From contig OZ252299.1 in assembly GCA_965250285.1 (NCBI GenBank), positions 2,528,001-2,592,000 on the forward strand: DNA of 64,000 nucleotides. The letters run 5' to 3'. The stretch is from Myxococcota bacterium. GTDB taxonomy: Bacteria; Myxococcota_A; UBA9160; UBA4427. Made by a program: the position numbers and the translations under genes. Of this stretch, positions 1-64,000 are shown one piece after another. Positions within the stretch are counted from its first letter, which is position 1. Every line of letters starts with the position of its first letter. A model generated the notes under the pieces. It was not told where the DNA came from. It did no database searches and saw only the letters and a program-made list of their open reading frames with translations.

Positions 1-115
1 GTTCACCACTTCGGTCCAATCGAAGTCGCCCCTGGCGTTTCGCGTGATGGGGATCGCGGCGACGCTGCTGACCATCTTGCTGGGCTCGACCTGGATTGCG
101 CTGGATGCGTCGTGA
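1..115 (+). CDS. 3' end of a membrane protein (partial)
   Basis: Frame 2 reads FTTSVQSKSPLAFRVMGIAATLLTILLGSTWIALDAS to TGA at 113-115; hydrophobic C-terminal helix. Confidence 0.4.
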   Translation, partial: FTTSVQSKSPLAFRVMGIAATLLTILLGSTWIALDAS

Positions 116-189
116 CGACCCGTTGGCGGACCGTCGGGGCCCTCGTCCGGCGGTGGCCCCCTTGGTTCCCGAGTCGGAAGGTCGTTCGA

Positions 190-1089
190 TCAGAACATCC
201 CGTTCTCGTGTGCCATTTCACCGGGGATCTCCTGCAGGACGTCCCAGTGCTCGACGATGTATCCGTCCTCGACGCGGAACAGGTCGTAGATGGCCATGGG
301 CTTTCCGTTCCACGCTCCTTCGCTCTGGGTCAGGACGAAGTTTCCTTCACCGATCACGCGATGGATGCGATTATTGGTGATCTCCTGCAATGCATCGGCG
401 AGAGCCTCCGGCCCATCTTTCACGACCGGATTGTGCTGGTCATAGCGTCCGTCCAGGAAGAACTCTGACATTCGGGCCACATCGCCCTTGATGAGAACTT
501 CCGCAACGAAGGTCTCGACGAGCCGCTTGTTGGCCTCCGTCTGATCCCGATCGACGACCTCGGTCATGCCGCCGGTCTGGCTGCGACCGCTGGCGGTTTC
601 CGAGTAGTAGGGAATGATCGCGTCCCAGTGCTCGGCAACCTGGCCGCGTTCCATTCGCCAGATGTCGAACGCGACGACGGTTTCCGCACCGAAGACATGG
701 GCGTTGCTGTAGGTGGTGTGGGTGAGAACGAGGTCGCCGTCCTCGATCATGCGGTGGGTCTCATAGTCGAATCCCGCTTCTTTCAGAGCCGGGAGCAACC
801 CGATCACGGGTTCGATGCCCGTCGGGACATTGGGGTTGTGCTGGATGTAGTCCTCCCGATAGAGGCGCCGCATGGCGTCCTCGTCGAAGTGTTTGAACAA
901 CGCGTCCATGGCCTTCCGAAGGACGGCTTTCTGCGAGCTCTCGGTCGGGGCTAAAGCTTCGTTCATGGCATTTCCCTTCGTTGCTTCGGCATACGTGGGT
1001 TGCGGGAGTGGAAGCGCGATCGAAAGCACCAGCAGGAAACCGAGATTCAATCCCGGCTGTTTTTGCAGTCTCGATACGAACTCAAACAT
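190..1089 (-). CDS. Tandem SnoaL/NTF2-like fold protein
   Basis: Two repeats of Y-x-QHNP...D-x-[WF]R...[VI]xEHWD; possible signal peptide, alternative start at 966. Confidence 0.85.
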   Translation of the reverse strand: MFEFVSRLQKQPGLNLGFLLVLSIALPLPQPTYAEATKGNAMNEALAPTESSQKAVLRKAMDALFKHFDEDAMRRLYREDYIQHNPNVPTGIEPVIGLLPALKEAGFDYETHRMIEDGDLVLTHTTYSNAHVFGAETVVAFDIWRMERGQVAEHWDAIIPYYSETASGRSQTGGMTEVVDRDQTEANKRLVETFVAEVLIKGDVARMSEFFLDGRYDQHNPVVKDGPEALADALQEITNNRIHRVIGEGNFVLTQSEGAWNGKPMAIYDLFRVEDGYIVEHWDVLQEIPGEMAHENGMF

Positions 1090-1825
1090 TCATGCCCCCG
1101 TCGATGATCATCAGAGCGCCGGTAATGAATGAGGATTCCGGTCCCGCGAGAAACGCAGCGAGGGCCGCAACCTCATCCGGAGTCCCATGACGGCCCAGCG
1201 GGACCAGATCGTGGAGCCGCTGCCCCAGCTCACTGGCCTCGGGGTTCATGTCGGTATCGATAGGGCCAGGAACAACGGCGTTGATCGTGATGCCCCTGGG
1301 ACCGAGATCTCGGGACCAGCCCTGCACGAAAGCGTTCGCCGCCGCCTTGCTCGCCCCGTAGAGCCCGAGCGCCGGTGCGAAGAACCCGTTGGCGATCGTG
1401 GCGGTCACGACCACGATCCGGCCCCCTTCCGTCATGTGCGCCGCGGCGGCGCGCACGACGTCGAGCGTTCCCTTCACGTTGACACCGAAGACGGTTTCGT
1501 AGTCTTCGTCTTCGATCGCCTGTAGCGGCTTCATGATGTTCACGCCGGCGTTGTTGACGAGGATGTCCAGCGATCCCTCGACAGTCATCACATCGTCGAC
1601 GGCCATCGTTCCGGAGCCGGGCTCCCGAGCGTTGGCCTGGATGGCGCGCGCCTTGCCGCCGCTGCTCAGAATTTCTTCGACAACGCCCTCGGCGGCCGCT
1701 TTGGATCCGGCATAGGTCAGCACAACGCTCGCCCCGTCGGCCGCCAGGCGTCGGGCAATGGCAGCACCGATCCCTCTGCTGCCACCTGTAACAAGGGCAG
1801 TCTTGTCCTGGAGAATCGAATTCAT
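1082..1825 (-). CDS. SDR family oxidoreductase
   Basis: TGGSRGIG, NNAG, YGASK, PGPIDT; ATG at 1825 overlaps upstream stop (ATGA). Confidence 0.95.
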   Translation of the reverse strand: MNSILQDKTALVTGGSRGIGAAIARRLAADGASVVLTYAGSKAAAEGVVEEILSSGGKARAIQANAREPGSGTMAVDDVMTVEGSLDILVNNAGVNIMKPLQAIEDEDYETVFGVNVKGTLDVVRAAAAHMTEGGRIVVVTATIANGFFAPALGLYGASKAAANAFVQGWSRDLGPRGITINAVVPGPIDTDMNPEASELGQRLHDLVPLGRHGTPDEVAALAAFLAGPESSFITGALMIIDGGMNV

Positions 1826-2856
1826 TGAACGGTTTCCTCGTGGTCGTGGAGAATGAGTGTCTTGCCGAAGCTCTTCGGCGACATGAACGCTGCAAAGGCG
1901 CTGGGCGCTTCGTCGAAAGCGAAACGCTCGTTGATGGGAACTCGGAGATCGTGGAACGCGGTCGCTGCAACGACTCGTTCCAGCACAGCGCGTGAGCCCA
2001 CCATCACCGGAAGCAGCCGGGCGCCGTTCATCAGGAGATCGATGACTTCGATGGGCGGACCCTCCGCAGCCTTGAAACCGATCTGCATCACGCGACCACC
2101 CTGGCCGCACGCCTTGATGGATTGCGCGATGGACGGGGGTCCCGCTGTCTCCAAGATCACATCGGCGCCTTGGCCACCGGTGAGCTCCCGCACTGCCGTC
2201 GACCAGTCGGAACGTTCCCGATAATTGACGGTGAAGTCGGCACCAAGCGCCCGAACGCGCTCCAGCTTGCGATCATCCGATGACGTAATGCCGACCCGGG
2301 CACCGGCTGCCTTCGCCAACCCGACCGCCGTCAGGGCCACCATCCCCGTTCCCACCGCGACAACGGTCTGCCCCGGCAGAAGCGGGCCCAGCTCGAAGAG
2401 CGCGTTCCACGCCGTCACGGCCACGCAGGGAAGACAGGCCGCCTGTTCGAAGGAGACGCTGTCCGGCAGATGGACGAGTGCGCTTTCCTCGAGAACGACC
2501 TCACTGGCGAGGACACCCGGTCGCAGTTCGCCCAGCGCCCCCGACGCCATGCTGTCTCGGAAGGGTCCGTCCTGGTGGAGCGGGTTGAATGCGATCACCA
2601 CGCGATCCCCGATCGCGAACGCAGTGACCGCCTCGCCGATCTCTGTCACGACACCGGCGCCATCGGAGACGGGGACGATCTCCTCCGGGAGCGGGAGCGG
2701 CGATTGGCCCATCGCGGCCATCGCATCGCGGCTGTTCAAGGAGTTGGCTCGCAGGGATACGCGAACATCTCCGGGCCCGAGATCGCGCTCCGCGCTCCCG
2801 TTCAGCTGGAGCGTTTCAAAACCGCCCCCGGGCCTCAAAGTCCAAAATCTTCTCAC
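1822..2856 (-). CDS. MDR family NAD(P)-dependent oxidoreductase (quinone reductase/ADH-like)
   Basis: SLNSRD, SDGAG, AACLPC..TAWNAL, GADxxVNY, FGK at C-terminus. Confidence 0.9.
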   Translation of the reverse strand: MRRFWTLRPGGGFETLQLNGSAERDLGPGDVRVSLRANSLNSRDAMAAMGQSPLPLPEEIVPVSDGAGVVTEIGEAVTAFAIGDRVVIAFNPLHQDGPFRDSMASGALGELRPGVLASEVVLEESALVHLPDSVSFEQAACLPCVAVTAWNALFELGPLLPGQTVVAVGTGMVALTAVGLAKAAGARVGITSSDDRKLERVRALGADFTVNYRERSDWSTAVRELTGGQGADVILETAGPPSIAQSIKACGQGGRVMQIGFKAAEGPPIEVIDLLMNGARLLPVMVGSRAVLERVVAATAFHDLRVPINERFAFDEAPSAFAAFMSPKSFGKTLILHDHEETVQ

Positions 2857-2977
2857 CGAAACGACCTCTCTTACTGTTGGGTCGCGGCAAGGTATCGTTG
2901 TGATACTTGGTTACAATTACGCACTTATAAGTGACCAAGTATCCCGGGGCATACCCCCGCAGTCGGAGGCCGGCGAC

Positions 2978-3352
2978 ATGATCCCCATCACCTGCAATGA
3001 CAAAGAGGAATCGGACGCGTGCCCCATCAGGAGTGTGCTGAGCAACGTGATGGGAAAGTGGAGACTGATCATCATGTTGGCGCTCGAAGACGGCGCCCTT
3101 CGGTTCGGCGAGGTCAAGCGTGCGATCGGTGACGTCACCCAACGCGTGCTCACGGAGAACCTTCGTGGACTCGAGCGCGATGGCTATCTCACCAGAACGG
3201 TACTTCCGGGCCCGCCGCTGGCCGTTTCCTATGAACTGACGGACCGCGGTCGCGAACTGGTGGATCACTTCAAACCGCTCGTCTACTGGGCCCGCGACAA
3301 CATGGATGACATCAAGAACACCAGGGCCAGCTTCGAGTCCGCTGGGCCGTAG
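2978..3352 (+). CDS. HxlR family winged-helix regulator
   Basis: CPIRSVL..GKW, LRFGE, LTENLRGLERDG, VSYELT; divergent from redox operon. Confidence 0.9.
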   Translation: MIPITCNDKEESDACPIRSVLSNVMGKWRLIIMLALEDGALRFGEVKRAIGDVTQRVLTENLRGLERDGYLTRTVLPGPPLAVSYELTDRGRELVDHFKPLVYWARDNMDDIKNTRASFESAGP

Positions 3353-3693
3353 TTCTTCCAGCTGGCCTGCTCGAAGCGCGTCTGAGAGCGAGGTTGCATG
3401 CCGCCCCAGATCGACTTTTCTCGACGGGCTCTCGAGCGGTGCATCCCGGCCGGCCTCAGCAAGAGGCGAGCCAACCAACGGCCGTGGAATCGGATTCCGA
3501 ACCGCACCGCAGCGAGCTGCAGCCGCGATTGCCCTGAAGCCTCTCACGGTTGCAATCGTCGCCCCCTCCTCGCTTCGACATCCTGCTCACGAGTCGAGGG
3601 GATGGACAATACAAACGGCCTTCCTCGCGGCTGGGGAATGAATCGAGGGTGGCGCCCAGGCGTCTCCGCACTTCTGATCAAGGAGTCTTGACG

Positions 3694-3945
3694 ATGAAGA
3701 TCCAAATGGGACTCGCAATGCTCGTCGCACTGGTCCTCGCACTCGGTTGTGGCGGTTCGGCTCGGGACAACGCCGGCGACGGGATCGCGAATTGCTTCGT
3801 CACGTGCAGCGACGGGGAAGGCGATCCCATCGAATCGTGCGAAGACAGCCCCCGGGACTGTCAAGTCGAATGCAATACGGTCTGCGCCGAAGACGGCTGC
3901 TTCGAAGCCGAGTTCCGCCAGGGCGAACTCTGCCGAAACGTTTGA
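3694..3945 (+). CDS. Small Cys-rich lipoprotein
   Basis: AGGAG RBS, signal peptide with lipobox-like LALGC, eight further Cys. Confidence 0.65.
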   Translation: MKIQMGLAMLVALVLALGCGGSARDNAGDGIANCFVTCSDGEGDPIESCEDSPRDCQVECNTVCAEDGCFEAEFRQGELCRNV

Positions 3946-4157
3946 GCTGAGCTTCTCCGTATCCCCAACGCGTGGGACGCTGAAGCGAGCCGCATCAAGA
4001 CGGCTTTGTCCGGGCAGACCGGTCGTGCGCCCTCGCCTGTCCCGCGCTCGATCGCCGCAGGTGCAACACCGCGGATCGTTTGGCGTTTCGAGTGGCGGTT
4101 TGCGGGTTTCCACGGGAGCGCGATTCCGAACGCAACTCACCGAAGTTGCTGAATCGA

Positions 4158-4186
4158 TGGTGGAGGCGGCGGGAATCGAACCCGCG
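4158..4186 (-). repeat. ssrA: att site 1: copy of tmRNA 3' end
   Basis: Reverse complement CGCGGGTTCGATTCCCGCCGCCTCCACCA (T-arm plus acceptor with U70 and CCA); identical to 53900-53928. Confidence 0.9.
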
Positions 4187-4199
4187 CTCACAATAGCAA

Positions 4200-4243
4200 A
4201 ATCAGATACTTAGAGCCGAAAAAGGTGCCTCAAGGGTGCCTCA
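4200..4243 (+). promoter_or_regulatory. IHF-like site plus paired integrase arm repeats
   Basis: AATCAGATACTTA (4200-4212); GTGCCTCA-agg-GTGCCTCA (4225-4243). Confidence 0.75.
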
Positions 4244-4264
4244 GAACGCAACTGCGCGAATCCG

Positions 4265-5242
4265 TCAGCAGTAGTCGTCGATCGAATCGCCACCCTCCCA
4301 GGACAACCCCTGGATCAGCGTGAACTGCTTCTCCGCGCCCTCGAACGCGAAGAAGGTGCCGCGGCTCTCGTGAACGAACTTGCCGCCCTCGTACGTCACC
4401 TTTGCGAGCGACCACGGCTTGACCGCGCCTTCTCCCTGCTCCCCTAGAACGAACAGCGCGGCGTTGTCGGAGGCCAGCGCGGTCTTTACGACCTTGGTTC
4501 CACCGAAGCGAGAGACGGCGAAGACTTCGCCTTCCTCGAGATTGCCGAAATAGGCTTCCAGGGTCTCCACTTGACCGTCTTGCGGGGAGCGCGGGAACTC
4601 AGCTGGGAGACGCCAGTTTCGCTGCACCGCGCCGGGTGTCAGCGACTCAACGAGTGCTTCCGATTCTTCCGCCACCGGCTCCGGGCGTGGGCCGAAAACC
4701 CAGTCACCGAGCGTTCCACCCTTCGAAGGACTGTCGGACTTCGCCCAATCGAGGAGCCGCTTGCGGCTGTACGCTGCCTCGGCTGGCGTCACCGTTCGCA
4801 TCCAGTCGAAGTCCTTTGCCAGAGTCCCGTGGCGGGGTCTGCTCGGGTCGGCGAGGAAGTTCTCAATGCTGCCGTAGTGGTGCTCCACGCGCTTTGCCGT
4901 GATTGGGTTCAGAAGGATGTTCTCTAGTCGCGTAACCCATCGCAGGTTCTCGGGGCGATTATTGCGGCGGTTCGCATCGATGTGGTCAACGACGTGGTCC
5001 TTGGTCGGCTGCGGGCCATGAAATGCCGTCGCAATGATCCGATGAACGACGTGCTCCGAAATGACCATGTAGCCACTGTGGGCGCAAGGCCTACCGAACG
5101 TCCATTTCTCGTCGAGCGGCCGCCTTCGTTTTCCCTGCCGAGAACGACGAAGAACCGCGCCATTGTCCCGCACCGCGTACTCCTCGCCGCGATAGTTGCA
5201 GTCAGCCTCCCGCCCGAAGATATCGACGTCGACGAAGCTCAT
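4265..5242 (-). CDS. HNH endonuclease (HNH_3 type) with C-terminal extension
   Basis: VHRIIATAF..VDHIDANRRNNRPENLRWVT; ATG 5242 just after upstream stop. Confidence 0.85.
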   Translation of the reverse strand: MSFVDVDIFGREADCNYRGEEYAVRDNGAVLRRSRQGKRRRPLDEKWTFGRPCAHSGYMVISEHVVHRIIATAFHGPQPTKDHVVDHIDANRRNNRPENLRWVTRLENILLNPITAKRVEHHYGSIENFLADPSRPRHGTLAKDFDWMRTVTPAEAAYSRKRLLDWAKSDSPSKGGTLGDWVFGPRPEPVAEESEALVESLTPGAVQRNWRLPAEFPRSPQDGQVETLEAYFGNLEEGEVFAVSRFGGTKVVKTALASDNAALFVLGEQGEGAVKPWSLAKVTYEGGKFVHESRGTFFAFEGAEKQFTLIQGLSWEGGDSIDDYC

Positions 5243-5243
5243 A

Positions 5244-5900
5244 TCAGAGTTCTCCCCCAGCCCGCACCAGGCGCGCGGCCAGAGCTTCTCTGGTCTCGTC
5301 GTCCACACGACGCCGAAGCCAGCTAGCGAAACGCTCGACGAACCAACCAGGACGCCCGTAGTGCGGGTTTACAGCAGCCAGGCACACGGCCGCGGCATCT
5401 GACTGACCGTTCGAGCTCGAGTTCGCCAACGAGCGCCCGACGTGTCTGGCGGCCTCCATGAGCGCAGCTGCGCGCTCCTCGTTCGGAAGCTGGGAGAGCT
5501 CCAACGCCGAGACCAGATGGCCGGCGAGAGCGATTGTGTCGCGCTTGGCCTTCTCGTTCTCCGCCAGCCACTTCCTCGCATTGGGGCTCGCCATGAACGC
5601 TTGACGCGCGTTCCTTGCGTCCTCCACGTCGGCGCCAAGTTGGTCGACGGCGCCAAGTACATCGCCGTGGATATTCCGGACCCGCATGGAGGCCCGAGCG
5701 AGGTCCTCGTCCGTCCAGCCACTCGGAAGGCTGGCTGCCTCGCGGAGCTGCGAATCGATGTCGCCGAAAGTGCTGCGCAGGTAGGGCTTCGACCCCGCGA
5801 TGAACTGGCAATCGCGGGAGACCTCACTGACGTACTTGTTGAACTGCTCTTTCTTCCGGAAGCGGGCTTGCTTCTCGGCGTTCGAGATCGGCATTGGCAA
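5244..5900 (-). CDS. Hypothetical protein, basic N-terminal helix
   Basis: 218-aa ORF starting MPISNAEKQARFRKK; abuts HNH gene. Confidence 0.65.
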   Translation of the reverse strand: MPMPISNAEKQARFRKKEQFNKYVSEVSRDCQFIAGSKPYLRSTFGDIDSQLREAASLPSGWTDEDLARASMRVRNIHGDVLGAVDQLGADVEDARNARQAFMASPNARKWLAENEKAKRDTIALAGHLVSALELSQLPNEERAAALMEAARHVGRSLANSSSNGQSDAAAVCLAAVNPHYGRPGWFVERFASWLRRRVDDETREALAARLVRAGGEL

Positions 5901-6263
5901 CCCTCCGAGGGAGACGACAAGGCCGCCGTCGCTCTTTGGTTACGTAACTCTGTATCATGATTACGTCAAGTGCCCGCCCCGCTGGGGCGCCGGGCGGGTT
6001 CCGTTGTCCGGTCGGGCCCGGAAAGAAGCGACGCCAGGCAGCGCGCCTTCCCATGGCCCGAATCGGAGTCAACGCTGATAGTCGCCTCCCGCACCCGTAT
6101 GGCGATTCCGCGCGCGCAGCTCGCAGGGCATATGGTCTGCAGGGCGGGACTTGATCTGGCACCGCTCCAGTGCTTGGCGTTACACCTAGCGTGTGGGACG
6201 AGTTCGCCTAGAACTCGTCGGATTCGGATGCAGGCGAGGCAGATCGAGGAGCAGGACTCAGCG

Positions 6264-7481
6264 ATGACCGACTACCGATCGCGTCTGCGAGAACTCGAAG
6301 AGCGAACGCGCCAGGAGTTCGGCGGGCAACTTGAGATTCAGCTGGTACTCGAAGAGGAGGCGCCGCTGCCGTGGGGGCTCCGCGTGTATCTCGTTGCGCT
6401 CGACGGCCGCTTCGACGTCGCCGCCCGGTTCGCGTCCCCTTGGTTCCTGGAGCCGCGTGACGACGCGATGGGCTTTCTCTTCGCGGTCGGTGCCCTGGCC
6501 AAGCGCCAAGATCTCGGCGATTTCGTTCCCCGGCAAGACTGGGATTCAAGCTACCAACCGCCCGCGGTGGCCCATGGATCCCACTCCGGCGTTGACGTCG
6601 TAAATCGCCTAAGGCCCGATTTCGGCGCGCACTCGTGGATGCCCGAAAACCACGCGCATGGTGAGCGCAGCTGGTCGCCCTACAAGCGCTATTCCCACCG
6701 CCTGCTCGACGTGCTCTTCGACGGGTCGTATACGGCCGATTCTGGAGAACAGATCGAAACGATGTCGCCAGAGATGGACCCACGGTGGACTGTTTGCATC
6801 TACGCGGACCCGAAGCGCCCGCGATTCCGACCCACGTTCTCGCCGGACGAGGGCGAACTCCACTTGGCGGGTACTGTGGATGAGCTGACGTTGATTCGCC
6901 CACAGGGCTGGAAGAGCGGCGTATCTCCTCGAGACCTCGATGCATGGGTGCGAATTGACGTCACCGGCACCATCGAGGACACGATGGACCGACTGCTTGA
7001 GATCATTCTCGAGCCCTTCTCCAAGACGACCGAAGTCAACCTACCGTTCATGGAGAACATCTTTCAGGTCTCGGAGGACGGGCTGTTCATCTTCTATCCG
7101 CTCGCCCTGCATCCGGGTTCGGAATCCAACGAATCCATCGAACTCGGCGTGACTGTGCAGGCCCCCTTTCTCACGACCGGCTGGGTGAAGAGCATTCGAG
7201 ACAACAAACTCAGCCCTTCCAGCGGACAGTTCCGCAGGACCGTCGGCAACATCGCGAGGGACATCGTCGAGGTTGCCGACCAGTCGCTACGGGAGGCACC
7301 TGCGACAGCCCCCGAAGGCGGCTGGCGGGCCGAGCCCGTGGTGGGCGCGAAGGAGCGTCTTGCTTTCTGGGAGCGGGCGACGCCCGTCGACGTCGCCGAG
7401 GCGACCGACCGGACGTTTCGCGTACGCGAATGGCGTCGCCAGCTCGAACGCGCACGGAGCGAAGTCATCGAGCCTGAATAG
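6264..7481 (+). CDS. Hypothetical protein
   Basis: Long protein-like ORF, AGGA before ATG 6264; no motif recognised. Confidence 0.65.
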   Translation: MTDYRSRLRELEERTRQEFGGQLEIQLVLEEEAPLPWGLRVYLVALDGRFDVAARFASPWFLEPRDDAMGFLFAVGALAKRQDLGDFVPRQDWDSSYQPPAVAHGSHSGVDVVNRLRPDFGAHSWMPENHAHGERSWSPYKRYSHRLLDVLFDGSYTADSGEQIETMSPEMDPRWTVCIYADPKRPRFRPTFSPDEGELHLAGTVDELTLIRPQGWKSGVSPRDLDAWVRIDVTGTIEDTMDRLLEIILEPFSKTTEVNLPFMENIFQVSEDGLFIFYPLALHPGSESNESIELGVTVQAPFLTTGWVKSIRDNKLSPSSGQFRRTVGNIARDIVEVADQSLREAPATAPEGGWRAEPVVGAKERLAFWERATPVDVAEATDRTFRVREWRRQLERARSEVIEPE

Positions 7482-7638
7482 CTTTTCGGCCGTGCCGGCG
7501 GCCGGGCTTGCCTCGATCCGTTTCGTGCAATAGGGTAAAAGTCAAACGAAACGTCGCATCCCCCGCCGCAGGGTGAGCTCGAAGCGGGACACAGCGACCT
7601 CACGAGTCAGGCAAGCGCCTGGCTGAGGTGCTTGTCCC

Positions 7639-8397
7639 ATGACTTCGATCGAATTCCCCGAGTCCGGCAGCCTGCCGCCCCCGAGCCACGAGGACTCCTC
7701 CAGCCTCGAAGCGCTCAACCCGCCCTCCGCCAGCATCATCGCGCTCTATGCTGGCCTGCTCTGCGAGATCACTGAGAATTCGCAGTCCAGCCTGGGCGAG
7801 CTCTTCGAGTCCACTTTTCGTCGCTCTGATCTCCCGGCGTACTTCGGGTCGCCCGACTTCATCCCGCCGATTGCGGCAAGTCTCTTTCGGTTGAATCGCG
7901 TCGCCACTGTCCTCGAGATTCTTCTCCAGTACGGCGACGGTTTCAGCGGCGCGCGCCTGCGCAGCATCGTCGCCCGCGAGCTGGCGGCGGCAGGCGTGCC
8001 GGTCAGCCACGTCCGAAATCACTGGGAGCCCACGCTCTACACCGACCGGCAGGCCTATCGACACGTCATTGCACTCGCCGAGTGGGTCGCCGATGTCACC
8101 CATGGCTTCCTTGAGGAACTGCACGGGGTTCGGCACTACCTCGCTGCTGCGAATACAGACGTCGCGTTTGACGAGGACCTCGAGCTCGTCGACTACGTCG
8201 CAGTCAACATGCAGCGCCTCCGTGAGAAGACGCTTGCGCTGAGCACCGTCATCTCCTTCGCGCTCGATGTGCGGGCAGACGGCCAGGCGGTTCTCGCCTT
8301 CGTCCAGCCGATGCTCTCCACCCTCGACCCGCGTCCCGGACCGGCACCGCCCCTGCCCGAGCTGAAGCCGAACGTTGCCACCCAGAGCGCGAAGTAG
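7639..8397 (+). CDS. Hypothetical alpha-helical protein
   Basis: 252-aa ORF with GAGG RBS. Confidence 0.6.
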   Translation: MTSIEFPESGSLPPPSHEDSSSLEALNPPSASIIALYAGLLCEITENSQSSLGELFESTFRRSDLPAYFGSPDFIPPIAASLFRLNRVATVLEILLQYGDGFSGARLRSIVARELAAAGVPVSHVRNHWEPTLYTDRQAYRHVIALAEWVADVTHGFLEELHGVRHYLAAANTDVAFDEDLELVDYVAVNMQRLREKTLALSTVISFALDVRADGQAVLAFVQPMLSTLDPRPGPAPPLPELKPNVATQSAK

Positions 8398-8413
8398 GGG
8401 GTGGCTCGTGAAG

Positions 8414-8797
8414 ATGAACAAGCCGAACGAAGCGGGCCCCGCCTCCGTCGTCACGACGATTCGCCTGAAAGCGCACCTTCGGCGTCGCCTCGACCAGGCT
8501 GTCGAGGAAGCGTCGAGCGCCATCGCGCCCGGGAGCGTAAGCAGGAACGCGATGATCAGCCTTCTGATCGAGCGCGGCCTCGATGCGCTCGATCAGCAGG
8601 CTACGCCCAGCGCCGATGAGATTGCGCCGCCGAGCAGTGCCAATGCGGAACTCCTGGGTGAGCTCCTCCTTGCAGTCCGCCAGAACGCAGAAGCCTCGCG
8701 CCGGATCGCGGATGCAATCGAGCGAGCCGACCTGCTTCCTCGTGGGGTAGCGGACGAGGTCTGGCTGGACTCCCTGCCTGACCGGGCGGAGAGCTGA
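8414..8797 (+). CDS. Ribbon-helix-helix-like protein upstream of relaxase
   Basis: TTIRLKAHLRRRLD...SRNAMISLLIERGL pattern; 4 nt before relaxase. Confidence 0.6.
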   Translation: MNKPNEAGPASVVTTIRLKAHLRRRLDQAVEEASSAIAPGSVSRNAMISLLIERGLDALDQQATPSADEIAPPSSANAELLGELLLAVRQNAEASRRIADAIERADLLPRGVADEVWLDSLPDRAES

Positions 8798-8801
8798 TCG
8801 T

Positions 8802-10595
8802 GTGCTGTCGATCAAGAAGCTCAAGACGGGCTGCGAGCACTACTACGTTGGCCTGCAGGTCGAGGACTACTACCTCAAGGGAGGCGAACCGCCTGGCACT
8901 CTTGTGGGCATCTACGCGGGTCCCGTCACTCGGCCGCTCCTTCGAAGCCTGCTACTCGGCTTCGACCCCGAAACTGGTGATGGCCTGGTACAGAACGCCG
9001 GCAGCAAGGGTCGCATCCCGGGGTACGACCTCACGGTGTCTGCCCCAAAGTCAGTCTCTGTCGCCGCGGCCTTGGCGCCCCCCGAACTTCGCGATCAGAT
9101 CCGGGAAGCACATTCGCAATCCGTCGTACACATGCTCGGTGTTGCCGAAGCGATCGCAGGACGGTCTCGAATGGGGAAGGCTGGCCGGCGTGTGGTACCA
9201 GCGCGGCTCACGTTCGCGATATTCGAGCACGGGACCGCCCGGCGCGTCGACAACCACCTCCCAGATCCTCAACTCCACACTCATTGCGTGGCACCAAACG
9301 TGGCGCTCCGCCCGGATGGCTCCACCGGCGCGTTCGTATCGAAGTGCTTCTACGAACACCAGCTTCTTCTCACGTCGATCTACCGCTATCAGCTGGCGCA
9401 GCGACTTGGGAAGCTTGGCTTCGATGTCCTGCCGCTCGACAAGCAGCGCGGATTCCGACTCACCTGTATTCCAATCGAGCTCGAGCGTCAGTTCTCTAAG
9501 AGGCGCAAGGAGATCAAGCGAGAGCTCGCTCGACAGGGAGTCTCTGGTCCGGCTGCATCCGAAAAAGCGGCTCTCGCCACGCGGCTTTCGAAAGTCAAGC
9601 CACCGCCTCGAATCGAGCTGCTCGCGAACTGGAAGGCCCAAGCCGACGCGCTGGGCCATGAGATTCATTGGCCTGGTTCTGAACCCGAAGACACGCAGCC
9701 TCGCCGTGACCAACCCACCCCGAACCAGCGGAGGCTCATCAGCGCAATGATTAAGCGCGAAGCGAACCTCCTCTCCGAGTACAAGCCGCACTTCGATCGC
9801 GAAGAGCTGCTCTGTCGAGCCTACGACAAGGCCATCGGCGATCCGATGTCGACTACCGACGTAGCGTGGGCAGTCAATAGCTTCCTGAATGGACCCGCAG
9901 TCGTCCGGATCACGGACGAGAATGGCAGAGAGTTCTACCGGACCTCGGCTGCTCAAAAGAGCCGCAGACAGCTACGAGAAGTCCTGCAACGAGAAGCAGG
10001 AGACCGCGCCGGCCGAGTGCTCTGCCTGCGGTCTGACTCGACCCGCTGGGCCGCGTCGTATGAAATCGCCCGATCTCTCCGCCGTGAGGGGACACACGTC
10101 GTTCTTGTCACCAGGTCCAAGCGCGGCGCCGAAGCCCTCGCGCGCGAGTCGCGGCGAGAACGGGACGACGAGACGAAGGTCCGAGGCTCGGAGGTCGAGG
10201 CCACGACCCTCTCCAAGTTCCAATCGAACCTTGATCGCGGCCACTTTCACAGAGGGCCCCTTCCTCCGGCGTGGCTGCGAGATGCAGCCCGAGCGCTGGG
10301 CGCCATCACAGAGCGCGCGAATCGCTACCTGGCATGGTCTTCCGATCGCCGCCCTCTCGAGATCGGGCGCAGGAGCGTCGTCCTCGTAGATGAAGCTCAC
10401 AAGCTCACTGCGAGCGAGATCAGCGCCCTGATCGATGCGACGCACCGACACGGCGCACGTGTCGTCTTCCTCGGTAGGGAGCAGGGCGTCTACGGCGACG
10501 TCGCCCTCCCCCGGCTCCGCCCGCGGCCGGAGCAAGAACTTCCGCGAGCGCTTGCAGACAGCTTGAAGCGCGAGCCTGAGCCGGAGGTCTCGTAG
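8802..10595 (+). CDS. MOB-F (TrwC/TraI-like) relaxase with degenerate helicase remnant
   Basis: MLSI N-terminus, HYY...DYY, DLTVSAPKSVS, FEH..R, DPQLHTH, FSKR; late VLVDEA. Confidence 0.92.
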   Translation: MLSIKKLKTGCEHYYVGLQVEDYYLKGGEPPGTLVGIYAGPVTRPLLRSLLLGFDPETGDGLVQNAGSKGRIPGYDLTVSAPKSVSVAAALAPPELRDQIREAHSQSVVHMLGVAEAIAGRSRMGKAGRRVVPARLTFAIFEHGTARRVDNHLPDPQLHTHCVAPNVALRPDGSTGAFVSKCFYEHQLLLTSIYRYQLAQRLGKLGFDVLPLDKQRGFRLTCIPIELERQFSKRRKEIKRELARQGVSGPAASEKAALATRLSKVKPPPRIELLANWKAQADALGHEIHWPGSEPEDTQPRRDQPTPNQRRLISAMIKREANLLSEYKPHFDREELLCRAYDKAIGDPMSTTDVAWAVNSFLNGPAVVRITDENGREFYRTSAAQKSRRQLREVLQREAGDRAGRVLCLRSDSTRWAASYEIARSLRREGTHVVLVTRSKRGAEALARESRRERDDETKVRGSEVEATTLSKFQSNLDRGHFHRGPLPPAWLRDAARALGAITERANRYLAWSSDRRPLEIGRRSVVLVDEAHKLTASEISALIDATHRHGARVVFLGREQGVYGDVALPRLRPRPEQELPRALADSLKREPEPEVS

Positions 10596-10597
10596 CG

Positions 10598-12511
10598 ATG
10601 CGCAAGCTGCGAATCACGCTCGGTGTCGCCACCGGGGTCATGGCTGCAGTCGCCATTGGCGCCTTTCTGTTCCTGCTCTACGCGGAGTCTCCAACAGGCC
10701 AGGAACGCGACCTCGCGCGCCAGCTGGCCCAGGGCGCGGCCATCGCGTCCCTCGCCACAGGACTCCTGCTCGAGATCGTCCTCCCCCGGACTCCTCCGCA
10801 GAGTCCGTCGCTCTACGGGCGACACTGGATTGGCGGCGCTTCCGATCGCCTGGCTGCAGACGATTGGCGAGACCGTCTCAGGGCGGTTCGGAGCCGCGAC
10901 CGCAACTATCCCGTTCACGTCGGACCTGTTTGGGTGCCCGATTCGGTCGGACGCTTCGGCATCTTGCTTCTCGGCTCACAGGGTTCAGGCAAGACCCTGA
11001 GCCTGCGCCTCCTGATCCAACACCTGGTCCACACCCTCGTGTCCGGTGGCCTCGTCGCTCGAATCGTCATCAGCGACCCCAAGTCACGGACAAGCGACTA
11101 CAACCTCCTCAACTCCACGGTCGAGATGGTGGAGCGCTACACGGCCGCAGTCGCCGAGCCCCGTCCGTGCCCCATCTACGTTCTGAGCCCGTTCGACTCG
11201 CGCTGTTCCAACCCGGTTCTTTCGGACCTCGTCCAGCAGCAAAAGCACGCCCAGGCTCTCGCCGAGTCCTGGATTCGCGGAGTGCCGGCTGGGGGAGACG
11301 GCATCTACTGGCGAAACGCTGCACGCCTCGTCCTCGCTGCGGTGATGTTCGCGTTCGCGAAGCTCTCGGACGAAGATGAGTTCTGGGACTTCAGGGACGT
11401 ACTCCTCGCGATTCGCAGCCCCGAAGTCTTGACGCATATCTTGGATCAGCTTGCCGAGACCCGAGGCCTCGCGCAGGTCTTCCTCCATCTCTCCGAGCGA
11501 CAGGCCGCGTACGTATGCGGAACTCTCATTGCGTACCTGCGCGAATTCGAGCCGCTGGCGGCCGGCTGGCACCAAGCAGTCGGATGGGAGCATGCCCCGA
11601 AGCGAGTGGAGCTTCGGGCTTGGGCAGAGGGAAGAACTCCCGGAATCGTCTACCTGGGTGGCGACGACGACAACGAAGAGCTGCTCGGCAGAATGTGGAG
11701 TGGTCTGGTTCAGCGAATGCTCAGCCTGAACATGCAGCACCCACGAGGCGAGACCTGGTACGTGCTCGACGAGGCAGGGACTCTCGAGAGCGGAAACAAG
11801 CGCGACGAACCCTCGATTCTGTCGACTCCTCTATCGCAGGCGCGCCAGAAAGGCATTCGGTTCGCGCTTGCCTACCAGTCGTTCCTGCAGCTGAAGGTGA
11901 ACTACGGAGAGGACCAGGCGCACCAGCTGTCCAGCCACCTCGAGAACATCGTCGTGTTCAAGCAGAGTGGAACGGCGGCTGCCGAAGCTGCGAGCAAGCT
12001 CCTCGGCGAGATGGAGATCCTCCACGAGGTTGAGAACGAGTCCGAGCAGTGGGGGCCCGGCGATATCGGCTTGCAGCGCACCGGCACCGGGACCAGTACG
12101 AGCCGAACGCACGCACTCACCAGGATCTTCCAGCCTGGAGAACTGCAGGATCTCCCAAGGTGCTCGTTCGAAGGTGGAATGACTGCAGTCGTTTCGATGC
12201 CCGAGGTCGGCCGATTCCGCGCCCGGTTGAACGGGCGAAAACTTCGCGAACGACTTCTCCCGCATAGCTCGCACTGCGAGACCTACGAGGACTGGCCGAA
12301 TCCCCTTGAGCTCAAGCCGTGGGATGCCAACGACTACTTGCGGCTTGGTATTCCACAGCCGCCGCACCTGGACCCCGCCGAAGTACCGACAACGCTCGAT
12401 CCTTCGGAGCGCAAGTCGTTCGACGAACTAGTTCGCGAATACGCACCGGAGGCCTACCAGTACCTGGCCGACCACGATGAGTTCGAAGATCAAGACGGAG
12501 AAAACCAATGA
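10598..12511 (+). CDS. Type IV coupling protein (TrwB/TraD-like)
   Basis: Two N-terminal TM helices, Walker A GSQGSGKT, DPK, Walker B VLDEAG, YQSFLQL..YG. Confidence 0.9.
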   Translation: MRKLRITLGVATGVMAAVAIGAFLFLLYAESPTGQERDLARQLAQGAAIASLATGLLLEIVLPRTPPQSPSLYGRHWIGGASDRLAADDWRDRLRAVRSRDRNYPVHVGPVWVPDSVGRFGILLLGSQGSGKTLSLRLLIQHLVHTLVSGGLVARIVISDPKSRTSDYNLLNSTVEMVERYTAAVAEPRPCPIYVLSPFDSRCSNPVLSDLVQQQKHAQALAESWIRGVPAGGDGIYWRNAARLVLAAVMFAFAKLSDEDEFWDFRDVLLAIRSPEVLTHILDQLAETRGLAQVFLHLSERQAAYVCGTLIAYLREFEPLAAGWHQAVGWEHAPKRVELRAWAEGRTPGIVYLGGDDDNEELLGRMWSGLVQRMLSLNMQHPRGETWYVLDEAGTLESGNKRDEPSILSTPLSQARQKGIRFALAYQSFLQLKVNYGEDQAHQLSSHLENIVVFKQSGTAAAEAASKLLGEMEILHEVENESEQWGPGDIGLQRTGTGTSTSRTHALTRIFQPGELQDLPRCSFEGGMTAVVSMPEVGRFRARLNGRKLRERLLPHSSHCETYEDWPNPLELKPWDANDYLRLGIPQPPHLDPAEVPTTLDPSERKSFDELVREYAPEAYQYLADHDEFEDQDGENQ

Positions 12512-12843
12512 AGGAAACACCCACGTACGAAGAGCTGGTCGACGACTACTCCTACACGGAGCTCGTCAAGCTGAAGAGCGATCTCGAGGCAGCACTCGAG
12601 ACCGTCAAGAAGAAGACAGCGGAGAGGCTCCGCGAGGAATACCGCCAGGCAGCTGAGGAGAGCGGCCTGACCCTGGCCGAAGTCCTCGCGAAGCCGAAAA
12701 AGACAAAGTCGGCCGCGACCGTCCAGTACCGAGATCCAGAGGACGCCGCCAATACCTGGAGCGGGCGCGGGCGCAAACCCAAGTGGGTCGAGGACTGCCT
12801 CGAACGCGGACTCACGCTCGACGACCTCTCGGTGACCAAGTGA
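12508..12843 (+). CDS. hns: H-NS family nucleoid protein
   Basis: YRDP..TWSGRGRKPKW motif, N-terminal coiled coil. Confidence 0.9.
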   Translation: MKETPTYEELVDDYSYTELVKLKSDLEAALETVKKKTAERLREEYRQAAEESGLTLAEVLAKPKKTKSAATVQYRDPEDAANTWSGRGRKPKWVEDCLERGLTLDDLSVTK

Positions 12844-12854
12844 AGGAGTAAGCC

Positions 12855-14126
12855 ATGTCTACTCACGAGAATGCAGTTGGCAGTGTCGCGATTCGCCACG
12901 AGCCGGCAGATGTTCCGAGGCTCATCGTCGGATCTGCACTCGCCAGAAGAGCCCAGCAAATCATCCATCGCCGCGAACAGCGCGAACGCGCCGTTCACGC
13001 CCGGGTCCACGCACGACTGGCGAAGCTGCCGGAGCCGGAGAGCTGGAACGAGCTTGCTGGGGTCTGGCGCTCTGGAATTCGCGCTTCGTTTCACGAGATG
13101 CGCGAGGACATTGCACCTTCCGCACGTACAGCCGCCGAGTCAGTTCGGGCCGCTGACAGCCATCTTCGAATGCATGGCTACGCGGCTGAACCAGCGACAA
13201 CCCAACGGGGCCGAGCCTTCAAGCGCTTCGCGCTGATCGCAGTGCTCGATTTCTTTCTTACGCTCTTCCTGTTCCGGGACCATGCACCAGACCTCCTGAC
13301 GGCCTTCGGCAGTTCTCTCCTCTTCGTTGTGGTGGCCGCTGTCCTCCCCGGAATTCTTGGCATCCTGGATGCTCATGCTCGGGTGGGCGCCAGGAATGGG
13401 TTGAGCAAGGCTGCTGTTCGAGCGGGTTGGGTAGCAGCGGTTCTCGCGGGCCAGGTCGTCGTCCTCTGGTTCCGCGGGGCGGGTCTTGCGGAGGTTGCCC
13501 CAGAGCAGCTTCTGTTCCTTGACCCGCCCGTTGATCTGGCGTCGCTCGGGGCTCTTCTGGTCGGGCTGGCCTGCGGCGCCTACAGCTTCCTCGAGGGCTG
13601 GCAGACGGTCGGGGTTGACCCGGAATGGGCTCGCCTCAAGGCCGCGAGGGAGCAAGCGGTTCGCCAGCACGAGCGGGTCTTCGCTGGTCAGCTTGCTCAA
13701 CGTTCGGAGGAGGCCCGCCAGCTTCTCAGTGAGTACGCCGACTTCCGCGCTGATCATGAGAGATACGGCCGAAAGGTCGATGCGCAGGTCGCCAGCCTAG
13801 AGAACGCCGTTGGCACGACGAACGCCCTGGTCGAACGGCAGCAGAGGTCTCTGTTGACCCGACTGCTCGAGTACCCGGCCGGCTTTCAAAATGCCGCAGC
13901 GCGGCCTGCCGGGGTGGCTCCCGAGCTCGTTCCGATTGGCGTCACCAGGGCGCTGAGCGAGATGAGGTCAAGGACGGAGGCGCGCCTAGCCAGCGCCGAC
14001 GCTGCTCGCCTGTCGCGCGAACAGCTCGACGCGCTCCTCGCAGGTGCTGAGCGCGATGTGAGGGCGGCGATCGAGGCGTTTGCAGGGCTGAAGGACCGAG
14101 TTACCGCCCAAGAAAGGAGTCGGTGA
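12855..14126 (+). CDS. Membrane protein (~4 TM) with long coiled coils
   Basis: AAGGAG RBS; hydrophobic core flanked by charged helices. Confidence 0.75.
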   Translation: MSTHENAVGSVAIRHEPADVPRLIVGSALARRAQQIIHRREQRERAVHARVHARLAKLPEPESWNELAGVWRSGIRASFHEMREDIAPSARTAAESVRAADSHLRMHGYAAEPATTQRGRAFKRFALIAVLDFFLTLFLFRDHAPDLLTAFGSSLLFVVVAAVLPGILGILDAHARVGARNGLSKAAVRAGWVAAVLAGQVVVLWFRGAGLAEVAPEQLLFLDPPVDLASLGALLVGLACGAYSFLEGWQTVGVDPEWARLKAAREQAVRQHERVFAGQLAQRSEEARQLLSEYADFRADHERYGRKVDAQVASLENAVGTTNALVERQQRSLLTRLLEYPAGFQNAAARPAGVAPELVPIGVTRALSEMRSRTEARLASADAARLSREQLDALLAGAERDVRAAIEAFAGLKDRVTAQERSR

Positions 14127-14890
14127 TGCGCTTCCAACTTCTCGGGAAGAGGCTTCGCAAGACGGTCAGACGACTTGCGGCGGCCGCAACGAACGACGCC
14201 GAAGGGGCCGCAGCGTCGATCGGAATCGGTCTGGTCATTGTTCTCGGAACGGTTCTGCTGCTCGCCGGACGCACGTCCGGTGTAGATGAGCGCGGTTGTC
14301 CGCCCGAAGTCCCGACCACCATCTCGGTCTTGGTCGATGCGACGGACCAGCTGCCCGAACACCGAGCGATCGGTCAGTGGCTTCGGTCTCGGTTCGCCTC
14401 TGCGCCTGCGGGAGCACGAATCCGGATTGCACCGCTGAATGGCGTGGGACCCGCAGCGTTTCGCCCGGTCTTTGATCGCTGCCTGCCGGGAGAATCCCGA
14501 ACGACGAATTCGAGAGTGGCCGAGCGAGAACGGGAACGAGTAATCGAATCAGCCTGGGCAGCAGTCGAAGATGTACTCCGACAAGCGGGCTCACTTTCGG
14601 AATCGAGGATTCTCGAGTCCGCCATACGCGCTGCGCGGGAGACTCCGGCTGGCGAGGTACTCGTCGTCACCGATGGATTGGAGAACAGCAGCTTGTACCG
14701 CTCGTACGGTTCGAACTCGGGAAAGGAGCTCCCGGAAGAACCACTCGTTGACGAGCTTCGACCTGTATCCCTGAGAATCGTCGTCGTCGTCCGAAACGGA
14801 CCGCTGATGGCGAGGCAGGAGCGGGCGATTCGGGAGTTCTGGTCTCCGGCGGTCTCATCTTTGCCCAGAGCCTCTATCGAGAGACTGTAG
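14123..14890 (+). CDS. Membrane-anchored vWA-like protein
   Basis: TM helix, VLVDATD and VVTDGLENS resembling MIDAS elements; overlaps upstream stop. Confidence 0.6.
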   Translation: MMRFQLLGKRLRKTVRRLAAAATNDAEGAAASIGIGLVIVLGTVLLLAGRTSGVDERGCPPEVPTTISVLVDATDQLPEHRAIGQWLRSRFASAPAGARIRIAPLNGVGPAAFRPVFDRCLPGESRTTNSRVAERERERVIESAWAAVEDVLRQAGSLSESRILESAIRAARETPAGEVLVVTDGLENSSLYRSYGSNSGKELPEEPLVDELRPVSLRIVVVVRNGPLMARQERAIREFWSPAVSSLPRASIERL

Positions 14891-14938
14891 AACCGACCCC
14901 TGCCGGAGATTCCTTGTCCGGCGCGAAAGGACCAAACG

Positions 14939-15265
14939 ATGGGAACGAACACCCCTGACGAGGCGTACGAACTCGCAGAGAGCGTCCAAGCCCACCTCGA
15001 CAAGCTCTATGGGAACCAGTGGATGATCCGAGTAGAGGTCCATCCGACTGAGTCTGACGGAGGAGATTGGCTGCTCAGCATCGGAGCACGGAGCCGACAC
15101 GACCCGGCGCGCGAGGCTGTTTCGTTCGACGTCGCGAAGGTTCGGCAGACTGCCTTCGGCGTTGAACTCTTGCACGCCGTCATCGAGCAGGAGCTCTATG
15201 TCCACACCCGAGAGCTCCAACTCGAGCGGGAGCAGACCGGACCGGAGATCGAGTTTGGGCACTAG
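14939..15265 (+). CDS. Hypothetical protein
   Basis: AAGGA RBS, 108-aa ORF. Confidence 0.5.
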   Translation: MGTNTPDEAYELAESVQAHLDKLYGNQWMIRVEVHPTESDGGDWLLSIGARSRHDPAREAVSFDVAKVRQTAFGVELLHAVIEQELYVHTRELQLEREQTGPEIEFGH

Positions 15266-15573
15266 TCGCGCGCGGCACCCAGGATTTCGAGGGCTCTCGC
15301 GACGGCGTCTTCTCCGGGCGGCATAGGACCGCTGCCATCGATGTCGCGGGCAATCAGGAAGAGCAAGCCGCGCTCCAGCTTGGAAACGCGCTCTGAGAGT
15401 GCCCGCATCCGTGGGCCCGCATCCCCCGCATTTCGCTTCGAGTGACTCCGGAGAATCCGAACGATCAACTCGGACAAGGTGAGGTCCGAACGTTCGCGTT
15501 CGTCTTCGAGCTCGTGATACAGCCCAAGCGGCAGCCGCACCGAAACCGCCCTTGAGCGACGCTTAGCTGTCAT
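15262..15573 (-). CDS. RHH relaxosome accessory-like protein (TrwA/TraY/CopG-like)
   Basis: VSVRLPLGLYHELE...LSELIVRIL; transcribed away from adjacent oriT; alternative start 15588. Confidence 0.7.
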   Translation of the reverse strand: MTAKRRSRAVSVRLPLGLYHELEDERERSDLTLSELIVRILRSHSKRNAGDAGPRMRALSERVSKLERGLLFLIARDIDGSGPMPPGEDAVARALEILGAARD

Positions 15574-15705
15574 ACGCTTTTCCTTCACAAATTCAAATAG
15601 TTACGACGACACGATAGCAACACAGAATCACTGCTGTCATACAGAAACTCTTCACAAAATCAGCACCTTACGAGCGCACCGCCAGGTGCATGGGGTGTGT
15701 CGAGT
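15566..15705 (+). other. oriT (MOB-F type)
   Basis: GCACC-gcca-GGTGC hairpin then ATGGGGTGT|G; IHF-like AATCAGCACCTTA; GCTGTCATAC twice. Confidence 0.75.
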
Positions 15706-15716
15706 GAAACGAGACG

Positions 15717-16066
15717 GGGGATAGGGACCGGGCGCCCGCGCCCGGAAAGGGGCGCGCCCCTTTCGGCCCGCAGGGCCGGCCCAGGAATCAGCGGCAAGTC
15801 GTGGCGCAGCTTTCCACGGCCGCGAGGAAGCGAAGGGACCTCGAAGTCCCGCAGCGACCGAACCGGTTGTGGAAAGGTGCGCCGCGGCGATTCCGCTCCT
15901 GGGGATAGGGACCGGCCGCGTGAGCGGCTGGAAAGGGGCGAAGCCCCTTTCGGCGCTAGCCGTCCGCGAGTTTTCCACAGGGCCTACCGTTCGGGGGGCT
16001 AAGGACTGGGAAAGGGACCGGGCGCTTGCGCCCGGAAGGGCGCGTGCCCCTTTCGGCGATAGCCGT
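15717..16066 (+). repeat. Three double-hairpin repeats and a long stem-loop (candidate single-strand origin)
   Basis: GGGAwAGGGACCGG-stem-GAAAGGGGC-loop-GCCCCTTTCGGC units at 15717, 15901, 16008; long stem 15800-15886. Confidence 0.8.
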
Positions 16067-16117
16067 AGAGGCGCCTGTTCTATGGAGTCGCGCGCCGACG
16101 GACGCCCGTGCGAGGAC

Positions 16118-16519
16118 TCATTCGAGGTATTGGCGGATGAGGGCAGGCTCCTCGAGCAGGTCGAGCAGCCCTTGCCGATAGAGCTGCCCGGTCCACCTGC
16201 CGTCCCTCACGTCATTGCTCCGATATGCCCGCCACTTCTCCTCCGAGAGGCCAGATGGCTTCTCTCTTATCGAGCTGGCATGGAATCTCCACCGCCCTGT
16301 CTCGCCCTTCACATAGATGAAAGTCGCGCAGTATTCGTCGCGAAAAGCCTTTCCCTCTACGTGGAGTTCCAGCTGCTCCTCTCCACGCCAAAGCGTCTCA
16401 ACCAACCAACCAGCCGCTTCGGCCCGCTCGATAATCTCCCGATACCCCTTCGGCGCCTCCACACCTTCCTCCTCCTGGCCAGTCTTTGAGGTTACGAAAC
16501 CTTCGGAGTTCGTATCCAC
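16118..16519 (-). CDS. Hypothetical protein
   Basis: 133-aa protein-like ORF. Confidence 0.55.
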   Translation of the reverse strand: MDTNSEGFVTSKTGQEEEGVEAPKGYREIIERAEAAGWLVETLWRGEEQLELHVEGKAFRDEYCATFIYVKGETGRWRFHASSIREKPSGLSEEKWRAYRSNDVRDGRWTGQLYRQGLLDLLEEPALIRQYLE

Positions 16520-16611
16520 CGCCGCCTATCGCCACGGAGACACCTCGAGACGATGTTTGATTAAGAATCGATTTCGTGGCTTGATGGGGTGTGAGTGACC
16601 CAATTGGCGCC

Positions 16612-16653
16612 GACATCCGCCCCCGAGCCCGCCGGGTCTCGGGGGCGGATGTC
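16612..16653. repeat. Perfect 16-bp inverted repeat
   Basis: GACATCCGCCCCCGAG / CTCGGGGGCGGATGTC. Confidence 0.9.
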
Positions 16654-16704
16654 AGGAGCGAGATGGTCTCTCTCCTGGGCCTCTAGCCCGAATGGGAGAG
16701 AGCC

Positions 16705-16980
16705 ATGTCAGGTTATTCCGAAGCACGCGGTCAGCGGCCGACTCACGCGATTCGAGTCGGTGCAGTCGAGGCCGCCATTTGGCGCAACGAGCGGAAGGAC
16801 GGAAGCCCCTTCTACTCCGTCACGTTCAAGCGAAGTTACTTGGACGAAGGGCGTGGGTGGCAGGAATCCGTCTCTTTCGCAGAGCGCGAGTGCCTCGTAC
16901 TCGCGCGCGTTGCGCTGGAGGCGCAGTCCTGGATTCGCACACAAGCGCGAGAGGCTGAGCAGGCCGCTGGGTCCGCGTGA
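16705..16980 (+). CDS. Small beta-rich protein, putative ssDNA-binding (paralog 1)
   Basis: RVGAVEAAIWRNE..FYSVTFKRSY...W.ES.SF; GGAG RBS. Confidence 0.7.
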   Translation: MSGYSEARGQRPTHAIRVGAVEAAIWRNERKDGSPFYSVTFKRSYLDEGRGWQESVSFAERECLVLARVALEAQSWIRTQAREAEQAAGSA

Positions 16981-17089
16981 TTCGAGTCCGCATCGGGACG
17001 CGACCTCGGGAGAAGTGTTCTCCCGAGGCGCTCCCGAAAAAGGTTGCGCCACTTGGGTCGACTCACGCCATAACACTGATGGAGTAACG

Positions 17090-17353
17090 ATGAGCAACAA
17101 CCCACCAATAAAGAAGTATCGCCATGGGAGAGTCTCGTGCGCGATTTGGCAGAACGAACACGAAGGCGAACCGTTCTTCACTTGCAGCCTCACCGGAAGC
17201 TACAAGGACAAGACGACAGGCGAATGGAGAGATAGCCACACCTTTAGCCTCTACGACCTCTTTGCCGTTCTTCGCTGCGTGTGCGACGCGGCCGCTTTCC
17301 TGACGCTTTCGCCGTCGGACCCGATGGAACCGAACTTGGGGGTCGAACAATGA
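17090..17353 (+). CDS. Small beta-rich protein, putative ssDNA-binding (paralog 2)
   Basis: RHGRVSCAIWQNE..FFTCSLTGSY...WRDS.TF; aligns with paralog 1. Confidence 0.7.
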   Translation: MSNNPPIKKYRHGRVSCAIWQNEHEGEPFFTCSLTGSYKDKTTGEWRDSHTFSLYDLFAVLRCVCDAAAFLTLSPSDPMEPNLGVEQ

Positions 17354-17886
17354 GCGGCCGCACAGTTCCAAGACGCCCGTTTCCTTTTCAGGACGACACT
17401 CCGTCGCTCACCGACCTATTCCCGCCAGCGTGTGGGAGGGCAATCGCGAATGCGTTTCGACGAATGGAAGTAGCCGAGGAAGAAATCCGCGCGGCGGTCG
17501 CGAGATATCCCAACAAGGCCGCCGAAATCGATGGGGCCTTTCCGTATCTCTGCCCCACCGCGGTCCTCAAGGAACTCGGTGACGAAGTCTTCCGAGCTCA
17601 CTGTCGCGAGATGCTGGAACGAGCTGCGCAGGGCCACGATATGGACCGTGGTACGACCGCCGAAGTTCTTGCGGTCCTCTCTCGCGGCTCGGAGGTCGCG
17701 CATCTGAGCCGAATCGGAACGCTCCTCTATCGCGAGCTGTTCTGGCGGCTATTCCCAGAAGAGGCCGCGGTCCTCGAAACCTCCCAGGGCGGGCCGAAAC
17801 CGGATGAGTATGAGTTGGAGTGCATGGCCGACCTGGAGGAGGAACTTCGGCGCCGAGTTGCCGCCGACCGGGACCCAGTCGAGTAA
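17350..17886 (+). CDS. Hypothetical protein
   Basis: ATGA overlap upstream and TAATG overlap with radC. Confidence 0.7.
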   Translation: MSGRTVPRRPFPFQDDTPSLTDLFPPACGRAIANAFRRMEVAEEEIRAAVARYPNKAAEIDGAFPYLCPTAVLKELGDEVFRAHCREMLERAAQGHDMDRGTTAEVLAVLSRGSEVAHLSRIGTLLYRELFWRLFPEEAAVLETSQGGPKPDEYELECMADLEEELRRRVAADRDPVE

Positions 17887-18482
17887 TGGGACATGGTCCC
17901 GAGGCTGAAAGGCCTACCGACTCGGGTGGAGTTCCGAGCGAGCCGACCCCAAGCGCAGAACCCGACCCTTGGGCCGAGGCCTCGCTTCCACGAGTCGAAC
18001 CGGAGACAGAGGCGCCTCGAGCCGCCAGCGAGACGACGCGCGTGCGCGAAGTCGTCCTGCAGTACCGAGGGCGCGCACTGCGGGCTCCCAGCGTTATTCG
18101 GGAGCCCGCCGGGGCCGTCGACCTCGCCCGACGAATCGTGCGAGACGACGCGCGTGAGCACTTCCTCGCCGTCTATCTGGATGGCCGCCACCGCCCCATT
18201 GGCCACTCAGTGGTCTCCATTGGTACGGCGACCGCGTCGCTCGTTCACCCGCGCGAGGTCTTCCAGAGTGCCGTTCTCCTCGGTGCCGTCTCGGTGCTTC
18301 TGCTCCACAACCATCCGTCTGGCGACCCATCACCGAGCCGAGAGGACTCCGAAGTGACAGACCGGCTGCGAGATGCAGGTCGAATTCTGGGCATCCGGCT
18401 TCTCGACCACATCGTGTGGACTCGGCACGGCGGCTATCACTCCTTTCGAGAAAGCTCGCCGGCCGAATTCGACCGCAGTTAG
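17886..18482 (+). CDS. radC: RadC-like JAB domain protein
   Basis: REHFLAVYLD, VHPREVF, HNHPSGDPSPSRED, LLDHIV. Confidence 0.92.
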   Translation: MGHGPEAERPTDSGGVPSEPTPSAEPDPWAEASLPRVEPETEAPRAASETTRVREVVLQYRGRALRAPSVIREPAGAVDLARRIVRDDAREHFLAVYLDGRHRPIGHSVVSIGTATASLVHPREVFQSAVLLGAVSVLLLHNHPSGDPSPSREDSEVTDRLRDAGRILGIRLLDHIVWTRHGGYHSFRESSPAEFDRS

Positions 18483-18514
18483 ACGCGATACGAGAACGCG
18501 AGGGTTGCTGGCCG

Positions 18515-19069
18515 TCAGTCGCTTTCTAGCTCTTCGGCGTTGGCCCCTAGCCAGTCGTCGAGTTCGAACTCGTCGAACAGGTCTCCAGGCTCTGACTGCT
18601 TCCAGCCAAAGTGAAGCCACTCCCGAGCGTCAGCTTCTGCGGCCGAGTAGTCGTCAAGCGTGTGCTGCCCGCTGCTCTGCACGTGCAGGAAAGCGTGCGC
18701 CAGCTCATGTGCGATCGTCGTCCGGACCAATCTTGGCGGCATCCGATCTATCAACTCAGCGGCGAAATCCATCTCGGTGTAGAGAAGCCGAGACTGCGCT
18801 ACTGCGTGCGCAGATGGACCTTGCTCGAAGCCCGGAGACTGCCGGGGCAGTAGCGCGATGCGCGGGATTGGCGCCATTTCGCCTTGCAGATCTTTCGGGC
18901 CGCGTCGCTCCCTCCAGAGGCCATTGAGCAAGCTCCGGTGCTCGGCTGGAATCATGTTCCAGGTCTCGCGGAAGAGAGCGGCGAAGCGTTCATCATCGCC
19001 GTAGCCGAGCGGCGCTACATACAGTCCCCAAGAGCTGTCGACTTCGAGCAACTCCATACAACAGTCCAT
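18515..19069 (-). CDS. HExxH zinc metallopeptidase-like protein
   Basis: TIAHELAHAFL with downstream AEADA. Confidence 0.7.
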   Translation of the reverse strand: MDCCMELLEVDSSWGLYVAPLGYGDDERFAALFRETWNMIPAEHRSLLNGLWRERRGPKDLQGEMAPIPRIALLPRQSPGFEQGPSAHAVAQSRLLYTEMDFAAELIDRMPPRLVRTTIAHELAHAFLHVQSSGQHTLDDYSAAEADAREWLHFGWKQSEPGDLFDEFELDDWLGANAEELESD

Positions 19070-19227
19070 AGCCTATCGGCGGCCGTGATTGGTCAATCCA
19101 GGATCGCTCAACTCGCTGGCGCAAGAGCAGGGTGGCGCCGGAGAGTATTCAAACGGGACAAGCGTGCGTCCCGCGCCGACACCGAGCCGGCATTCGCTAC
19201 GCCTCGATAATCTCGCACGAGCCGCAA

Positions 19228-19692
19228 CTACGGCCGAATCACGCCCTGAGGAACGAGCTCCGCATCGATGAGGGCATTGAACTCGGGGCTCTGGAAGCCC
19301 TTCGCATCATTCCAAACGGCCCGAGGAATCGGGAGCGCGAAGAAGGCTCGGATATCGCTCTGCAGTCCCCAGATTGGCGTGATGGCCCCGGCGCGCGTCG
19401 CCTCGAACGCGGCGTTCAGGTGAAGGACCAGGAGCATCACGAAGAGCCGCTCCTCGCCCGTGATAGGCGTTGCCTCGAGGTTGGCGCCGGGGTCGGTGAC
19501 GCGGAGCAGGGAGGGCTTGTCAAAGACCTCCTGCCAGAGCGCTCGATGCCCTTCCGTGAACCGCACCAAGCCATCGATTCGAAGTGCCCTGCGCTGGGCC
19601 CATGCGGACCAGCCGGATAGCGCGAGCCCCGTGACGATTCCCAGCGTCTGGATGAGTTCGAACCAATGATGGGCAAGCCAGGCTGGGATCAT
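19228..19692 (-). CDS. Hypothetical protein with N-terminal TM helix
   Basis: GAGGAG RBS; hydrophobic N-terminus then helical domain. Confidence 0.7.
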   Translation of the reverse strand: MIPAWLAHHWFELIQTLGIVTGLALSGWSAWAQRRALRIDGLVRFTEGHRALWQEVFDKPSLLRVTDPGANLEATPITGEERLFVMLLVLHLNAAFEATRAGAITPIWGLQSDIRAFFALPIPRAVWNDAKGFQSPEFNALIDAELVPQGVIRP

Positions 19693-19753
19693 TCTCCTCG
19701 TGCACGTTCGCGGAATGCGATGCGTTTTCCACACAACGGAATACCATGATTCG

Positions 19754-20002
19754 CTACTCCGAGGGAAGGTCCTCTCGCGCCGCGGTCAGGATCCGCCTCG
19801 GGACCAGTACGATTTCCTCGTCGGGCCCGCAGCTTGCGGTCGCGGGGAGACGAGGACCGAGGGAAGAAGTGCTCCGGATTCCGATGACAGCAAAGTCGCC
19901 GTTCGAGAGCTCCCAGACGTCGGGGCAACCTGCCAGGCCGGGCGTGTCACCCGCCTCGTGGGGGTCCGGGCCGAGCCGACGAACGAACTCGAGCGAAGCC
20001 AT
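19754..20002 (-). CDS. Small conserved-looking hypothetical protein
   Basis: AGGAGG RBS; CPDVWELSNGDFAVIG motif. Confidence 0.75.
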   Translation of the reverse strand: MASLEFVRRLGPDPHEAGDTPGLAGCPDVWELSNGDFAVIGIRSTSSLGPRLPATASCGPDEEIVLVPRRILTAAREDLPSE

Positions 20003-20039
20003 GTGCGGCCTCCTTTCCTGGAGTCGAAGACAGCAAAAT

Positions 20040-20054
20040 ATCCCATTTTGGGAT
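20040..20054. promoter_or_regulatory. Palindromic operator candidate
   Basis: ATCCCA-ttt-TGGGAT in an AT-rich patch between divergent genes. Confidence 0.5.
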
Positions 20055-20103
20055 CTTCGCTACTGCGGGCGTCTCCTGCCCCAGAACAGGGGGGGCCGCT
20101 GAG

Positions 20104-20349
20104 ATGCCGCGGAAGGCGGCGGCCGACGCCCAGGACGCCCGCGACGAGGCCCGATATGCCCGGCTGCTGGCCCTCCTGCGACAGGCCCGGAAGGAGGCCG
20201 GACTGACGCAAGTCGAGGCGGCGGAGGCCCTCGGGAAGCCGCAATCCTTCGTCTCGAAGTGCGAGGCCGGCGAGCGGCGCATCGACGTCGTGGAGCTCGA
20301 GCGCTTCGCGAAGGTCTACGGGAAGCCGGTGACCTTCTTCTTGGAATAG
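20104..20349 (+). CDS. XRE family HTH regulator
   Basis: LRQARKEAGLTQVEAAEALGKPQSFVSKCEAGERRIDVVEL. Confidence 0.92.
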   Translation: MPRKAAADAQDARDEARYARLLALLRQARKEAGLTQVEAAEALGKPQSFVSKCEAGERRIDVVELERFAKVYGKPVTFFLE

Positions 20350-20399
20350 ACACTCTGCGCAGCTTCGGTTGGCCCTCGGCGACGGCGGTCAGGCCGAGC

Positions 20400-20995
20400 T
20401 CAGTCGCTCGTCACATCCTCGATTGCCTTCGCTAGCCGCTCCTGTCTCTCGTCGAGGAACTCATCAAAGCGGCCCTCTCGCAAGGTCGAGCCCTGCCCAC
20501 CCGGAAGGAGATGGGATTCGAGCACCTTGTCGAGTCGGTCGGCACCCAGTTCGGCCTCGATCTCAGCCAGGTAGACCACCGGTGCCTTCTTCCCGATTCG
20601 AATGTTCGTCTCCTTGTCAATCAGTGTCCGATTGAGAATGCAATCCCGAAGCGTTGCCGTGACCTTGACATCAGCATCCACCAAGTACCCCTTCGGAAAG
20701 ACGTGGTGGTCGTCGATCTTCTTCTCGAGAACCATGCTGGCCGTTATGCGATTGCCGGAGTGGAAGTCCCGAGCCTCGCTTCGAAGAATGAGGGCAATGC
20801 ATCCCCGATAAACGCCCCTCTGCCGAGGTGTCGTCTCTCGAAGCACATCCGGCTCAAACGTGAAGCTCTGGACACTCTCGGGCTCGTCGCCTCCCGCGAA
20901 CCAGTTCGTGAGCTCCGTGTAGTCCTTGACTGCCTGCGAGTTCGGGGCGTTCTCGTACGACTGACCGAACACCGAGCACCAGAACCACCGCTTCG
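20400..20995 (-). pseudogene. C-terminal fragment of a DUF262/GmrSD-type protein (DUF1524-like HNH motif)
   Basis: RWFWCS, IDDHHVFPKGYL, ILNRTLIDKETNIRIG; no own start, begins at junction ~20995. Confidence 0.75.
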
Positions 20996-22443
20996 TCAAA
21001 GAGCTTGTCGTTGCGGGCGCTCGCGATAAGCCTGGCTTGTGGGTTCTCCTCCTCGCGGAAAATGAGACGGTCCCCATCCTGATGAATATTGAAGCTGTTC
21101 TCTACGATTGCGGCGAGCTCCGCCTCAAAGGCGTTGTCGTCGACCGGCTTGTCTCTGGTTATATCGATGTGTAGAACCTGCGGAACGGCCCCCGCGAGGT
21201 TCTCGGCGACAAGGGAGCGCAGCCACAGCGCGCCGATGATTTCTTCAAGATGAGGAACTGTCTGGTCAGCATCCTTCACCGCGTCGCGCACCGCTTCCAG
21301 GTTCCGCTGGGCCTTCTCGCGAAGCTTCTGGTGGTGCTGGTTCGCGACCGAGTCGATGAGGGCGGTAATCCCGCTGGCGTCGTCCTCAATACGGAAGTCC
21401 GCGGCCGTGATCAGCGGTTTTGCCTGGCCGTGCTTCTTGTACAGCTGCGCGAGGATGCGAATTAGGTCACGGGTTTCCTGCGCTGCTGTTGCGACCAGCA
21501 CATGGTCTTCAAGTAGCTGCATCAAGTGAGGGGCGAAGGGCCACGTCTCAGCGAAGTCCTGCTTGGTGCGCTCATGCTCGCTAGGCGGAATCTCGGCGAG
21601 GCGGAGATACTCAGAAACATGTGCTTCGGTCAACGTCGAGATTTGGTCCGCGGGCACTTGGATACGGTTCTCGAACAGCCTGTGAAGCAACAAGCGCTGG
21701 CGATCCCGTTTAGCAGTCGGCCCTTTGAAATCGACAAGGATGGGACTGACCCGTTGAATCTGCTGAAAGGCGTCGGTGCTGCCGTTCCGCACCGAGACCA
21801 CAAGCACGAGTAGTTCGGGATGTTCCTTCGCGATTTCCGAGAGAATCTGGACGAAGTTGAAGGCCCAGTTGCGATAGGGGGTTCGCTTGGTCTGCGACAG
21901 CCCGTCGAACCACGTCTGATACTCATCTAGAATAAGGGCGCACGGTGTGTGCCTAAAGAGCTCAAGCAGCAGCTTTTCGCCGGGGACGTCCGTCTGCTTG
22001 TCGCCTTGCCCCATCCACATACCGCGGACGTGAGCGCCGTGCGGATGCCTGTCGAAGAGTAAATCCCACAAGAACTTGTAACTCTGCTTGTGAAGACTCT
22101 CGCTGATCACGCACATTGAGTCTCGCAAGGGCAAGGCGGCGATCTGCGGGTTGGCTAGGCGTTCACTCCATTCACTCAGCCAAGAGCGCGTGGCGTCCGG
22201 CTCGTTGAAGGCGTGATCGAGCACGGCCATCAAGTGGGATTTACCCTGGCCCCGCTCACCAATCATGACCAATGGACGACCCTGGCTGGGACCCACTGCC
22301 TCGATGGATTTGAGAACGTCGCCGGAGGGGTAGGTGATCTCCAAGAACTCGGTGGCGGCCATCTTCTTGGCCGTATCGAGCTCGATAGCGGTGCCTTTGA
22401 GACGGCGTCCCCGGAACTCTTCTCGCAGCTTGAGGTCAAGCAT
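20854..22443 (-). pseudogene. DUF499-type ATPase, C-terminally truncated
   Basis: Walker A GERGQGKS, Walker B LILDE, WPFAP; after NDKLFD the frame runs into an off-frame tail. Confidence 0.75.
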
Positions 22444-22494
22444 GAGAGAGACCGCCTGGTCTCTGAGCGATATCCAGCTCAGTCTTGTGGGCTC

Positions 22495-22704
22495 TCATAC
22501 CTTGCGGGCCTCCTGTTGTGCGTTCGCCGTCTTCTGAGCTTCTACCCAGGTCTGGATGTCCTCCGGGCGGAAGCGCCAAGCGCCTGCCACCTTGAATCCT
22601 GGCAGCTCGCGGCGCTGGGCGAGGCGGTAGACCGTCTTCTCATTGACATTGAGATAGGCAGCTACCTCGCGAACGGTCATGGCGGGAGGAGTGGAGTCCG
22701 TCAT
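22495..22704 (-). CDS. Excisionase-like HTH DNA-binding protein
   Basis: MTVREVAAYLNV..TVYRLA..LPGFKVAGAWRF; GAGGAGG RBS. Confidence 0.9.
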   Translation of the reverse strand: MTDSTPPAMTVREVAAYLNVNEKTVYRLAQRRELPGFKVAGAWRFRPEDIQTWVEAQKTANAQQEARKV

Positions 22705-22790
22705 CAGCCTCCTCAGGCAGGGAATCGGGTCCTAAGTAGTCCAAGTGATGGTACTCGCAGACATACGTGCAAGCCATCGATTCCCGGCCA

Positions 22791-23480
22791 CTATCTGGCG
22801 AGATGCCCCCCGGGGCTGTGGCTCGGTGGAGGAGAAAAGTGCGGCGGCCACGGTCTGCAAGCGCGAATGCAGTCCGGACACAACCGGCTCAGACCCGCCG
22901 CCTGCCGCCGGTCATTGACGCGCCGAAGAAGGGCCAGGAACTGGCGGCGCACAGGGGCATATACCTGCCACCGCGACGACTGCCTCCAGAACTCCGCCCG
23001 AAGCCGCTCCGTAGAGCGGCGGAGCGCGATGCACTCGAATTGCCGCTTGAGGTTGCGGTACGTCTCCTCGTCGAGACGAACACTCGCACGTTCCCGATGC
23101 TCGCCCCTGCGCATGGCCGAACCGTCGCGCCGCAGAGCGACCGAGTAGCCATGCGCCCGAATCGGCGTCTTTCGCAGGTCTCGAACCCGCTCCTTGGCAT
23201 CAACGGCCAGAACGAAATCCGGCGAAGTCGCCATCAAGACCCACGCCCTCCCGTGGCGGAAGTAGTGCGCGTTCGAGAGGCCGCGAGCTTTCCGGTAGGC
23301 GCGCTGCCTACGCGTCTTCCGAACGCCGTACTTCGACAGGATCTTGTCGTCGACCCGCTCGACCGCTTTTCGCTCGGGCACTTCGCCCTGAACGAAGAAC
23401 CGGTACCCGCATTGAGCCAGCACGACGACGCGCTGCACAAAGCCGGCCGGCGTCGCGCACTCATATCGGTATGGCTCCAT
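22791..23480 (-). CDS. Hypothetical basic protein
   Basis: 229-aa ORF, GGAG RBS. Confidence 0.65.
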   Translation of the reverse strand: MEPYRYECATPAGFVQRVVVLAQCGYRFFVQGEVPERKAVERVDDKILSKYGVRKTRRQRAYRKARGLSNAHYFRHGRAWVLMATSPDFVLAVDAKERVRDLRKTPIRAHGYSVALRRDGSAMRRGEHRERASVRLDEETYRNLKRQFECIALRRSTERLRAEFWRQSSRWQVYAPVRRQFLALLRRVNDRRQAAGLSRLCPDCIRACRPWPPHFSPPPSHSPGGHLAR

Positions 23481-25037
23481 CTCCGCGCTCGCTCTCTCTG
23501 CTCTGCAAGATGCAGGGTTTCTCTCGGCGAACCCTGCGAAGACCGCACTCCAACCTCCTTTCTGCAGGCGTCGCTGCGCCTACTATGTCCCTCCTGGCCG
23601 TTCCCCAACTCATGGCTGTGCCATTCTCGCGGTCAGGAAACAAGGAAACCTGCCACCGCACTCGCGGTGTCCCTTCCTTCGCCAAAGTCGCCGTGAACCG
23701 GATGAGAGCTGCCAAGCTCCCAGCCGCTTCGCGTCCTGTCAGAAACCAATCCGCCTCGGGCCCCTGCCCGAGAGGCTCTTCCAGGCCAGCGAGGGGCCTC
23801 GCGCACTCAGGCGCGAGGCCTCACCCCGCTAGCCACGTCTGTGGTCGCGTCACTCGCGAGCCACCTCGGCGCTTTCGTTCGTCGCATCGCGTTCGGCTAC
23901 CACCCCGAACGCACGAAGGGCTCCACGACTGGCAGCCGTGTCGCCCCGGAGGCCAAAGCCTCCCTGTCCTACTTGCGCCCCGCTCCCACACTTCAGACCA
24001 CCTCGGATGACGTACCGAGCGCGGCGAGGAACCACCCTCGCTCATCTGAAGTGCTTCCCCGATTAGCAGTCGAGGTCTGATCAGAACGCAGGTCCTGGTG
24101 GTGAGCACATACGCGCGTCGGACATCCGTGTCGAGACCGGCCAGGGCCTCGACATTCTCGGGAACGCGTTCCCGAGCTTCGGGGTACGGACATAGAGGCT
24201 CCCCCTATGCCGGATGGCCGATTGTCCCAGTCTGCCTAGATAGCCGGTCGATTCCGGCCCAGCTCCTGCATTCCATTACGGGCAAGCCCTCGCGGGCCTC
24301 TTACACCGTTGAGCTCTTCGCGCGACGCACTTAGTGAAGGAGCACGCGTGCTCCGTTTTCATGCGTCGCCCGCGTTGTCTGCGCGGTACAGGGCCTCACG
24401 ACCGCTGTAGCTCCCGGCGCCCGCAGCGTAGACAGGTCTCAGAGAGACCTCGCCCCCGCTGGCTGGATTCGAGGGCCGCGTTTGCGGTCCCTCCCACCAG
24501 CTTCCTCAACCGCGGCCCTCGATCGCTCCCGAACGGAGCAAGCTCGAGGGTATGTCTCGGTCGCCCACGTCCCTGTGCGAACTGTTGAATGGGATAGAAG
24601 CTACGGATTGGACCTCGATCGAGGTGATTACTCGTAGCAGCCTCCCTCGCGCACGGACAAGCCAGTCTCCCGGCATCCGGCGCTAAGCGGCAAGAAGTTT
24701 CGCGGATGGTTAGCCCGCGCCCTTAGCCAAGCTGGTAGGGCTTGGTTTACCAGGTACTTCTCCACAGACGGAAGAGCCGAAGCAGACGCGTATCGCGCTG
24801 CCTGGCGTGAGGTCTATCCAACCTCTCAACACACTGTTATGCCCGGAAGCGCGTTGCTAGTCAAAGAACGGCGCGAACGACCGAGCATCATTGGGGCCAA
24901 CGTTTCCCATTACTCCCTTTGTGCAGACGGACCGCTCGGAGCCAATCAGCCTATTGCGTACCTCAGAAACCTATGAGACAAGCGAAGAGATGGATCCGTC
25001 GGATCCGGCAAGCAACTCATCATGACCAACAACCACA

Positions 25038-25835
25038 ATGACAATGACCATCGCATTCGCAAACGAGAAGGGAGGCGTCGCAAAGACCGCCACATGCGTG
25101 AACCTGGCGGGGTGCCTTCTCGAGCAAGGCTTCCGCTGCCTGATCGTCGACTTCGACCCACAGGGAAGCGCTGGCGAGCATCTCGGCATCGCTTCCAGTG
25201 GGGAGGAACTTCTCAAAGCCCTGTCTGGCGAGCAGTCGATCGCCGACCAGGTATGCATGACCAAGAGCGGCATCGATCTCGTTCCGAGCGGTCCCTACCT
25301 GCATGCGCTCCTCGAGATGCCGCGGCGAGCCCGAGAGCGCCTCCTCGAACGCGCTCTGGGTGAACTTCCCTGTGAGACCTGGGACTTCATCCTTCTCGAC
25401 AGTCCGGCCAGAAACGATCTATTGGCCGACAACGTTCTGGTCGCGGCCGACGTCGTCGTCGTCCCCGTCGAGTGCAAGAATCAGTCGCTATCGCCCCTTC
25501 TGCGGCTTCTCGACACCGTCGACCAGGTGCAGAGTGAGTTCGGCTCACCTCGGGGCATCCTCGGCATCCTGCCGACCCGCTACCGAGCTACGACCAGCAT
25601 GAGCAAGGACTTCGTTCGCGTGCTCCGGAGCCAACTCGGTGACATCACGTTCGACACGGTGATTCGAGAGAGCACGAAGGTGGCGGAGGCGCCGAGGAAG
25701 AGCCTTCCCGTCTGCGCCTACGCTCCAGAGAGTCCTGGCGCCACCGACTACAAGACCTTCTGCGAAGAATTCCTGAGCCGCGTTGGCGAGTTCAGCATCC
25801 AATACGCTGGAGCTGCTGATGGAACAGGAATCTAA
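25038..25835 (+). CDS. parA: ParA family ATPase
   Basis: NEKGGVAKT, IVDFDPQG, LLDSP, IRESTKVAEAP. Confidence 0.92.
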   Translation: MTMTIAFANEKGGVAKTATCVNLAGCLLEQGFRCLIVDFDPQGSAGEHLGIASSGEELLKALSGEQSIADQVCMTKSGIDLVPSGPYLHALLEMPRRARERLLERALGELPCETWDFILLDSPARNDLLADNVLVAADVVVVPVECKNQSLSPLLRLLDTVDQVQSEFGSPRGILGILPTRYRATTSMSKDFVRVLRSQLGDITFDTVIRESTKVAEAPRKSLPVCAYAPESPGATDYKTFCEEFLSRVGEFSIQYAGAADGTGI

Positions 25836-26151
25836 GGAATCTACCGTTGCGTTCGGCGCCATTGCGGACAACCTGCGCCGACGGAACCTGACGCCCGCGC
25901 GAAACCGAGCCGCCCCGAAGGCCGGGCCGCGGAAGAAGCGCGTCTCGTTCCATCTGACGGAGGACCTCGCAGAGCGCCTCCGGAATGCTGTCTACCACCT
26001 GTCCGGGCCACCACACCGGCTCACGATGGCCGCTCTCGCCGAGTCAGCCCTGCATCGCGAGGTCTCGCGCCTCGAGAAGGAAGCCAACGAGGGGGAGCGG
26101 TTCCCCAGCAGATCGGAGGAGCTCTCGGGAGGTCGAGGTGTCGGACGGTGA
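25819..26151 (+). CDS. ParA partner, RHH/ParG-like
   Basis: RVSFHLTEDLAERLR..LAESAL; overlaps parA end. Confidence 0.7.
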   Translation: MEQESKESTVAFGAIADNLRRRNLTPARNRAAPKAGPRKKRVSFHLTEDLAERLRNAVYHLSGPPHRLTMAALAESALHREVSRLEKEANEGERFPSRSEELSGGRGVGR

Positions 26152-26152
26152 G

Positions 26153-27280
26153 ATGAGCCCGCCATCAGGTCGAGAGTTCCCGAGACGTCCACTGCTCTCC
26201 GTTGAGAAGCAGGTGGAAACGAACATCGAGACAGGTCGCTCCCAGACTCGAATGTTCGTCAAGCTCTACTTCGAGGCCCGAGACTCCGGTCTGCTGGCGG
26301 AGATGCCTCCCGAGCTGTGGCACACGCTTTGCTGCCTCGCCACGTACATGAACGAGGAGGGGCTCTGCTTTCCAGGCCAGCAGCGGATGGCACGGGAGCT
26401 CGGGATCAGCAGGCAGCAGCTGAACTCCAGGCTGAAACGCCTGGCCGCTTTCCGGTTCCAAGGGCGTCCGGTTATCCGAGTTTGGAAGGAGCGTAGGCGC
26501 GCGTCCGGGCGTTGGGCTCGGAACATCTACCGGGTCATGCCCGTGACCGGTCTGTCGATCTTCGGCTCGAACGCCGTGGACGGCGCCGCTGGCGGCTCGT
26601 CCGAGTCCGTGTCAAGTGGAGACGACACGGAGACCATGTCACCTCCACCCGACGCGGCCGGGCCTGACATGAACCAGAGCCATTGTTTGAACGAGAACAC
26701 AACGTGTGTTCGTTCAAACAACGTTCCTACGGGCGCATTGCTGCAGCTCTTCCACACGCGTCTCGGAAGACCGAATCACAAGCCCAGCCCGAGAGAGCAC
26801 ACGCAGGCCCGGAGATTGATTCTGGCCCACGGACCTGAGCGAGCGCGTCTGGTGGTAGAGCATGCTCTTCAGGCCGCGACACGGACGAACTTCCGGATGA
26901 GGTCGTTCGGGGCGGTGCTCCGCTACGTGGACGAAGCGCTAGCCGAGCTGGCGGCCCTAGAGTCGAAGAAGTCGAGGCAGCACGCCGAACGGCGGCGAGA
27001 GGCTGAGAAGCTTCTCCATCGCAACTATCTCGATTGGAAGCGTTCCGAGATCGCTCGCCTGCGCGCGAACTTGCCAGCGGCCGAAGCAGATGAACTCGGC
27101 CGCGCTGCACGCGACCGAGTGATTCGCGAGCACGGAGGGCAGCCCCCGGTCGGCTTCGAGACTTTGGTACGGATCGTCGTGGAAGAGGCGATATCGCGCT
27201 CAAATTCCCTTCCGGACTTCGACACGTGGAAGATGCAAGGCGCCCCAGCGAATACAGCCCTCGCGCGTGTCGCGCGTTGA
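26153..27280 (+). CDS. HTH-domain replication initiator-like protein
   Basis: LCCLATYMN..CFPGQQRMARELGISR..LKRL..N.Y pattern; repeat-bearing linker; follows par genes. Confidence 0.7.
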   Translation: MSPPSGREFPRRPLLSVEKQVETNIETGRSQTRMFVKLYFEARDSGLLAEMPPELWHTLCCLATYMNEEGLCFPGQQRMARELGISRQQLNSRLKRLAAFRFQGRPVIRVWKERRRASGRWARNIYRVMPVTGLSIFGSNAVDGAAGGSSESVSSGDDTETMSPPPDAAGPDMNQSHCLNENTTCVRSNNVPTGALLQLFHTRLGRPNHKPSPREHTQARRLILAHGPERARLVVEHALQAATRTNFRMRSFGAVLRYVDEALAELAALESKKSRQHAERRREAEKLLHRNYLDWKRSEIARLRANLPAAEADELGRAARDRVIREHGGQPPVGFETLVRIVVEEAISRSNSLPDFDTWKMQGAPANTALARVAR

Positions 27281-27564
27281 ACGCACTCAACACGGCGAGA
27301 GCGAATACAACGTATTCGGTTCGCGTGCGCGAATACATTCTGGTGGATTGACGACTACTCGAAGCGCTCAATACGGTCGATTGCGAGGAGACTCGCATGA
27401 ACGTTCGTCGTAGTTGCGCGAACTACCTGCCCAAGCCGGTCGCGATTTCTTGCTCGGCTGGCCGTGCGCCTTCGAAGGCGACTGCGGTTCTCCTCGTTCA
27501 GATCAGCGTGAGACGCGTTGGCCGGTTGGGCCAGCGGCCTGACGCTGCGAGCAAGGAGAGCGTC

Positions 27565-28332
27565 ATGGAAGCAAGCAAGATCGAGTGGACCGACTGCACC
27601 TTCAACCCGTGGATCGGGTGTTCGAAGGTCTCCGCGGCGTGCCGTGCCTGCTACGCGGAAACGCTGATGTCGAAGCGCTACAAGCGCGTCGAATGGGGTC
27701 CCGGCAAGCCCAGGTTGCGGACGAAGGAAGCGACGTGGGCGCAGCCCCGTGCCTGGAACCGCAAAGCTGAGAAGAACGGGACGAGGCTCCGCGTCTTCTC
27801 TGCGAGCCTCGCGGACATCTTCGATGCCGAGGTTCCGGAGGAGTGGCGAGACGACTTCTGGAGTTTGGTCTCCGAGACTCCCCACCTCGACTGGCTGGTG
27901 CTCACGAAGCGGCCCGAGAACATCAAGCCGATGCTCCCGAACGATTGGGGCACCGGGTGGTCGAACGTCTGGCTGGGAACCACGGTCGAGGATCAGGGCG
28001 CCGCCGATGCGAGGCTCCCCCAACTCCTGGAAGTCCCGGCCGTCGTTCGTTTCCTCTCCTGCGAGCCGCTTCTGGAGCCGGTCATCCTCCGTGGCTGCAC
28101 CGGGCTCGACTGGGTCATCGCGGGCGGTGAGACGGGCGCGGACGCTCGCCCGACGGACCCGACGTGGGTCCGCCTTCTTCGGGCGCAGTGCCTCGGTTCG
28201 CGTACCGCCTTCTTCTTCAAGCAGTGGGGCGACCACGACGCGACTGGCAAGCGGGTCGGAAAACACCGTGCGGGGCGGCTGCTCGACGGCCGGACCTGGG
28301 ACGAGTTCCCGACCCCGGCCGAGAGCCGCTAG
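27565..28332 (+). CDS. DUF5131 (phage Gp37/Gp68-like) three-Cys protein
   Basis: SKIEWTD.TFNPWIGC..S..C..CYA, LTKRPE, SCEPLL, GGETG, FFKQWG. Confidence 0.92.
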   Translation: MEASKIEWTDCTFNPWIGCSKVSAACRACYAETLMSKRYKRVEWGPGKPRLRTKEATWAQPRAWNRKAEKNGTRLRVFSASLADIFDAEVPEEWRDDFWSLVSETPHLDWLVLTKRPENIKPMLPNDWGTGWSNVWLGTTVEDQGAADARLPQLLEVPAVVRFLSCEPLLEPVILRGCTGLDWVIAGGETGADARPTDPTWVRLLRAQCLGSRTAFFFKQWGDHDATGKRVGKHRAGRLLDGRTWDEFPTPAESR

Positions 28333-28365
28333 CGCGGCCACGCCGGTCGAGTTGGGCGCTGACCA

Positions 28366-28584
28366 ATGATGTCGCGAGCCACCGACATGCTCCGCCAAGC
28401 GCACCCCGCGGCCTATCGGGCCGCGGTGCGCGGGCTGGGCGCCCGTACGTGCGGATCGCGGGCGATGTCTCACCGCGCCGCGACCTCACTTGGGGCGGAT
28501 CCCCATCTATGTCGAGCAGCCTCTCGGGCTCGGCACTGCATTTTGTCTCTTCCACGCGGGGGGCCCCGTTATGGCGGCCCGTGA
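28366..28584 (+). CDS. Small basic protein upstream of integrase
   Basis: 72-aa ORF filling the gap and overlapping the integrase start. Confidence 0.35.
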   Translation: MMSRATDMLRQAHPAAYRAAVRGLGARTCGSRAMSHRAATSLGADPHLCRAASRARHCILSLPRGGPRYGGP

Positions 28585-29734
28585 TCCTGATACGCTGTGG
28601 GAGATGGCCGAGAAGCTGGGCAACATCCTCTTCGACAAGGGAACCTCTCGCTACTACGTCCAGCTCTTCTGTCGCTGGCCGGGCGACAAGAGATCCAAGC
28701 GGCACCGGGTCTACGCCGACTCAGAAGGCGAGGCGAAGAAGATCCTCCGCCGCATCCAAGGCGAGGTTGCGCACGGCGCGCAGCTGTACACCGTATTGGC
28801 CCGGTACGTCGGTGACCGCAGCCGCAACGCCTTTCTCAAGCGATGGCACGCCTTCTGTGAAGAGAAGGACCAGGACGTGGAGAGCGGGCGGCTCGCGGCC
28901 CACCGTGCGAAGGAGCTCCGTCGCTACGAGGACCGCGAGTACCTCGACTTCTTCGCTGGGGTACCTCTCCACACCATCGACCGACCGAAGCTCGTCGCGT
29001 GGGTGCGATGGATGCGGCGGAAGAAGCTCAGCGAGAAGACCATCAAGAACGTGCTCTATGACATCGGGCACTTTCTTCGCTGGCTTGCCGACCAGGGCGA
29101 CATCGCGGAGGCGCCGGCGATCCCCTCGAAAGAGCTGAGACTCATCGAGTACGACCCGCAGATCCCCGAAGCGGATGTCGTCGAGAAGGTGCTCGCGGAA
29201 ATTCCCATCGAAGAGCGGGGCGTCTTTCTCGTCCGGTCGTTCATGGGCCTCCGACCCTCTGAAGCCCGCAGACTCAACGTCTCGGACCTCCGTCTCCGGA
29301 ACGACGAGGACCTCAGCGACGCCTATCTGAACCTCCCGCCGCCCAAGACCAAGACGAAGAAGGCACGGAAGCTCCAGCTCCACCCAGTAGTGGCGGAGTG
29401 GCTCGCCGAGTACGGAGAACTCGACCGCTTCGGAGGCGAGCCTCTCTTCCGCAATCCCGACGGCTACAACGAGGAACAGCGCTGGCTACCGGGAAGCGAA
29501 CGTCGGGTCTTGGAGCGGGCCTACAAGGCTGCCCAGGTAGCCTGGATCAAGCCTAACGAGTTCGGCCGCCACTTCTTCGCCACTCACGCGGTGAACGACC
29601 TGCAAGCGGACATCTTTCCGGTGCAGGCGTGGCTGGGACACACCGATCCCAAGACGACACAGCGCTATGCCAAGCTGCGCCCGGTTTCTATCGCAAGAAT
29701 CATAGGGAGCCCCCGAGAACGCGGCCGTCGCTGA
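28571..29734 (+). CDS. Tyrosine integrase
   Basis: GLRPSE, KTK, NEFGRH, WLGH...TTQRY. Confidence 0.93.
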   Translation: MAARDPDTLWEMAEKLGNILFDKGTSRYYVQLFCRWPGDKRSKRHRVYADSEGEAKKILRRIQGEVAHGAQLYTVLARYVGDRSRNAFLKRWHAFCEEKDQDVESGRLAAHRAKELRRYEDREYLDFFAGVPLHTIDRPKLVAWVRWMRRKKLSEKTIKNVLYDIGHFLRWLADQGDIAEAPAIPSKELRLIEYDPQIPEADVVEKVLAEIPIEERGVFLVRSFMGLRPSEARRLNVSDLRLRNDEDLSDAYLNLPPPKTKTKKARKLQLHPVVAEWLAEYGELDRFGGEPLFRNPDGYNEEQRWLPGSERRVLERAYKAAQVAWIKPNEFGRHFFATHAVNDLQADIFPVQAWLGHTDPKTTQRYAKLRPVSIARIIGSPRERGRR

Positions 29735-29830
29735 AGACGATTCGGCACTGCGGACTACTCGACCAATCGATGAGGCGAGGCAGGCACTAGCAGTCTGCCG
29801 AGCCTCCGACGACACCCGGGAGCGATACCG

Positions 29831-30493
29831 TTGAAATGCATCAAGTTCGAACTTCGCCTCGTCAATCATCAGGCAACAGACAAGAACGAGCGAGATATGC
29901 TCGAGGACATCTGGCGGAAACAAACAGTCGTAGAGCGACTCATACTGCAGCACGCCCCGTTCCGACCGCACCAGGTCGCAATCAATCCAGTCCCGGACGA
30001 GAACGCGTTGGAGCATCTCGACCTCATGGACGCAGTCGCGGACCGCGCGGACATCGTGGAAGAGGCACTTGTAACATTCTGGAAGATGTCAGATGACCCG
30101 GACGCGCGGCTGCAGGTTCTCGAAGCCGCGCTCGTCCATGAAGCAAGCCTCCAGTCGTATATCCAGTACGCAAGCGCCAGGAACGCTGCCTGGAGTTCCC
30201 GCGCGGTTGCCCCGAATGCCGACGCCTTCAAGGCCGAGCTTGTCGGTGCGCTTGGAAGGTCACGCTCCGTCACTGATATTCGTGTGACTCCCCGGTCGGG
30301 CCGGCTGGATCTAGAGATCGACGAGCGCCGCGGGGACACGAGCGTCACGTGGCATCTACGTGACTTGAATGCATCACCGCAGCTGGCAGCCGATTTCGTC
30401 ACTCGGCTCCGCACGCTGGCACCACCTGAACTGCACCAGGAACGTCACCCAGCGCGAAAGGGGAGACAAGACACTCTCTTCCCGGAGCGCTAG
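29831..30493 (+). CDS. Hypothetical protein
   Basis: 220-aa protein-like ORF; start uncertain. Confidence 0.5.
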   Translation: MKCIKFELRLVNHQATDKNERDMLEDIWRKQTVVERLILQHAPFRPHQVAINPVPDENALEHLDLMDAVADRADIVEEALVTFWKMSDDPDARLQVLEAALVHEASLQSYIQYASARNAAWSSRAVAPNADAFKAELVGALGRSRSVTDIRVTPRSGRLDLEIDERRGDTSVTWHLRDLNASPQLAADFVTRLRTLAPPELHQERHPARKGRQDTLFPER

Positions 30494-30555
30494 CAGAAGC
30501 CCGTGGGCGCGGAGCTTCAAGTTCATCCACACCTTCAGCGAACGGACCATTCATC

Positions 30556-30906
30556 ATGGGATACAGCTACGCCGAAAACATTCGGGCCGCCGGCCAGTAC
30601 CTTCTTGAGATTCTCGACCAAAACGGGAGTGTCGAGTATGCGCGCTTCTACGACGGCTCCGAAACCACCGCTCATGCGTTGTACACCGGGATGGGGCTAA
30701 CTATAGAAGAGGGAGAGAGCTACTGCGCCGAGCATCTCATCGACCTCGCGGCTGCTCAACTCGAGCGCCAGGGATTCGTACACACCGAGATACTCAGCTC
30801 CAAGCTCGCTGACGGCGAACCCAACTACTCGATTCAGCTGGCTCCCAGTGCTCAAGAGCGAATCGCGTCTGGGGAGCAGCCGACGTACTGGGACGTTGCC
30901 GAGTAG
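30556..30906 (+). CDS. Hypothetical acidic protein
   Basis: 116-aa ORF. Confidence 0.6.
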   Translation: MGYSYAENIRAAGQYLLEILDQNGSVEYARFYDGSETTAHALYTGMGLTIEEGESYCAEHLIDLAAAQLERQGFVHTEILSSKLADGEPNYSIQLAPSAQERIASGEQPTYWDVAE

Positions 30907-30928
30907 TCAGACGGCGCTCGCCCTCCTG

Positions 30929-33900
30929 CTATAGCTCCGGTAGGTAGTAAGCCAGGAGCTCTCGCATCAACACCTCTCCACGCCGCGCCAATCGCTCGAT
31001 GTCTGCTTCTGCCATCGGCGAGAAGTTGGTCGGGTACGTATAGACCTCGTGCCGGCGCGGCAGGTCCGGCGGAAGCCACGGCAGGCTCTCGTCGATCTGA
31101 CCAAGGTACGCGAAGGCGAATCCCGAGATGGCGCCGGTCGCAGCATGCCTATGGAGTCGGTTGCGTGTCGCATCCTGGACCTTGCGGAAGGTCGTCAGGA
31201 ACGAACGATGCATGCGCGTCGGCCACCACATCGGGAAAGAGTCCGCATCGAACAATCCGCCTCCGGCATCGCAGGAGATGATGTACTTCGGGTCAAAGAC
31301 GTTTGTGCTGACGTCCGGCGACCGGCCCGGCTCCATCGGGCCAACTCCCAGGTTCTCGAAGACGCCACCGTCGGTCAGCAGAACACGGTCGACTCCGACA
31401 TCCTTACCCCTCTTCGAGAAGCGATACTCGCGGTCAAGCGCTGGAAGGAACACCGGATAGGCAGCGGAAGCTGCAACGGCATCAGCAACAGAAGAAGACG
31501 CCGGTGCGATCGTTCCGAAGCGCCAGCATCCGGACTCTCTGCTCCCGAATCGGAAGGCTGAGCCGGTGCGAAGCTCCGTCGCATTGATCACGACGTCCAG
31601 CGAGTCTCGCACCACCTCACTTGTCTTGACCTCGCCGAACAGCGTGCGGGCCAGGGCGGTGCGAAACGCTTCGGCCCGACTGTGGGCCCGAGCCGGAGGA
31701 ACCGACCTCGGGTCTAGGAGTCCACGCTGCAATCCCGATGGCAGCATTGCCCCAAGGCCTCTGAGCATCGATGAAGGTACGTTCCGAAGCATGGCGGCTG
31801 CCGTGCGGGCCATCGAGCCTGGCGTCAACCACGCCTTCGCAATCTCGCCTACCAGCCCCTCCCTCAGCAACGACGTGACGCGAGCATCAAAGTCGGCAAA
31901 GTCCTCGCTCGAGTACGCATACATGGCGGCGATGACAGAGCCACCCGACACACTGGAGATCACCTGGAGGCGGTCGAGGAGGTCGAGATCAGCGAGGGCC
32001 CGGAGACATCCCAGGTGGAAGGCGATCGCCCGGGAACCACCCCCAGATAGCGCCAGTCCGACGTCTCTGGGCGAGGTCACATCATTCGAAATGCCCGATG
32101 TCGATGACGCATCCATCGACACGACCACCGAGTTCTGCAGTCGGCGCTCAGTGCGGAACAGATGCGCTCCCATAGTCGGGTCATCCGGACTTCCAGACAG
32201 AATCAGAAGAAGGCAGGTCCGTCGGTTCGACCCAGGGGTCGCGAGCAACTGATAGACGGCGCCTATGTCAACCTCACTCGGCTCCGCGCGGGACCGCGGG
32301 TGGGTGTGCCAGCTGCCGACACATCTCACTGACTTGCGAAACCGGCCCTCTTTCTCTGCCGCCGCCTCTTCCATTCCTTCGACGCCGCAAGTGAAGTGGA
32401 GTGCGGATGCATCGCTGTCGGGCGGTGGACCTGCGACCTCGGTCACCCAAAGCACGCCCGCCGCCTCACTCAGCTCGCCGAAGATCAGCCCTCCAGTCTC
32501 GCAATCACGCCCCGCTGTCCTCTCGGACCGGCGTGCCCATCCGCGCATCTCCCGCAGGGCTTCCGGAGAGATCCGGATTGAGAACTCGTGGCTAGGGTCA
32601 TCCAGAACCAGCTCGCTCGACCACCCGAATTCATGGAGCTCTCCTCCACCTGAGAACATCCAGCCCGCGGCAGCACTCGGCTGGTCGTGGCTGCGGAGCG
32701 CGTTGGCGATTGCGTTCATCGCACGCGCGGATAGTGACGCGAGGTCGGCATCTGAGCCGACGAACGTTGGCTCAGAGCACCCTGGTTCAGGCTGGAAACG
32801 TGCGGGGTCGCCCTCAGAGGGCCAGAAGGTGTCGCGCAGCGCGCCAAGGACGGAGGGATCCCGGCACGCAGCAATCTTCAGGCGACGCAGCAGATCCAAC
32901 GTCCCACCGCTATGGCCCGGCATGGAGAGCGTCGCAATGGCTGACGAAGCGTCAAAGCCGATCCCCAGCGAAGCAATCGGCGGACGGACTCCTTCCGAAC
33001 GCAACACCCGCTCCGCCTTGGTTCGCACCGGCTGAGATGCAGTGCAGTCGATGATGATGTCGACATCGGAGAAAGGGGATGGGTCGTCGAGCAGGTAGAG
33101 CAGGTTACTAGCCAGCGCCTCGGCCTCTAGCTGAGAGTCGACCCTGCGCAGTCTGTCCCCGAGAGCCTCTGCTTTCGGTCTTCCGATGTCGGACTCATCG
33201 AAGCACTGCCGGACAAGAATGCCCGGTACCACCGTCCCGTTGTCAATCAGGCGGAGGGTCGAGGCGCCTGCCCGAGCGATCGATTCCGCGACTCGGGATC
33301 CGATCGCGCCGCATCCCCAGATCTCGACTCTTTTGCCCCGGAACCACGACATCGGAGAGTCGGAGTCACGACGACGAGTGACCTCGGGGCGCATCTCGCG
33401 AACAGGGCACCAGCCTACTTTGGCCTCGAGCGACCACTTCGCCACTTGAGCGATTGCCGCGTCCCGCCCTTCCTCGCTGGGCTCGCCCGAGGACTTCTGC
33501 ATCTCGCGAAGCTGGTCGGCGTCTTCTCCGGACACCTCCCAAACAGCAAGATGCTGTAGAAGTGGGCCGCTTGCCTCGACTCGCCGCATCGGGGTGCCCA
33601 GAACCACGAGCAACGGCAGCCCGCGGTCAGTGCGGGCAGCAAGGGCCGCCAGCAACCACAGGAAGGTTGCCGTTTCGATTCCCTGGTCGTCGAGCTCCTT
33701 GAGGAGTTCGTTTACCGTCCCGGGGTACTCGAAGGGCAATGGCCGCGGCAACAGGATCGCGGGGGCGAATACCGCGGGCGCCCCTTCAGACGCACGGACC
33801 CACGCGGCGATCTCGGTTCTGTTCGGGAACTCTTGAAGCTCTGCGTATCCGACCCAGCCCCCTTCGCCTACGTCGGGCGTGTCCGCTCGCGGAACCACGA

Positions 33901-34348
33901 GACGCGCGGTGGATTCGTATGCAACCGGCGGATGTAGCGGCGCGTCGTCTGGGTCAAGATTGCAGACCGCCGCGTCACGAACCCACTGGTCCAGTCGGGC
34001 CACAAAGCCATACATCCCACCGTCCGGGTCCCACTCGAGTGTGCTCTGATAGAGACAAGGGTGGCGGCGCCATTGCACGTGCGGGAAGCCTGCGAACCGG
34101 TCATGGGCAACGGCGACGCGCGGGTACACGAACGGGAATTGAGGGGAGATCGCGAGGTGGAAGTGCTCCCTGGCGCGAACAGGCAAGCCCTCGGGCGCGC
34201 GCTCCAACCCATCGAAGCGGATCGAGATCTCGAACTTCAGTATCGAGCCGTCTTCGCTCGTCGACTCGGAGATCAGCTCGACACTTCCATCCGATGCTTC
34301 CGAGATCTCCTGGAGCTGCTCCCTCGCTGACGCCTGGCCATCGGTCAT
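30929..34348 (-). CDS. E2-E1(ThiF)-JAB-patatin fusion protein
   Basis: E2 FP..YP..PHV..HPC98LY; E1 G345CGAIG, LID, LVRQ, DCTA, EPGC524; JAB ETGG, H681TH..S..D; patatin SG769GG, SVS801GG, D993GG. Confidence 0.9.
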   Translation of the reverse strand: MTDGQASAREQLQEISEASDGSVELISESTSEDGSILKFEISIRFDGLERAPEGLPVRAREHFHLAISPQFPFVYPRVAVAHDRFAGFPHVQWRRHPCLYQSTLEWDPDGGMYGFVARLDQWVRDAAVCNLDPDDAPLHPPVAYESTARLVVPRADTPDVGEGGWVGYAELQEFPNRTEIAAWVRASEGAPAVFAPAILLPRPLPFEYPGTVNELLKELDDQGIETATFLWLLAALAARTDRGLPLLVVLGTPMRRVEASGPLLQHLAVWEVSGEDADQLREMQKSSGEPSEEGRDAAIAQVAKWSLEAKVGWCPVREMRPEVTRRRDSDSPMSWFRGKRVEIWGCGAIGSRVAESIARAGASTLRLIDNGTVVPGILVRQCFDESDIGRPKAEALGDRLRRVDSQLEAEALASNLLYLLDDPSPFSDVDIIIDCTASQPVRTKAERVLRSEGVRPPIASLGIGFDASSAIATLSMPGHSGGTLDLLRRLKIAACRDPSVLGALRDTFWPSEGDPARFQPEPGCSEPTFVGSDADLASLSARAMNAIANALRSHDQPSAAAGWMFSGGGELHEFGWSSELVLDDPSHEFSIRISPEALREMRGWARRSERTAGRDCETGGLIFGELSEAAGVLWVTEVAGPPPDSDASALHFTCGVEGMEEAAAEKEGRFRKSVRCVGSWHTHPRSRAEPSEVDIGAVYQLLATPGSNRRTCLLLILSGSPDDPTMGAHLFRTERRLQNSVVVSMDASSTSGISNDVTSPRDVGLALSGGGSRAIAFHLGCLRALADLDLLDRLQVISSVSGGSVIAAMYAYSSEDFADFDARVTSLLREGLVGEIAKAWLTPGSMARTAAAMLRNVPSSMLRGLGAMLPSGLQRGLLDPRSVPPARAHSRAEAFRTALARTLFGEVKTSEVVRDSLDVVINATELRTGSAFRFGSRESGCWRFGTIAPASSSVADAVAASAAYPVFLPALDREYRFSKRGKDVGVDRVLLTDGGVFENLGVGPMEPGRSPDVSTNVFDPKYIISCDAGGGLFDADSFPMWWPTRMHRSFLTTFRKVQDATRNRLHRHAATGAISGFAFAYLGQIDESLPWLPPDLPRRHEVYTYPTNFSPMAEADIERLARRGEVLMRELLAYYLPEL

Positions 34349-35544
34349 CAGCCGTACGTTACTGCGGCTCCAGGCGTCGCGTCCGAACCACGCGCCTCGG
34401 ATGCTGCGGCAGACGCCGTCTTCGCGGTCGCAGGGGTCGCGAGGGTCTTGATCGCCCCGCCCTCAAGGGTCACCACGATGGGGGTCGGATTCTCCATCGT
34501 GCACAGGAACGACTCGGTGACCGTCTCATAGCGGCGCTTTGCTTTGGCGTGCGGCGGGTTATCACCAGGCTGGTTCGACGAAGGCACCGGATTCGAGCTC
34601 GACACAATGCGATTGGGACTCTGCGAGGCAGCCGCCATCGCATCGAGAATGTGCTGCTTGAGGACCTCGTCGCCACCGTTCTCATCCTTCCAGTACATGA
34701 CGGACTTCGAACAGTGGTGCGGGGCGAGGAGGACGTTCCACGCGAGATCGTCGGGCTGACTGACGTCAAAGATGCGCTTGATCGTCGGGTACTTGAGATC
34801 ACCGAGCAGGAGAGCACGAAGCGCCTGCTGGCCATCGAAGAGGGACACCTGGAGACCGAGACTCGTCGCGTTCCGCTCGCCCGAGTCGTCGCCCTTGAAG
34901 GGGGCATGGACAAAGCCGCGGAAGGCTCCGGTCAGGTCGACGTAGTCCACAGATTCAAACTGAGTCCCAGGAACGACGATCCGGCTGCTCGGGAAGCCGT
35001 TGAATTCGGGCTCCTCGAGTAGTTCGGAGTAGCCGAAAATCCGAACCCTGTTCCCGGAGCCAGGGTCACCGCTGGCGCTGACCGTCGCTCGAACCCTGCG
35101 TTCCGCCTCCTTCTTGAAGGCGGTGGCGTCGTCGCACAGGTCCTTGTGGTACTCGCGGAAGACGCGGGGGGTGAACCAAAGCTCGCCGATGTCGACCCTC
35201 TCGAGAAGGGCCTCGAAACCGCGGCAGTGGTCCTGGTCGGGGTGCGTGAGAGCGAACGCCGCGAGGTACGGACGGCCTCCGCGTCGTGGCAGCCGGCTCG
35301 CGAGCTCGTCCACGACCGACCAGGCGTTGTCCTCGTCGCTCTCCGATTTCTCGAGGTGGTTGATATCCACCTGGATGAACGTCTCGGCATCGACGGCGAT
35401 CGTCGTGCTATCGCCGTTGCCGACGGGCCAGAAGACGAAACCGCGCGGGGGGAGTTGGAAAGTCACGATGTCCTCCTCGGAACCGGGCTCGGGGAAGGCC
35501 AGGTTCCGTTTATTGTCGTCTGGCCCTGTGTCAGCTCCGGACAC
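34348..35544 (-). CDS. ComEC/Rec2-type metallo-beta-lactamase fold protein with C-terminal Gly tail
   Basis: VGNGDS, THPDQDH, LLGD, PHHCS; Ala/Thr-rich tail ending AVTYG; TGATG coupling to the fusion gene. Confidence 0.9.
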   Translation of the reverse strand: MSGADTGPDDNKRNLAFPEPGSEEDIVTFQLPPRGFVFWPVGNGDSTTIAVDAETFIQVDINHLEKSESDEDNAWSVVDELASRLPRRGGRPYLAAFALTHPDQDHCRGFEALLERVDIGELWFTPRVFREYHKDLCDDATAFKKEAERRVRATVSASGDPGSGNRVRIFGYSELLEEPEFNGFPSSRIVVPGTQFESVDYVDLTGAFRGFVHAPFKGDDSGERNATSLGLQVSLFDGQQALRALLLGDLKYPTIKRIFDVSQPDDLAWNVLLAPHHCSKSVMYWKDENGGDEVLKQHILDAMAAASQSPNRIVSSSNPVPSSNQPGDNPPHAKAKRRYETVTESFLCTMENPTPIVVTLEGGAIKTLATPATAKTASAAASEARGSDATPGAAVTYG

Positions 35545-35658
35545 AGGGCCAGCTGCGGCGGCGACGCTGGGGGGGGGTGGAGGACGCCGTCTGGTACAGC
35601 CGAACTAGATAGGCACGGCAGGCGTTCGGTCAAGCCGCGGGGGCCTGCTAGCGCGGCT

Positions 35659-35805
35659 GTGCCTCAGAGGTGCCTCAAGCCAGAAAACAGGCTTGCAAGC
35701 TATTGTTTTTGAAAAGAAAATGGTGGAGGCGGAGGAATATACCCTGCGTCCGCTTCAATCAAATCAAGCACTTATGACGGAATCAGGTGCCTCGTAGGAG
35801 CTCGC
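35659..35805. repeat. att site 2 (degenerate tmRNA 3' end, 35721-35751) with arm repeats and IHF site
   Basis: GTGCCTCA-gag-GTGCCTCA 35659-35677; TGGTGGAGGCGGaggaatataccctGCGTCC; AATCAAGCACTTA 35762-35774; decayed arm GTGCCTCG 35787. Confidence 0.85.
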
Positions 35806-35856
35806 CTCCCTTCGAGCCTTTCCCCGCGGGCGAGGCGCCATGCGCTCCAGCGGGAT

Positions 35857-35880
35857 AAAGTCAACATCGTTGTTGCCTTT
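35857..35880. promoter_or_regulatory. TetR operator candidate
   Basis: AAAG-t-CAACA-tcgt-TGTTG-c-CTTT just upstream of the TetR gene. Confidence 0.55.
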
Positions 35881-35906
35881 GACCGTGGTCGAGCTACCCA
35901 TTCTTC

Positions 35907-36527
35907 ATGGTCGACTCAAGCCGTGCACGTCGCAGCGACTTCGAAGACAACCGTGCCCGTCTACTGGCCGCGGCTCGCCAGCTCATCGCCGAGCGCGGTC
36001 CCGAGGGACTCTCCATCTCCGAGGTGGTGCGGCTCGCTGATCTCAATCGCACCACTGCCTACAAGCACTTTCGCACCCGCGACGAGCTCGTCTCTGCGGT
36101 CATGGAATCGCTCGCCGAGGAGGTGGGCGAGATGCTCACCCGGCCCATGCCCTTTGGTGAGCGCATCGACTTCATGGCGCGGTTCTTCGTTCAGCATCCC
36201 GAGGTCGGACGCCTGGCCCTCCACCACCTGTTGGCCGAGAACCCGTTTCCCAGGGCGGCATGGGATCTCTTCGTGGGCCAGCTGGAGAAGCTCGCGAAGA
36301 GCGATCGCGCCCAGGACGGCATCCACTCGGAGATGCTCGGCCACATCCTGATGGCCGTCGGGATCATGTGGGGGATGCAGGCCAGCGCGTTCTACGACGA
36401 CGAGGCCGCACTCGCCAAGGCGACCGACGCACTCGGGCGCGAGCTGAAGCGCCTCATGCTCTACGGCGTACTGAAGCCCGAGGCATGGCCTGAGCTCACT
36501 CGCGTCGTCGAAGACGAAGTCCAGTGA
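35907..36527 (+). CDS. TetR/AcrR family regulator
   Basis: LLAAARQLIAERG..SISEV...TAYKHFRTRDEL. Confidence 0.92.
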   Translation: MVDSSRARRSDFEDNRARLLAAARQLIAERGPEGLSISEVVRLADLNRTTAYKHFRTRDELVSAVMESLAEEVGEMLTRPMPFGERIDFMARFFVQHPEVGRLALHHLLAENPFPRAAWDLFVGQLEKLAKSDRAQDGIHSEMLGHILMAVGIMWGMQASAFYDDEAALAKATDALGRELKRLMLYGVLKPEAWPELTRVVEDEVQ

Positions 36528-36558
36528 CGGAAACCACGCAAGATCCCAGGAGGCTCGC

Positions 36559-37833
36559 ATGACGAGCATCGACTATGAGCCCGCGTCACCCGAGGTCAAG
36601 CAGGACCCCTACCCCTTCTATGAAGCCATGCGCCGGGAGTCCCCCGTCTACCGAATCCCCAGCACGGGCTTCTACGCCGTGTCCCGCTACGACGATGTGA
36701 TGCGCGTGCTCAAGGATCCGGAGGTCTTTTCGTCCAACGGCATGCGACTCATGATGATGAGCGCCATGACGGGCGGCGTCCAGAACATGGCGCTCGACGT
36801 GGAGGACATCCGGGCCGAGCGAGAGAAGGTGGCCGAGCAGCTCGACTTCGACCCGGGGATGTTCCTCTCAGCCCAGACGGTCATCTCCTCGGATCCACCC
36901 GAGCATGGCCGGCTGCGCAGCATCGTGAACCGTGGATTCACACCCCGCCGGATCTCCGCCCTGGAACCCCGTGTGCGCGAGATCGCGCGTCAGCTTCTCG
37001 ACTCAGCCCTCGACGGAGACTCCGGCGACTTCGATCTGGTTCACGACTACTCCGTTCCGCTTCCGGTTCGGGTCATCGCCGAGCTTCTCGGTGTCGAGCC
37101 CGAACGGCGTGCCGACTTCAAGCGTTGGTCCGACACGGTCGTGTCGGGCGCGTCGGGCAGCGCCGCGACGCCGCAGGAGATGATCTCGACCTTCGGCGAG
37201 TTCACGGCGTACTTCAACGAGATCAGCGATCGCCGGCGCAAGGAGCCGGCCAACGACCTGATCAGCACCCTCGTCCAGGCAGAGGACGGAGACACGCTCA
37301 CCCCTGTCGAGGTGATCATGTTCGCCGTTCTGCTTCTCGTCGCCGGCAACGAGACCACGACGAACCTGATTGGAAACGGTGTCCAGGCGCTCCTCGCTCA
37401 TCCCGATCAGCTCGAGAAAGTCGGGGCCGACAGGACCCTGATCCCGGGGTTCGTCGAAGAGGCCCTTCGCTACGACTCCCCGGTGCAGGCCCTGTTCCGG
37501 CAGGCGAAGGACGACGTCGAGGTCGCGGGTACGAAGATCCCGAAGAACTCGATCGTGCTCCCGCTCTTCGCCTCCGCGAATCGCGACGACTCGCAGTTCA
37601 AGGATGCAGCGCGGTTCGACATCACCCGCAATCCCCAGGGCCACGTGGCGTTCGGCTTCGGGATCCACTTCTGCCTCGGCGCGTCTCTGGCGCGGCTGGA
37701 GGCGAAGGTCGCGTTCGAGGAGCTGCTGGGTCGCACGGCGCGCCTCGAGCGCCTCGAGCCCGAGACCGACTACATCGATTCCTTCCTTCTCAGGGGGCCT
37801 CGTGCCCTACCGCTCCAGTATGCGGCGGCCTGA
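36559..37833 (+). CDS. Cytochrome P450 (1)
   Basis: AGNETT, EALR, FGFGIHFCLG. Confidence 0.97.
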   Translation: MTSIDYEPASPEVKQDPYPFYEAMRRESPVYRIPSTGFYAVSRYDDVMRVLKDPEVFSSNGMRLMMMSAMTGGVQNMALDVEDIRAEREKVAEQLDFDPGMFLSAQTVISSDPPEHGRLRSIVNRGFTPRRISALEPRVREIARQLLDSALDGDSGDFDLVHDYSVPLPVRVIAELLGVEPERRADFKRWSDTVVSGASGSAATPQEMISTFGEFTAYFNEISDRRRKEPANDLISTLVQAEDGDTLTPVEVIMFAVLLLVAGNETTTNLIGNGVQALLAHPDQLEKVGADRTLIPGFVEEALRYDSPVQALFRQAKDDVEVAGTKIPKNSIVLPLFASANRDDSQFKDAARFDITRNPQGHVAFGFGIHFCLGASLARLEAKVAFEELLGRTARLERLEPETDYIDSFLLRGPRALPLQYAAA

Positions 37834-37851
37834 GCACACAGGAGACCTCCG

Positions 37852-39078
37852 ATGAGTGCGACTCCGCAAGTCCCGACCGACCCCTACCTGAGCGACGAGT
37901 TCATCTCGGATCCCGTCGGCGTCATCGACCGGATGCGCGAGGAGGATGCGGTCCATCTCATCCCCGGCTTCAATGCCTGGATGGTCACGCGCTGGAAGGA
38001 CGTGCGGGAGCTCTTCACGCACCCGAGCACCACGAACGATCGCCGTGCGTACGAAAACTACAATCTCCCACCGGAGGGGTCGGCCGCGCGTTGGTTCGCC
38101 GAGAACAGCCTCTTCGCCGTCGAGCCCGAGCGGCACGCGCGGATGCGGAATCTCGTGTCGGCAGCGCTCACGCCTCGGGCCGTCAAGCGGATGGAGGGGC
38201 AGGTTCGGGAGGTCGTCGGGCAGTTCGCGCAAAAGCTCCGCGGAAGGACGGGTGTCGTCGACGTCATGGCCGAGTTCACCGAGCCGATCCCGAACACCGT
38301 GATCGGTCGCATCTCCGGCATCCCGCAGAAGGGAGACGACGAGTATCGCTGGCGGCAGCTGGGTCGCGACTCGGTGCGCGGAATCAACCCCTTTCTCTCG
38401 CCCGAGGAGCGCAAGCGTTCGGAAGACGCGCTCGCCGAGATCTGTGACTGGGTGCGCGCGATCGCGAGCGAACGTCGTCGGCAGCCGCGAGAGGACATCA
38501 TCTCGGACCTCGTTCAGGTCACACACGAGGACGACCGGATGACGATCGACGAGATCGTTCTCGTCGTGGCCGCGCTCGTCGCAGCGGGGACCGAAACGAC
38601 GACGATCGCCAGCACGCGAGGCATCCGGGCGTTGCTCCAACACCCGGACCAGATGGAGCGGCTGCGTGCGAATCCTGAGCTCATGCCCAACGCAGTAGAC
38701 GAGCTGCTGCGTTGGGACTTCGGCTCGGTCGGCCTCCCGCGCTATGCGGCAGAGGACTTCGAGTTCCGTGGCAAGCCGATCAAGAAGGGGCAGCTCCTCA
38801 TGCTCAACATGATGGGCGCGCATCGCGATCCGAGCGTCTTTCCGAACCCGAACGCACTCGACCTCGCGCGAGATACGAAGGCACTCACGATCTTCGGTCA
38901 CGGTCCCCACTACTGCCTGGGCGCGAACCTCGCCCGGCAGGAGCTGCGCTGCATGTACGAGGCCGCCCTCGACTTCCTCCCCGAGGATGCGCGGCTTCTC
39001 GAAGACCAGATTCAGTGGACTCGCGTCGTGATGTTCACGTCGATCGACTCGCTGCCGGTGGATTTCGGCACCGCATAG
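37852..39078 (+). CDS. Cytochrome P450 (2)
   Basis: AGTETT, ELLR, FGHGPHYCLG. Confidence 0.97.
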   Translation: MSATPQVPTDPYLSDEFISDPVGVIDRMREEDAVHLIPGFNAWMVTRWKDVRELFTHPSTTNDRRAYENYNLPPEGSAARWFAENSLFAVEPERHARMRNLVSAALTPRAVKRMEGQVREVVGQFAQKLRGRTGVVDVMAEFTEPIPNTVIGRISGIPQKGDDEYRWRQLGRDSVRGINPFLSPEERKRSEDALAEICDWVRAIASERRRQPREDIISDLVQVTHEDDRMTIDEIVLVVAALVAAGTETTTIASTRGIRALLQHPDQMERLRANPELMPNAVDELLRWDFGSVGLPRYAAEDFEFRGKPIKKGQLLMLNMMGAHRDPSVFPNPNALDLARDTKALTIFGHGPHYCLGANLARQELRCMYEAALDFLPEDARLLEDQIQWTRVVMFTSIDSLPVDFGTA

Positions 39079-39122
39079 GGCGCTGAACACACGACCTGAG
39101 ATCCAGATGAGGAGAACTCTCG

Positions 39123-40406
39123 ATGGCCGAGCAGACCACTGGCTCCGGACCCTTCGGCTTCCTGCCGCGTGATCCCGAGGAGCTGCATGCCTTCCTCGCG
39201 GATCTCCGCGAGAACAAGCCGGTCCACCAGATCCCACCTGCCGGCGTCTGGGCGATCACCCGCTACGAAGACGTGGTCCACGTACTGAAGCACCACGAGC
39301 TGTTCTCTTCGGAGGCGCTCCGGACCATGGGGATGGGCATGGCGGGCATCGCGGCCGATTCGCTCGAGACCAGTCTCTCCAGCGACAACGCGGCCGTTCT
39401 CTTCCGAACGACACCGACGGTCATCACCGCGGATCCTCCCCGACATGGGCGCCTACGCAACATCGTGAACCGAGGCTTCACGCCCAGCCGGATCGAACGC
39501 GTGGCGCCACGGATCAGGGAGATCACGACGGAACTTCTCGATGACGTGGTGGCCCGAGGCGAAATGGAGCTGATGAGCGACCTCGCGGTTCCGCTGCCCG
39601 TCACCGTCATCGCCGAGCTGCTGGGCGTCGCACCCGAGCGGGGCGACGACTTCAAGCGGTGGTCGGATCTCTTCATCTCAACGCTCGCGCAAATGCCCGA
39701 CGCCGAGACCTTCAAGAAGATCGAGGCCGCGATGCAGGAGTTCGCGAAGTACTTCGATGAGGTCGTCCAGGAGCGGCGGCGACGACCGACTGACGATCTG
39801 GTGAGCACCATCGTGCACGCCGAGACCGAGGACGGCGCCCTGAGTAACGTGGAGGTTCTGGCCTTCTGCCGGCTCCTGCTCATCGCCGGAAACGAGACCA
39901 CCACAAACCTGCTCGCACGGATGATCATGACCCTGCTCGATCATCCGGATCAACTCGCGAAGCTCCGGGCTGATCTCAGCTTGCTGCCGAACGCCGTCGA
40001 GGAGACGCTTCGCTATGCGGGCGTCGTCCCGGCACTACCGCGCCTGACGACACAAAAGGTCGAGGTCGGAGGGGTGAAGATTCCCGCCGGACAGATCGTA
40101 CTCCCGTTCTTCATGGCCGCGAACCGTGATCCACGCCGCTTTCCCGACCCTGACCGATTCGACATAACGCGCAAGACCACGGGCCACCTCGCCTTCGGCT
40201 TTGGGGCGCACTTCTGCCTTGGCGCACACCTCGCGCGCCTCGAGACGCGCATCGCAATGGAGGGAGTCCTCGGGCGGCTTCCGAACTTCCGAATCGCGCG
40301 CACGAGCGAAGAGAAGCACGTGCTGACGGGGCAGGCGGAGGCCATCTACGTCGAGTTCGACGAAGGAGAGACCGACGGCGGCAGGGTTGAGGTGCCAGGT
40401 GTCTGA
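39123..40406 (+). CDS. Cytochrome P450 (3)
   Basis: AGNETT, ETLR, FGFGAHFCLG. Confidence 0.97.
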   Translation: MAEQTTGSGPFGFLPRDPEELHAFLADLRENKPVHQIPPAGVWAITRYEDVVHVLKHHELFSSEALRTMGMGMAGIAADSLETSLSSDNAAVLFRTTPTVITADPPRHGRLRNIVNRGFTPSRIERVAPRIREITTELLDDVVARGEMELMSDLAVPLPVTVIAELLGVAPERGDDFKRWSDLFISTLAQMPDAETFKKIEAAMQEFAKYFDEVVQERRRRPTDDLVSTIVHAETEDGALSNVEVLAFCRLLLIAGNETTTNLLARMIMTLLDHPDQLAKLRADLSLLPNAVEETLRYAGVVPALPRLTTQKVEVGGVKIPAGQIVLPFFMAANRDPRRFPDPDRFDITRKTTGHLAFGFGAHFCLGAHLARLETRIAMEGVLGRLPNFRIARTSEEKHVLTGQAEAIYVEFDEGETDGGRVEVPGV

Positions 40407-42009
40407 GAATGGTGACCGATACGATGCGATCGTGATCGGTGCGGGCATGGCGGGGATGTATCAGCTCCACCGCCTTCGCGAGCTGGGTCTCTCGGTGCGC
40501 GTCTTCGAAGCGGGTGCCGACGTGGGCGGGACCTGGTACTGGAACCGCTACCCCGGCGCGCGGTTCGACTCGGAAAGCTACAGCTACGGCTACTCCTTCT
40601 CGGACGAGATCCTGAGCGAGTGGGACTGGAGCGAGCACTTCTCTCCCCAGCCGGAGACCCTGCGGTACCTGAACTTCGTCGCGGACAAGCTCGACTTGCG
40701 CAGGGACATCCAGTTCGGCGCGCGAGTGACGGCAGCGACCTTCGACGATGCCGAAAGCTCCTGGCAAATCACGACCGAGGACGGCACCCACGCAGGGGCA
40801 CGCTTCCTGATCACAGCAGTCGGCCCGCTCTCGGCGCACACGCTCCCCGCCATCGAGGGCCGCGACAGCTTCGCGGGCCTGGCCTTTCACACCGCCCGCT
40901 GGCCGCATGAGCCAGTCGACTTCACAGACAAGCGTGTCGGGGTGATCGGGACCGGGGCCACCGGCGTGCAGGTGATCCAGGAGGTCGCCAAGACGGCCGG
41001 CCATCTCACGGTGTTCCAGCTTCAGCCGAACTTCTGTGCGCCTTTGCACAACAGCGCGATCGACGACGATGCCCAGACCGAGATCCGCGCGCGCTATCCG
41101 GAGATCTTCGAACAGTGCAATGCCTCGCTCGGCGGCTTTCTGCACGCCCCCGACCCCCGCTCGGCGCTCGAGGTTTCGCCCGAGGAGCGCGAGGCCTTCT
41201 GGGAGAAGCTCTACTCCGAGCCCGGATTCGGTATCTGGATGGGGAATTTCTGGGACATCCTCGTGAATGAGGAAGCCAACCGGCTTGCGAGCGAGTTCAT
41301 GGCCAGGAAGATCCGGCAGAGAGTCGAGGATCCCGAGGTCGCGGAGAAGCTGATTCCCAGGGATCACGGCTTTGGTACACGGCGGGTCCCTCTCGAGACG
41401 AACTACTACGAGGTCTACAACCAGACCAACGTCGAGCTGGTCGACCTCCGCGAGGATCCGATCGATCGGATAACGCCGTCCGGTGTGAAGACGCGCGAGG
41501 GGGAGTTCGATCTCGACATCCTGATCTATGCGACGGGCTTCGACGCGATCACCGGCGCCTTCGACCGCATCGAGATCCGCGGTGAAGCGGGAGGGACGCT
41601 CAAGGAGAAGTGGGCCGACGGCCCCCGGACCTACCTTGGCCTGCAGTCTGCGGGATTCCCGAATCTCTTGACCCTCGTCGGTCCGCACAACGCCGCCACG
41701 TTCTGCAACATCCCGCGCTGTATCGAGCAGAACGTCGAGTGGGTGACGGATCTGCTCCGCTACATGGGAGAGAACGGCCATGTGCGCGTAGCGCCGAGCG
41801 AACACGCCGAGGCCGACTGGACCAACCACGTCCACGAGGTCGCTTCGATGACGCTTCTGTCCAAGACCCCCTCGTGGTTCACCGGCGCGAACCTCAATCT
41901 TCCCGACAAGAAGCAGACTTTCCTGGCCTATGCCGGTGGCTCTCCGGCCTACAGGGCGAAGTGCGAAGAGGTCGCTGCAGGCGGCTATTCCGGCTTCGTG
42001 TTCCGGTAG
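40399..42009 (+). CDS. Type I Baeyer-Villiger monooxygenase
   Basis: GAGMAG, GGTWYWNRYPG, fingerprint FAGLAFHTARWP, GTGATG, ATGF. Confidence 0.95.
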   Translation: MSENGDRYDAIVIGAGMAGMYQLHRLRELGLSVRVFEAGADVGGTWYWNRYPGARFDSESYSYGYSFSDEILSEWDWSEHFSPQPETLRYLNFVADKLDLRRDIQFGARVTAATFDDAESSWQITTEDGTHAGARFLITAVGPLSAHTLPAIEGRDSFAGLAFHTARWPHEPVDFTDKRVGVIGTGATGVQVIQEVAKTAGHLTVFQLQPNFCAPLHNSAIDDDAQTEIRARYPEIFEQCNASLGGFLHAPDPRSALEVSPEEREAFWEKLYSEPGFGIWMGNFWDILVNEEANRLASEFMARKIRQRVEDPEVAEKLIPRDHGFGTRRVPLETNYYEVYNQTNVELVDLREDPIDRITPSGVKTREGEFDLDILIYATGFDAITGAFDRIEIRGEAGGTLKEKWADGPRTYLGLQSAGFPNLLTLVGPHNAATFCNIPRCIEQNVEWVTDLLRYMGENGHVRVAPSEHAEADWTNHVHEVASMTLLSKTPSWFTGANLNLPDKKQTFLAYAGGSPAYRAKCEEVAAGGYSGFVFR

Positions 42010-42060
42010 ACGCCACGGTGGTACAGGCCCCAGACCCGGGGCGAAACGGAGGAGAAGCAC

Positions 42061-43398
42061 TTGATCGAGTGGGCCGAGGTCGCGCGGGATGAGGGCGGCC
42101 TGCGCATCTACCGGATCGACGCGGAGTCGAGCGGGGTCCCGGGAGCGGGAACGGGTCGCCACGTGCCGAATCCGCTGGAGCTCATCCTCACGCACTTCGA
42201 CACACCGACGGCGAGGCTCCTGCAGGATGATTTCACGGGAGCCGGCGCCGCCGTAGGAGCCAGCTCGTTCTCAGTCGCCTGCCACGTGATCTCGCTACCC
42301 GGCGCCTTCGTGGTCGTGGATTCGACCTATCGGACTACGGCGGGGGAGATCTTCCCCGCCGTTCTCGAGCGCATCGCGAGAGCCGAGGGTCGTAGCCTTC
42401 ACGAGCGGCCGATTCAGGTCCTCTATACACACGCGCACTTCGACCACGCTGGCGGGCACCAGGCGGTCGAAGCCATGGGGAGTGATGTCGAAGTCATCGC
42501 ACATCCGGCAACAGCCGAACTGATGCCGCTGGTCAGCCGGCGGGAGTCCTTCCTCAAGACGAGGGCACCGTTCCTGCGTGATTGTGAGATCCGCGCCGAG
42601 GTCGACGAGCTGGCGGACCGGATTCGGGCGCACTATGTCGAGTTGGCAGAGAAGGCGGGCGTCGATCTCGAGAGCGCGCCGTGGGGCAGTGTGGATGACG
42701 GCCCGCTCCGGGTCGATCGAGAGATCGAGCCCGGTGGCGGGACGGTCGAACTGGCTGGAGGGCGTATCGAGGTCCTTCAGTTCGAGGGGCACATCCCCGG
42801 GCATCTGTGCGTACGCATCGATCGCCGACACCTCGTCACGGGAGACATGTGGCTTCCCGCAACGACGTCCTTGGTCACACCGGGATCCACGGCGTCTCAG
42901 GCGGAGATCGCCGCCGAGCGCTGCGGAGTGCTGCGTTACCTCGAATCGAGCGAGCGCTTGCTCACGCTGGAAGTCGACTCCGACATCGCGTACCCGAGTC
43001 ACGAGATCATCTACCGGAATCCGAAACGGATGGCGTTGCGCGATCTCGAGATCTTCGCTGAGCGCCTCCCGCTGATCGAAGCGGTGGTCCGTCAGCACGA
43101 AGAGGTGCCCATGCGCGCGCTCGATCTGGCTTGGGGAGGACCGGAGCGGCTGCCGATCTGGAAGGTCGAGGGGAGCGTCATGCGGCTGGTGGTGGCGCAC
43201 GACGAGGCCAGTGCATGGGTAGAGGATCTCGTGGCCCTCGGCGATCTCCGCGAGGTGGAGCCCGAGCGCTATGTGGCGACGGGTACGCGAGCGCTTGCAT
43301 TGCGGATGGAGTCCGCCCTCGAGAGTGCGAGGACGAACCACGGCCATCTCGAGTTCCGAAGCCGCGGACGGGAACCACATACGGGGGCTCATGACTAA
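42061..43398 (+). CDS. MBL-fold metallo-hydrolase
   Basis: THAHFDHAGG, GHIPGH, TGD, PSH. Confidence 0.85.
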   Translation: MIEWAEVARDEGGLRIYRIDAESSGVPGAGTGRHVPNPLELILTHFDTPTARLLQDDFTGAGAAVGASSFSVACHVISLPGAFVVVDSTYRTTAGEIFPAVLERIARAEGRSLHERPIQVLYTHAHFDHAGGHQAVEAMGSDVEVIAHPATAELMPLVSRRESFLKTRAPFLRDCEIRAEVDELADRIRAHYVELAEKAGVDLESAPWGSVDDGPLRVDREIEPGGGTVELAGGRIEVLQFEGHIPGHLCVRIDRRHLVTGDMWLPATTSLVTPGSTASQAEIAAERCGVLRYLESSERLLTLEVDSDIAYPSHEIIYRNPKRMALRDLEIFAERLPLIEAVVRQHEEVPMRALDLAWGGPERLPIWKVEGSVMRLVVAHDEASAWVEDLVALGDLREVEPERYVATGTRALALRMESALESARTNHGHLEFRSRGREPHTGAHD

Positions 43399-43454
43399 TG
43401 GCAGATGCACTCTTGACTTTGAAACCCTGCACCTCGCGATAGGAGCTACGACCC

Positions 43455-44531
43455 ATGGAGCAAACGGTCTACAGCCAGGATGAGATCCTCGCGGAGCATG
43501 ATTTCGCAGAGAAGCTGAGCCACGACGGCCGCCCGATCCACGGCGGGCTGGATTCGGGAAGCCGATACCTTCCTCCGCGCTCGCTCAACCGGATCGACGC
43601 AATCCGCGCCTGGTCGAAGCAAGTCACTGCGGCCGGTCACAAGCTCGACGTCATGGACCGCAAAGCGGTGATCGAGATGTTCGAGTTCTTCCCGACCGTC
43701 GACCAGGCGAAGCTGCTGCTGGAGAACGGCTGCGACGACGCGATGACACGCCTGCTGACCATGATCGGCATCGTGGAGGGCTTCGGAAACGATGGCATCA
43801 AGCTCATGCCGGAGCTGGACATGACGGACTACTTCGTAGAGTCGGTCGAGGGCACTTGCCTCGATCACCTACACAGGGGCCTTCTCGTCGCCCACGGCCT
43901 CGACGAAGCCGGCTCGGAGCACGAGAGCGGGCACGACGAGATGTGGTTCGCGATTCGTGATGTCGCACTCGATCGTCCGAATGTGACGGACGACATGTTC
44001 GAGAACCTTCCGATTGCGCCGCCGCCTGGATACAGCGGGAGGGCCAAGCCGGCTCCCGAGGCGCTTAAGGTGGGCGATACAGTGGAGCGGCTCTTCCCCA
44101 GCCTGGACCCGGCCCTGGAATTGACGCTACGCGGTCTCGCCCAGATCCTGCTCGTGGAGCTCGGCGCCTACAAGACGTTCGCATGGGCTCGGGAGGTGCT
44201 CGCCGATCCGAAGGCCTCGTCAGCCCCCGAGTGGGCGCCGCAGATGGTGGACTGCATCCAGGCCGACGAGGACATCCACGTCAACTATCTGGAGTGCGCT
44301 CTGGCCGAGGCGCGTGCCCGCACCTTCCTTGGCGCGGATGGCGAGAAGATCCCGGGCCCTGTGGTCATCGACCGCATCTGCGAGGCGGCCCTCGAGCGGC
44401 AGAGCGGCGAGCGCATGCAGCGCATGATGGCACACCGGTACCGCAACATCCTCGATGAGCTGGAGGGGCGGGCCGACGGTCGCCAGATCCTCCGCGAGTT
44501 CCAGGCGCTCGGCCCGGTGCCCGCGCTGTAG
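43455..44531 (+). CDS. Ferritin-like diiron-carboxylate protein
   Basis: IVE..DEAG...GH..LVE..DEDIH ligand pattern; AGGAG RBS. Confidence 0.65.
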   Translation: MEQTVYSQDEILAEHDFAEKLSHDGRPIHGGLDSGSRYLPPRSLNRIDAIRAWSKQVTAAGHKLDVMDRKAVIEMFEFFPTVDQAKLLLENGCDDAMTRLLTMIGIVEGFGNDGIKLMPELDMTDYFVESVEGTCLDHLHRGLLVAHGLDEAGSEHESGHDEMWFAIRDVALDRPNVTDDMFENLPIAPPPGYSGRAKPAPEALKVGDTVERLFPSLDPALELTLRGLAQILLVELGAYKTFAWAREVLADPKASSAPEWAPQMVDCIQADEDIHVNYLECALAEARARTFLGADGEKIPGPVVIDRICEAALERQSGERMQRMMAHRYRNILDELEGRADGRQILREFQALGPVPAL

Positions 44532-44627
44532 AAGGGAGTCTCCCAACAACGCGCCGCAGCGAGCACCTACGATCGTGCGGCCCCTGCGCGGCCGGCACGC
44601 GCCATGCCTGATATCTGGAGGAAACCC

Positions 44628-45950
44628 GTGACCGACTACCTCGACTACGACCCCTTCCGTCGCGATGTGCAGCTCGACCCCTATCCATACTACGCAGCGT
44701 TGCGAGAGCACGCTGCGGTCCATCGAGTGGAGTCGTCCGACGCCTGGGCGGTCTCGCGCTACGACGACGTTCACCACGTGCTCACGCACCCCGAGATCTT
44801 CTCTTCAGGTGCCCTGCAGACCTTTCTCGGAGGGAGCATCCTCGAGACCGTCAATCGGGGGCCGCTGCGATTCCTGTCCCATCCCAGCATGGGCCGGCTC
44901 GCACGTAGGGTCGGGAACGTGTACCGCGCGTTCGGCCGGCGCGCGCCCCCGTTCGAGTTCGTGCAGGCCTTCCTCTCGAGTCGAGCGGTGATCAGCGCCG
45001 ATCCGCCGGACCACACACGGCTACGGCACCTGGTGAATCGCGGGTTCACACCGCGACGAATCGCAGCGCTGGAGCCGCGCATTCGAGAGATTGCCCGCAA
45101 CTGCCTCGACAAGCTGGAAGGCCGCGATGAAATGGACCTCATGCGTGACTTCGCCATCCCGCTGCCCGTGACGGTCATTGCGGAGGTGCTGGGTGTGCCC
45201 GAGGACCGCTTCGGAGACTTCAAGCGCTGGTCTGATGCCGTCGTGCAAGGCGTCAGTCTGGGCGATGCAGACGCGGCACGCGCGCCGATTGGCGTCATGC
45301 TCGAGTTTGCACGATATCTCGAAGGGCTGATCGAGGAGCGTCGTGCGCATCCCGCCGATGATCTCGTGAGTGTGCTCGTCCGCGATGAGGCCGGGGGCAA
45401 GCTGGATGCCAACGAGCTGATGCTCTTCCTGATCGTGATGCTCGTGGCGGGCAACGAGACGACGACCAACCTGATCGGCAACGCGATCCACCTCCTGCTC
45501 GACCGCCCTGACGACCTCGCGGCAGTCGAGGCCGATGCGAGCCTCGTGCCGGGACTCGTAGAAGAGTCGCTCCGCTACGTGTCGCCGATCCAGATGCTGC
45601 CGCGCACCGCCCTGTGCGATACGGAGATCGCAGGAACGAAGATCCGTGAAGGCGAGAACGTATTGGTGCTCTTCGCATCCGCGAACCGCGACTCGCGGAA
45701 GTATCCCAATGGAGATGAGTTCGAGCTGCGCCGAAACCCGAAGGAGCATGTGGCCTTCGGCTTCGGGATCCACTTTTGTCTCGGCGCGTCCCTGGCTCGG
45801 CTGGAGGGCCTGGTCGCGTTCGAGGAGCTGTTCGCGCGAATGCGCAACCTGCGCCGCGCATCCGGCGAGGTGAGCTTTCTCGAGAGCGGCATCCTGCGCG
45901 GGCCCAAGACACTGCCCGTCGCCTTCGATCGTCCCCGTGCGGCGGCATGA
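44628..45950 (+). CDS. Cytochrome P450 (4)
   Basis: AGNETT, ESLR, FGFGIHFCLG; GGAGG before GTG. Confidence 0.97.
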   Translation: MTDYLDYDPFRRDVQLDPYPYYAALREHAAVHRVESSDAWAVSRYDDVHHVLTHPEIFSSGALQTFLGGSILETVNRGPLRFLSHPSMGRLARRVGNVYRAFGRRAPPFEFVQAFLSSRAVISADPPDHTRLRHLVNRGFTPRRIAALEPRIREIARNCLDKLEGRDEMDLMRDFAIPLPVTVIAEVLGVPEDRFGDFKRWSDAVVQGVSLGDADAARAPIGVMLEFARYLEGLIEERRAHPADDLVSVLVRDEAGGKLDANELMLFLIVMLVAGNETTTNLIGNAIHLLLDRPDDLAAVEADASLVPGLVEESLRYVSPIQMLPRTALCDTEIAGTKIREGENVLVLFASANRDSRKYPNGDEFELRRNPKEHVAFGFGIHFCLGASLARLEGLVAFEELFARMRNLRRASGEVSFLESGILRGPKTLPVAFDRPRAAA

Positions 45951-45999
45951 AGATCGATACTGATTGCGGCCGACCTCTAGCGCCGCGAGGAGAACGCTG

Positions 46000-47259
46000 A
46001 TGAGTGCGTCTACCACAGGACTATCGCAACCCTCTCCTGGGCCCGAAGACTTCAGCCTGCTGGCACCTGAGGTTCGCGAGAATCCCTATCCCTACTACGC
46101 CGCGCTACGACGCGAGTCGCCGATCCACCAGCTGGTCCCGGGGGCGCCGCTCTACGCGATCACACGCTACGAGGACGTTCTCCACATTCTCCATCACCCG
46201 GAGATCTTCTCGTCTTCGGCGTTGCAGGCAGCGCTTCAGGGGGGCGGGATCGGCATCGGCCCGAACAGTGGCGCGCTCGCCGACCACCGGCTGCTTCGCG
46301 CGAAGATGATGATCGCGACCAATCCGCCCGACCACGGGAGGCTGCGCCGGCTCGTCAACCGCGGCTTTACGCCGCGCCGCATCGCAGACCTCGAGCCGCG
46401 GATTCGGGAGTTGGCGACGCGCTTCCTCGACTCGGCCATCGACGATGGTGAGCTCGAGCTCGTCCGCGGCCTCTCGATCCCCCTGCCGGTGACGGTCATC
46501 GCCGAGATGCTGGGCGTCGAGGCGGACCGGACAGAGCAGTTCAAGGCGTGGTCGGACGCCTTCGTGATCGGCCTCTCGGGCGCAGCGGGCGAGTACACGA
46601 AAGACGACATTCGCAGCGCGGCCGACGAGATGGCCGACTACATCGAGCGGATTGCGGCCGAGCGACGAGCGAGTCCGCGGGACGACCTCATCAGCGTCCT
46701 CGTGCAGGCCGAGGGCGGCGACGCGCTATCGACCGGCGAGGTGATGGCATTCGTGGTGCTGCTTCTGATTGCGGGGAACGAGACCACGACCAACCTGATC
46801 GGTAACGGAGTCAAGGCACTCCTCGCCCATCCCGAACAGCTCGAGCGAGTGCGCGCGAATCCCGATTTGGTGCCCGCGCTGGTCGAGGAGGTGGTTCGCT
46901 ACGACTCGCCGATCCAGGCACTGCCGAGATCGACCGATGCCGACGCCGACCTTCCGAGCGGGACGGTGCCCGCAGGCTCGACGATGCTGGTGTTCTTCGC
47001 ATCGGCGAACCACGACGAGAGCCAGTTCCCGCAAGCCGAGCACTTCGATGTCGGGCGACCCGCGCCCGGACACGTCGCCTTCGGGCACGGCATCCACTAC
47101 TGCCTGGGTGCGTCGCTCGCGCGTCTCGAGGGGAAGGTCGCCTTCGAGACGCTCCTCCAGCGTTGCCGCAAGATGGAGCTGGCTGCGGATTCGATCCCGA
47201 TGCTCGACTCGCTCGTGCTGCGGGGCCCGAAGTCCCTTCGACTCCGGGTCGAGGAGTGA
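46000..47259 (+). CDS. Cytochrome P450 (5)
   Basis: AGNETT, EVVR, FGHGIHYCLG. Confidence 0.97.
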   Translation: MSASTTGLSQPSPGPEDFSLLAPEVRENPYPYYAALRRESPIHQLVPGAPLYAITRYEDVLHILHHPEIFSSSALQAALQGGGIGIGPNSGALADHRLLRAKMMIATNPPDHGRLRRLVNRGFTPRRIADLEPRIRELATRFLDSAIDDGELELVRGLSIPLPVTVIAEMLGVEADRTEQFKAWSDAFVIGLSGAAGEYTKDDIRSAADEMADYIERIAAERRASPRDDLISVLVQAEGGDALSTGEVMAFVVLLLIAGNETTTNLIGNGVKALLAHPEQLERVRANPDLVPALVEEVVRYDSPIQALPRSTDADADLPSGTVPAGSTMLVFFASANHDESQFPQAEHFDVGRPAPGHVAFGHGIHYCLGASLARLEGKVAFETLLQRCRKMELAADSIPMLDSLVLRGPKSLRLRVEE

Positions 47260-47260
47260 C

Positions 47261-48013
47261 GTGCCATTGAGCGATGGATCCGATGACGCGCGGAGCGCGA
47301 TCCTCGAGAGGATCGCGCGCTTTCGCACGATGGACGAGGAGGTCCCGCCGGTCTGGCAGGCGAAGCGGGACCTCGCGGCATCCGTGCGGGAGCTGCTGGA
47401 CTGCATCTGCGCGACAGACGCCGGGGAAGCCAACCTGCGGGATGCGTCGAGTGCGATTCGCGAGATGGCAGAGCGATTTGCGAAGACCCCACGCATGACC
47501 GATCCACCCGGCGTGGCCGAGACTGCACTCGCGGCGGGGGGAACGTTCTCGGGCATGGAGACGTTCCACGACCGGAGCCCGGTGGTCGGCCGCTCGAACC
47601 CGATCGCCCCGCCGCTGCATCTCGTTCCGGACGCCGAGACGGGCCTCGTGACCGGTACCGGCTTCTTCGGCAACGCCTACGAGGGCGCGCCCGGGTGCGT
47701 GCACGGGGGATTTCTGGCCGCGGCCTTCGACGAGCTGCTCGGGATGGCCTGCATCTTCTCGGGCAACCCCGGGATGACCGGTACGCTGGAGATCCGCTAT
47801 CGGAGCCCCACGCCCGTCCGCACGGAACTTCGCTTCGAGGGACGGCTCGACCGGATCGAGGGGCGCCGGATCCTCACGAGCGGAGGCGTGTGGGCCGGCG
47901 AGGTCCTGTGTGCGGAGTCGACCGGGGTCTTCGTGTCGATCGATGTCGGCAAGTTCCAGGAGCTGAACGAGCAGCGGCGCCGGCGCCTCGAAGAGGGGGA
48001 GGCAGGCGCCTAG
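47261..48013 (+). CDS. PaaI/hotdog thioesterase
   Basis: YEGAPGCVHGG..FDELLG, YRSPTP. Confidence 0.88.
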   Translation: MPLSDGSDDARSAILERIARFRTMDEEVPPVWQAKRDLAASVRELLDCICATDAGEANLRDASSAIREMAERFAKTPRMTDPPGVAETALAAGGTFSGMETFHDRSPVVGRSNPIAPPLHLVPDAETGLVTGTGFFGNAYEGAPGCVHGGFLAAAFDELLGMACIFSGNPGMTGTLEIRYRSPTPVRTELRFEGRLDRIEGRRILTSGGVWAGEVLCAESTGVFVSIDVGKFQELNEQRRRRLEEGEAGA

Positions 48014-48189
48014 GCGACGCGTCGGCCCGGTCGGCGGCTCCGCCCATTCCCGGCGCCGTCGCTGATCGCGTCGACCGGGTACTCCGCCGCAGCACAGCCA
48101 GGACCCGACTCGGCCGCTCGCTGGTCATGCGTGTGCCTTCTAGATGCGCTATTTCCTTTAGAGTAATACTGATTCTGTCACGAGAAGCC

Positions 48190-48840
48190 ATGACATCGGA
48201 ATCTCGAAAATCGGGCGGAAGGCGTCTCGAGCGCCGAGAGATGGAGGCCGCTCTTCGCCGCGCCCACGTGCTCGATGCCGCAGCCGCCGAGTTCGCGGAG
48301 AAAGGCTTCGATGGTGCCCAGGTCGGTGCGATCGCAGCCCGTGCCGAGGTCTCCCTCGCCACCGTCTACGCGCTGTTCGACTCCAAGGAAATCCTCTTCG
48401 AGTCGGTCATCGAGAAGACTGCCCACGCCATCCGAGACACGGTCCGCAGCAAGGTGGAGGGCATCCCGGATCCGCGGGAGCGACTTCTCGCGCTCGTCGA
48501 CGCGCTATTCGCTTGCTTTGCCGAGAATCAAGACCTGCTTCGCATCTACGCGCGGGGTACGCATGGGCTTCCCTGGCGGATTCGACAGTCGATGGGCGAC
48601 CGGGCCCAGTCGATCTTCGCAAGCTTCGCCGAGTGGGTCCGGAGCCTGACGACCGAAGCCACCGCCACGGGGTCGCTCCGAGGCCTCGATGCGGACGCGC
48701 TCGCGCTGACGTTGATCGGCTCGGTGACGACTGCTGCCGCGGCGGCCGTCGAGGGAACGACCGCTCAGTCCCTGGAGGTCACCGCCGGCCACGTCCGGGC
48801 CGTCTTCGAACGTCTCATCGATGCGGGAGTCGCGAAGTGA
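48190..48840 (+). CDS. TetR/AcrR family regulator
   Basis: VLDAAAAEFAEKGF..IAARAEVS..TVY..FDSKE. Confidence 0.92.
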   Translation: MTSESRKSGGRRLERREMEAALRRAHVLDAAAAEFAEKGFDGAQVGAIAARAEVSLATVYALFDSKEILFESVIEKTAHAIRDTVRSKVEGIPDPRERLLALVDALFACFAENQDLLRIYARGTHGLPWRIRQSMGDRAQSIFASFAEWVRSLTTEATATGSLRGLDADALALTLIGSVTTAAAAAVEGTTAQSLEVTAGHVRAVFERLIDAGVAK

Positions 48841-49931
48841 GGCCGGCCCTCGTTCTCCTGGCCTTCGCCCTGGTCGCGTGCGGAGGGGGCGAGACCGCGC
48901 CGACGGCCGAATCCCGCACCGGCCCGGAGCCGGTCTCCGTCGCGATCACCCGCGTCGATCGGGATTCGATCGTTCGGACCCTCGTCGGCACGGGGACTCT
49001 CGCCGCGCATAAGACGACCGACGTCGGGCCACGCGTGACGGGCATCATCGAAGAGATCCTCGTGCGGGTCGGCGACCGCGTCGATGCGGGGGCGCCGCTG
49101 TTTCGAACGCGATCGTCGGACTACGAGATCCGGGTACGCCAAGCGCGCGCGCAGGCGCGGCTCGCTCGTGCCGAGGCCGCGAGAATGGAGCGAGAGCTCC
49201 GCCGGATCGAGAAGCTCCATGCAGATGGAGTCGCGTCGGAAGGCGGGCTCGACGAGGCTCGGACGGCGTTCGAGACGACCGCCGCGCGACGAGATGCCGC
49301 TGCCGCTGCGCTCGCCGAGGCGGAGCAGAACCTGAAAGACACCGAGGTCACTGCACCCTACACGGGTGTGATCACGCACCGCTACGTGGATGAGGGTGCG
49401 ATGATGAGCACGATGATGAGCGCCACGTCGAAGGTCGTGCAGATCATGAAGATCGACGTGGTCGCCGCGATCGTGCAGGTGCCGGAGGTTCATCTCTCGC
49501 AGATCGGGGTCGGCACTCCTGCCCGCGTCACGGTCGACGGGGTGTCGGGTGTGTTCGAAAGCCAGGTCCACATCCTGAACGATCGCGTCGATCATCGCTC
49601 GCGCGCGGTCGAGCTGCGGCTTGGCATCCCCAATCCCGACTACACCTTGAAGCCAGGGCTCTTCGTGCGCGCGGAGCTCATCCCTCCTCCGCGTGAGGTC
49701 TTGACGGTGCCGCGCGAGTCGGTGCTCGGCCCCCCCGACGCCCGTTACGTGTTCGTCGAGGAGGACGGCGTCGCTCGGCGCCGTGCCGTTGTGGTACGCG
49801 AGCTGGATACCCGACGGATGGAGGTCGTCGAGGGACTCGTTCCCGGCGACGACGTGATCGGTGGCCCGCGACTTTCGCTGGTGTCCGACGGCGCGCCGGT
49901 CGAGTCGGAGGTGCCTCTTGCGGATCGCTGA
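48837..49931 (+). CDS. RND periplasmic adaptor lipoprotein
   Basis: Lipobox LVAC, VGDRV..G, APYTG, LKPGLF, GL.PGD. Confidence 0.9.
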   Translation: MRPALVLLAFALVACGGGETAPTAESRTGPEPVSVAITRVDRDSIVRTLVGTGTLAAHKTTDVGPRVTGIIEEILVRVGDRVDAGAPLFRTRSSDYEIRVRQARAQARLARAEAARMERELRRIEKLHADGVASEGGLDEARTAFETTAARRDAAAAALAEAEQNLKDTEVTAPYTGVITHRYVDEGAMMSTMMSATSKVVQIMKIDVVAAIVQVPEVHLSQIGVGTPARVTVDGVSGVFESQVHILNDRVDHRSRAVELRLGIPNPDYTLKPGLFVRAELIPPPREVLTVPRESVLGPPDARYVFVEEDGVARRRAVVVRELDTRRMEVVEGLVPGDDVIGGPRLSLVSDGAPVESEVPLADR

Positions 49932-52900
49932 CTTCTCGATCCGCCGTCCGGTCTTCGCGGTGATGCTCATCAGCGCGCTGGTGGGTCTGGGGGCGATCTC
50001 GATCGGCCGTCTGGGCGTCGACCTGTTTCCCAGGGTCGAGTTTCCATACATGGCGGTGACGACCGTCCTGCAGGCGCCAATCCGGAGACGGTCGAGAGTG
50101 AGGTCACCGACGTCCTGGAAGACCACCTGAACACGATCTCGGGCATCAAGCAGATCCGCTCCATCAGCTCGGAAGGGCTCTCGCAGGTCTTCATCCAGTT
50201 CGAGCTCGAGGAGAACGCGGACGACAAGGCGGAAGACGTCAGGGAGAAGGTGGCGCGCGCGGTGGCAGAGCTCCCGCCCGACGCCGAAGCGCCTGTGGTC
50301 GAGAAGGTCGACCCGGACTCTGCGCCGATTCTGTCCGTGATGGTCTCCGGCGATCTTCCCATCCGAACCCTCACCGACTTTGCCGACCGCGTCGTCAAGG
50401 AGCGGATCCAACGAGTGCCCGGTGTCGGATCCGCGCGGCTCGTCGGTGGTCGGGAGCGCGAGATCCGCATCTGGCTCGATGCACAGCGGTTGCGAAGCTA
50501 CGGGCTGACTGCGACCGACGTGATCCAGGCGATCCGCGCCGAGCACGCGGACGTCCCGGGCGGAACCCTCGAGGCCGGCGGCGCGACCACCGAGTTCGCG
50601 GTCAAGACCCGGGGCGAGGTCGACTCGGCTGGTGAGTTCGCGGAAATCGTCGTGGCCTATCGGGACGGCGCGCCCACGACCGTCGGAGACGTTGCGCGGG
50701 TCGAGGACGGCAGCGAGGACGAACGAACCTACGCCCAGCTCGACGGCGTCCGCGGAGTCTCTCTCGACATCCGCCGGCAATCGGGTCGAAACACCGTCGA
50801 GGTGGCCAGAGCGATCAAGGCCACGGTCGAGGAGCTGCGGGCCGAGGCACCTCCGGGCGTCCAGCTGGTCGTCGCGCGCGACATCTCCCGGTTCATCGAG
50901 GCCTCGGCCAACGACGTCGCCATCGACATCGTCCTCGGTGGAATCCTGGCGGTCGTCGTCACGTTGGCATTCCTGCGGAGCCTGCGCAGCACGGTGATCG
51001 TCGCAGTCGCGATCCCGGCGTCGATCGTCTCTACTTTCTTTCTCTTCTACGTGATGGACTTCACGCTCAACATGCTCACCCTGATGGCTCTCTCGGTGTC
51101 CATCGGGCTGCTGATCGACGATGCGATCGTCGTTCTGGAGAGCATTCACAGGAAGATCGAGGGCGGTGTTCCGGCGCTGACGGCGGCTTCCGAGGGGACA
51201 GCCGAGGTCAGTTCCGCGGTCATCGCCGGCACCGCTTCCGTGCTGGCGGTGTTCCTGCCGATTGCGTTCATGCAGGGGCTCATCGGCCGCTTCTTTTTCG
51301 AGTACGGCCTTGCGATCTCGTTCGCCGTTGCGATCTCTCTTCTCGTCGCCGTAACGCTCACCCCGATGATGTGCGCGCGAGTGCTGGGTCAGGTCCACGG
51401 AGGCGGCGCGATCTTCGACCTCCTGGAAGGGCTCTACGGCGGGCTCGAATCCAGCTATGGGCGCCTGCTGCGGGGTGCCTTGCGCCATCGTCTCCTCGTC
51501 GTTGGTGCGGCAATGGTTGCCGTATGGGCCGGCATGGCAGCAGCTCGGCAGATTCCCTTCGAGTTCTCGTCGAAGGCGGACCGCAGCGAGTACGAAGGGA
51601 TCGTCGAACTGCCGCCCCACGCCGGGATCGGCGAGACCAAGCGCGTCGCCCGGTCGGTCGCGCACGCGGTTGCGGGTGTGGACCACGTCGAGCACGTCTT
51701 CCTTACGATCGGGGCGGGAAGTCAGCGCAAAGTGAACGAGATGAGCGTGTACGTGGAACTCAGCCCGAAGCAGGCACGTGACGCGACGCAGCTCGCATTG
51801 ATGGACGCGGCACGGGGAGCGATGCGCCAGGCGGCGCCCGAGGCGAAGCGTGTCGGCGTCAACGAGATCGCGTGGATCTCCGGTGGAGGCTTCAGCTCGT
51901 ACAACATCGACTACGGCGTCACGGGACCTTCTCTAGACCACCTGCTGTCGATCACCAATGGGGTCGTCTCTCGGATGCGTGCCGACCCGCTCTTCGTCGA
52001 TGTGAAGTCCGGCTTCGAGGAAGGCAAGCCCGAGCTCGAGATCATGGTCGATCGTCGGATGGCCGCGGACCTCGCCGTGCCGATTCGTTCGCTGGCGACA
52101 ACGGTCCGCGCGCTGATCGGCGGAGTGGAGGTGGCGACCTTCGAGGACGAGGGCCGTCGCTACGACGTCCGTGTGCGCCTCGAAGAGAGTCAGCGCGACG
52201 ACCTCGACGAGGTGGCGCGAATCCAGGTGCGCCCGATCTCCGGGCCGCCTGTCGACCTGGCCAGCCTCGCTACGGTGAGGATCTCGAGCGGTCCCGCGCA
52301 GATCGAGCGCGAGAACCGAGGCCGCAAGGTCTCCATCTTTGGGAACACACCAGAGGGCGTGGCGCTGGGGACGGCGGCAGATCGACTCGACGAGATCGTT
52401 CGAGAAGTCGGGCTACCCGCGGGCTACGCGGGCGAGCACGCCGGGGCCGCCGAGCGGATGAGGGACTCGACAGAGGCCGTGAAATTCGCGTTCCTCCTGG
52501 CGCTGGTCGCGCTCTACATGATCCTGGCGAGCCAGTTCAACAGCTACTCCCAGCCGACGGTCATCATGCTCTCGGCCCCGCTCTCCTTCGTGGGCGCCTT
52601 CGCTGCGCTCTACGCAACTGGAATCGCCCTGAGCATCTGGGCACAGATCGGCCTGGTCGCGCTGATGGGACTGGTCATGAAGAACGGGATCCTGCTCGTG
52701 GACTACGCGAACCAGCTGCGCAGCGACGGAGCGAGTGCTCGAGACGCCATGCTGTCCGCCGGGCCGGTGCGGCTTCGCCCGGTGATGATGACGGCCTTCT
52801 CGACGATCGCCGGCATGGTCCCCGTGGCAGTCGCTCAGAGCGACGGTGCCGAGTTTCGGCAGCCCATGGGCGTTCTGGTCATTGGCGGGCTGGCGTCGTC

Positions 52901-53048
52901 GACGTTCCTCACGCTCGTCGTAGTGCCCGTCGCCTACACCCTCGTAGAGGACCTGAGCCGACTGCCGCGCCGGATTGCGGACCGTGCCTCGCGCGTGGTG
53001 GGCAGAGTGCGCGTCATCAACGGTCGATCGACCCGAGACGGAGCCTGA
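49918..53048 (+). pseudogene. AcrB-family RND permease with one-base frameshift near 50073
   Basis: N-terminus SIRRPV..DLFP.VEFP lies in a different frame from the rest; IDDAIVV, KNGIL, RLRPVMMT intact. Confidence 0.85.
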
Positions 53049-53052
53049 CGCC

Positions 53053-53505
53053 ATGACGAACCTGGAAGCGACCTACGACGCCGACGTGGCCAACCGCTTC
53101 TTGCAGATGAACGAGAAGCTGACGGGTCTGCCGGCCTTCCTCGGTGTGCGCTTCTCCGAGTTCGGCCCTGGTCGTCTTCGCGCCGAGCTCACGGTGCGCC
53201 CCGAGCTGCTGACGCCCTTTGGAAACATGCACGGGGGCGTCCTCTCCGCCGTCTGTGACCACGTGCTCGGCTGTGTCTGCTACCCGCACATGAAGCCCAG
53301 ATGGTGGGCCGCGACGACCGAGTTCAAGCTCAACCTGCTTGCGCCGGTGAGTCGGGGGACGGTTGTGGCCGAAGCAGAGATCGTGTCCATGACGCGGTCG
53401 ACCGCCGTCGTCCAGATCCAGCTCTCGAATGAGGAGCGCCTGGTCTGTCTCGCCCAGGGGACCGTGCTCATCCGCGAGCCAAGGGAGTCGAGCGGGTCGG
53501 ATTGA
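53053..53505 (+). CDS. PaaI/hotdog thioesterase
   Basis: PFGNMHGG..CD, ATTEFKLNLLAP. Confidence 0.9.
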   Translation: MTNLEATYDADVANRFLQMNEKLTGLPAFLGVRFSEFGPGRLRAELTVRPELLTPFGNMHGGVLSAVCDHVLGCVCYPHMKPRWWAATTEFKLNLLAPVSRGTVVAEAEIVSMTRSTAVVQIQLSNEERLVCLAQGTVLIREPRESSGSD

Positions 53506-53742
53506 GAGGCGGAAGGATCCGAGCAGCCGCGCTTGGACTTCAGTTCGAGTCGCCCGTTGGGCTGCCGTGGAGGCGCGATGTGACCACTGGTGACCAAGCG
53601 ACGGATTCCGATGGAAGGACGCGTCAGAGCAAGTGGCTGATGCGCAACCGGAACTACAGCGATTCGCGTAGCGCGGTGGCTGGACCCTCGGGTCGAAAAC
53701 CTGATGCTCTACTGCGCGGCGTCGCAAGTACTTGATTTCAAC

Positions 53743-53795
53743 GGCACGCCGGGAGGGATTCGAACCCCGCCCCCCAGGTTCGAAGCCTGATGCTC
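53743..53795 (-). pseudogene. 3' fragment of tRNA-Arg(TCG), att-like remnant
   Basis: Reverse complement gives CAGGC-TTCGAA-CCTG anticodon arm, GGTTCGAATCC T-arm and CCGGCGTGCC; no 5' half; IHF-like CAAGTACTTGATT beside it. Confidence 0.75.
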
Positions 53796-53837
53796 CACGC
53801 GACAGTGCTGTCTTTCGACCTGCCGTCCCCAGTGGGT

Positions 53838-53999
53838 GTGCCTCAGGGGTGCCTCAAACGAAAAAGCAGTCACGCAAGTGACTGCTTTCGTTGAGAAATT
53901 GGTGGAGGCGGCGGGAATCGAACCCGCGGCGGAACAGACAAAACCGTTGAAGAATCAGATAGTTAGCATTCCCGATGGAGGTGCGCAGGAGGTGCGCTA
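53838..53999. repeat. ssrA: att site 3 (tmRNA 3' end, 53900-53928) with arm repeats and IHF-like site
   Basis: GTGCCTCA-ggg-GTGCCTCA 53838-53856; 29-bp core; AATCAGATAGTTA 53953-53965; GTGCGC-aggag-GTGCGC 53981-53997. Confidence 0.9.
53861..53888 (-). terminator. Intrinsic terminator downstream of tmRNA 3' copy
   Basis: AAAGCAGTCAC-gcaa-GTGACTGCTTT with T-run on minus strand. Confidence 0.7.
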
Positions 54000-54249
54000 G
54001 CGACTCATTGCTCTCACGCCGCCAGGGCCTATTCCAGGAATCGCCTGCGAGGACCCTTTCGATCTCGAGGCCAAGACACTGCGAAGCGATCCGCGGGTAC
54101 ACCCGGTGAGACGGGCTCCCCCTGACTCTGTGACTCGAACTTCAGATCCGACGAAGGCCTGAGAGCCACAGGATTACGAGCCGGAACACGGGCACACGGT
54201 GATCGCGGGGGCCGGATCCCTGGGAGCCTTGTCGACGTCTTGCATTATA

Positions 54250-54271
54250 CATCTGATCAGCTATTCAGATG
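54250..54271. promoter_or_regulatory. SmtB/ArsR-type operator
   Basis: CATCTGA-tcagctat-TCAGATG; core TGATCAGCTATTCA resembles the SmtB site TGAACAGTTATTCA. Confidence 0.8.
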
Positions 54272-54293
54272 AAAAGAAATTCGGAGACTTGGG

Positions 54294-54677
54294 ATGGGCA
54301 ACAAACTCACGGGACTCGACGCCTGTGCCACGAAGATCGTCGACGAGGCCCGGGTGGAGGCGGCTCGAGCGCAGCTACTGGTGGAAGACGAGCTCGCCGG
54401 GCTCACCCAACTATTCCGCCTGCTCGGCGACGTGACCCGCGCGCGACTCCTCTACGCGCTCCTCGAGGCAGGCGAGCTGTGTGTATGTGACCTCTCGGCA
54501 GCGACCGGCACGCCGGAGACAAACGTCTCGCATGCGCTCCGTCTGTTGCGGACGGCGGACATCGTCAAGGCTCGGCGTGACGGCCGAATGATGTTCTACA
54601 GCCTCGACGACGCCCACGTTCGCATGCTCCTCGACCTCTCTCGCGAGCACCTTCGCCACTCGAACGGAGGCGACTGA
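54294..54677 (+). CDS. ArsR/SmtB family metal-sensing repressor
   Basis: ELCVCDL, VSHALRLLR, YSLDDAHV...REH. Confidence 0.95.
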   Translation: MGNKLTGLDACATKIVDEARVEAARAQLLVEDELAGLTQLFRLLGDVTRARLLYALLEAGELCVCDLSAATGTPETNVSHALRLLRTADIVKARRDGRMMFYSLDDAHVRMLLDLSREHLRHSNGGD

Positions 54678-55234
54678 TGGACGCTGCATGGGCGCAAGCC
54701 TTGCTCTACGCCAATCTCACCTCGCACACTGCACTCCTAGCCGGCGCGCTCTGGTGCATCGCCTTCCCGTCCCGCCGCATCTACCCGATGACGACGCCGG
54801 ATGGCTGGTACTACGCCATGTGGGCACTGTTTGGCTTCGTCTTCGCCACCAACCCCCTCTTCGTGTTCCTCGACTGGAACAGCGGGCTTTGGACGAGCCC
54901 GCTTCGCTTCTGGCTCGCGATGCCGCTCATCGTCTTGGGCGGCGGTCTCGTCTCCTGGGGGATGACCACTTTGGGCTCCAGGCGTACTTCGGGACTGGCA
55001 GAAAGCTTGATCGCCGAGGGGCCCTACCTGCTTACGAGGAACCCTCAGTACGTCGGCGACCTTCTTCTCTTCGTGGGAGTCATCGTCTTTTCGAACTCGG
55101 CCGTCGTCGCCGTCACGCATCTATTCACCGCCCTCGTTCTCCTCGTCGGCCCGATCGCCGAGGAGCCCTGGCTCGAAGAGCAATACGGCGATGACTACGT
55201 CGGCTACCGCAGGAACGTTCCGAGGTATCTCTGA
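54677..55234 (+). CDS. Isoprenylcysteine/phospholipid methyltransferase-like membrane protein
   Basis: GPY..TRNPQY, EEPWL..YG..Y..Y...VPRY. Confidence 0.85.
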   Translation: MDAAWAQALLYANLTSHTALLAGALWCIAFPSRRIYPMTTPDGWYYAMWALFGFVFATNPLFVFLDWNSGLWTSPLRFWLAMPLIVLGGGLVSWGMTTLGSRRTSGLAESLIAEGPYLLTRNPQYVGDLLLFVGVIVFSNSAVVAVTHLFTALVLLVGPIAEEPWLEEQYGDDYVGYRRNVPRYL

Positions 55235-55235
55235 T

Positions 55236-55877
55236 ATGCCGAATCTCGCGCTCCTACTCGTCGCGATCTGGTTCCTCGTAGTCTTCGTGATCCGAACCGG
55301 CCTCCAGTGGTGGCGAACCGGTTCGACTGGACTCAAGGGATTTCATGGCGACCCCGGGTCTCTTCCGTGGGTGGCGGGGGTCATGGTGAGTGTCGGGTTC
55401 GTCCTCGCGCTCGGGGCACCGCTCGCCGCTGTCTTGCAATGGCCTGGTGGGACCCTGCTCTTCAAGTCGGTGCTCGTCCACTGGACGGGCGCTGTGCTCC
55501 TCATGATGGGGACGATCGGCACGCTCGCTGCACAGCTCTCGATGGGTGAGTCCTGGCGTGTCGGTGTGGACGAGGGAGAGGAGACTCAGCTCGTCACGAC
55601 GGGTCTGTTTGCCTGGGTTCGCAACCCGATCTTCAGCTTCATGGGACTCTCGCAGCTGGGCCTCGTTCTACTGATTCCGATCCCCGTTGCGCTCCTCGGC
55701 GCGATCCTCTCCATCGTAGGTGTCGTTCTCCAGGTGCGATTCGTCGAAGAGCCCTATCTCCGGGAGACGCACGGCGCCGACTACCACGAGTACACAGCTC
55801 GGGTCGGGAGATTCATTCCCGGCGTGGGCCGAATCGAGTCATCGATCCTCCAAGCAGGGCAACCGGCCGATGGCTGA
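55236..55877 (+). CDS. Isoprenylcysteine carboxyl methyltransferase-like membrane protein
   Basis: SWRVG, GLFAWVRNPIF, EEPYL..HG..Y..Y...VGRF. Confidence 0.85.
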   Translation: MPNLALLLVAIWFLVVFVIRTGLQWWRTGSTGLKGFHGDPGSLPWVAGVMVSVGFVLALGAPLAAVLQWPGGTLLFKSVLVHWTGAVLLMMGTIGTLAAQLSMGESWRVGVDEGEETQLVTTGLFAWVRNPIFSFMGLSQLGLVLLIPIPVALLGAILSIVGVVLQVRFVEEPYLRETHGADYHEYTARVGRFIPGVGRIESSILQAGQPADG

Positions 55878-56499
55878 AGCCGTTCTCGCACCACGCATCG
55901 GATTGCTCCGGCATGCGCTCAGGCTCGAGGCCCTGACGATTGCCTGGAATGTCCTCGAGGCGGCCATCGCGATCACGGCGGGCATCCTTGCCGGAAGCAT
56001 CGCGCTCGTCGGCTTCGGCCTGGACAGCGTGATCGAGACCGTCGCAGCGGTCGCACTCTACTGGAGGCTTCGCGCGGAGCTGACCGGGACCGACGGCCCC
56101 GAATTGGAGCGAATGGAGCGTCGCGCTCTGCAGGTTGTCGGGTTCACCTTCCTCGTTCTGGCCGCCTACATCCTCTACGAGGCCGGAAGCACGTTGTGGT
56201 TCCGGGAGGCCCCGGAGCCGAGTCCGGTCGGACTCGTTCTCGCCAGTCTGTCGCTGATCATCATGCCGTTGCTCGCGTTCGCCAAGCTCCGCGCCGGAAG
56301 GCGTCTCGAGAGTCGCGCCCTCATCGCCGACTCGAAGGAGACCTTCGTCTGTTCGTACCTCTCCTTCGCGCTCCTGTTGGGGCTCGGTGCCAACGCGGCC
56401 TTCGGGGCGTGGTGGGCGGATCCCGTAGCGGCCTTGCTGATGCTTCCGTGGGTCGTCAAGGAAGGGCTGGAGGCGATTCGGGGAGACTGCGATGATTGA
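55870..56499 (+). CDS. Short CDF-type cation transporter
   Basis: SIALVGFGLDS.IE, ALIADS, WWADP; no C-terminal domain. Confidence 0.85.
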   Translation: MAEAVLAPRIGLLRHALRLEALTIAWNVLEAAIAITAGILAGSIALVGFGLDSVIETVAAVALYWRLRAELTGTDGPELERMERRALQVVGFTFLVLAAYILYEAGSTLWFREAPEPSPVGLVLASLSLIIMPLLAFAKLRAGRRLESRALIADSKETFVCSYLSFALLLGLGANAAFGAWWADPVAALLMLPWVVKEGLEAIRGDCDD

Positions 56500-56614
56500 G
56501 GCCGCGATTCAGGGATGTGCAGCTCCCGACGCAAATGCAGGTGGGGCGTGCTCCGCCGACGTCCGAGCTAAAGCTCGCGCGTCGAGGGGCCGACCCTAGC
56601 CGCTGGATACGACC

Positions 56615-57040
56615 ATGAATTGCACCGTCGGCAACAGACTCCTTCTCCTGCTTGCGCTGGCTCACTTCCTGACGGATGCGGGCTTCGCCGGGGCGGTGGT
56701 CCTGTGCGTCGGGCCGAACGACCACCGCGCCGTCGAGTCGCAACACACCCTGGACGCCGGCTGCCGATCCGAGTTGTCGGGGGTTCCGAGTCTGCCGGAC
56801 GTCCCCGGGCTTTCGGCCACCGACCCTCTCTCCAGCGACTGCGTCGATAGCCCGCTCCACTCGGAAGCGGAGCTGGTCTCGTCGAAGACACAGGGCGGCG
56901 ATGCACCACCGGCCGTCGCCATCGTGCCGGCCGGCTTCCGGCCTTGCGCGGGCCGGGTCTCCTATATCCGAGCGTGCGCCCGCGCGCCGGATGTGAACGC
57001 TGCGCACCGCGCAGTACGCACGACCGTCCTCATCATCTGA
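56615..57040 (+). CDS. Exported Cys/His protein upstream of czcC
   Basis: Signal-like N-terminus, LCVGPNDH, CVD, ends RTTVLII. Confidence 0.6.
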   Translation: MNCTVGNRLLLLLALAHFLTDAGFAGAVVLCVGPNDHRAVESQHTLDAGCRSELSGVPSLPDVPGLSATDPLSSDCVDSPLHSEAELVSSKTQGGDAPPAVAIVPAGFRPCAGRVSYIRACARAPDVNAAHRAVRTTVLII

Positions 57041-57146
57041 TTCGCCACGACTCGAGCTACTAGCGCGCTGCAACGACGCGTGAGTGGGCCGAAATGCCTG
57101 CTTCGCGCCGTTCGTTGTGGCTCCCTCGACAACCCTTGCTCGTGGT

Positions 57147-58538
57147 ATGGCGATGGATTCGAACGATGAACGCCGGCGAAGCCGGCGGACGGTAATGACA
57201 TTGGCGGCGGTGCTCCTGCTGGTCGGCAGCGCGTGCACGGCCCCACTGACACCCCTCCCGACGGCGCGGCCGCTCGGACACGATCTGGCGGTGGCCTCTC
57301 CAGCAGGGGGCCGACCTCAGGCTCCGGCGGAGCCGTTCGCCGAGCCCGAGGGCGCCCTGACGTTGCAGAGCGCCCTGGCAGCCGCTCTTCGCAACGCCCC
57401 GCGTCTGCAGGGATTCGATTGGCAGGTGAGGGCCGACGAAGCGCGAGCTCTTCAGGCTGGACTCCTGCCGAACCCGACCCTGCTGATCGAGGGAGAGAAC
57501 TTCGCTGGGTCGGGCGCCTTCAACGGATACGACGCTGCGGAGACGACGGTCTTCCTCGGTCAACTCGTTCAGCTCGGCGGCAAACGGGCCAAGCGCCGAC
57601 GGGTCGCCATGCTCGACCGAGAGCTCTCGGGTTGGGACTACGAGGCCGCGCGTCTCGACGTGTTCACGGAGACGACCCGACGATTCGTGGCCGCGCTCGC
57701 AGCGCGAGAGCGGCTCGCGCTGGCGGGCGAGACGCTACGTGTCGCCCGGGAGTCTCTGGAGGCCACCCGCACGCGCGTCCGCGCGGGTGCTGCCTCCTCG
57801 ATCGAGGAGGCGCGCTCGGAGGTCGCCGTCGCGACGCTGGAGGCCGAGCAGACTCGCAGAGAGATCGAGCTCGAGGCGGCGCGCAAGGCCCTCGCGTCGA
57901 GCTGGGGCGGCGAGCCGCGCTTTACGGAGCTCGAGGGAAGGCTCGACGAAGTTCGCTCCCTGCCGCCACTCGCGCGCATCTCGGCGGCGCTCGAGGAGAA
58001 CCCCGACCTGGCCCGCTGGGCCACGGAGGTATCGAAGCGGGAGGCCGGTCTCGACCTGGCGCGCGCGGGCGCCATTCCCGATGTCACGGCCGGTCTCGGG
58101 GTTCGGCACTTCAATGAGACCGACGACGCGGCGCTCGTCTTCGGCGTCGAGGTTCCGCTGCCGCTCTTCGATCGGAACCAGGGCGCCAGCAGAGCAGCTC
58201 AAGCCGACGCCCGCCGTGCCCGCGCGATGGCCCGTGCCAGTCGACTGTCCCTCTCGAGATCGCTCATCGCGAGCCACTCCACTGCGGTAGCTGCCTTCGA
58301 GAACGCTCGCGCGTTCGAGGAGCGGGTCCTCCCGCAAGCCAAGAATGCCTACGAGCGAACACAGGACGCCTATCGGAGAGGCCTCTTCCGTCTCGTCGAC
58401 GTGCTCGACTCGCAGCGGACGCTCTTCGACGCCAGAACCGAGTACGTCAACGCACTCGAGCGGTACCACGCGGCGCGGGCCGAGCTCGAGCGGTTGGCTG
58501 GAACCCCACTCGACGAGCTCGCTGGGGGGAGGAATTGA
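57147..58538 (+). CDS. czcC: TolC-like outer membrane factor
   Basis: LPNPTL, LGGKR, PLPLFDRNQG; first of CBA trio. Confidence 0.9.
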   Translation: MAMDSNDERRRSRRTVMTLAAVLLLVGSACTAPLTPLPTARPLGHDLAVASPAGGRPQAPAEPFAEPEGALTLQSALAAALRNAPRLQGFDWQVRADEARALQAGLLPNPTLLIEGENFAGSGAFNGYDAAETTVFLGQLVQLGGKRAKRRRVAMLDRELSGWDYEAARLDVFTETTRRFVAALAARERLALAGETLRVARESLEATRTRVRAGAASSIEEARSEVAVATLEAEQTRREIELEAARKALASSWGGEPRFTELEGRLDEVRSLPPLARISAALEENPDLARWATEVSKREAGLDLARAGAIPDVTAGLGVRHFNETDDAALVFGVEVPLPLFDRNQGASRAAQADARRARAMARASRLSLSRSLIASHSTAVAAFENARAFEERVLPQAKNAYERTQDAYRRGLFRLVDVLDSQRTLFDARTEYVNALERYHAARAELERLAGTPLDELAGGRN

Positions 58539-58539
58539 C

Positions 58540-59496
58540 ATGCGTATGAATCCCATTCGTGCGAGATCCCTGTGCCTCGCGCTCGTCTTCTCGACGGCGA
58601 CGGTTCTTGGCTGCGAGCTCGGGGTTGACGAAGTACACGTCGAGGAGTCCCATGCCGACGAAGGACACGAGGGTGAGGTCGTCCTGTCGGAGGCCGAGCG
58701 CGCCGAGTTCGGAGTCGAGCTCGCGGTCGCAGGTCCGGGAAGCATCGCTACGACGGTCGAGCTTCCGGGCGAGATCCTTCCCAACCAGGACCGGCTCGCC
58801 CACATCGTTCCGCGCTTCCCGGGCATCGTGAAGTCGGTCTCGAAGACCGTGGGCGATGCCGTGAAGCAGGGGGACGTCCTCGCGACCGTGGAGAGCAGCG
58901 AGAGCCTCTCGGTCTACTCGGTCAAGTCGCTGTTGGCGGGCATGGTCATCCAGCGCCACGTCGCCGTTGGCGAGTCGGTCACGACAGAGCGTGAGATCTT
59001 CGTCGTCGCCGACCTGCGCGAGGTCTGGGTGGACTTCCAGGCGTTTCAGAAGCACCTCCCCCTTCTCGCCGTCGGCCAACGTATCCACATCTCCGCCGGG
59101 CACGGGCTGCCCGAGGCCGAGGCGTTGGTGTCGTACATCTCGCCCATCGTCGACGAAGCCACGCGCACGGCGACCGTTCGCGCGGTCCTGCCCAACGAGC
59201 AGGGCGAGTGGCGGCCGGGACTCTTCGTGACGGGCCGCGTCGAAACCGCCAGCCATGACGTGGCCATCGCGGTGCCGACGGCCGCAATCCAGAGGGTGGG
59301 CGAGATCCCCGTGGTGTTCGTTCGCAAAGAGAAGGACGTGTTCGAGCCACGCCCCGTCCATCTGGGTCGCTTGGGCCCCCACTTCGTCGAGGTGACGAGT
59401 GGGCTCTCGGCGGGGGAGTCCTATGTCTCGGCGGGCGCCTTCACGCTGAAGGCCGAGCTGCAGCGCGGCGAGCTCGGCGAAGGGCACGGGCACTGA
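58540..59496 (+). CDS. czcB: Heavy-metal RND adaptor
   Basis: His-rich ends, WRPGLFV, C-terminal HGH. Confidence 0.9.
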   Translation: MRMNPIRARSLCLALVFSTATVLGCELGVDEVHVEESHADEGHEGEVVLSEAERAEFGVELAVAGPGSIATTVELPGEILPNQDRLAHIVPRFPGIVKSVSKTVGDAVKQGDVLATVESSESLSVYSVKSLLAGMVIQRHVAVGESVTTEREIFVVADLREVWVDFQAFQKHLPLLAVGQRIHISAGHGLPEAEALVSYISPIVDEATRTATVRAVLPNEQGEWRPGLFVTGRVETASHDVAIAVPTAAIQRVGEIPVVFVRKEKDVFEPRPVHLGRLGPHFVEVTSGLSAGESYVSAGAFTLKAELQRGELGEGHGH

Positions 59497-59498
59497 TC

Positions 59499-62400
59499 AT
59501 GACGGCGCTGATCCGATTCGGTCTCGAAAACCGGCTCCTCGTCACCGCGCTGGCGATCCTGATCGCTGCGGCCGGCTACTACAGCTATCGGGAGCTTCCC
59601 GTCGACGCGTTCCCCGACGTGAGCCCCAACCTCGTGCAGGTCTTCACGACGACCGAGGGAATCTCGCCGGAGGACGTCGAGAAGTACGTGACCTTCCCGG
59701 TCGAGACGGCCATGAACGGCTTGCCTGGGCTCGCGCGCATCCGGTCGGTATCGAACTTCGGTCTCTCCGTCGTGAACGTCTACTTCGAGGACGGCGTCGA
59801 CATCTACTTCGCCAGGCAGCTGGTCGGCGAACGGCTCCAGGAAGCGCGCGAGCAGATCCCGGAAGGCTTCGGCGAGCCCGAGATGGGCCCCATCTCGACC
59901 GGAATGGGGCTCGTGCTCTTCTACTACCTCGAGGACCGCACCCGGAGCTACACGCTCGAGGAGCTGCGAACGATCCAGGACTGGCTGGTCAAGGTGCAGC
60001 TCCAGACCGTTCCAGGCGTCACCGAGGTGCTCGGGATCGGGGGGCACGAGAAGCAGTTCCAGGTCTCCATCCACCCCGAGGACCTGCTCCGCTACGACCT
60101 CACCGTGGGCGACGTGCTCGCGCGGATTCGCGACAACAACCTGAACGTCGGCGCCCAATTCATCGAGAAGGACGCCGAGGAGTACGTGGTCCGCTCGGTC
60201 GGCCTCGCCACGAGCATCGACGACCTCGAGAGCATCGTGCTGAAGACGAAGGATGGAACCCCCATCTTCCTCGGGCAGGTCGCCGACATCGGGATCGGCG
60301 GTGCCCTCCGCCGAGGTCTCCAGACCCGCAATGGCGACGGCGAAGTCGTCGCCGGGATGGTCGTCAAGCTCTTCGGCACCAACTCGTCGACCGTCATCGA
60401 GCGCGTCGAGGAGAAGATCGCGTCCATCAACGCGGCGCTTCCTCCCGGCGTGCAGATCGTTCCCTACTACGAGCAGAAGACGCTCGTCTCAGCGGCGGTT
60501 CGCACCGTACAGAGCGCGCTCATCCAGGGCGTCGGTCTGGTGTCGCTCGTCATCGTCGTCTTTCTCGGCGCGTTGCGTCCGAGTCTCGTGGTCGCCCTCT
60601 CGATTCCTTTCTCGGTGCTCTTCGCGACACTCGGAATGGGGCAGTTCGACATCTCGGCCAACCTGATGTCCCTGGGTGGCCTTGCGATCGCGATCGGGAT
60701 GATGGTCGATGGCACGATCGTCCTCACGGAGAACGTGGATCGACTGCTCCGAGACAGTGCGCCGAAAGCGTCCCGAAGGGACGTGGTCGTGAAGGCGTGT
60801 GCCGAGGTCGCGCGGCCGATCGCCTTCGCGATCTCGATCATCATCATTGTCTTCCTGCCGCTCTTCACCCTCGAAGGGGTCGAAGGGAAGACGTTCCGGC
60901 CGTTGGCCTACACGGTGGCCATGGCAATGGCGGGGTCGCTCGTCTTCGCTCTCCTGGTCGCACCCATGCTGTCGTTCACGGTCATGAGACCACCGAAGCG
61001 AACGGACAACCAAGGCGGTTGGGTCGGCTACCTGATTCGGCTCTATCGGCCGTTCGTGACGCGGTTCGTTCGCCATCGTTCGCTGGCAGTGATGCTTGCG
61101 GTCGCCCTGACCGCAGTCGGGATCGGTGTCTTTCCCTTGCTGGGCTCCGAATTCACACCGCGACTTCGAGAGGGGACCCTGGTGCTTCGTCTCACCATGG
61201 TCCCCTCGATCTCGCTCAACGAGAGCAAGCGCGTGACGACGCTTGTGGAGCGGCGGCTACTGGCCGTTCCTGAAGTGTCCGGCGTCGTCTCACGCATCGG
61301 GCGTGGCGAGGTTGGAGCCCATGCCGACCCCGTGAACAGTGCGGAGATGTACGTGCTCCTCGGGCCGAAGGACACCTGGCGGGCGCAGACTCAGGACGGG
61401 CTCGAGGAGCTCATACGAGAGGGTGTCGGGCGTGTGCCGGGCGTACTCACGAACTTCACACAGCCCATCGCAATGACGGTCGACGAGCTGCTCGAGGGCG
61501 TGCGAGCCGAGCTCGCCATCAAGCTCTACGGAGATGACCTCGACGCGCTTGCCGAAAAGGCCGCGGAGATCGCTCGCGTCGTGGGCACGGTTCGCGGTGC
61601 AGCGGACGTGCAGGTCGACCAGGTCTCCGGTACGCCTCAACTCGTCATTCGCGTCGACCGCAAGTCGGTCGCACGGCACGGCATGAACGTGGAGGACGTC
61701 CAGCAGACCGTGCGCGCGGCCGTCGGCGGAGAGGTCGCGGGCCAGATCTTCGAGGGGGTCCGTCGCTTCGACATCTACGTGCGCTTCGCCGAGGAGTATC
61801 GCTCCGACCCCGAGGCGATCGGCAACGTGCTGGTGCCGGGACCGGGAGGCGTGCGTGTGCCGCTCTCGGATCTGGCCGAGCTCGAAGAGATCGTGGGCCC
61901 TCGGCAGATCACGCGGGAGGACAACCAGCGCTTCGTGACGATCCAGTGCAACGTTCTGGGGCGCGACATCGGGTCGTTCGTCGAAGAGGCAAGCCGCGCG
62001 ATCGAGCGGGGAGTCGAGCTCCCCGCTGGCTACTTCGTCACCTGGGGCGGCCAGTTCCGCCTTCAACAGGAGGCGAACCGGCGTCTCGCCGTCGTCGTCC
62101 CCATCACGCTGATCGTCATCTTCGTGCTGCTCTTCTCGAGCTTCGGCTCACTCCGGAACGCAACTCTCATCTTGCTCAACATCCCCCTCGCACTGGTCGG
62201 CGGGATCGTCGGGCTGTGGCTGTCCGGCCAGAACCTGTCCGTGCCGGCATCAGTTGGCTTCATCGCGCTTTTCGGCATCGCGCTCGAGAATGGGATGGTG
62301 CTCGTCACGTACCTGAACCAGCTCACGTCCGGTGGAGAGGACGTGGATTCCGCGTCTGTCGAGGGCGCGTGTCTGCGCCTGAGGCCCGTACTGATGACCG

Positions 62401-62585
62401 CGGCGACGACAGCACTCGGGCTGTTGCCGTTGCTCTTCTCTACGGGCACGGGAAGCGAGGTTCAGCGGCCTCTGGCTACAGTCGTCGTCGGAGGGCTGAT
62501 CACGTCGACCGTGCTGACGCTGCTCGTGCTCCCGGCGCTCTACAAGTGGTTCTCGCACGAACCCGAGTCAGCTGGCGAGGTCTGA
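59499..62585 (+). CDS. czcA: CzcA/CusA family heavy-metal RND pump
   Basis: DAFPD, NLMSLGG..IGMMVDG, GFIALFGIA, RLRPVLMT. Confidence 0.95.
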   Translation: MTALIRFGLENRLLVTALAILIAAAGYYSYRELPVDAFPDVSPNLVQVFTTTEGISPEDVEKYVTFPVETAMNGLPGLARIRSVSNFGLSVVNVYFEDGVDIYFARQLVGERLQEAREQIPEGFGEPEMGPISTGMGLVLFYYLEDRTRSYTLEELRTIQDWLVKVQLQTVPGVTEVLGIGGHEKQFQVSIHPEDLLRYDLTVGDVLARIRDNNLNVGAQFIEKDAEEYVVRSVGLATSIDDLESIVLKTKDGTPIFLGQVADIGIGGALRRGLQTRNGDGEVVAGMVVKLFGTNSSTVIERVEEKIASINAALPPGVQIVPYYEQKTLVSAAVRTVQSALIQGVGLVSLVIVVFLGALRPSLVVALSIPFSVLFATLGMGQFDISANLMSLGGLAIAIGMMVDGTIVLTENVDRLLRDSAPKASRRDVVVKACAEVARPIAFAISIIIIVFLPLFTLEGVEGKTFRPLAYTVAMAMAGSLVFALLVAPMLSFTVMRPPKRTDNQGGWVGYLIRLYRPFVTRFVRHRSLAVMLAVALTAVGIGVFPLLGSEFTPRLREGTLVLRLTMVPSISLNESKRVTTLVERRLLAVPEVSGVVSRIGRGEVGAHADPVNSAEMYVLLGPKDTWRAQTQDGLEELIREGVGRVPGVLTNFTQPIAMTVDELLEGVRAELAIKLYGDDLDALAEKAAEIARVVGTVRGAADVQVDQVSGTPQLVIRVDRKSVARHGMNVEDVQQTVRAAVGGEVAGQIFEGVRRFDIYVRFAEEYRSDPEAIGNVLVPGPGGVRVPLSDLAELEEIVGPRQITREDNQRFVTIQCNVLGRDIGSFVEEASRAIERGVELPAGYFVTWGGQFRLQQEANRRLAVVVPITLIVIFVLLFSSFGSLRNATLILLNIPLALVGGIVGLWLSGQNLSVPASVGFIALFGIALENGMVLVTYLNQLTSGGEDVDSASVEGACLRLRPVLMTAATTALGLLPLLFSTGTGSEVQRPLATVVVGGLITSTVLTLLVLPALYKWFSHEPESAGEV

Positions 62586-63017
62586 CGCTCGCGTGAGCGA
62601 ACGCGGCACTTGGGCGAGCGTCCAAGATCCGCGAAGGCTCGGCTGATCCAGAGGTCGAAGTTGGATGACCGCGAGGTTCTGGTGTGTGACGGCCGTTCAT
62701 CGCCGTCGCGAGCACAAAGATTGCCCCTCTCACGTGTTGACCCGGGAGGCCGCAAGTCGCTGTGCCTGCTTCCGATCGTGCGCGGGACTGGCGTGCTACG
62801 TCGAGCTGAGCGTCAGACGCTACGAAACAGGCTCACTGCAACGATCACCGTAAGTGACCACGCTACTGTAGGAATTCGAACCCCCGAGCCTCAGCTTCGA
62901 AGCCTCAGACAAGCCTTCGAAAAGACGTTGCGGTGGCCCTGGATCGGTCAGACGGGGATTGGCGGCGGCGAGAACGACGATGTCAGCGGTGCCTGCGGCG
63001 ACCCGGCGGCCACGTAC

Positions 63018-64000
63018 TCAACTGCGGCCCAAGCGTTGGGAGCGGAGTCTGAGCGCGTTCCCGATGACGGACACCGAGCTCAAACTCATTGCGAGAGCGG
63101 CAATCATCGGGTTCAGAAGCAGACCAAAAGCGGGGTAGAGCGCGCCGGCGGCGACCGGCACACCGAGGGCGTTGTAGCCGAAAGCGAAGACCAGGTTCTG
63201 CTTGATGTTGCGGAGCGTGGCTTCGCTGAGGAGCCTGGCTGTCAGCACGCCGCGTAGGTCTCCGTGCATCAGCGTTACGTCTGCACTCTCCATTGCGATA
63301 TCAGCGCCTGTGCCCATCGCGATTCCGACGTCGGCCTGCGCAAGGGCGGGAGCGTCATTCACGCCATCGCCGGCCATGGCGACGCGGCCCCCATGCGCCT
63401 GAAAGTCCTTGATGACCGCCGCTTTCTCTCCTGGCAGCACGTCTGCGACCACTTCCTCGAGGCCGAGCGTTGACGCTACAGCGCGCGCCGTATCGAGGTT
63501 GTCGCCGCTGAGAACGACGATTCGAAGACCAAGCTCGCGAAGCTCGGCAATCGCCGCGGGCGTCGTGGCTTTGATTGGGTCGGAGACCGCGATTAGGCCA
63601 GAGAGCGCGCCGTCGACAGCAAGGAACATCACAGTCGCGGCTTGTGCACGGAGAGCAGAAGCCCGCGCAGATAGCCCCGGAACTTGCTCGATGCCGAGCT
63701 CGGCCAACATCGTGGCGTTTCCGAGCGCAACGCGCGCCCCTTCGACTTTCCCTCTCACACCTCTGCCGGGCAGAGCCTCGAACTCAAGCGGCGAAGCAAG
63801 CGGCAGTCCCCTGTCTTTGGCTTCGCTGATAATCGCTGCCGCCAGCGGATGCTCGCTACCTATCTCCAGGCTCGCCGCTAGAGACAAGACCTTGGCCTCA
63901 TCCACTCCGGGAACGGGTTCGACTGAGGTGAGTCTCGGCGCTCCTTCGGTGAGCGTTCCGGTTTTGTCCACGACCAACACTTCCACGCTGCGCATCGCCT
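63018..64000 (-). CDS. copA: Cu(I)-type P1B ATPase, C-terminal part
   Basis: DKTGTLT, SEHPLA, GDGVNDAPAL, YN and MSLSS motifs. Confidence 0.92.
   Translation of the reverse strand, partial: AMRSVEVLVVDKTGTLTEGAPRLTSVEPVPGVDEAKVLSLAASLEIGSEHPLAAAIISEAKDRGLPLASPLEFEALPGRGVRGKVEGARVALGNATMLAELGIEQVPGLSARASALRAQAATVMFLAVDGALSGLIAVSDPIKATTPAAIAELRELGLRIVVLSGDNLDTARAVASTLGLEEVVADVLPGEKAAVIKDFQAHGGRVAMAGDGVNDAPALAQADVGIAMGTGADIAMESADVTLMHGDLRGVLTARLLSEATLRNIKQNLVFAFGYNALGVPVAAGALYPAFGLLLNPMIAALAMSLSSVSVIGNALRLRSQRLGRS

Follow-up and report, generated by a model that had tools for sequence, protein, structure and literature searches.

A patatin phospholipase fused to the E2-E1-JAB protein of a 6A-MBL operon in a Myxococcota bacterium

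In type II CBASS, Cap2 works through adenylation followed by an E1 and then an E2 thioester, Cap3 reverses the modification, and patatins serve as CBASS effectors. According to a preprint (10.1101/2022.03.31.486616) in which MBL proteins are not mentioned, Cap2 uses the C-terminal glycine of cGAS, which lies on a flexible tail, Cap3 cleaves after that glycine, and conjugation primes the enzyme; sequestration by conjugation is described in PMC11153139. A lipase or a membrane protein is named as the usual CBASS output in the review PMC13276650, and Atg7-like E2-E1 proteins are reported to conjugate signalling enzymes in CBASS, Pycsar and MBL pathways (PMC11601596). An operon of E2-E1-JAB with an MBL gene appears as row 6a in Table 1 of Iyer, Burroughs and Aravind 2006 (PMC1779556). 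The 6A-MBL system, credited to van den Berg 2024 by PMC13276650 and cited also in PMC11601596, is listed among the known jumbo-phage defences in preprint 10.1101/2025.09.30.679545. No explanation of the way in which 6A-MBL stops phage, or of the role of its MBL, was found in the texts consulted. Ledvina 2023 is said to discuss MBL-group operons.

The window analysed here, 64,000 nucleotides of contig OZ252299.1 from a Myxococcota bacterium, contains a unit of two genes, an MBL gene followed by a 1139-residue ORF in one uninterrupted frame (see the table). The two ORFs overlap by TGATG at position 34348, confirming the coupling seen in the initial annotation. Pfam matches above cut-off follow one another from the N- to the C-terminus of the long protein (Prok-E2_A, 10-147; ThiF, 339-443; Prok-JAB, 614-702; Patatin, 765-1003), so that its description as four enzyme signatures in order with their catalytic residues also holds. 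The E2 cysteine C98, the E1 residues G345xGxxG350 and C524, the JAB residues E617, H681, H683, S691 and D694, and the patatin residues G769-G771, S801 and D993-G995 are invariant in all 38 close homologues. Among 70 diverse ligases C98, C524, E617, H681, H683 and D694 are kept in every row, where the count for the JAB histidines is partly built in because the rows were trimmed on the WHxHP motif and L128, which lacks it, was left out.

Features of the 6A-MBL-patatin locus and its surroundings (window positions)
Feature	Position	Strand	Evidence
6A-MBL cap2_3 + patatin, E2-linker-E1-JAB-patatin fusion	30929..34348	-	NF058523 342.4 bits
E2 domain, residues 10-147, Cys98	33908..34321	-	PF14457 E 6.6e-19
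Cap2/ATG7-type linker domain, about residues 148-335	33344..33907	-	alignment to E. cloacae Cap2 7to3
E1 adenylation domain, about residues 336-556	32681..33343	-	PF00899 E 5e-18
JAB/JAMM isopeptidase, about residues 583-734	32147..32602	-	PF14464 above cut-off; PADLOC JAB E 1e-18
Variable JAB-patatin linker	32066..32146	-	42 linkers compared
Patatin phospholipase, about residues 762-1139	30929..32065	-	PF01734 E 3e-18
6A-MBL enzyme, ComEC/Pce-type MBL-fold hydrolase	34348..35544	-	NF058524 276.5 bits
Flexible MBL C-terminal tail ending T-Y-G398, likely conjugation handle	34351..34392	-	
Likely mobile island, about 31.5 kb, system as cargo at right end	4158..35752	.	tmRNA-end copies and gene families
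Degenerate copy of tmRNA 3' end, likely right attachment site	35721..35752	-	tmRNA-end copies

Both proteins score above the curated thresholds of 6A-MBL. The long protein reaches 342.4 bits against a cut-off of 320 for NF058523 (cap2_3, over residues 54-716) and the MBL 276.5 bits against 220 for NF058524; the order of an MBL gene and then a single-chain E2-E1-JAB is also that of row 6a. The core thus belongs to 6A-MBL, an anti-phage system already named (operon type 6a), and is not a new system. This agrees with the anti-phage role thought likely in the initial annotation, whereas the architecture taken there as uncharacterised is, in its core, a named one. The difference lies in the patatin fused to the C-terminus, since the descriptions of 6A-MBL that were found name no patatin. 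The word is absent from the main text of PMC1779556, and neither the four-domain protein nor a patatin within 6A-MBL was found described in the full texts searched (PMC10557695 and PMC13069673 included), although operon drawings elsewhere, in the figures or supplements of Ledvina 2023 (Nature), van den Berg 2024, Chambers 2024 and Burroughs 2009/2011/2015, may show one. The present locus is a variant of the known system.

The JAB-patatin junction is crossed without insertion or deletion by contigs from four public runs of four studies, one each from X4, X5 and X6 and one of 258 nt from the RNA run X16, and no stop or frameshift separates the two domains. The X6 contig reaches across 30940-34513. 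An assembly artefact or read-through as the source of the fusion was ruled out by these contigs together with the homologues. Four short contigs of run X16 lie over the operon, which is not proof of transcription or of its level, and a promoter scan gave no sigma-70 site.

The ligase half resembles Cap2 in sequence and in predicted structure. The alignment with E. cloacae Cap2 (7to3) begins at residue 191, and the model of the fusion (pLDDT 74) has 7to3 as its top fold match (E 7e-21), a likeness that structure prediction had been expected to test. The PADLOC E1-E2 model spans residues 2-556 (E 1e-90). The E1 carries GCGAIG, R380, K392, D434 and Cys524, the last of which is probably the catalytic cysteine, judged by its position and invariance, and the JAB motif consists of E617, H681-x-H683, S691 and D694. 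The E2 cysteine, the E1 ATP site and cysteine, and the JAB zinc ligands are all intact. E1, E2 and JAB also occur together in Bil and Bub, in defence or mobile contexts; here no ubiquitin-like gene is present and the E2-E1 is fused and non-canonical, and unlike Bub the system retains its cysteines. In type II CBASS the Cap2 and Cap3 parts are separate and a CD-NTase is present; here they are fused and it is missing. No CD-NTase was found by Pfam among the flanking genes in the window or among the neighbours recurring in 78 related loci, where no cyclase or ubiquitin-like gene recurred beside the system either (ORFs of at least 70 aa). The single CD-NTase profile used, SMODS, had no match in this genome, which is 95% complete. 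The lack of these genes nearby, reported in the initial annotation, therefore stands. It had been read as gating of the lipase without a second messenger, which does not follow from an absent cyclase, as the signal may come from the MBL itself.

The true start of the MBL is probably the GTG at 35466 (V27), which lies behind GAGGAGG and where homologues begin, giving 372 aa. Its site residues H101-x-D103-x-D105-H106, N225, D249 and H276-H277 are invariant in 86 of 86 MBLs, and the model (pLDDT 84) matches best the beta-lactamase-like domain of ComEC (E 6e-14) and then Pce. Residues 385-398 have pLDDT below 50. A glycine motif (TYG, GFG, RAG, PHG or similar) stands within the last nine residues of 85/86 MBLs, compared with 83/861 control ORFs, which are the fair measure since the pattern was written from these very tails. 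The glycine is the last residue in 16 of the 86 and is followed by a short extension in the other 70; in about ten RVG-FG tails the pattern used for this count stopped two residues short. These extensions fit trimming by the JAB; the present tail, ending at the glycine, needs none. Such a tail is lacking in two PDC-M48B-like MBLs, those of L074 and L182, to which no 6A ligase belongs. The MBL is very probably the conjugation substrate, in line with the Gly tail seen in the initial annotation, and its conserved glycine end suggests that it takes the place of the cyclase as the conjugated protein. Features shared with type II CBASS are the Cap2-like E2-linker-E1 fold, the JAB eraser, a likely substrate enzyme that ends in Gly, and a probable output by either a patatin or a membrane protein. 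PDC-M48, a PADLOC candidate made up of components A and B, and the trypsin-MBL modules likewise employ a ComEC-like MBL in defence; here there is no protease partner, and the PDC-M48B match of the 6A MBL covers only about 80 residues. PDC-M48B-like MBLs recur beside this system.

Patatins canonically carry their nucleophile in a G-x-S-x-G motif. The present domain has S-x-S801-G-G in its place, along with an SGGG oxyanion loop and D993GG, and S801 and D993 are kept in all 42 fused patatins compared. It matches CBASS phospholipases (CapV/CapE) weakly and in part: the PADLOC phospholipase model at E 1.2e-5 over 48 residues and the nucleotide-activated CapE at E 0.012. No signal-binding site was identified on it. 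Its identity to the stand-alone third gene of the Halomonas locus L070 is 42%. The linker before it varies from 28 to 84 aa (median 32, n=42) and is unconserved, with no conserved cleavage motif or JAB site in the 42 linkers. A pattern like that of the MBL tails was found in six, five of them R-V-G or R-A-G (four being the first strand of the patatin itself) and one TYG. Self-cleavage at such a site, offered earlier as a way of gating the lipase, is unsupported with TYG in one linker of 42, and the variability of the linker weakens it further. Degeneration occurs as well: the fused patatin of P0194 is degenerate, and several relatives' loci are broken.

Relatives of the protein were compared to see how the patatin is carried. 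The full four-domain layout is present in 119 of the best 120 of 997 homologues, which are 56-63% identical apart from the window's own fragment, and after clustering at 50% identity the top 150 representatives comprise 36 four-domain proteins, 14 partial fusions, 92 ligases only and 8 others. The queries that gathered the loci were the fused protein or parts of it, which biases the samples towards patatin. The 78 genome loci kept as the best of 184 matches, obtained with the alignment as query (a single-protein query gave none), hold 51 whole fusions in one ORF, 9 patatins as a separate third gene, 13 JAB-patatin fusions cut or broken elsewhere, 2 otherwise interrupted and 3 patatins alone. 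An MBL lies upstream in 50/50 whole-fusion loci with readable upstream DNA, two of these MBLs being broken. The 57 metagenome loci anchored on patatin include 24 fusions (one the window's own sequence), 20 separate patatins after the ligase, 8 loci unreadable upstream, 2 fragments and 3 distant patatins. Full-length plasmid matches have the patatin as a separate gene in 14/14, thirteen behind a 6A ligase and one behind a different MBL.

In the ligase tree one clade has 17 split rows and the other 45 fused and 8 split rows. The present system falls in the clade whose tails are YG/FG, and a deep split separates this clade from one with mostly RAG/HG tails. Fused and split states change six times on the ligase tree, at least four forced, and ten times on the patatin tree, at least three forced; these are counts irrespective of direction, on trees rooted at the midpoint only. 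A single origin of the fusion is not shown, given these forced changes. The fusion is the main form in one ligase clade with split forms interleaved, and the same patatin subfamily accompanies both deep clades. The patatin is thus a partner of long standing, and its fused state comes and goes. Since the same subfamily is also a separate gene (9/78 genome, 20/57 metagenome and 14/14 plasmid cases), the lipase is not gated by the fusion itself, contrary to the initial annotation. Direct control of the lipase by the state of conjugation, through an MBL attached to or docked on the patatin or through release by the JAB and without a diffusible signal, appears decidedly unlikely. It would account for the retention of the fusion in the best homologues and in 36 of the 150 cluster representatives and for the lack of a recurring cyclase, but the split forms are common, the linker has no conserved site, no lysine is invariant on the patatin (K1056 in 29/42), and an unrelated membrane protein can occupy the third position.

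The third position was followed in 20 plasmid loci hand-picked from two match lists. The ligase is followed by a patatin on the same strand in ten and by a convergent one in a further locus, by a membrane protein in four (one convergent), by a second MBL in two, and by nothing in three. Both core genes pass the 6A cut-offs in all eight loci checked, namely seven of these 20 and L080. In P0226 the ligase is fused instead to a membrane domain resembling that of L120. In relatives the patatin may be fused or separate, or a membrane protein or second MBL may stand in its place, and the fusion therefore seems dispensable. Four loci (L080, L119, L124, L127) have no third gene, and since the curated system is also one of two genes, the MBL-ligase pair is apparently able to act alone or to borrow an effector from elsewhere. 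Such loci would suit an MBL that is itself the killing nuclease, freed or activated by the conjugation cycle, with the patatin as a parallel or accessory effector under its own cue; so would the nearest fold, the ComEC nuclease domain, and the Hachiman-type MBLs described as latent DNases (10.1101/2025.09.03.673762). We consider this unlikely, as it leaves unexplained why one patatin subfamily stands behind both deep ligase clades, is fused in most of one, and occurs beside MBLs in other contexts. In L074, L075, the second pair of L182 and L189 (n=4) a patatin follows an MBL immediately, without an intervening 6A ligase; the patatin of the L182 pair is more distant than those of L074 and L075, and in L189 another E1/E2/JAB set lies upstream of the pair.

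The patatin is probably the killing output. The opposite role was considered by analogy with ATG8 lipidation: the ATG7-like ligase might join the MBL to a phospholipid, with the patatin as a regulator releasing it from the membrane. The E1s of Cap2 and 6a are called ATG7-related, and ATG3 moves ATG8 onto phospholipid (10.1101/2022.03.31.486616); a lipase fused to writer and eraser would also suit a regulator. Yet the JAB already supplies reversal and membrane-protein swaps better suit an effector, so that such lipidation seems very improbable.

The system lies as cargo at the right end of the likely island, which also encodes a TrwC relaxase, a TrwB coupling protein, RadC, ParA and a tyrosine integrase. 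The island is bracketed by two copies of the 3' end of the tmRNA (4158 and 35721), and further copies run on to the intact tmRNA about 13 kb to the right of the window; no tRNA was found within the window. Related systems have hosts in many phyla, and the cut-off is passed in 2/301 genomes of this phylum and 0/18 of the same family. The system is patchy in its distribution and likely mobile.

We tentatively favour a scheme that follows type II CBASS but in which the MBL hydrolase stands in for the cyclase. Through its C-terminal glycine the MBL would be joined to a target by E1 and E2, and the JAB would trim or reverse the link. Conjugation would control the MBL, either priming it or keeping it inactive, for both of which CBASS offers precedent. 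The MBL would then turn on the phospholipase through a small hydrolysis product and not by contact, and membrane damage would abort the infection; the fusion would likely fix only stoichiometry and location. Family membership, the Cap2-like fold and sequence, the MBL tail, the swappable slot, the patatins found behind MBLs without a 6A ligase, the preserved patatin residues and the patchy occurrence in an island context are consistent with this CBASS-like logic. Against it stand the two-gene loci, related ComEC-like defence MBLs that are DNases and kill directly, the small number of MBL-patatin pairs without a 6A ligase, the degenerate patatin and broken loci, and the weak CapE match with no signal-binding site identified. 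A wider reading, possible if speculative, would make 6A-MBL a full CBASS analogue whose signal is made by an MBL-fold hydrolase. Messenger and synthase would then both belong to a class new to immunity, swappable lipase or membrane effectors would read the signal, and the MBL-patatin pairs that lack the ligase would be the 'type I' form.

Together, the fused patatin and the exchangeable third gene suggest that the curated two-gene definition of 6A-MBL misses an output arm, and the two-gene fused form offers a compact system for testing whether an immune signal is the product of an MBL-fold enzyme.

The probable mobile island that bears the 6A-MBL system (the Gly-tailed MBL gene with the fused E2-E1-JAB-patatin gene) is one of several arranged in a tandem array at the tmRNA gene, in which about five copies of the tmRNA 3' end are seen. 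Doublets of GTGCCTCA are located just inside each end of this island, and these could possibly be integrase arm sites. An intergenic stretch of the island contains a repeat beginning GGGATAGGGACCGG, and this stretch is possibly an origin. A match to a group II intron 3' end was also obtained, below the threshold.

Coordinates of features in the island array and at related loci
Feature	Position	Strand	Details
Tandem island array	G000:C1:2527693-2605799
tmRNA 3'-end copies inside the window	4158, 35721, 53900
GTGCCTCA doublets	near 4226 and 35661 (window)
GGGATAGGGACCGG... repeat	15717-16057 (window)		3 copies, 19-50 nt
Group II intron 3'-end match	24589-24685 (window)	-	33.7 bits vs 40
6A ligase, locus L080	760-3606		948 aa; ~245 additional N-terminal residues ahead of modelled region
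Conjugation-type operon, L189	1255-6161		Mesorhizobium AR10 plasmid
Conjugation-type operon, L026	2095-5781

Among the related loci, a second MBL resembling PDC-M48B, the MBL component of PADLOC candidate system PDC-M48, frequently flanks the system (L003, L023, L042, L121, L126, L146, L151 and others); by profile search it was found at 10 of the 57 metagenome loci. At L080, no third gene is present beside the 6A ligase. In place of an intact patatin, ligase P0226 has a fused membrane domain and P0194 a degenerate patatin. A conserved candidate ORF of ~147 aa lies just downstream of the system in ten mostly actinobacterial loci (L049, L054, L057 and L060-L066); its PADLOC search returned no match.

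A conjugation-type operon distinct from 6A-MBL is found at L189, where a patatin of the subfamily that occurs with 6A-MBL directly follows it, and at L026, just upstream of the fused 6A-MBL. It encodes a 57-64 aa peptide, an E2, a Phd-E2 fusion, an E1, a JAB and a ComEC-like MBL. The E2, E1 and JAB of the L026 operon are present also in L005, L011, L020 and L030. The 57-64 aa peptides share the motif MRExLGGEY and may represent a non-ubiquitin modifier.

Follow-up and report, generated by a model that had tools for sequence, protein, structure and literature searches.

Conserved Thr-Tyr-Gly tail of an MBL-fold hydrolase as the likely ligation handle of a patatin-fused 6A-MBL anti-phage operon

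Results

Genes and features at the locus

The window, a stretch of 64,000 nt from contig OZ252299.1 of a Myxococcota bacterium, carries on its minus strand two adjoining genes, one encoding an MBL-fold hydrolase and the other a fusion protein with E2-like, E1, JAB and patatin-like domains (Table 1). The last base of the MBL stop codon is the A of the fusion-gene ATG, giving an overlap at 34348. The probable start of the MBL gene is the GTG at 35466, which is preceded by GAGGAGG and gives a protein of 372 aa; a longer ORF of 398 aa from 35544 was dropped in its favor. The database record for the protein is also 372 aa long. Scored against NCBIfam NF058524, the MBL protein reached 276.8 bits (cut-off, 220); no Pfam family was assigned to it, and its PADLOC matches were to MBL models and weak only. 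Predicted metal-binding motifs were found at H75-x-D77-x-D79-H80, G222-D223 and H250-H251, with residues that were invariant or at least 90% conserved in an alignment of 68 diverse sequences. The AlphaFold2 model built from 68 sequences had a mean pLDDT of 91.8, its confident part extending to about residue 342, and its best fold match, the ComEC beta-lactamase-like domain (9ic4; E 8.3e-13; TM 0.75 by target, 18% identity), tentatively suggests a ComEC-like nuclease or phosphodiesterase.

Table 1. Coordinates of the operon, its domains and the neighboring repeat in the window.
Feature	Position	Strand	Basis
E2-linker-E1-JAB-patatin fusion, 1139 aa	30929..34348	-	NF058523; PF14457, PF00899, PF14464, PF01734
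Patatin-like phospholipase domain, residues 765-1139; GGGxR, S801 in SVSGG, D993-G-G	30932..32056	-	Pfam Patatin E 3.2e-18
JAB peptidase domain, residues 583-734; E617, H681, H683, S691, D694	32147..32602	-	PADLOC JAB E 1e-18
E1 adenylation domain, ~residues 326-575; GCGAIG loop, D369, R380, K392, predicted catalytic C524	32624..33373	-	Pfam ThiF E 5.2e-18
E2-like domain, residues 10-147; H90, predicted catalytic C98	33908..34321	-	Pfam Prok-E2_A E 6.6e-19
6A-MBL MBL-fold hydrolase	34348..35466	-	372 aa from GTG 35466; NCBIfam NF058524
Terminal Thr-Tyr-Gly	34351..34359	-	TYG in 118/119 best-matching relatives, terminal in 10
C-terminal tail, residues 344-372 (29 quoted residues)	34351..34437	-	pLDDT 41-58 and column conservation in 119 relatives
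Degenerate tmRNA 3' end copy	35721..35732		12-base match shared with 4158 and 53900

The fusion protein scored 342.4 bits against NF058523 (cut-off, 320), with the model matched to residues 54-716, and the Pfam domains lay in the order Prok-E2_A (10-147), ThiF (339-443), Prok-JAB (614-702) and then Patatin. Cap2 (7to3) was both its closest solved sequence match (E 6.8e-8) and its closest solved fold (E 1.9e-20), the fusion model having a mean pLDDT of 72.8 and a pTM of 0.54. Throughout 46 full-length fusion relatives, H90, C98, the GCGAIG loop, D369, R380, K392 and C524 of the E2 and E1 domains, E617, H681, H683, S691 and D694 of JAB, and the GGGxR loop, S801 and D993-G-G of patatin were invariant; the catalytic roles of these residues are predicted by motif and analogy. 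The E1 domain resembles ThiF/MoeB. In the patatin domain the nucleophile motif is SVSGG, a variant of the textbook GxSxG; PF01734 matched above its cut-off, and the Gly-rich loop, the nucleophile Ser and the DGG Asp were all found. PF01734 was likewise detected on all of the best 120 fusion matches (997 matches among 7997 candidates). The JAB-patatin linker contained no aromatic-Gly site hinting at self-cleavage.

The locus thus combines a specialized MBL, the E2-E1-JAB order on one chain, adjacent genes and intact E2, E1 and JAB sites, which are the features of type 6a. NF058524 and NF058523 are NCBIfam's two models for the 6A-MBL anti-phage system, and an MBL adjoining an E2-E1-JAB gene is the two-gene operon type 6a in the portion of Iyer, Burroughs and Aravind (2006) covered here (PMC1779556). 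By sequence, the gene pair belongs to the 6A-MBL anti-phage system and forms an operon of type 6a (Iyer 2006). According to the source passages covered, the 6A-MBL name comes from work in P. aeruginosa (van den Berg et al., 2024), and the system also appears among jumbo-phage defenses (bioRxiv 10.1101/2025.09.30.679545) and in a review (PMC13276650). Neither a nucleotide cyclase gene nor a gene for a ubiquitin-like protein is present in the two-gene operon, and the two flanking ORFs have no Pfam or PADLOC family.

A 12-base match to the tmRNA 3' end occurs four times in the window against 0.44 expected; the copies at 4158 and 53900 match the tmRNA end of this genome over 29 bases, that at 4158 exactly. 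The copy beside the operon likely marks the right boundary of an integrated element carrying it, the operon lying at the right end of the ~31.5 kb between the copies at 4158 and 35721, a stretch that also carries TrwC, TrwB, RadC, ParA and an integrase. The window gave no tRNA, tmRNA or Rfam match. The MBL was present in 2 of the 401 genomes of a phylum sample, this genome included, and in 0 of 25 genomes of the same family; an exact-pattern search of the genome contigs, the sensitivity of which is limited by the exact patterns, returned one locus for the MBL and none for the fusion. The boundary repeats and the patchy MBL distribution fit mobile defense cargo.

Conservation of the MBL tail

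The minus-strand MBL ORF that ends at 34348 has the C-terminal sequence TLATPATAKTASAAASEARGSDATPGAAVTYG followed by the stop, or, in a second quotation, TPATAKTASAAASEARGSDATPGAAVTYG and then the stop. Its final encoded residues are ...PGAAVTYG-stop, with the Gly372 codon at 34351-34353 and the stop (TGA) at 34348-34350. AlphaFold2 gave residues 341-372 block pLDDT values of 56, 58, 54 and 41 and only one short helix, at 351-358, so modeled; the tail is predicted to be flexible. The first-pass annotation had described this end as a low-complexity linker with Gly as its last residue. A terminal Gly is indeed encoded here, but the tail is not merely low-complexity: in 119 close relatives, namely the best 120 of 2338 matches (7995 candidates scored) minus the protein's own record, the pattern A-x-x-A-x-x-x-A-R-G-x4-P is conserved, with A351, A354, A358, G360 and P365 kept in 97-100%. 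TYG was found within the last 25 residues of 118 of these 119 relatives, the remaining one having TYC, and T370, Y371 and G372 were kept in 100%, 100% and 99%, respectively. Conservation averaged 66% in tail columns 335-369 versus 85% in the core, and dropped to 22-55% in the tail columns neighboring TYG.

A more diverse set was assembled from 150 listed representatives of 50%-identity clusters among 576 matches, of which 67 near-full-length ones (340-460 aa) were kept. [YFH]G occurred in the last 12 residues of 52 of the 67, versus 5.4% of internal 12-residue windows, and 23 terminated exactly at that [YFH]G; the 15 representatives without it near the end comprised 6 ending in [FY]A, 2 with another Gly and the rest with neither. 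In the 68-sequence alignment, with a mean column identity of 30%, G372 was at least 90% conserved. By these sequence counts, the tail motif is more than chance. The C-terminal [YF]G for which the annotation had proposed to search homologues is conserved in its Gly (99% of 119) but lies at the very end in only 10 of 119 and 23 of 67, so that genes ending directly on this Gly codon are in the minority.

Association of the tail with the E1 ligase

Closed MBL ORFs in fetched loci were scored with profiles built for this analysis. Excluded from the count were the loci of this genome, 6 identical-tail rows, 11 contig-edge rows and 3 strong MBL matches without a detected E1, one of which was cut by an insertion sequence and two of which were pieces of one split gene. 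There remained 77 unique strong MBL matches directly upstream of an E2/E1/JAB ORF, and 75 of them ended in aromatic-Gly or RAG, 69 with aromatic-Gly in the last 10 residues and 6 with RAG plus 0-2 residues; the other two were one with RAG plus 3 residues and one truncated frame. Aromatic-Gly was found in none of 19 distant MBL-fold neighbors without a downstream E1, of which 4 ended in Gly or Ala and 15 otherwise. This supports but does not prove a tie of the aromatic-Gly tail to E1 adjacency, and its weight is limited because the 19 controls are other subfamilies and not 6A MBLs minus E1, that is, the contrast is not lineage-matched.

Residues beyond the conserved Gly

The number of residues encoded after the TYG Gly in the 118 TYG-bearing close relatives was 0 (10 relatives), 2 (80), 3 (14), 4 (11), 7 (2) or 14 (1). 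Because 108 of the 118 thus encode 2-14 extra residues, their Gly could not be adenylated before these are removed; therefore JAB likely also trims a pro-form. In the covered text on BilA, one residue past the Gly blocks adenylation, and the proposal is that the peptidase takes it off (PMC10557695). JAB is accordingly, as judged from the overhangs, a likely maturation enzyme in most of the 6A-MBL family. The copy in the window is encoded ready-trimmed, like about one in twelve close relatives, and its JAB site is nonetheless intact.

Variation of the third slot

A metagenome scan with a profile of this clade confirmed 407 stretches, of which the best 80 were kept; 7 near-duplicates, 30 without a JAB in the available DNA and 1 without downstream room were dropped, leaving 42 informative loci. 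Since the query profile came from the clade, the counts cover this clade only. Patatin was fused in 17 of the 42 and encoded by the next gene in 16, and 9 loci carried something else; patatin was hence present in 33 of the 42 and a separate gene in 16 of the 33. The other loci included a fused calcineurin-like phosphoesterase (L017, PF00149), two membrane-protein-like families judged by eye from hydrophobic stretches (L016 and L045; L044 and L050), a SIR2-Argonaute-associated gene (L024), a patatin gene upstream on the opposite strand (L023), other ORFs (L080) and none (L042). Several 6A operons, L042 and L090-L092, have no third gene downstream. The membrane families had no PADLOC, Pfam or NCBIfam family and correspond to unnamed Atlas clusters; they had been considered as CBASS 4TM effectors, but no family of that kind came from the three collections, so this was not supported. 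They also follow tail-less MBLs without a nearby E1 (L103, L106 and L108), and L099 is an E1/E2/JAB operon of another kind, which includes a 57-aa peptide ending in GG-EY and in which the same patatin family comes after an MBL lacking the tail. The patatin matched CBASS effector models only weakly, and no annotated cyclase lay beside the seven homologue loci examined. The operon was present in 279 plasmid records, six of which were examined, and among 12 plasmid loci examined, patatin or membrane-protein homologues were found next to RAG-ended MBL operons, next to E1-less MBLs lacking the tail, and in the one differing E1/E2/JAB operon. In the covered type 6a description (PMC1779556) the word 'patatin' occurs 0 times; among the papers listed by literature searches, none describes a patatin-bearing 6A operon.

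Discussion

Proposed mechanism

The Thr-Tyr-Gly tail is quite probably a substrate handle: through it the fused E2-E1 would ligate the whole MBL to a target amine, and JAB would reverse the link or trim the tail, as sequence and analogy to Cap2 together argue. In the covered part of the Cap2 work, the disordered C-terminus of the cyclase is seen as an adenylate within the E1 site, and defense is lost with G436E (bioRxiv 10.1101/2022.03.31.486616). By the same chemistry, the E1 would adenylate Gly372, the thioester would pass from C524 to C98 of the E2, the whole MBL would be ligated from C98 onto an amine of host or phage origin, and JAB would reverse the MBL-target link. In most relatives, JAB may have to cut off a few residues before the Gly is exposed, as the overhangs suggest, while the copy here, being ready-trimmed, would use JAB for removal only. 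More tentatively, ligation may set the activity or location of the MBL, and the fused patatin may be a swappable killing module that damages membranes once the system fires. Firing of the patatin might go through an MBL product or through ligation of the MBL onto the patatin, two unlikely refinements of this mechanism, or be independent of them. The annotation's proposal that the MBL tail is the equivalent of ubiquitin agrees with the conserved aromatic-Gly, the predicted-flexible linker, the E1 neighbor and an operon free of a ubiquitin-like gene, and MBL ligation is predicted in this clade. In that proposal the MBL might also be ligated to the fusion itself, and the MBL and the patatin would be two potential effectors. 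Against the mechanism stand the close relative with TYC, the 15 of 67 representatives without [YFH]G near the end and, for the patatin part, its SVSGG in place of GxSxG.

Ledvina et al. (Nature, 2023) are said to have reported a conserved C-terminal motif and JAB cleavage in MBL operons. No mention of MBL was found in the portion of the corresponding preprint covered (bioRxiv 10.1101/2022.03.31.486616). Conjugation of the MBL is the model given for 'MBL pathways' in the Discussion of PMC11601596, as far as that text was covered; because a conjugated MBL is already in print, the earlier inference equals an existing model, and the tail-as-handle idea is not new.

Alternative readings

A tentative alternative, unlikely on balance and compatible with ligation, puts the MBL in the cyclase slot: it would make or destroy a signal, a small nucleotide or a lipid headgroup, controlling an exchangeable effector (patatin, phosphoesterase or membrane protein), with E2-E1-JAB being regulatory as in type II CBASS. 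The variation of the third slot, among the 42 loci drawn from the best 80 of 407, speaks for it, together with the recurrence of the same membrane families after tail-less, E1-less MBLs, that of the same patatin family in a different E1/E2/JAB operon, and the classing of MBL with 'signaling enzymes' in the covered part of PMC11601596. The best fold match of the MBL is nevertheless a ComEC nuclease-type domain, the MBL of another defense system is AVAST-associated and required with a protease and a helicase in the text covered (PMC13069673), several 6A operons lack a downstream third gene, and the membrane families match no CBASS effector model, the patatin one weakly. Extended to the family, it would make 6A-MBL CBASS-like, with the MBL replacing the cyclase and its signal gating interchangeable effectors, with or without the ligase, armed by JAB trimming and tail ligation; we regard this wider proposal as plainly unlikely.

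The remaining readings concern the fate of the tail. A refinement of ligation, fairly improbable, has the MBL conjugated onto a lysine of its own third component, the patatin (in cis where fused), activating it or restraining it until JAB acts. Many genomes maintain the four-domain fusion (PF01734 on the best 120 of 997), with patatin beside the E2, and L017 carries a phosphoesterase in the same fused position; yet patatin cannot be the general target, because it is encoded separately at 16 of 33 patatin loci and missing from other operons. Moreover, the CBASS self-conjugation to Cap2 that was observed in an assay was on a tag (bioRxiv 10.1101/2022.03.31.486616), and the natural CBASS target in B. 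cereus is the host protein PspA (PMC11153139), both as given in the covered text. That the tail only docks in the E1 site or is adenylated, thereby assembling or inhibiting a complex without being passed on to any target, appears quite improbable: the blocked end encoded in 108 of 118 TYG-bearing close relatives and the conserved tail helix, which could serve docking, are offset by the JAB metal site and the two cysteines predicted for transfer, all invariant in 46 sequences, and by the exact ending at Gly of this copy and 10 close relatives. It is very improbable that the tail is a sulfur carrier bearing a ThiS/MoaD-like thiocarboxylate for biosynthesis or modification, as the ThiF/MoeB-like E1 domain might suggest, since the ThiF and MoeB equivalog cut-offs were missed and the 6A-MBL cut-off was passed, no rhodanese domain was found, an E2 with a conserved Cys is fused, and the context is that of a mobile element. 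A chance low-complexity end without any role, in keeping with the Ala/Thr-rich composition and the low model confidence, is scarcely credible and is refuted by the conservation counts, the motif being conserved far above its flanks and background.

Significance

For the ligation model, the tail result confirms in a further member what has been published. Since most relatives carry an overhang, JAB is predicted to be required to arm the system as well as to switch it off. A JAB-dead trap should work directly in the ready-trimmed copy but block conjugation where the overhang is present, so that the ready-trimmed and overhang forms make a clean paired experiment. Patatin offers a simple read-out for 6A-MBL, namely membrane damage. 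If it were true that the MBL makes a signal for swappable effectors, this would add a new type of enzyme producing immune messengers, and the new messenger would be most simply sought with the patatin fusion.

Comparison with known systems

The closest structure to the MBL model is the ComEC beta-lactamase-like domain (9ic4), but the MBL here stands alone and has a Gly-ended tail. With Bil and Bub, as covered in their sources, the operon shares a JAB peptidase, which in those systems has been proposed or demonstrated to free the reactive Gly of a pre-protein; it differs in that the modifier there is a beta-grasp ubiquitin-like protein and here a 372-aa enzyme, in which the model and fold search found an MBL fold and a low-confidence tail and no beta-grasp, and in that Bil has separate E1 and E2, whereas both are fused here. 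Type II CBASS Cap2/Cap3 (7to3) and type II Pycsar are alike in the fused E2-E1, the non-ubiquitin enzyme substrate, its disordered small-residue tail and the JAB peptidase, patatin being a CBASS effector too in the covered text (PMC13069673); here, in contrast, there is no cyclase gene, JAB is fused, and the substrate is an MBL-fold hydrolase. The described 6A-MBL system is matched by an MBL followed by E2-E1-JAB on one chain, with both proteins above the curated cut-offs, but here JAB is followed on the same chain by a patatin of ~375 aa that the NCBIfam model does not include, and neither a third component nor a pro-form overhang appears in the covered parts of the 2006 description (PMC1779556) and later texts. 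What is added to the known system is modest: a clade that is armed with patatin and swaps its effectors, and the pro-form overhang.

The probable integrated island holding the operon

Across the genomic segment surrounding the window, the tmRNA 3′-end occurs in five exact copies of 29 bases each, one of them the gene's own, and in one additional degenerate copy. They are arranged in line ahead of the tmRNA gene, and this row is likely a tandem array of integrated islands. In addition to the operon pairing the MBL-fold hydrolase with the E2-E1-JAB-patatin fusion (6A operon), its island encodes TrwC, TrwB, RadC, ParA, an integrase, DUF5131 and a replication-type HTH gene. To the right of the island boundary, five long ORFs resembling cytochrome P450s in their motifs lie in a row with one likely flavin monooxygenase ORF. 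Among the homologous loci, several plasmid copies of the operon were disrupted (L003, L004 and L005): the patatin spans two frames or does not start in frame, or the ligase is split.

Variation of the MBL tail and the associated genes

In one MBL branch (L098, L100, L102, L104 and L091-L093), the aromatic-Gly tail is replaced by a P-R-A-G end, and these genes are likewise paired with patatin or membrane-protein genes; this branch may represent a second tail specificity class. A divergent WYL-domain gene was found upstream of the MBL at four loci (L007, L098, L105 and L109); at three of them, the gene for the membrane protein comes after the WYL gene and not after the ligase. The patatin itself can be substituted, as a calcineurin-like phosphoesterase is fused to E2-E1-JAB in L017, and also in L019, L020 and L022.

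At L103, L106 and L108, an MBL-fold gene lacking the tail forms a two-gene module with the gene for a likely membrane protein, and the neighbourhood annotation contained no E1; these unnamed proteins belong to families that also occur downstream of 6A operons. In the Runella plasmid cluster (L107), an MBL with a QRG end precedes a SEC-C gene, after which come a gene for a membrane protein and another MBL. E1 is absent from its annotation, and the SEC-C gene product has an N-terminus that appeared E2-like by eye but gave no E2 match in the Pfam search; L107 is possibly an E2-only version.

Features and their locations
Feature	Location	Remark
tmRNA 3′-end copies, genomic segment	G000:C1:2527693-2605799	
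tmRNA 3′-end copies and probable island, window	4158-35732 and 53900	
P450-like/likely monooxygenase run, window	36559-47259	
Disrupted plasmid operons	L003:8373-9561; L004:8670-9851; L005:6290-8823	
Phosphoesterase fusion	L017:7131-10625	
Two-gene MBL modules	L103:3799-5657; L106:4203-5465; L108:4061-5714	
Runella gene cluster	L107:3257-6752	plasmid NC_015694.1
Mesorhizobium operon	L099:1755-6661	plasmid NZ_CP080523.1; type differs from 6A operon

The Mesorhizobium plasmid operon (L099) comprises a 57-aa peptide terminating in GG-EY, an E2-like gene, a Phd-like gene, ThiF, JAB, a tail-less MBL and a patatin of the same family as in 6A operons. Here, the Gly handle may be carried by the separate small peptide.
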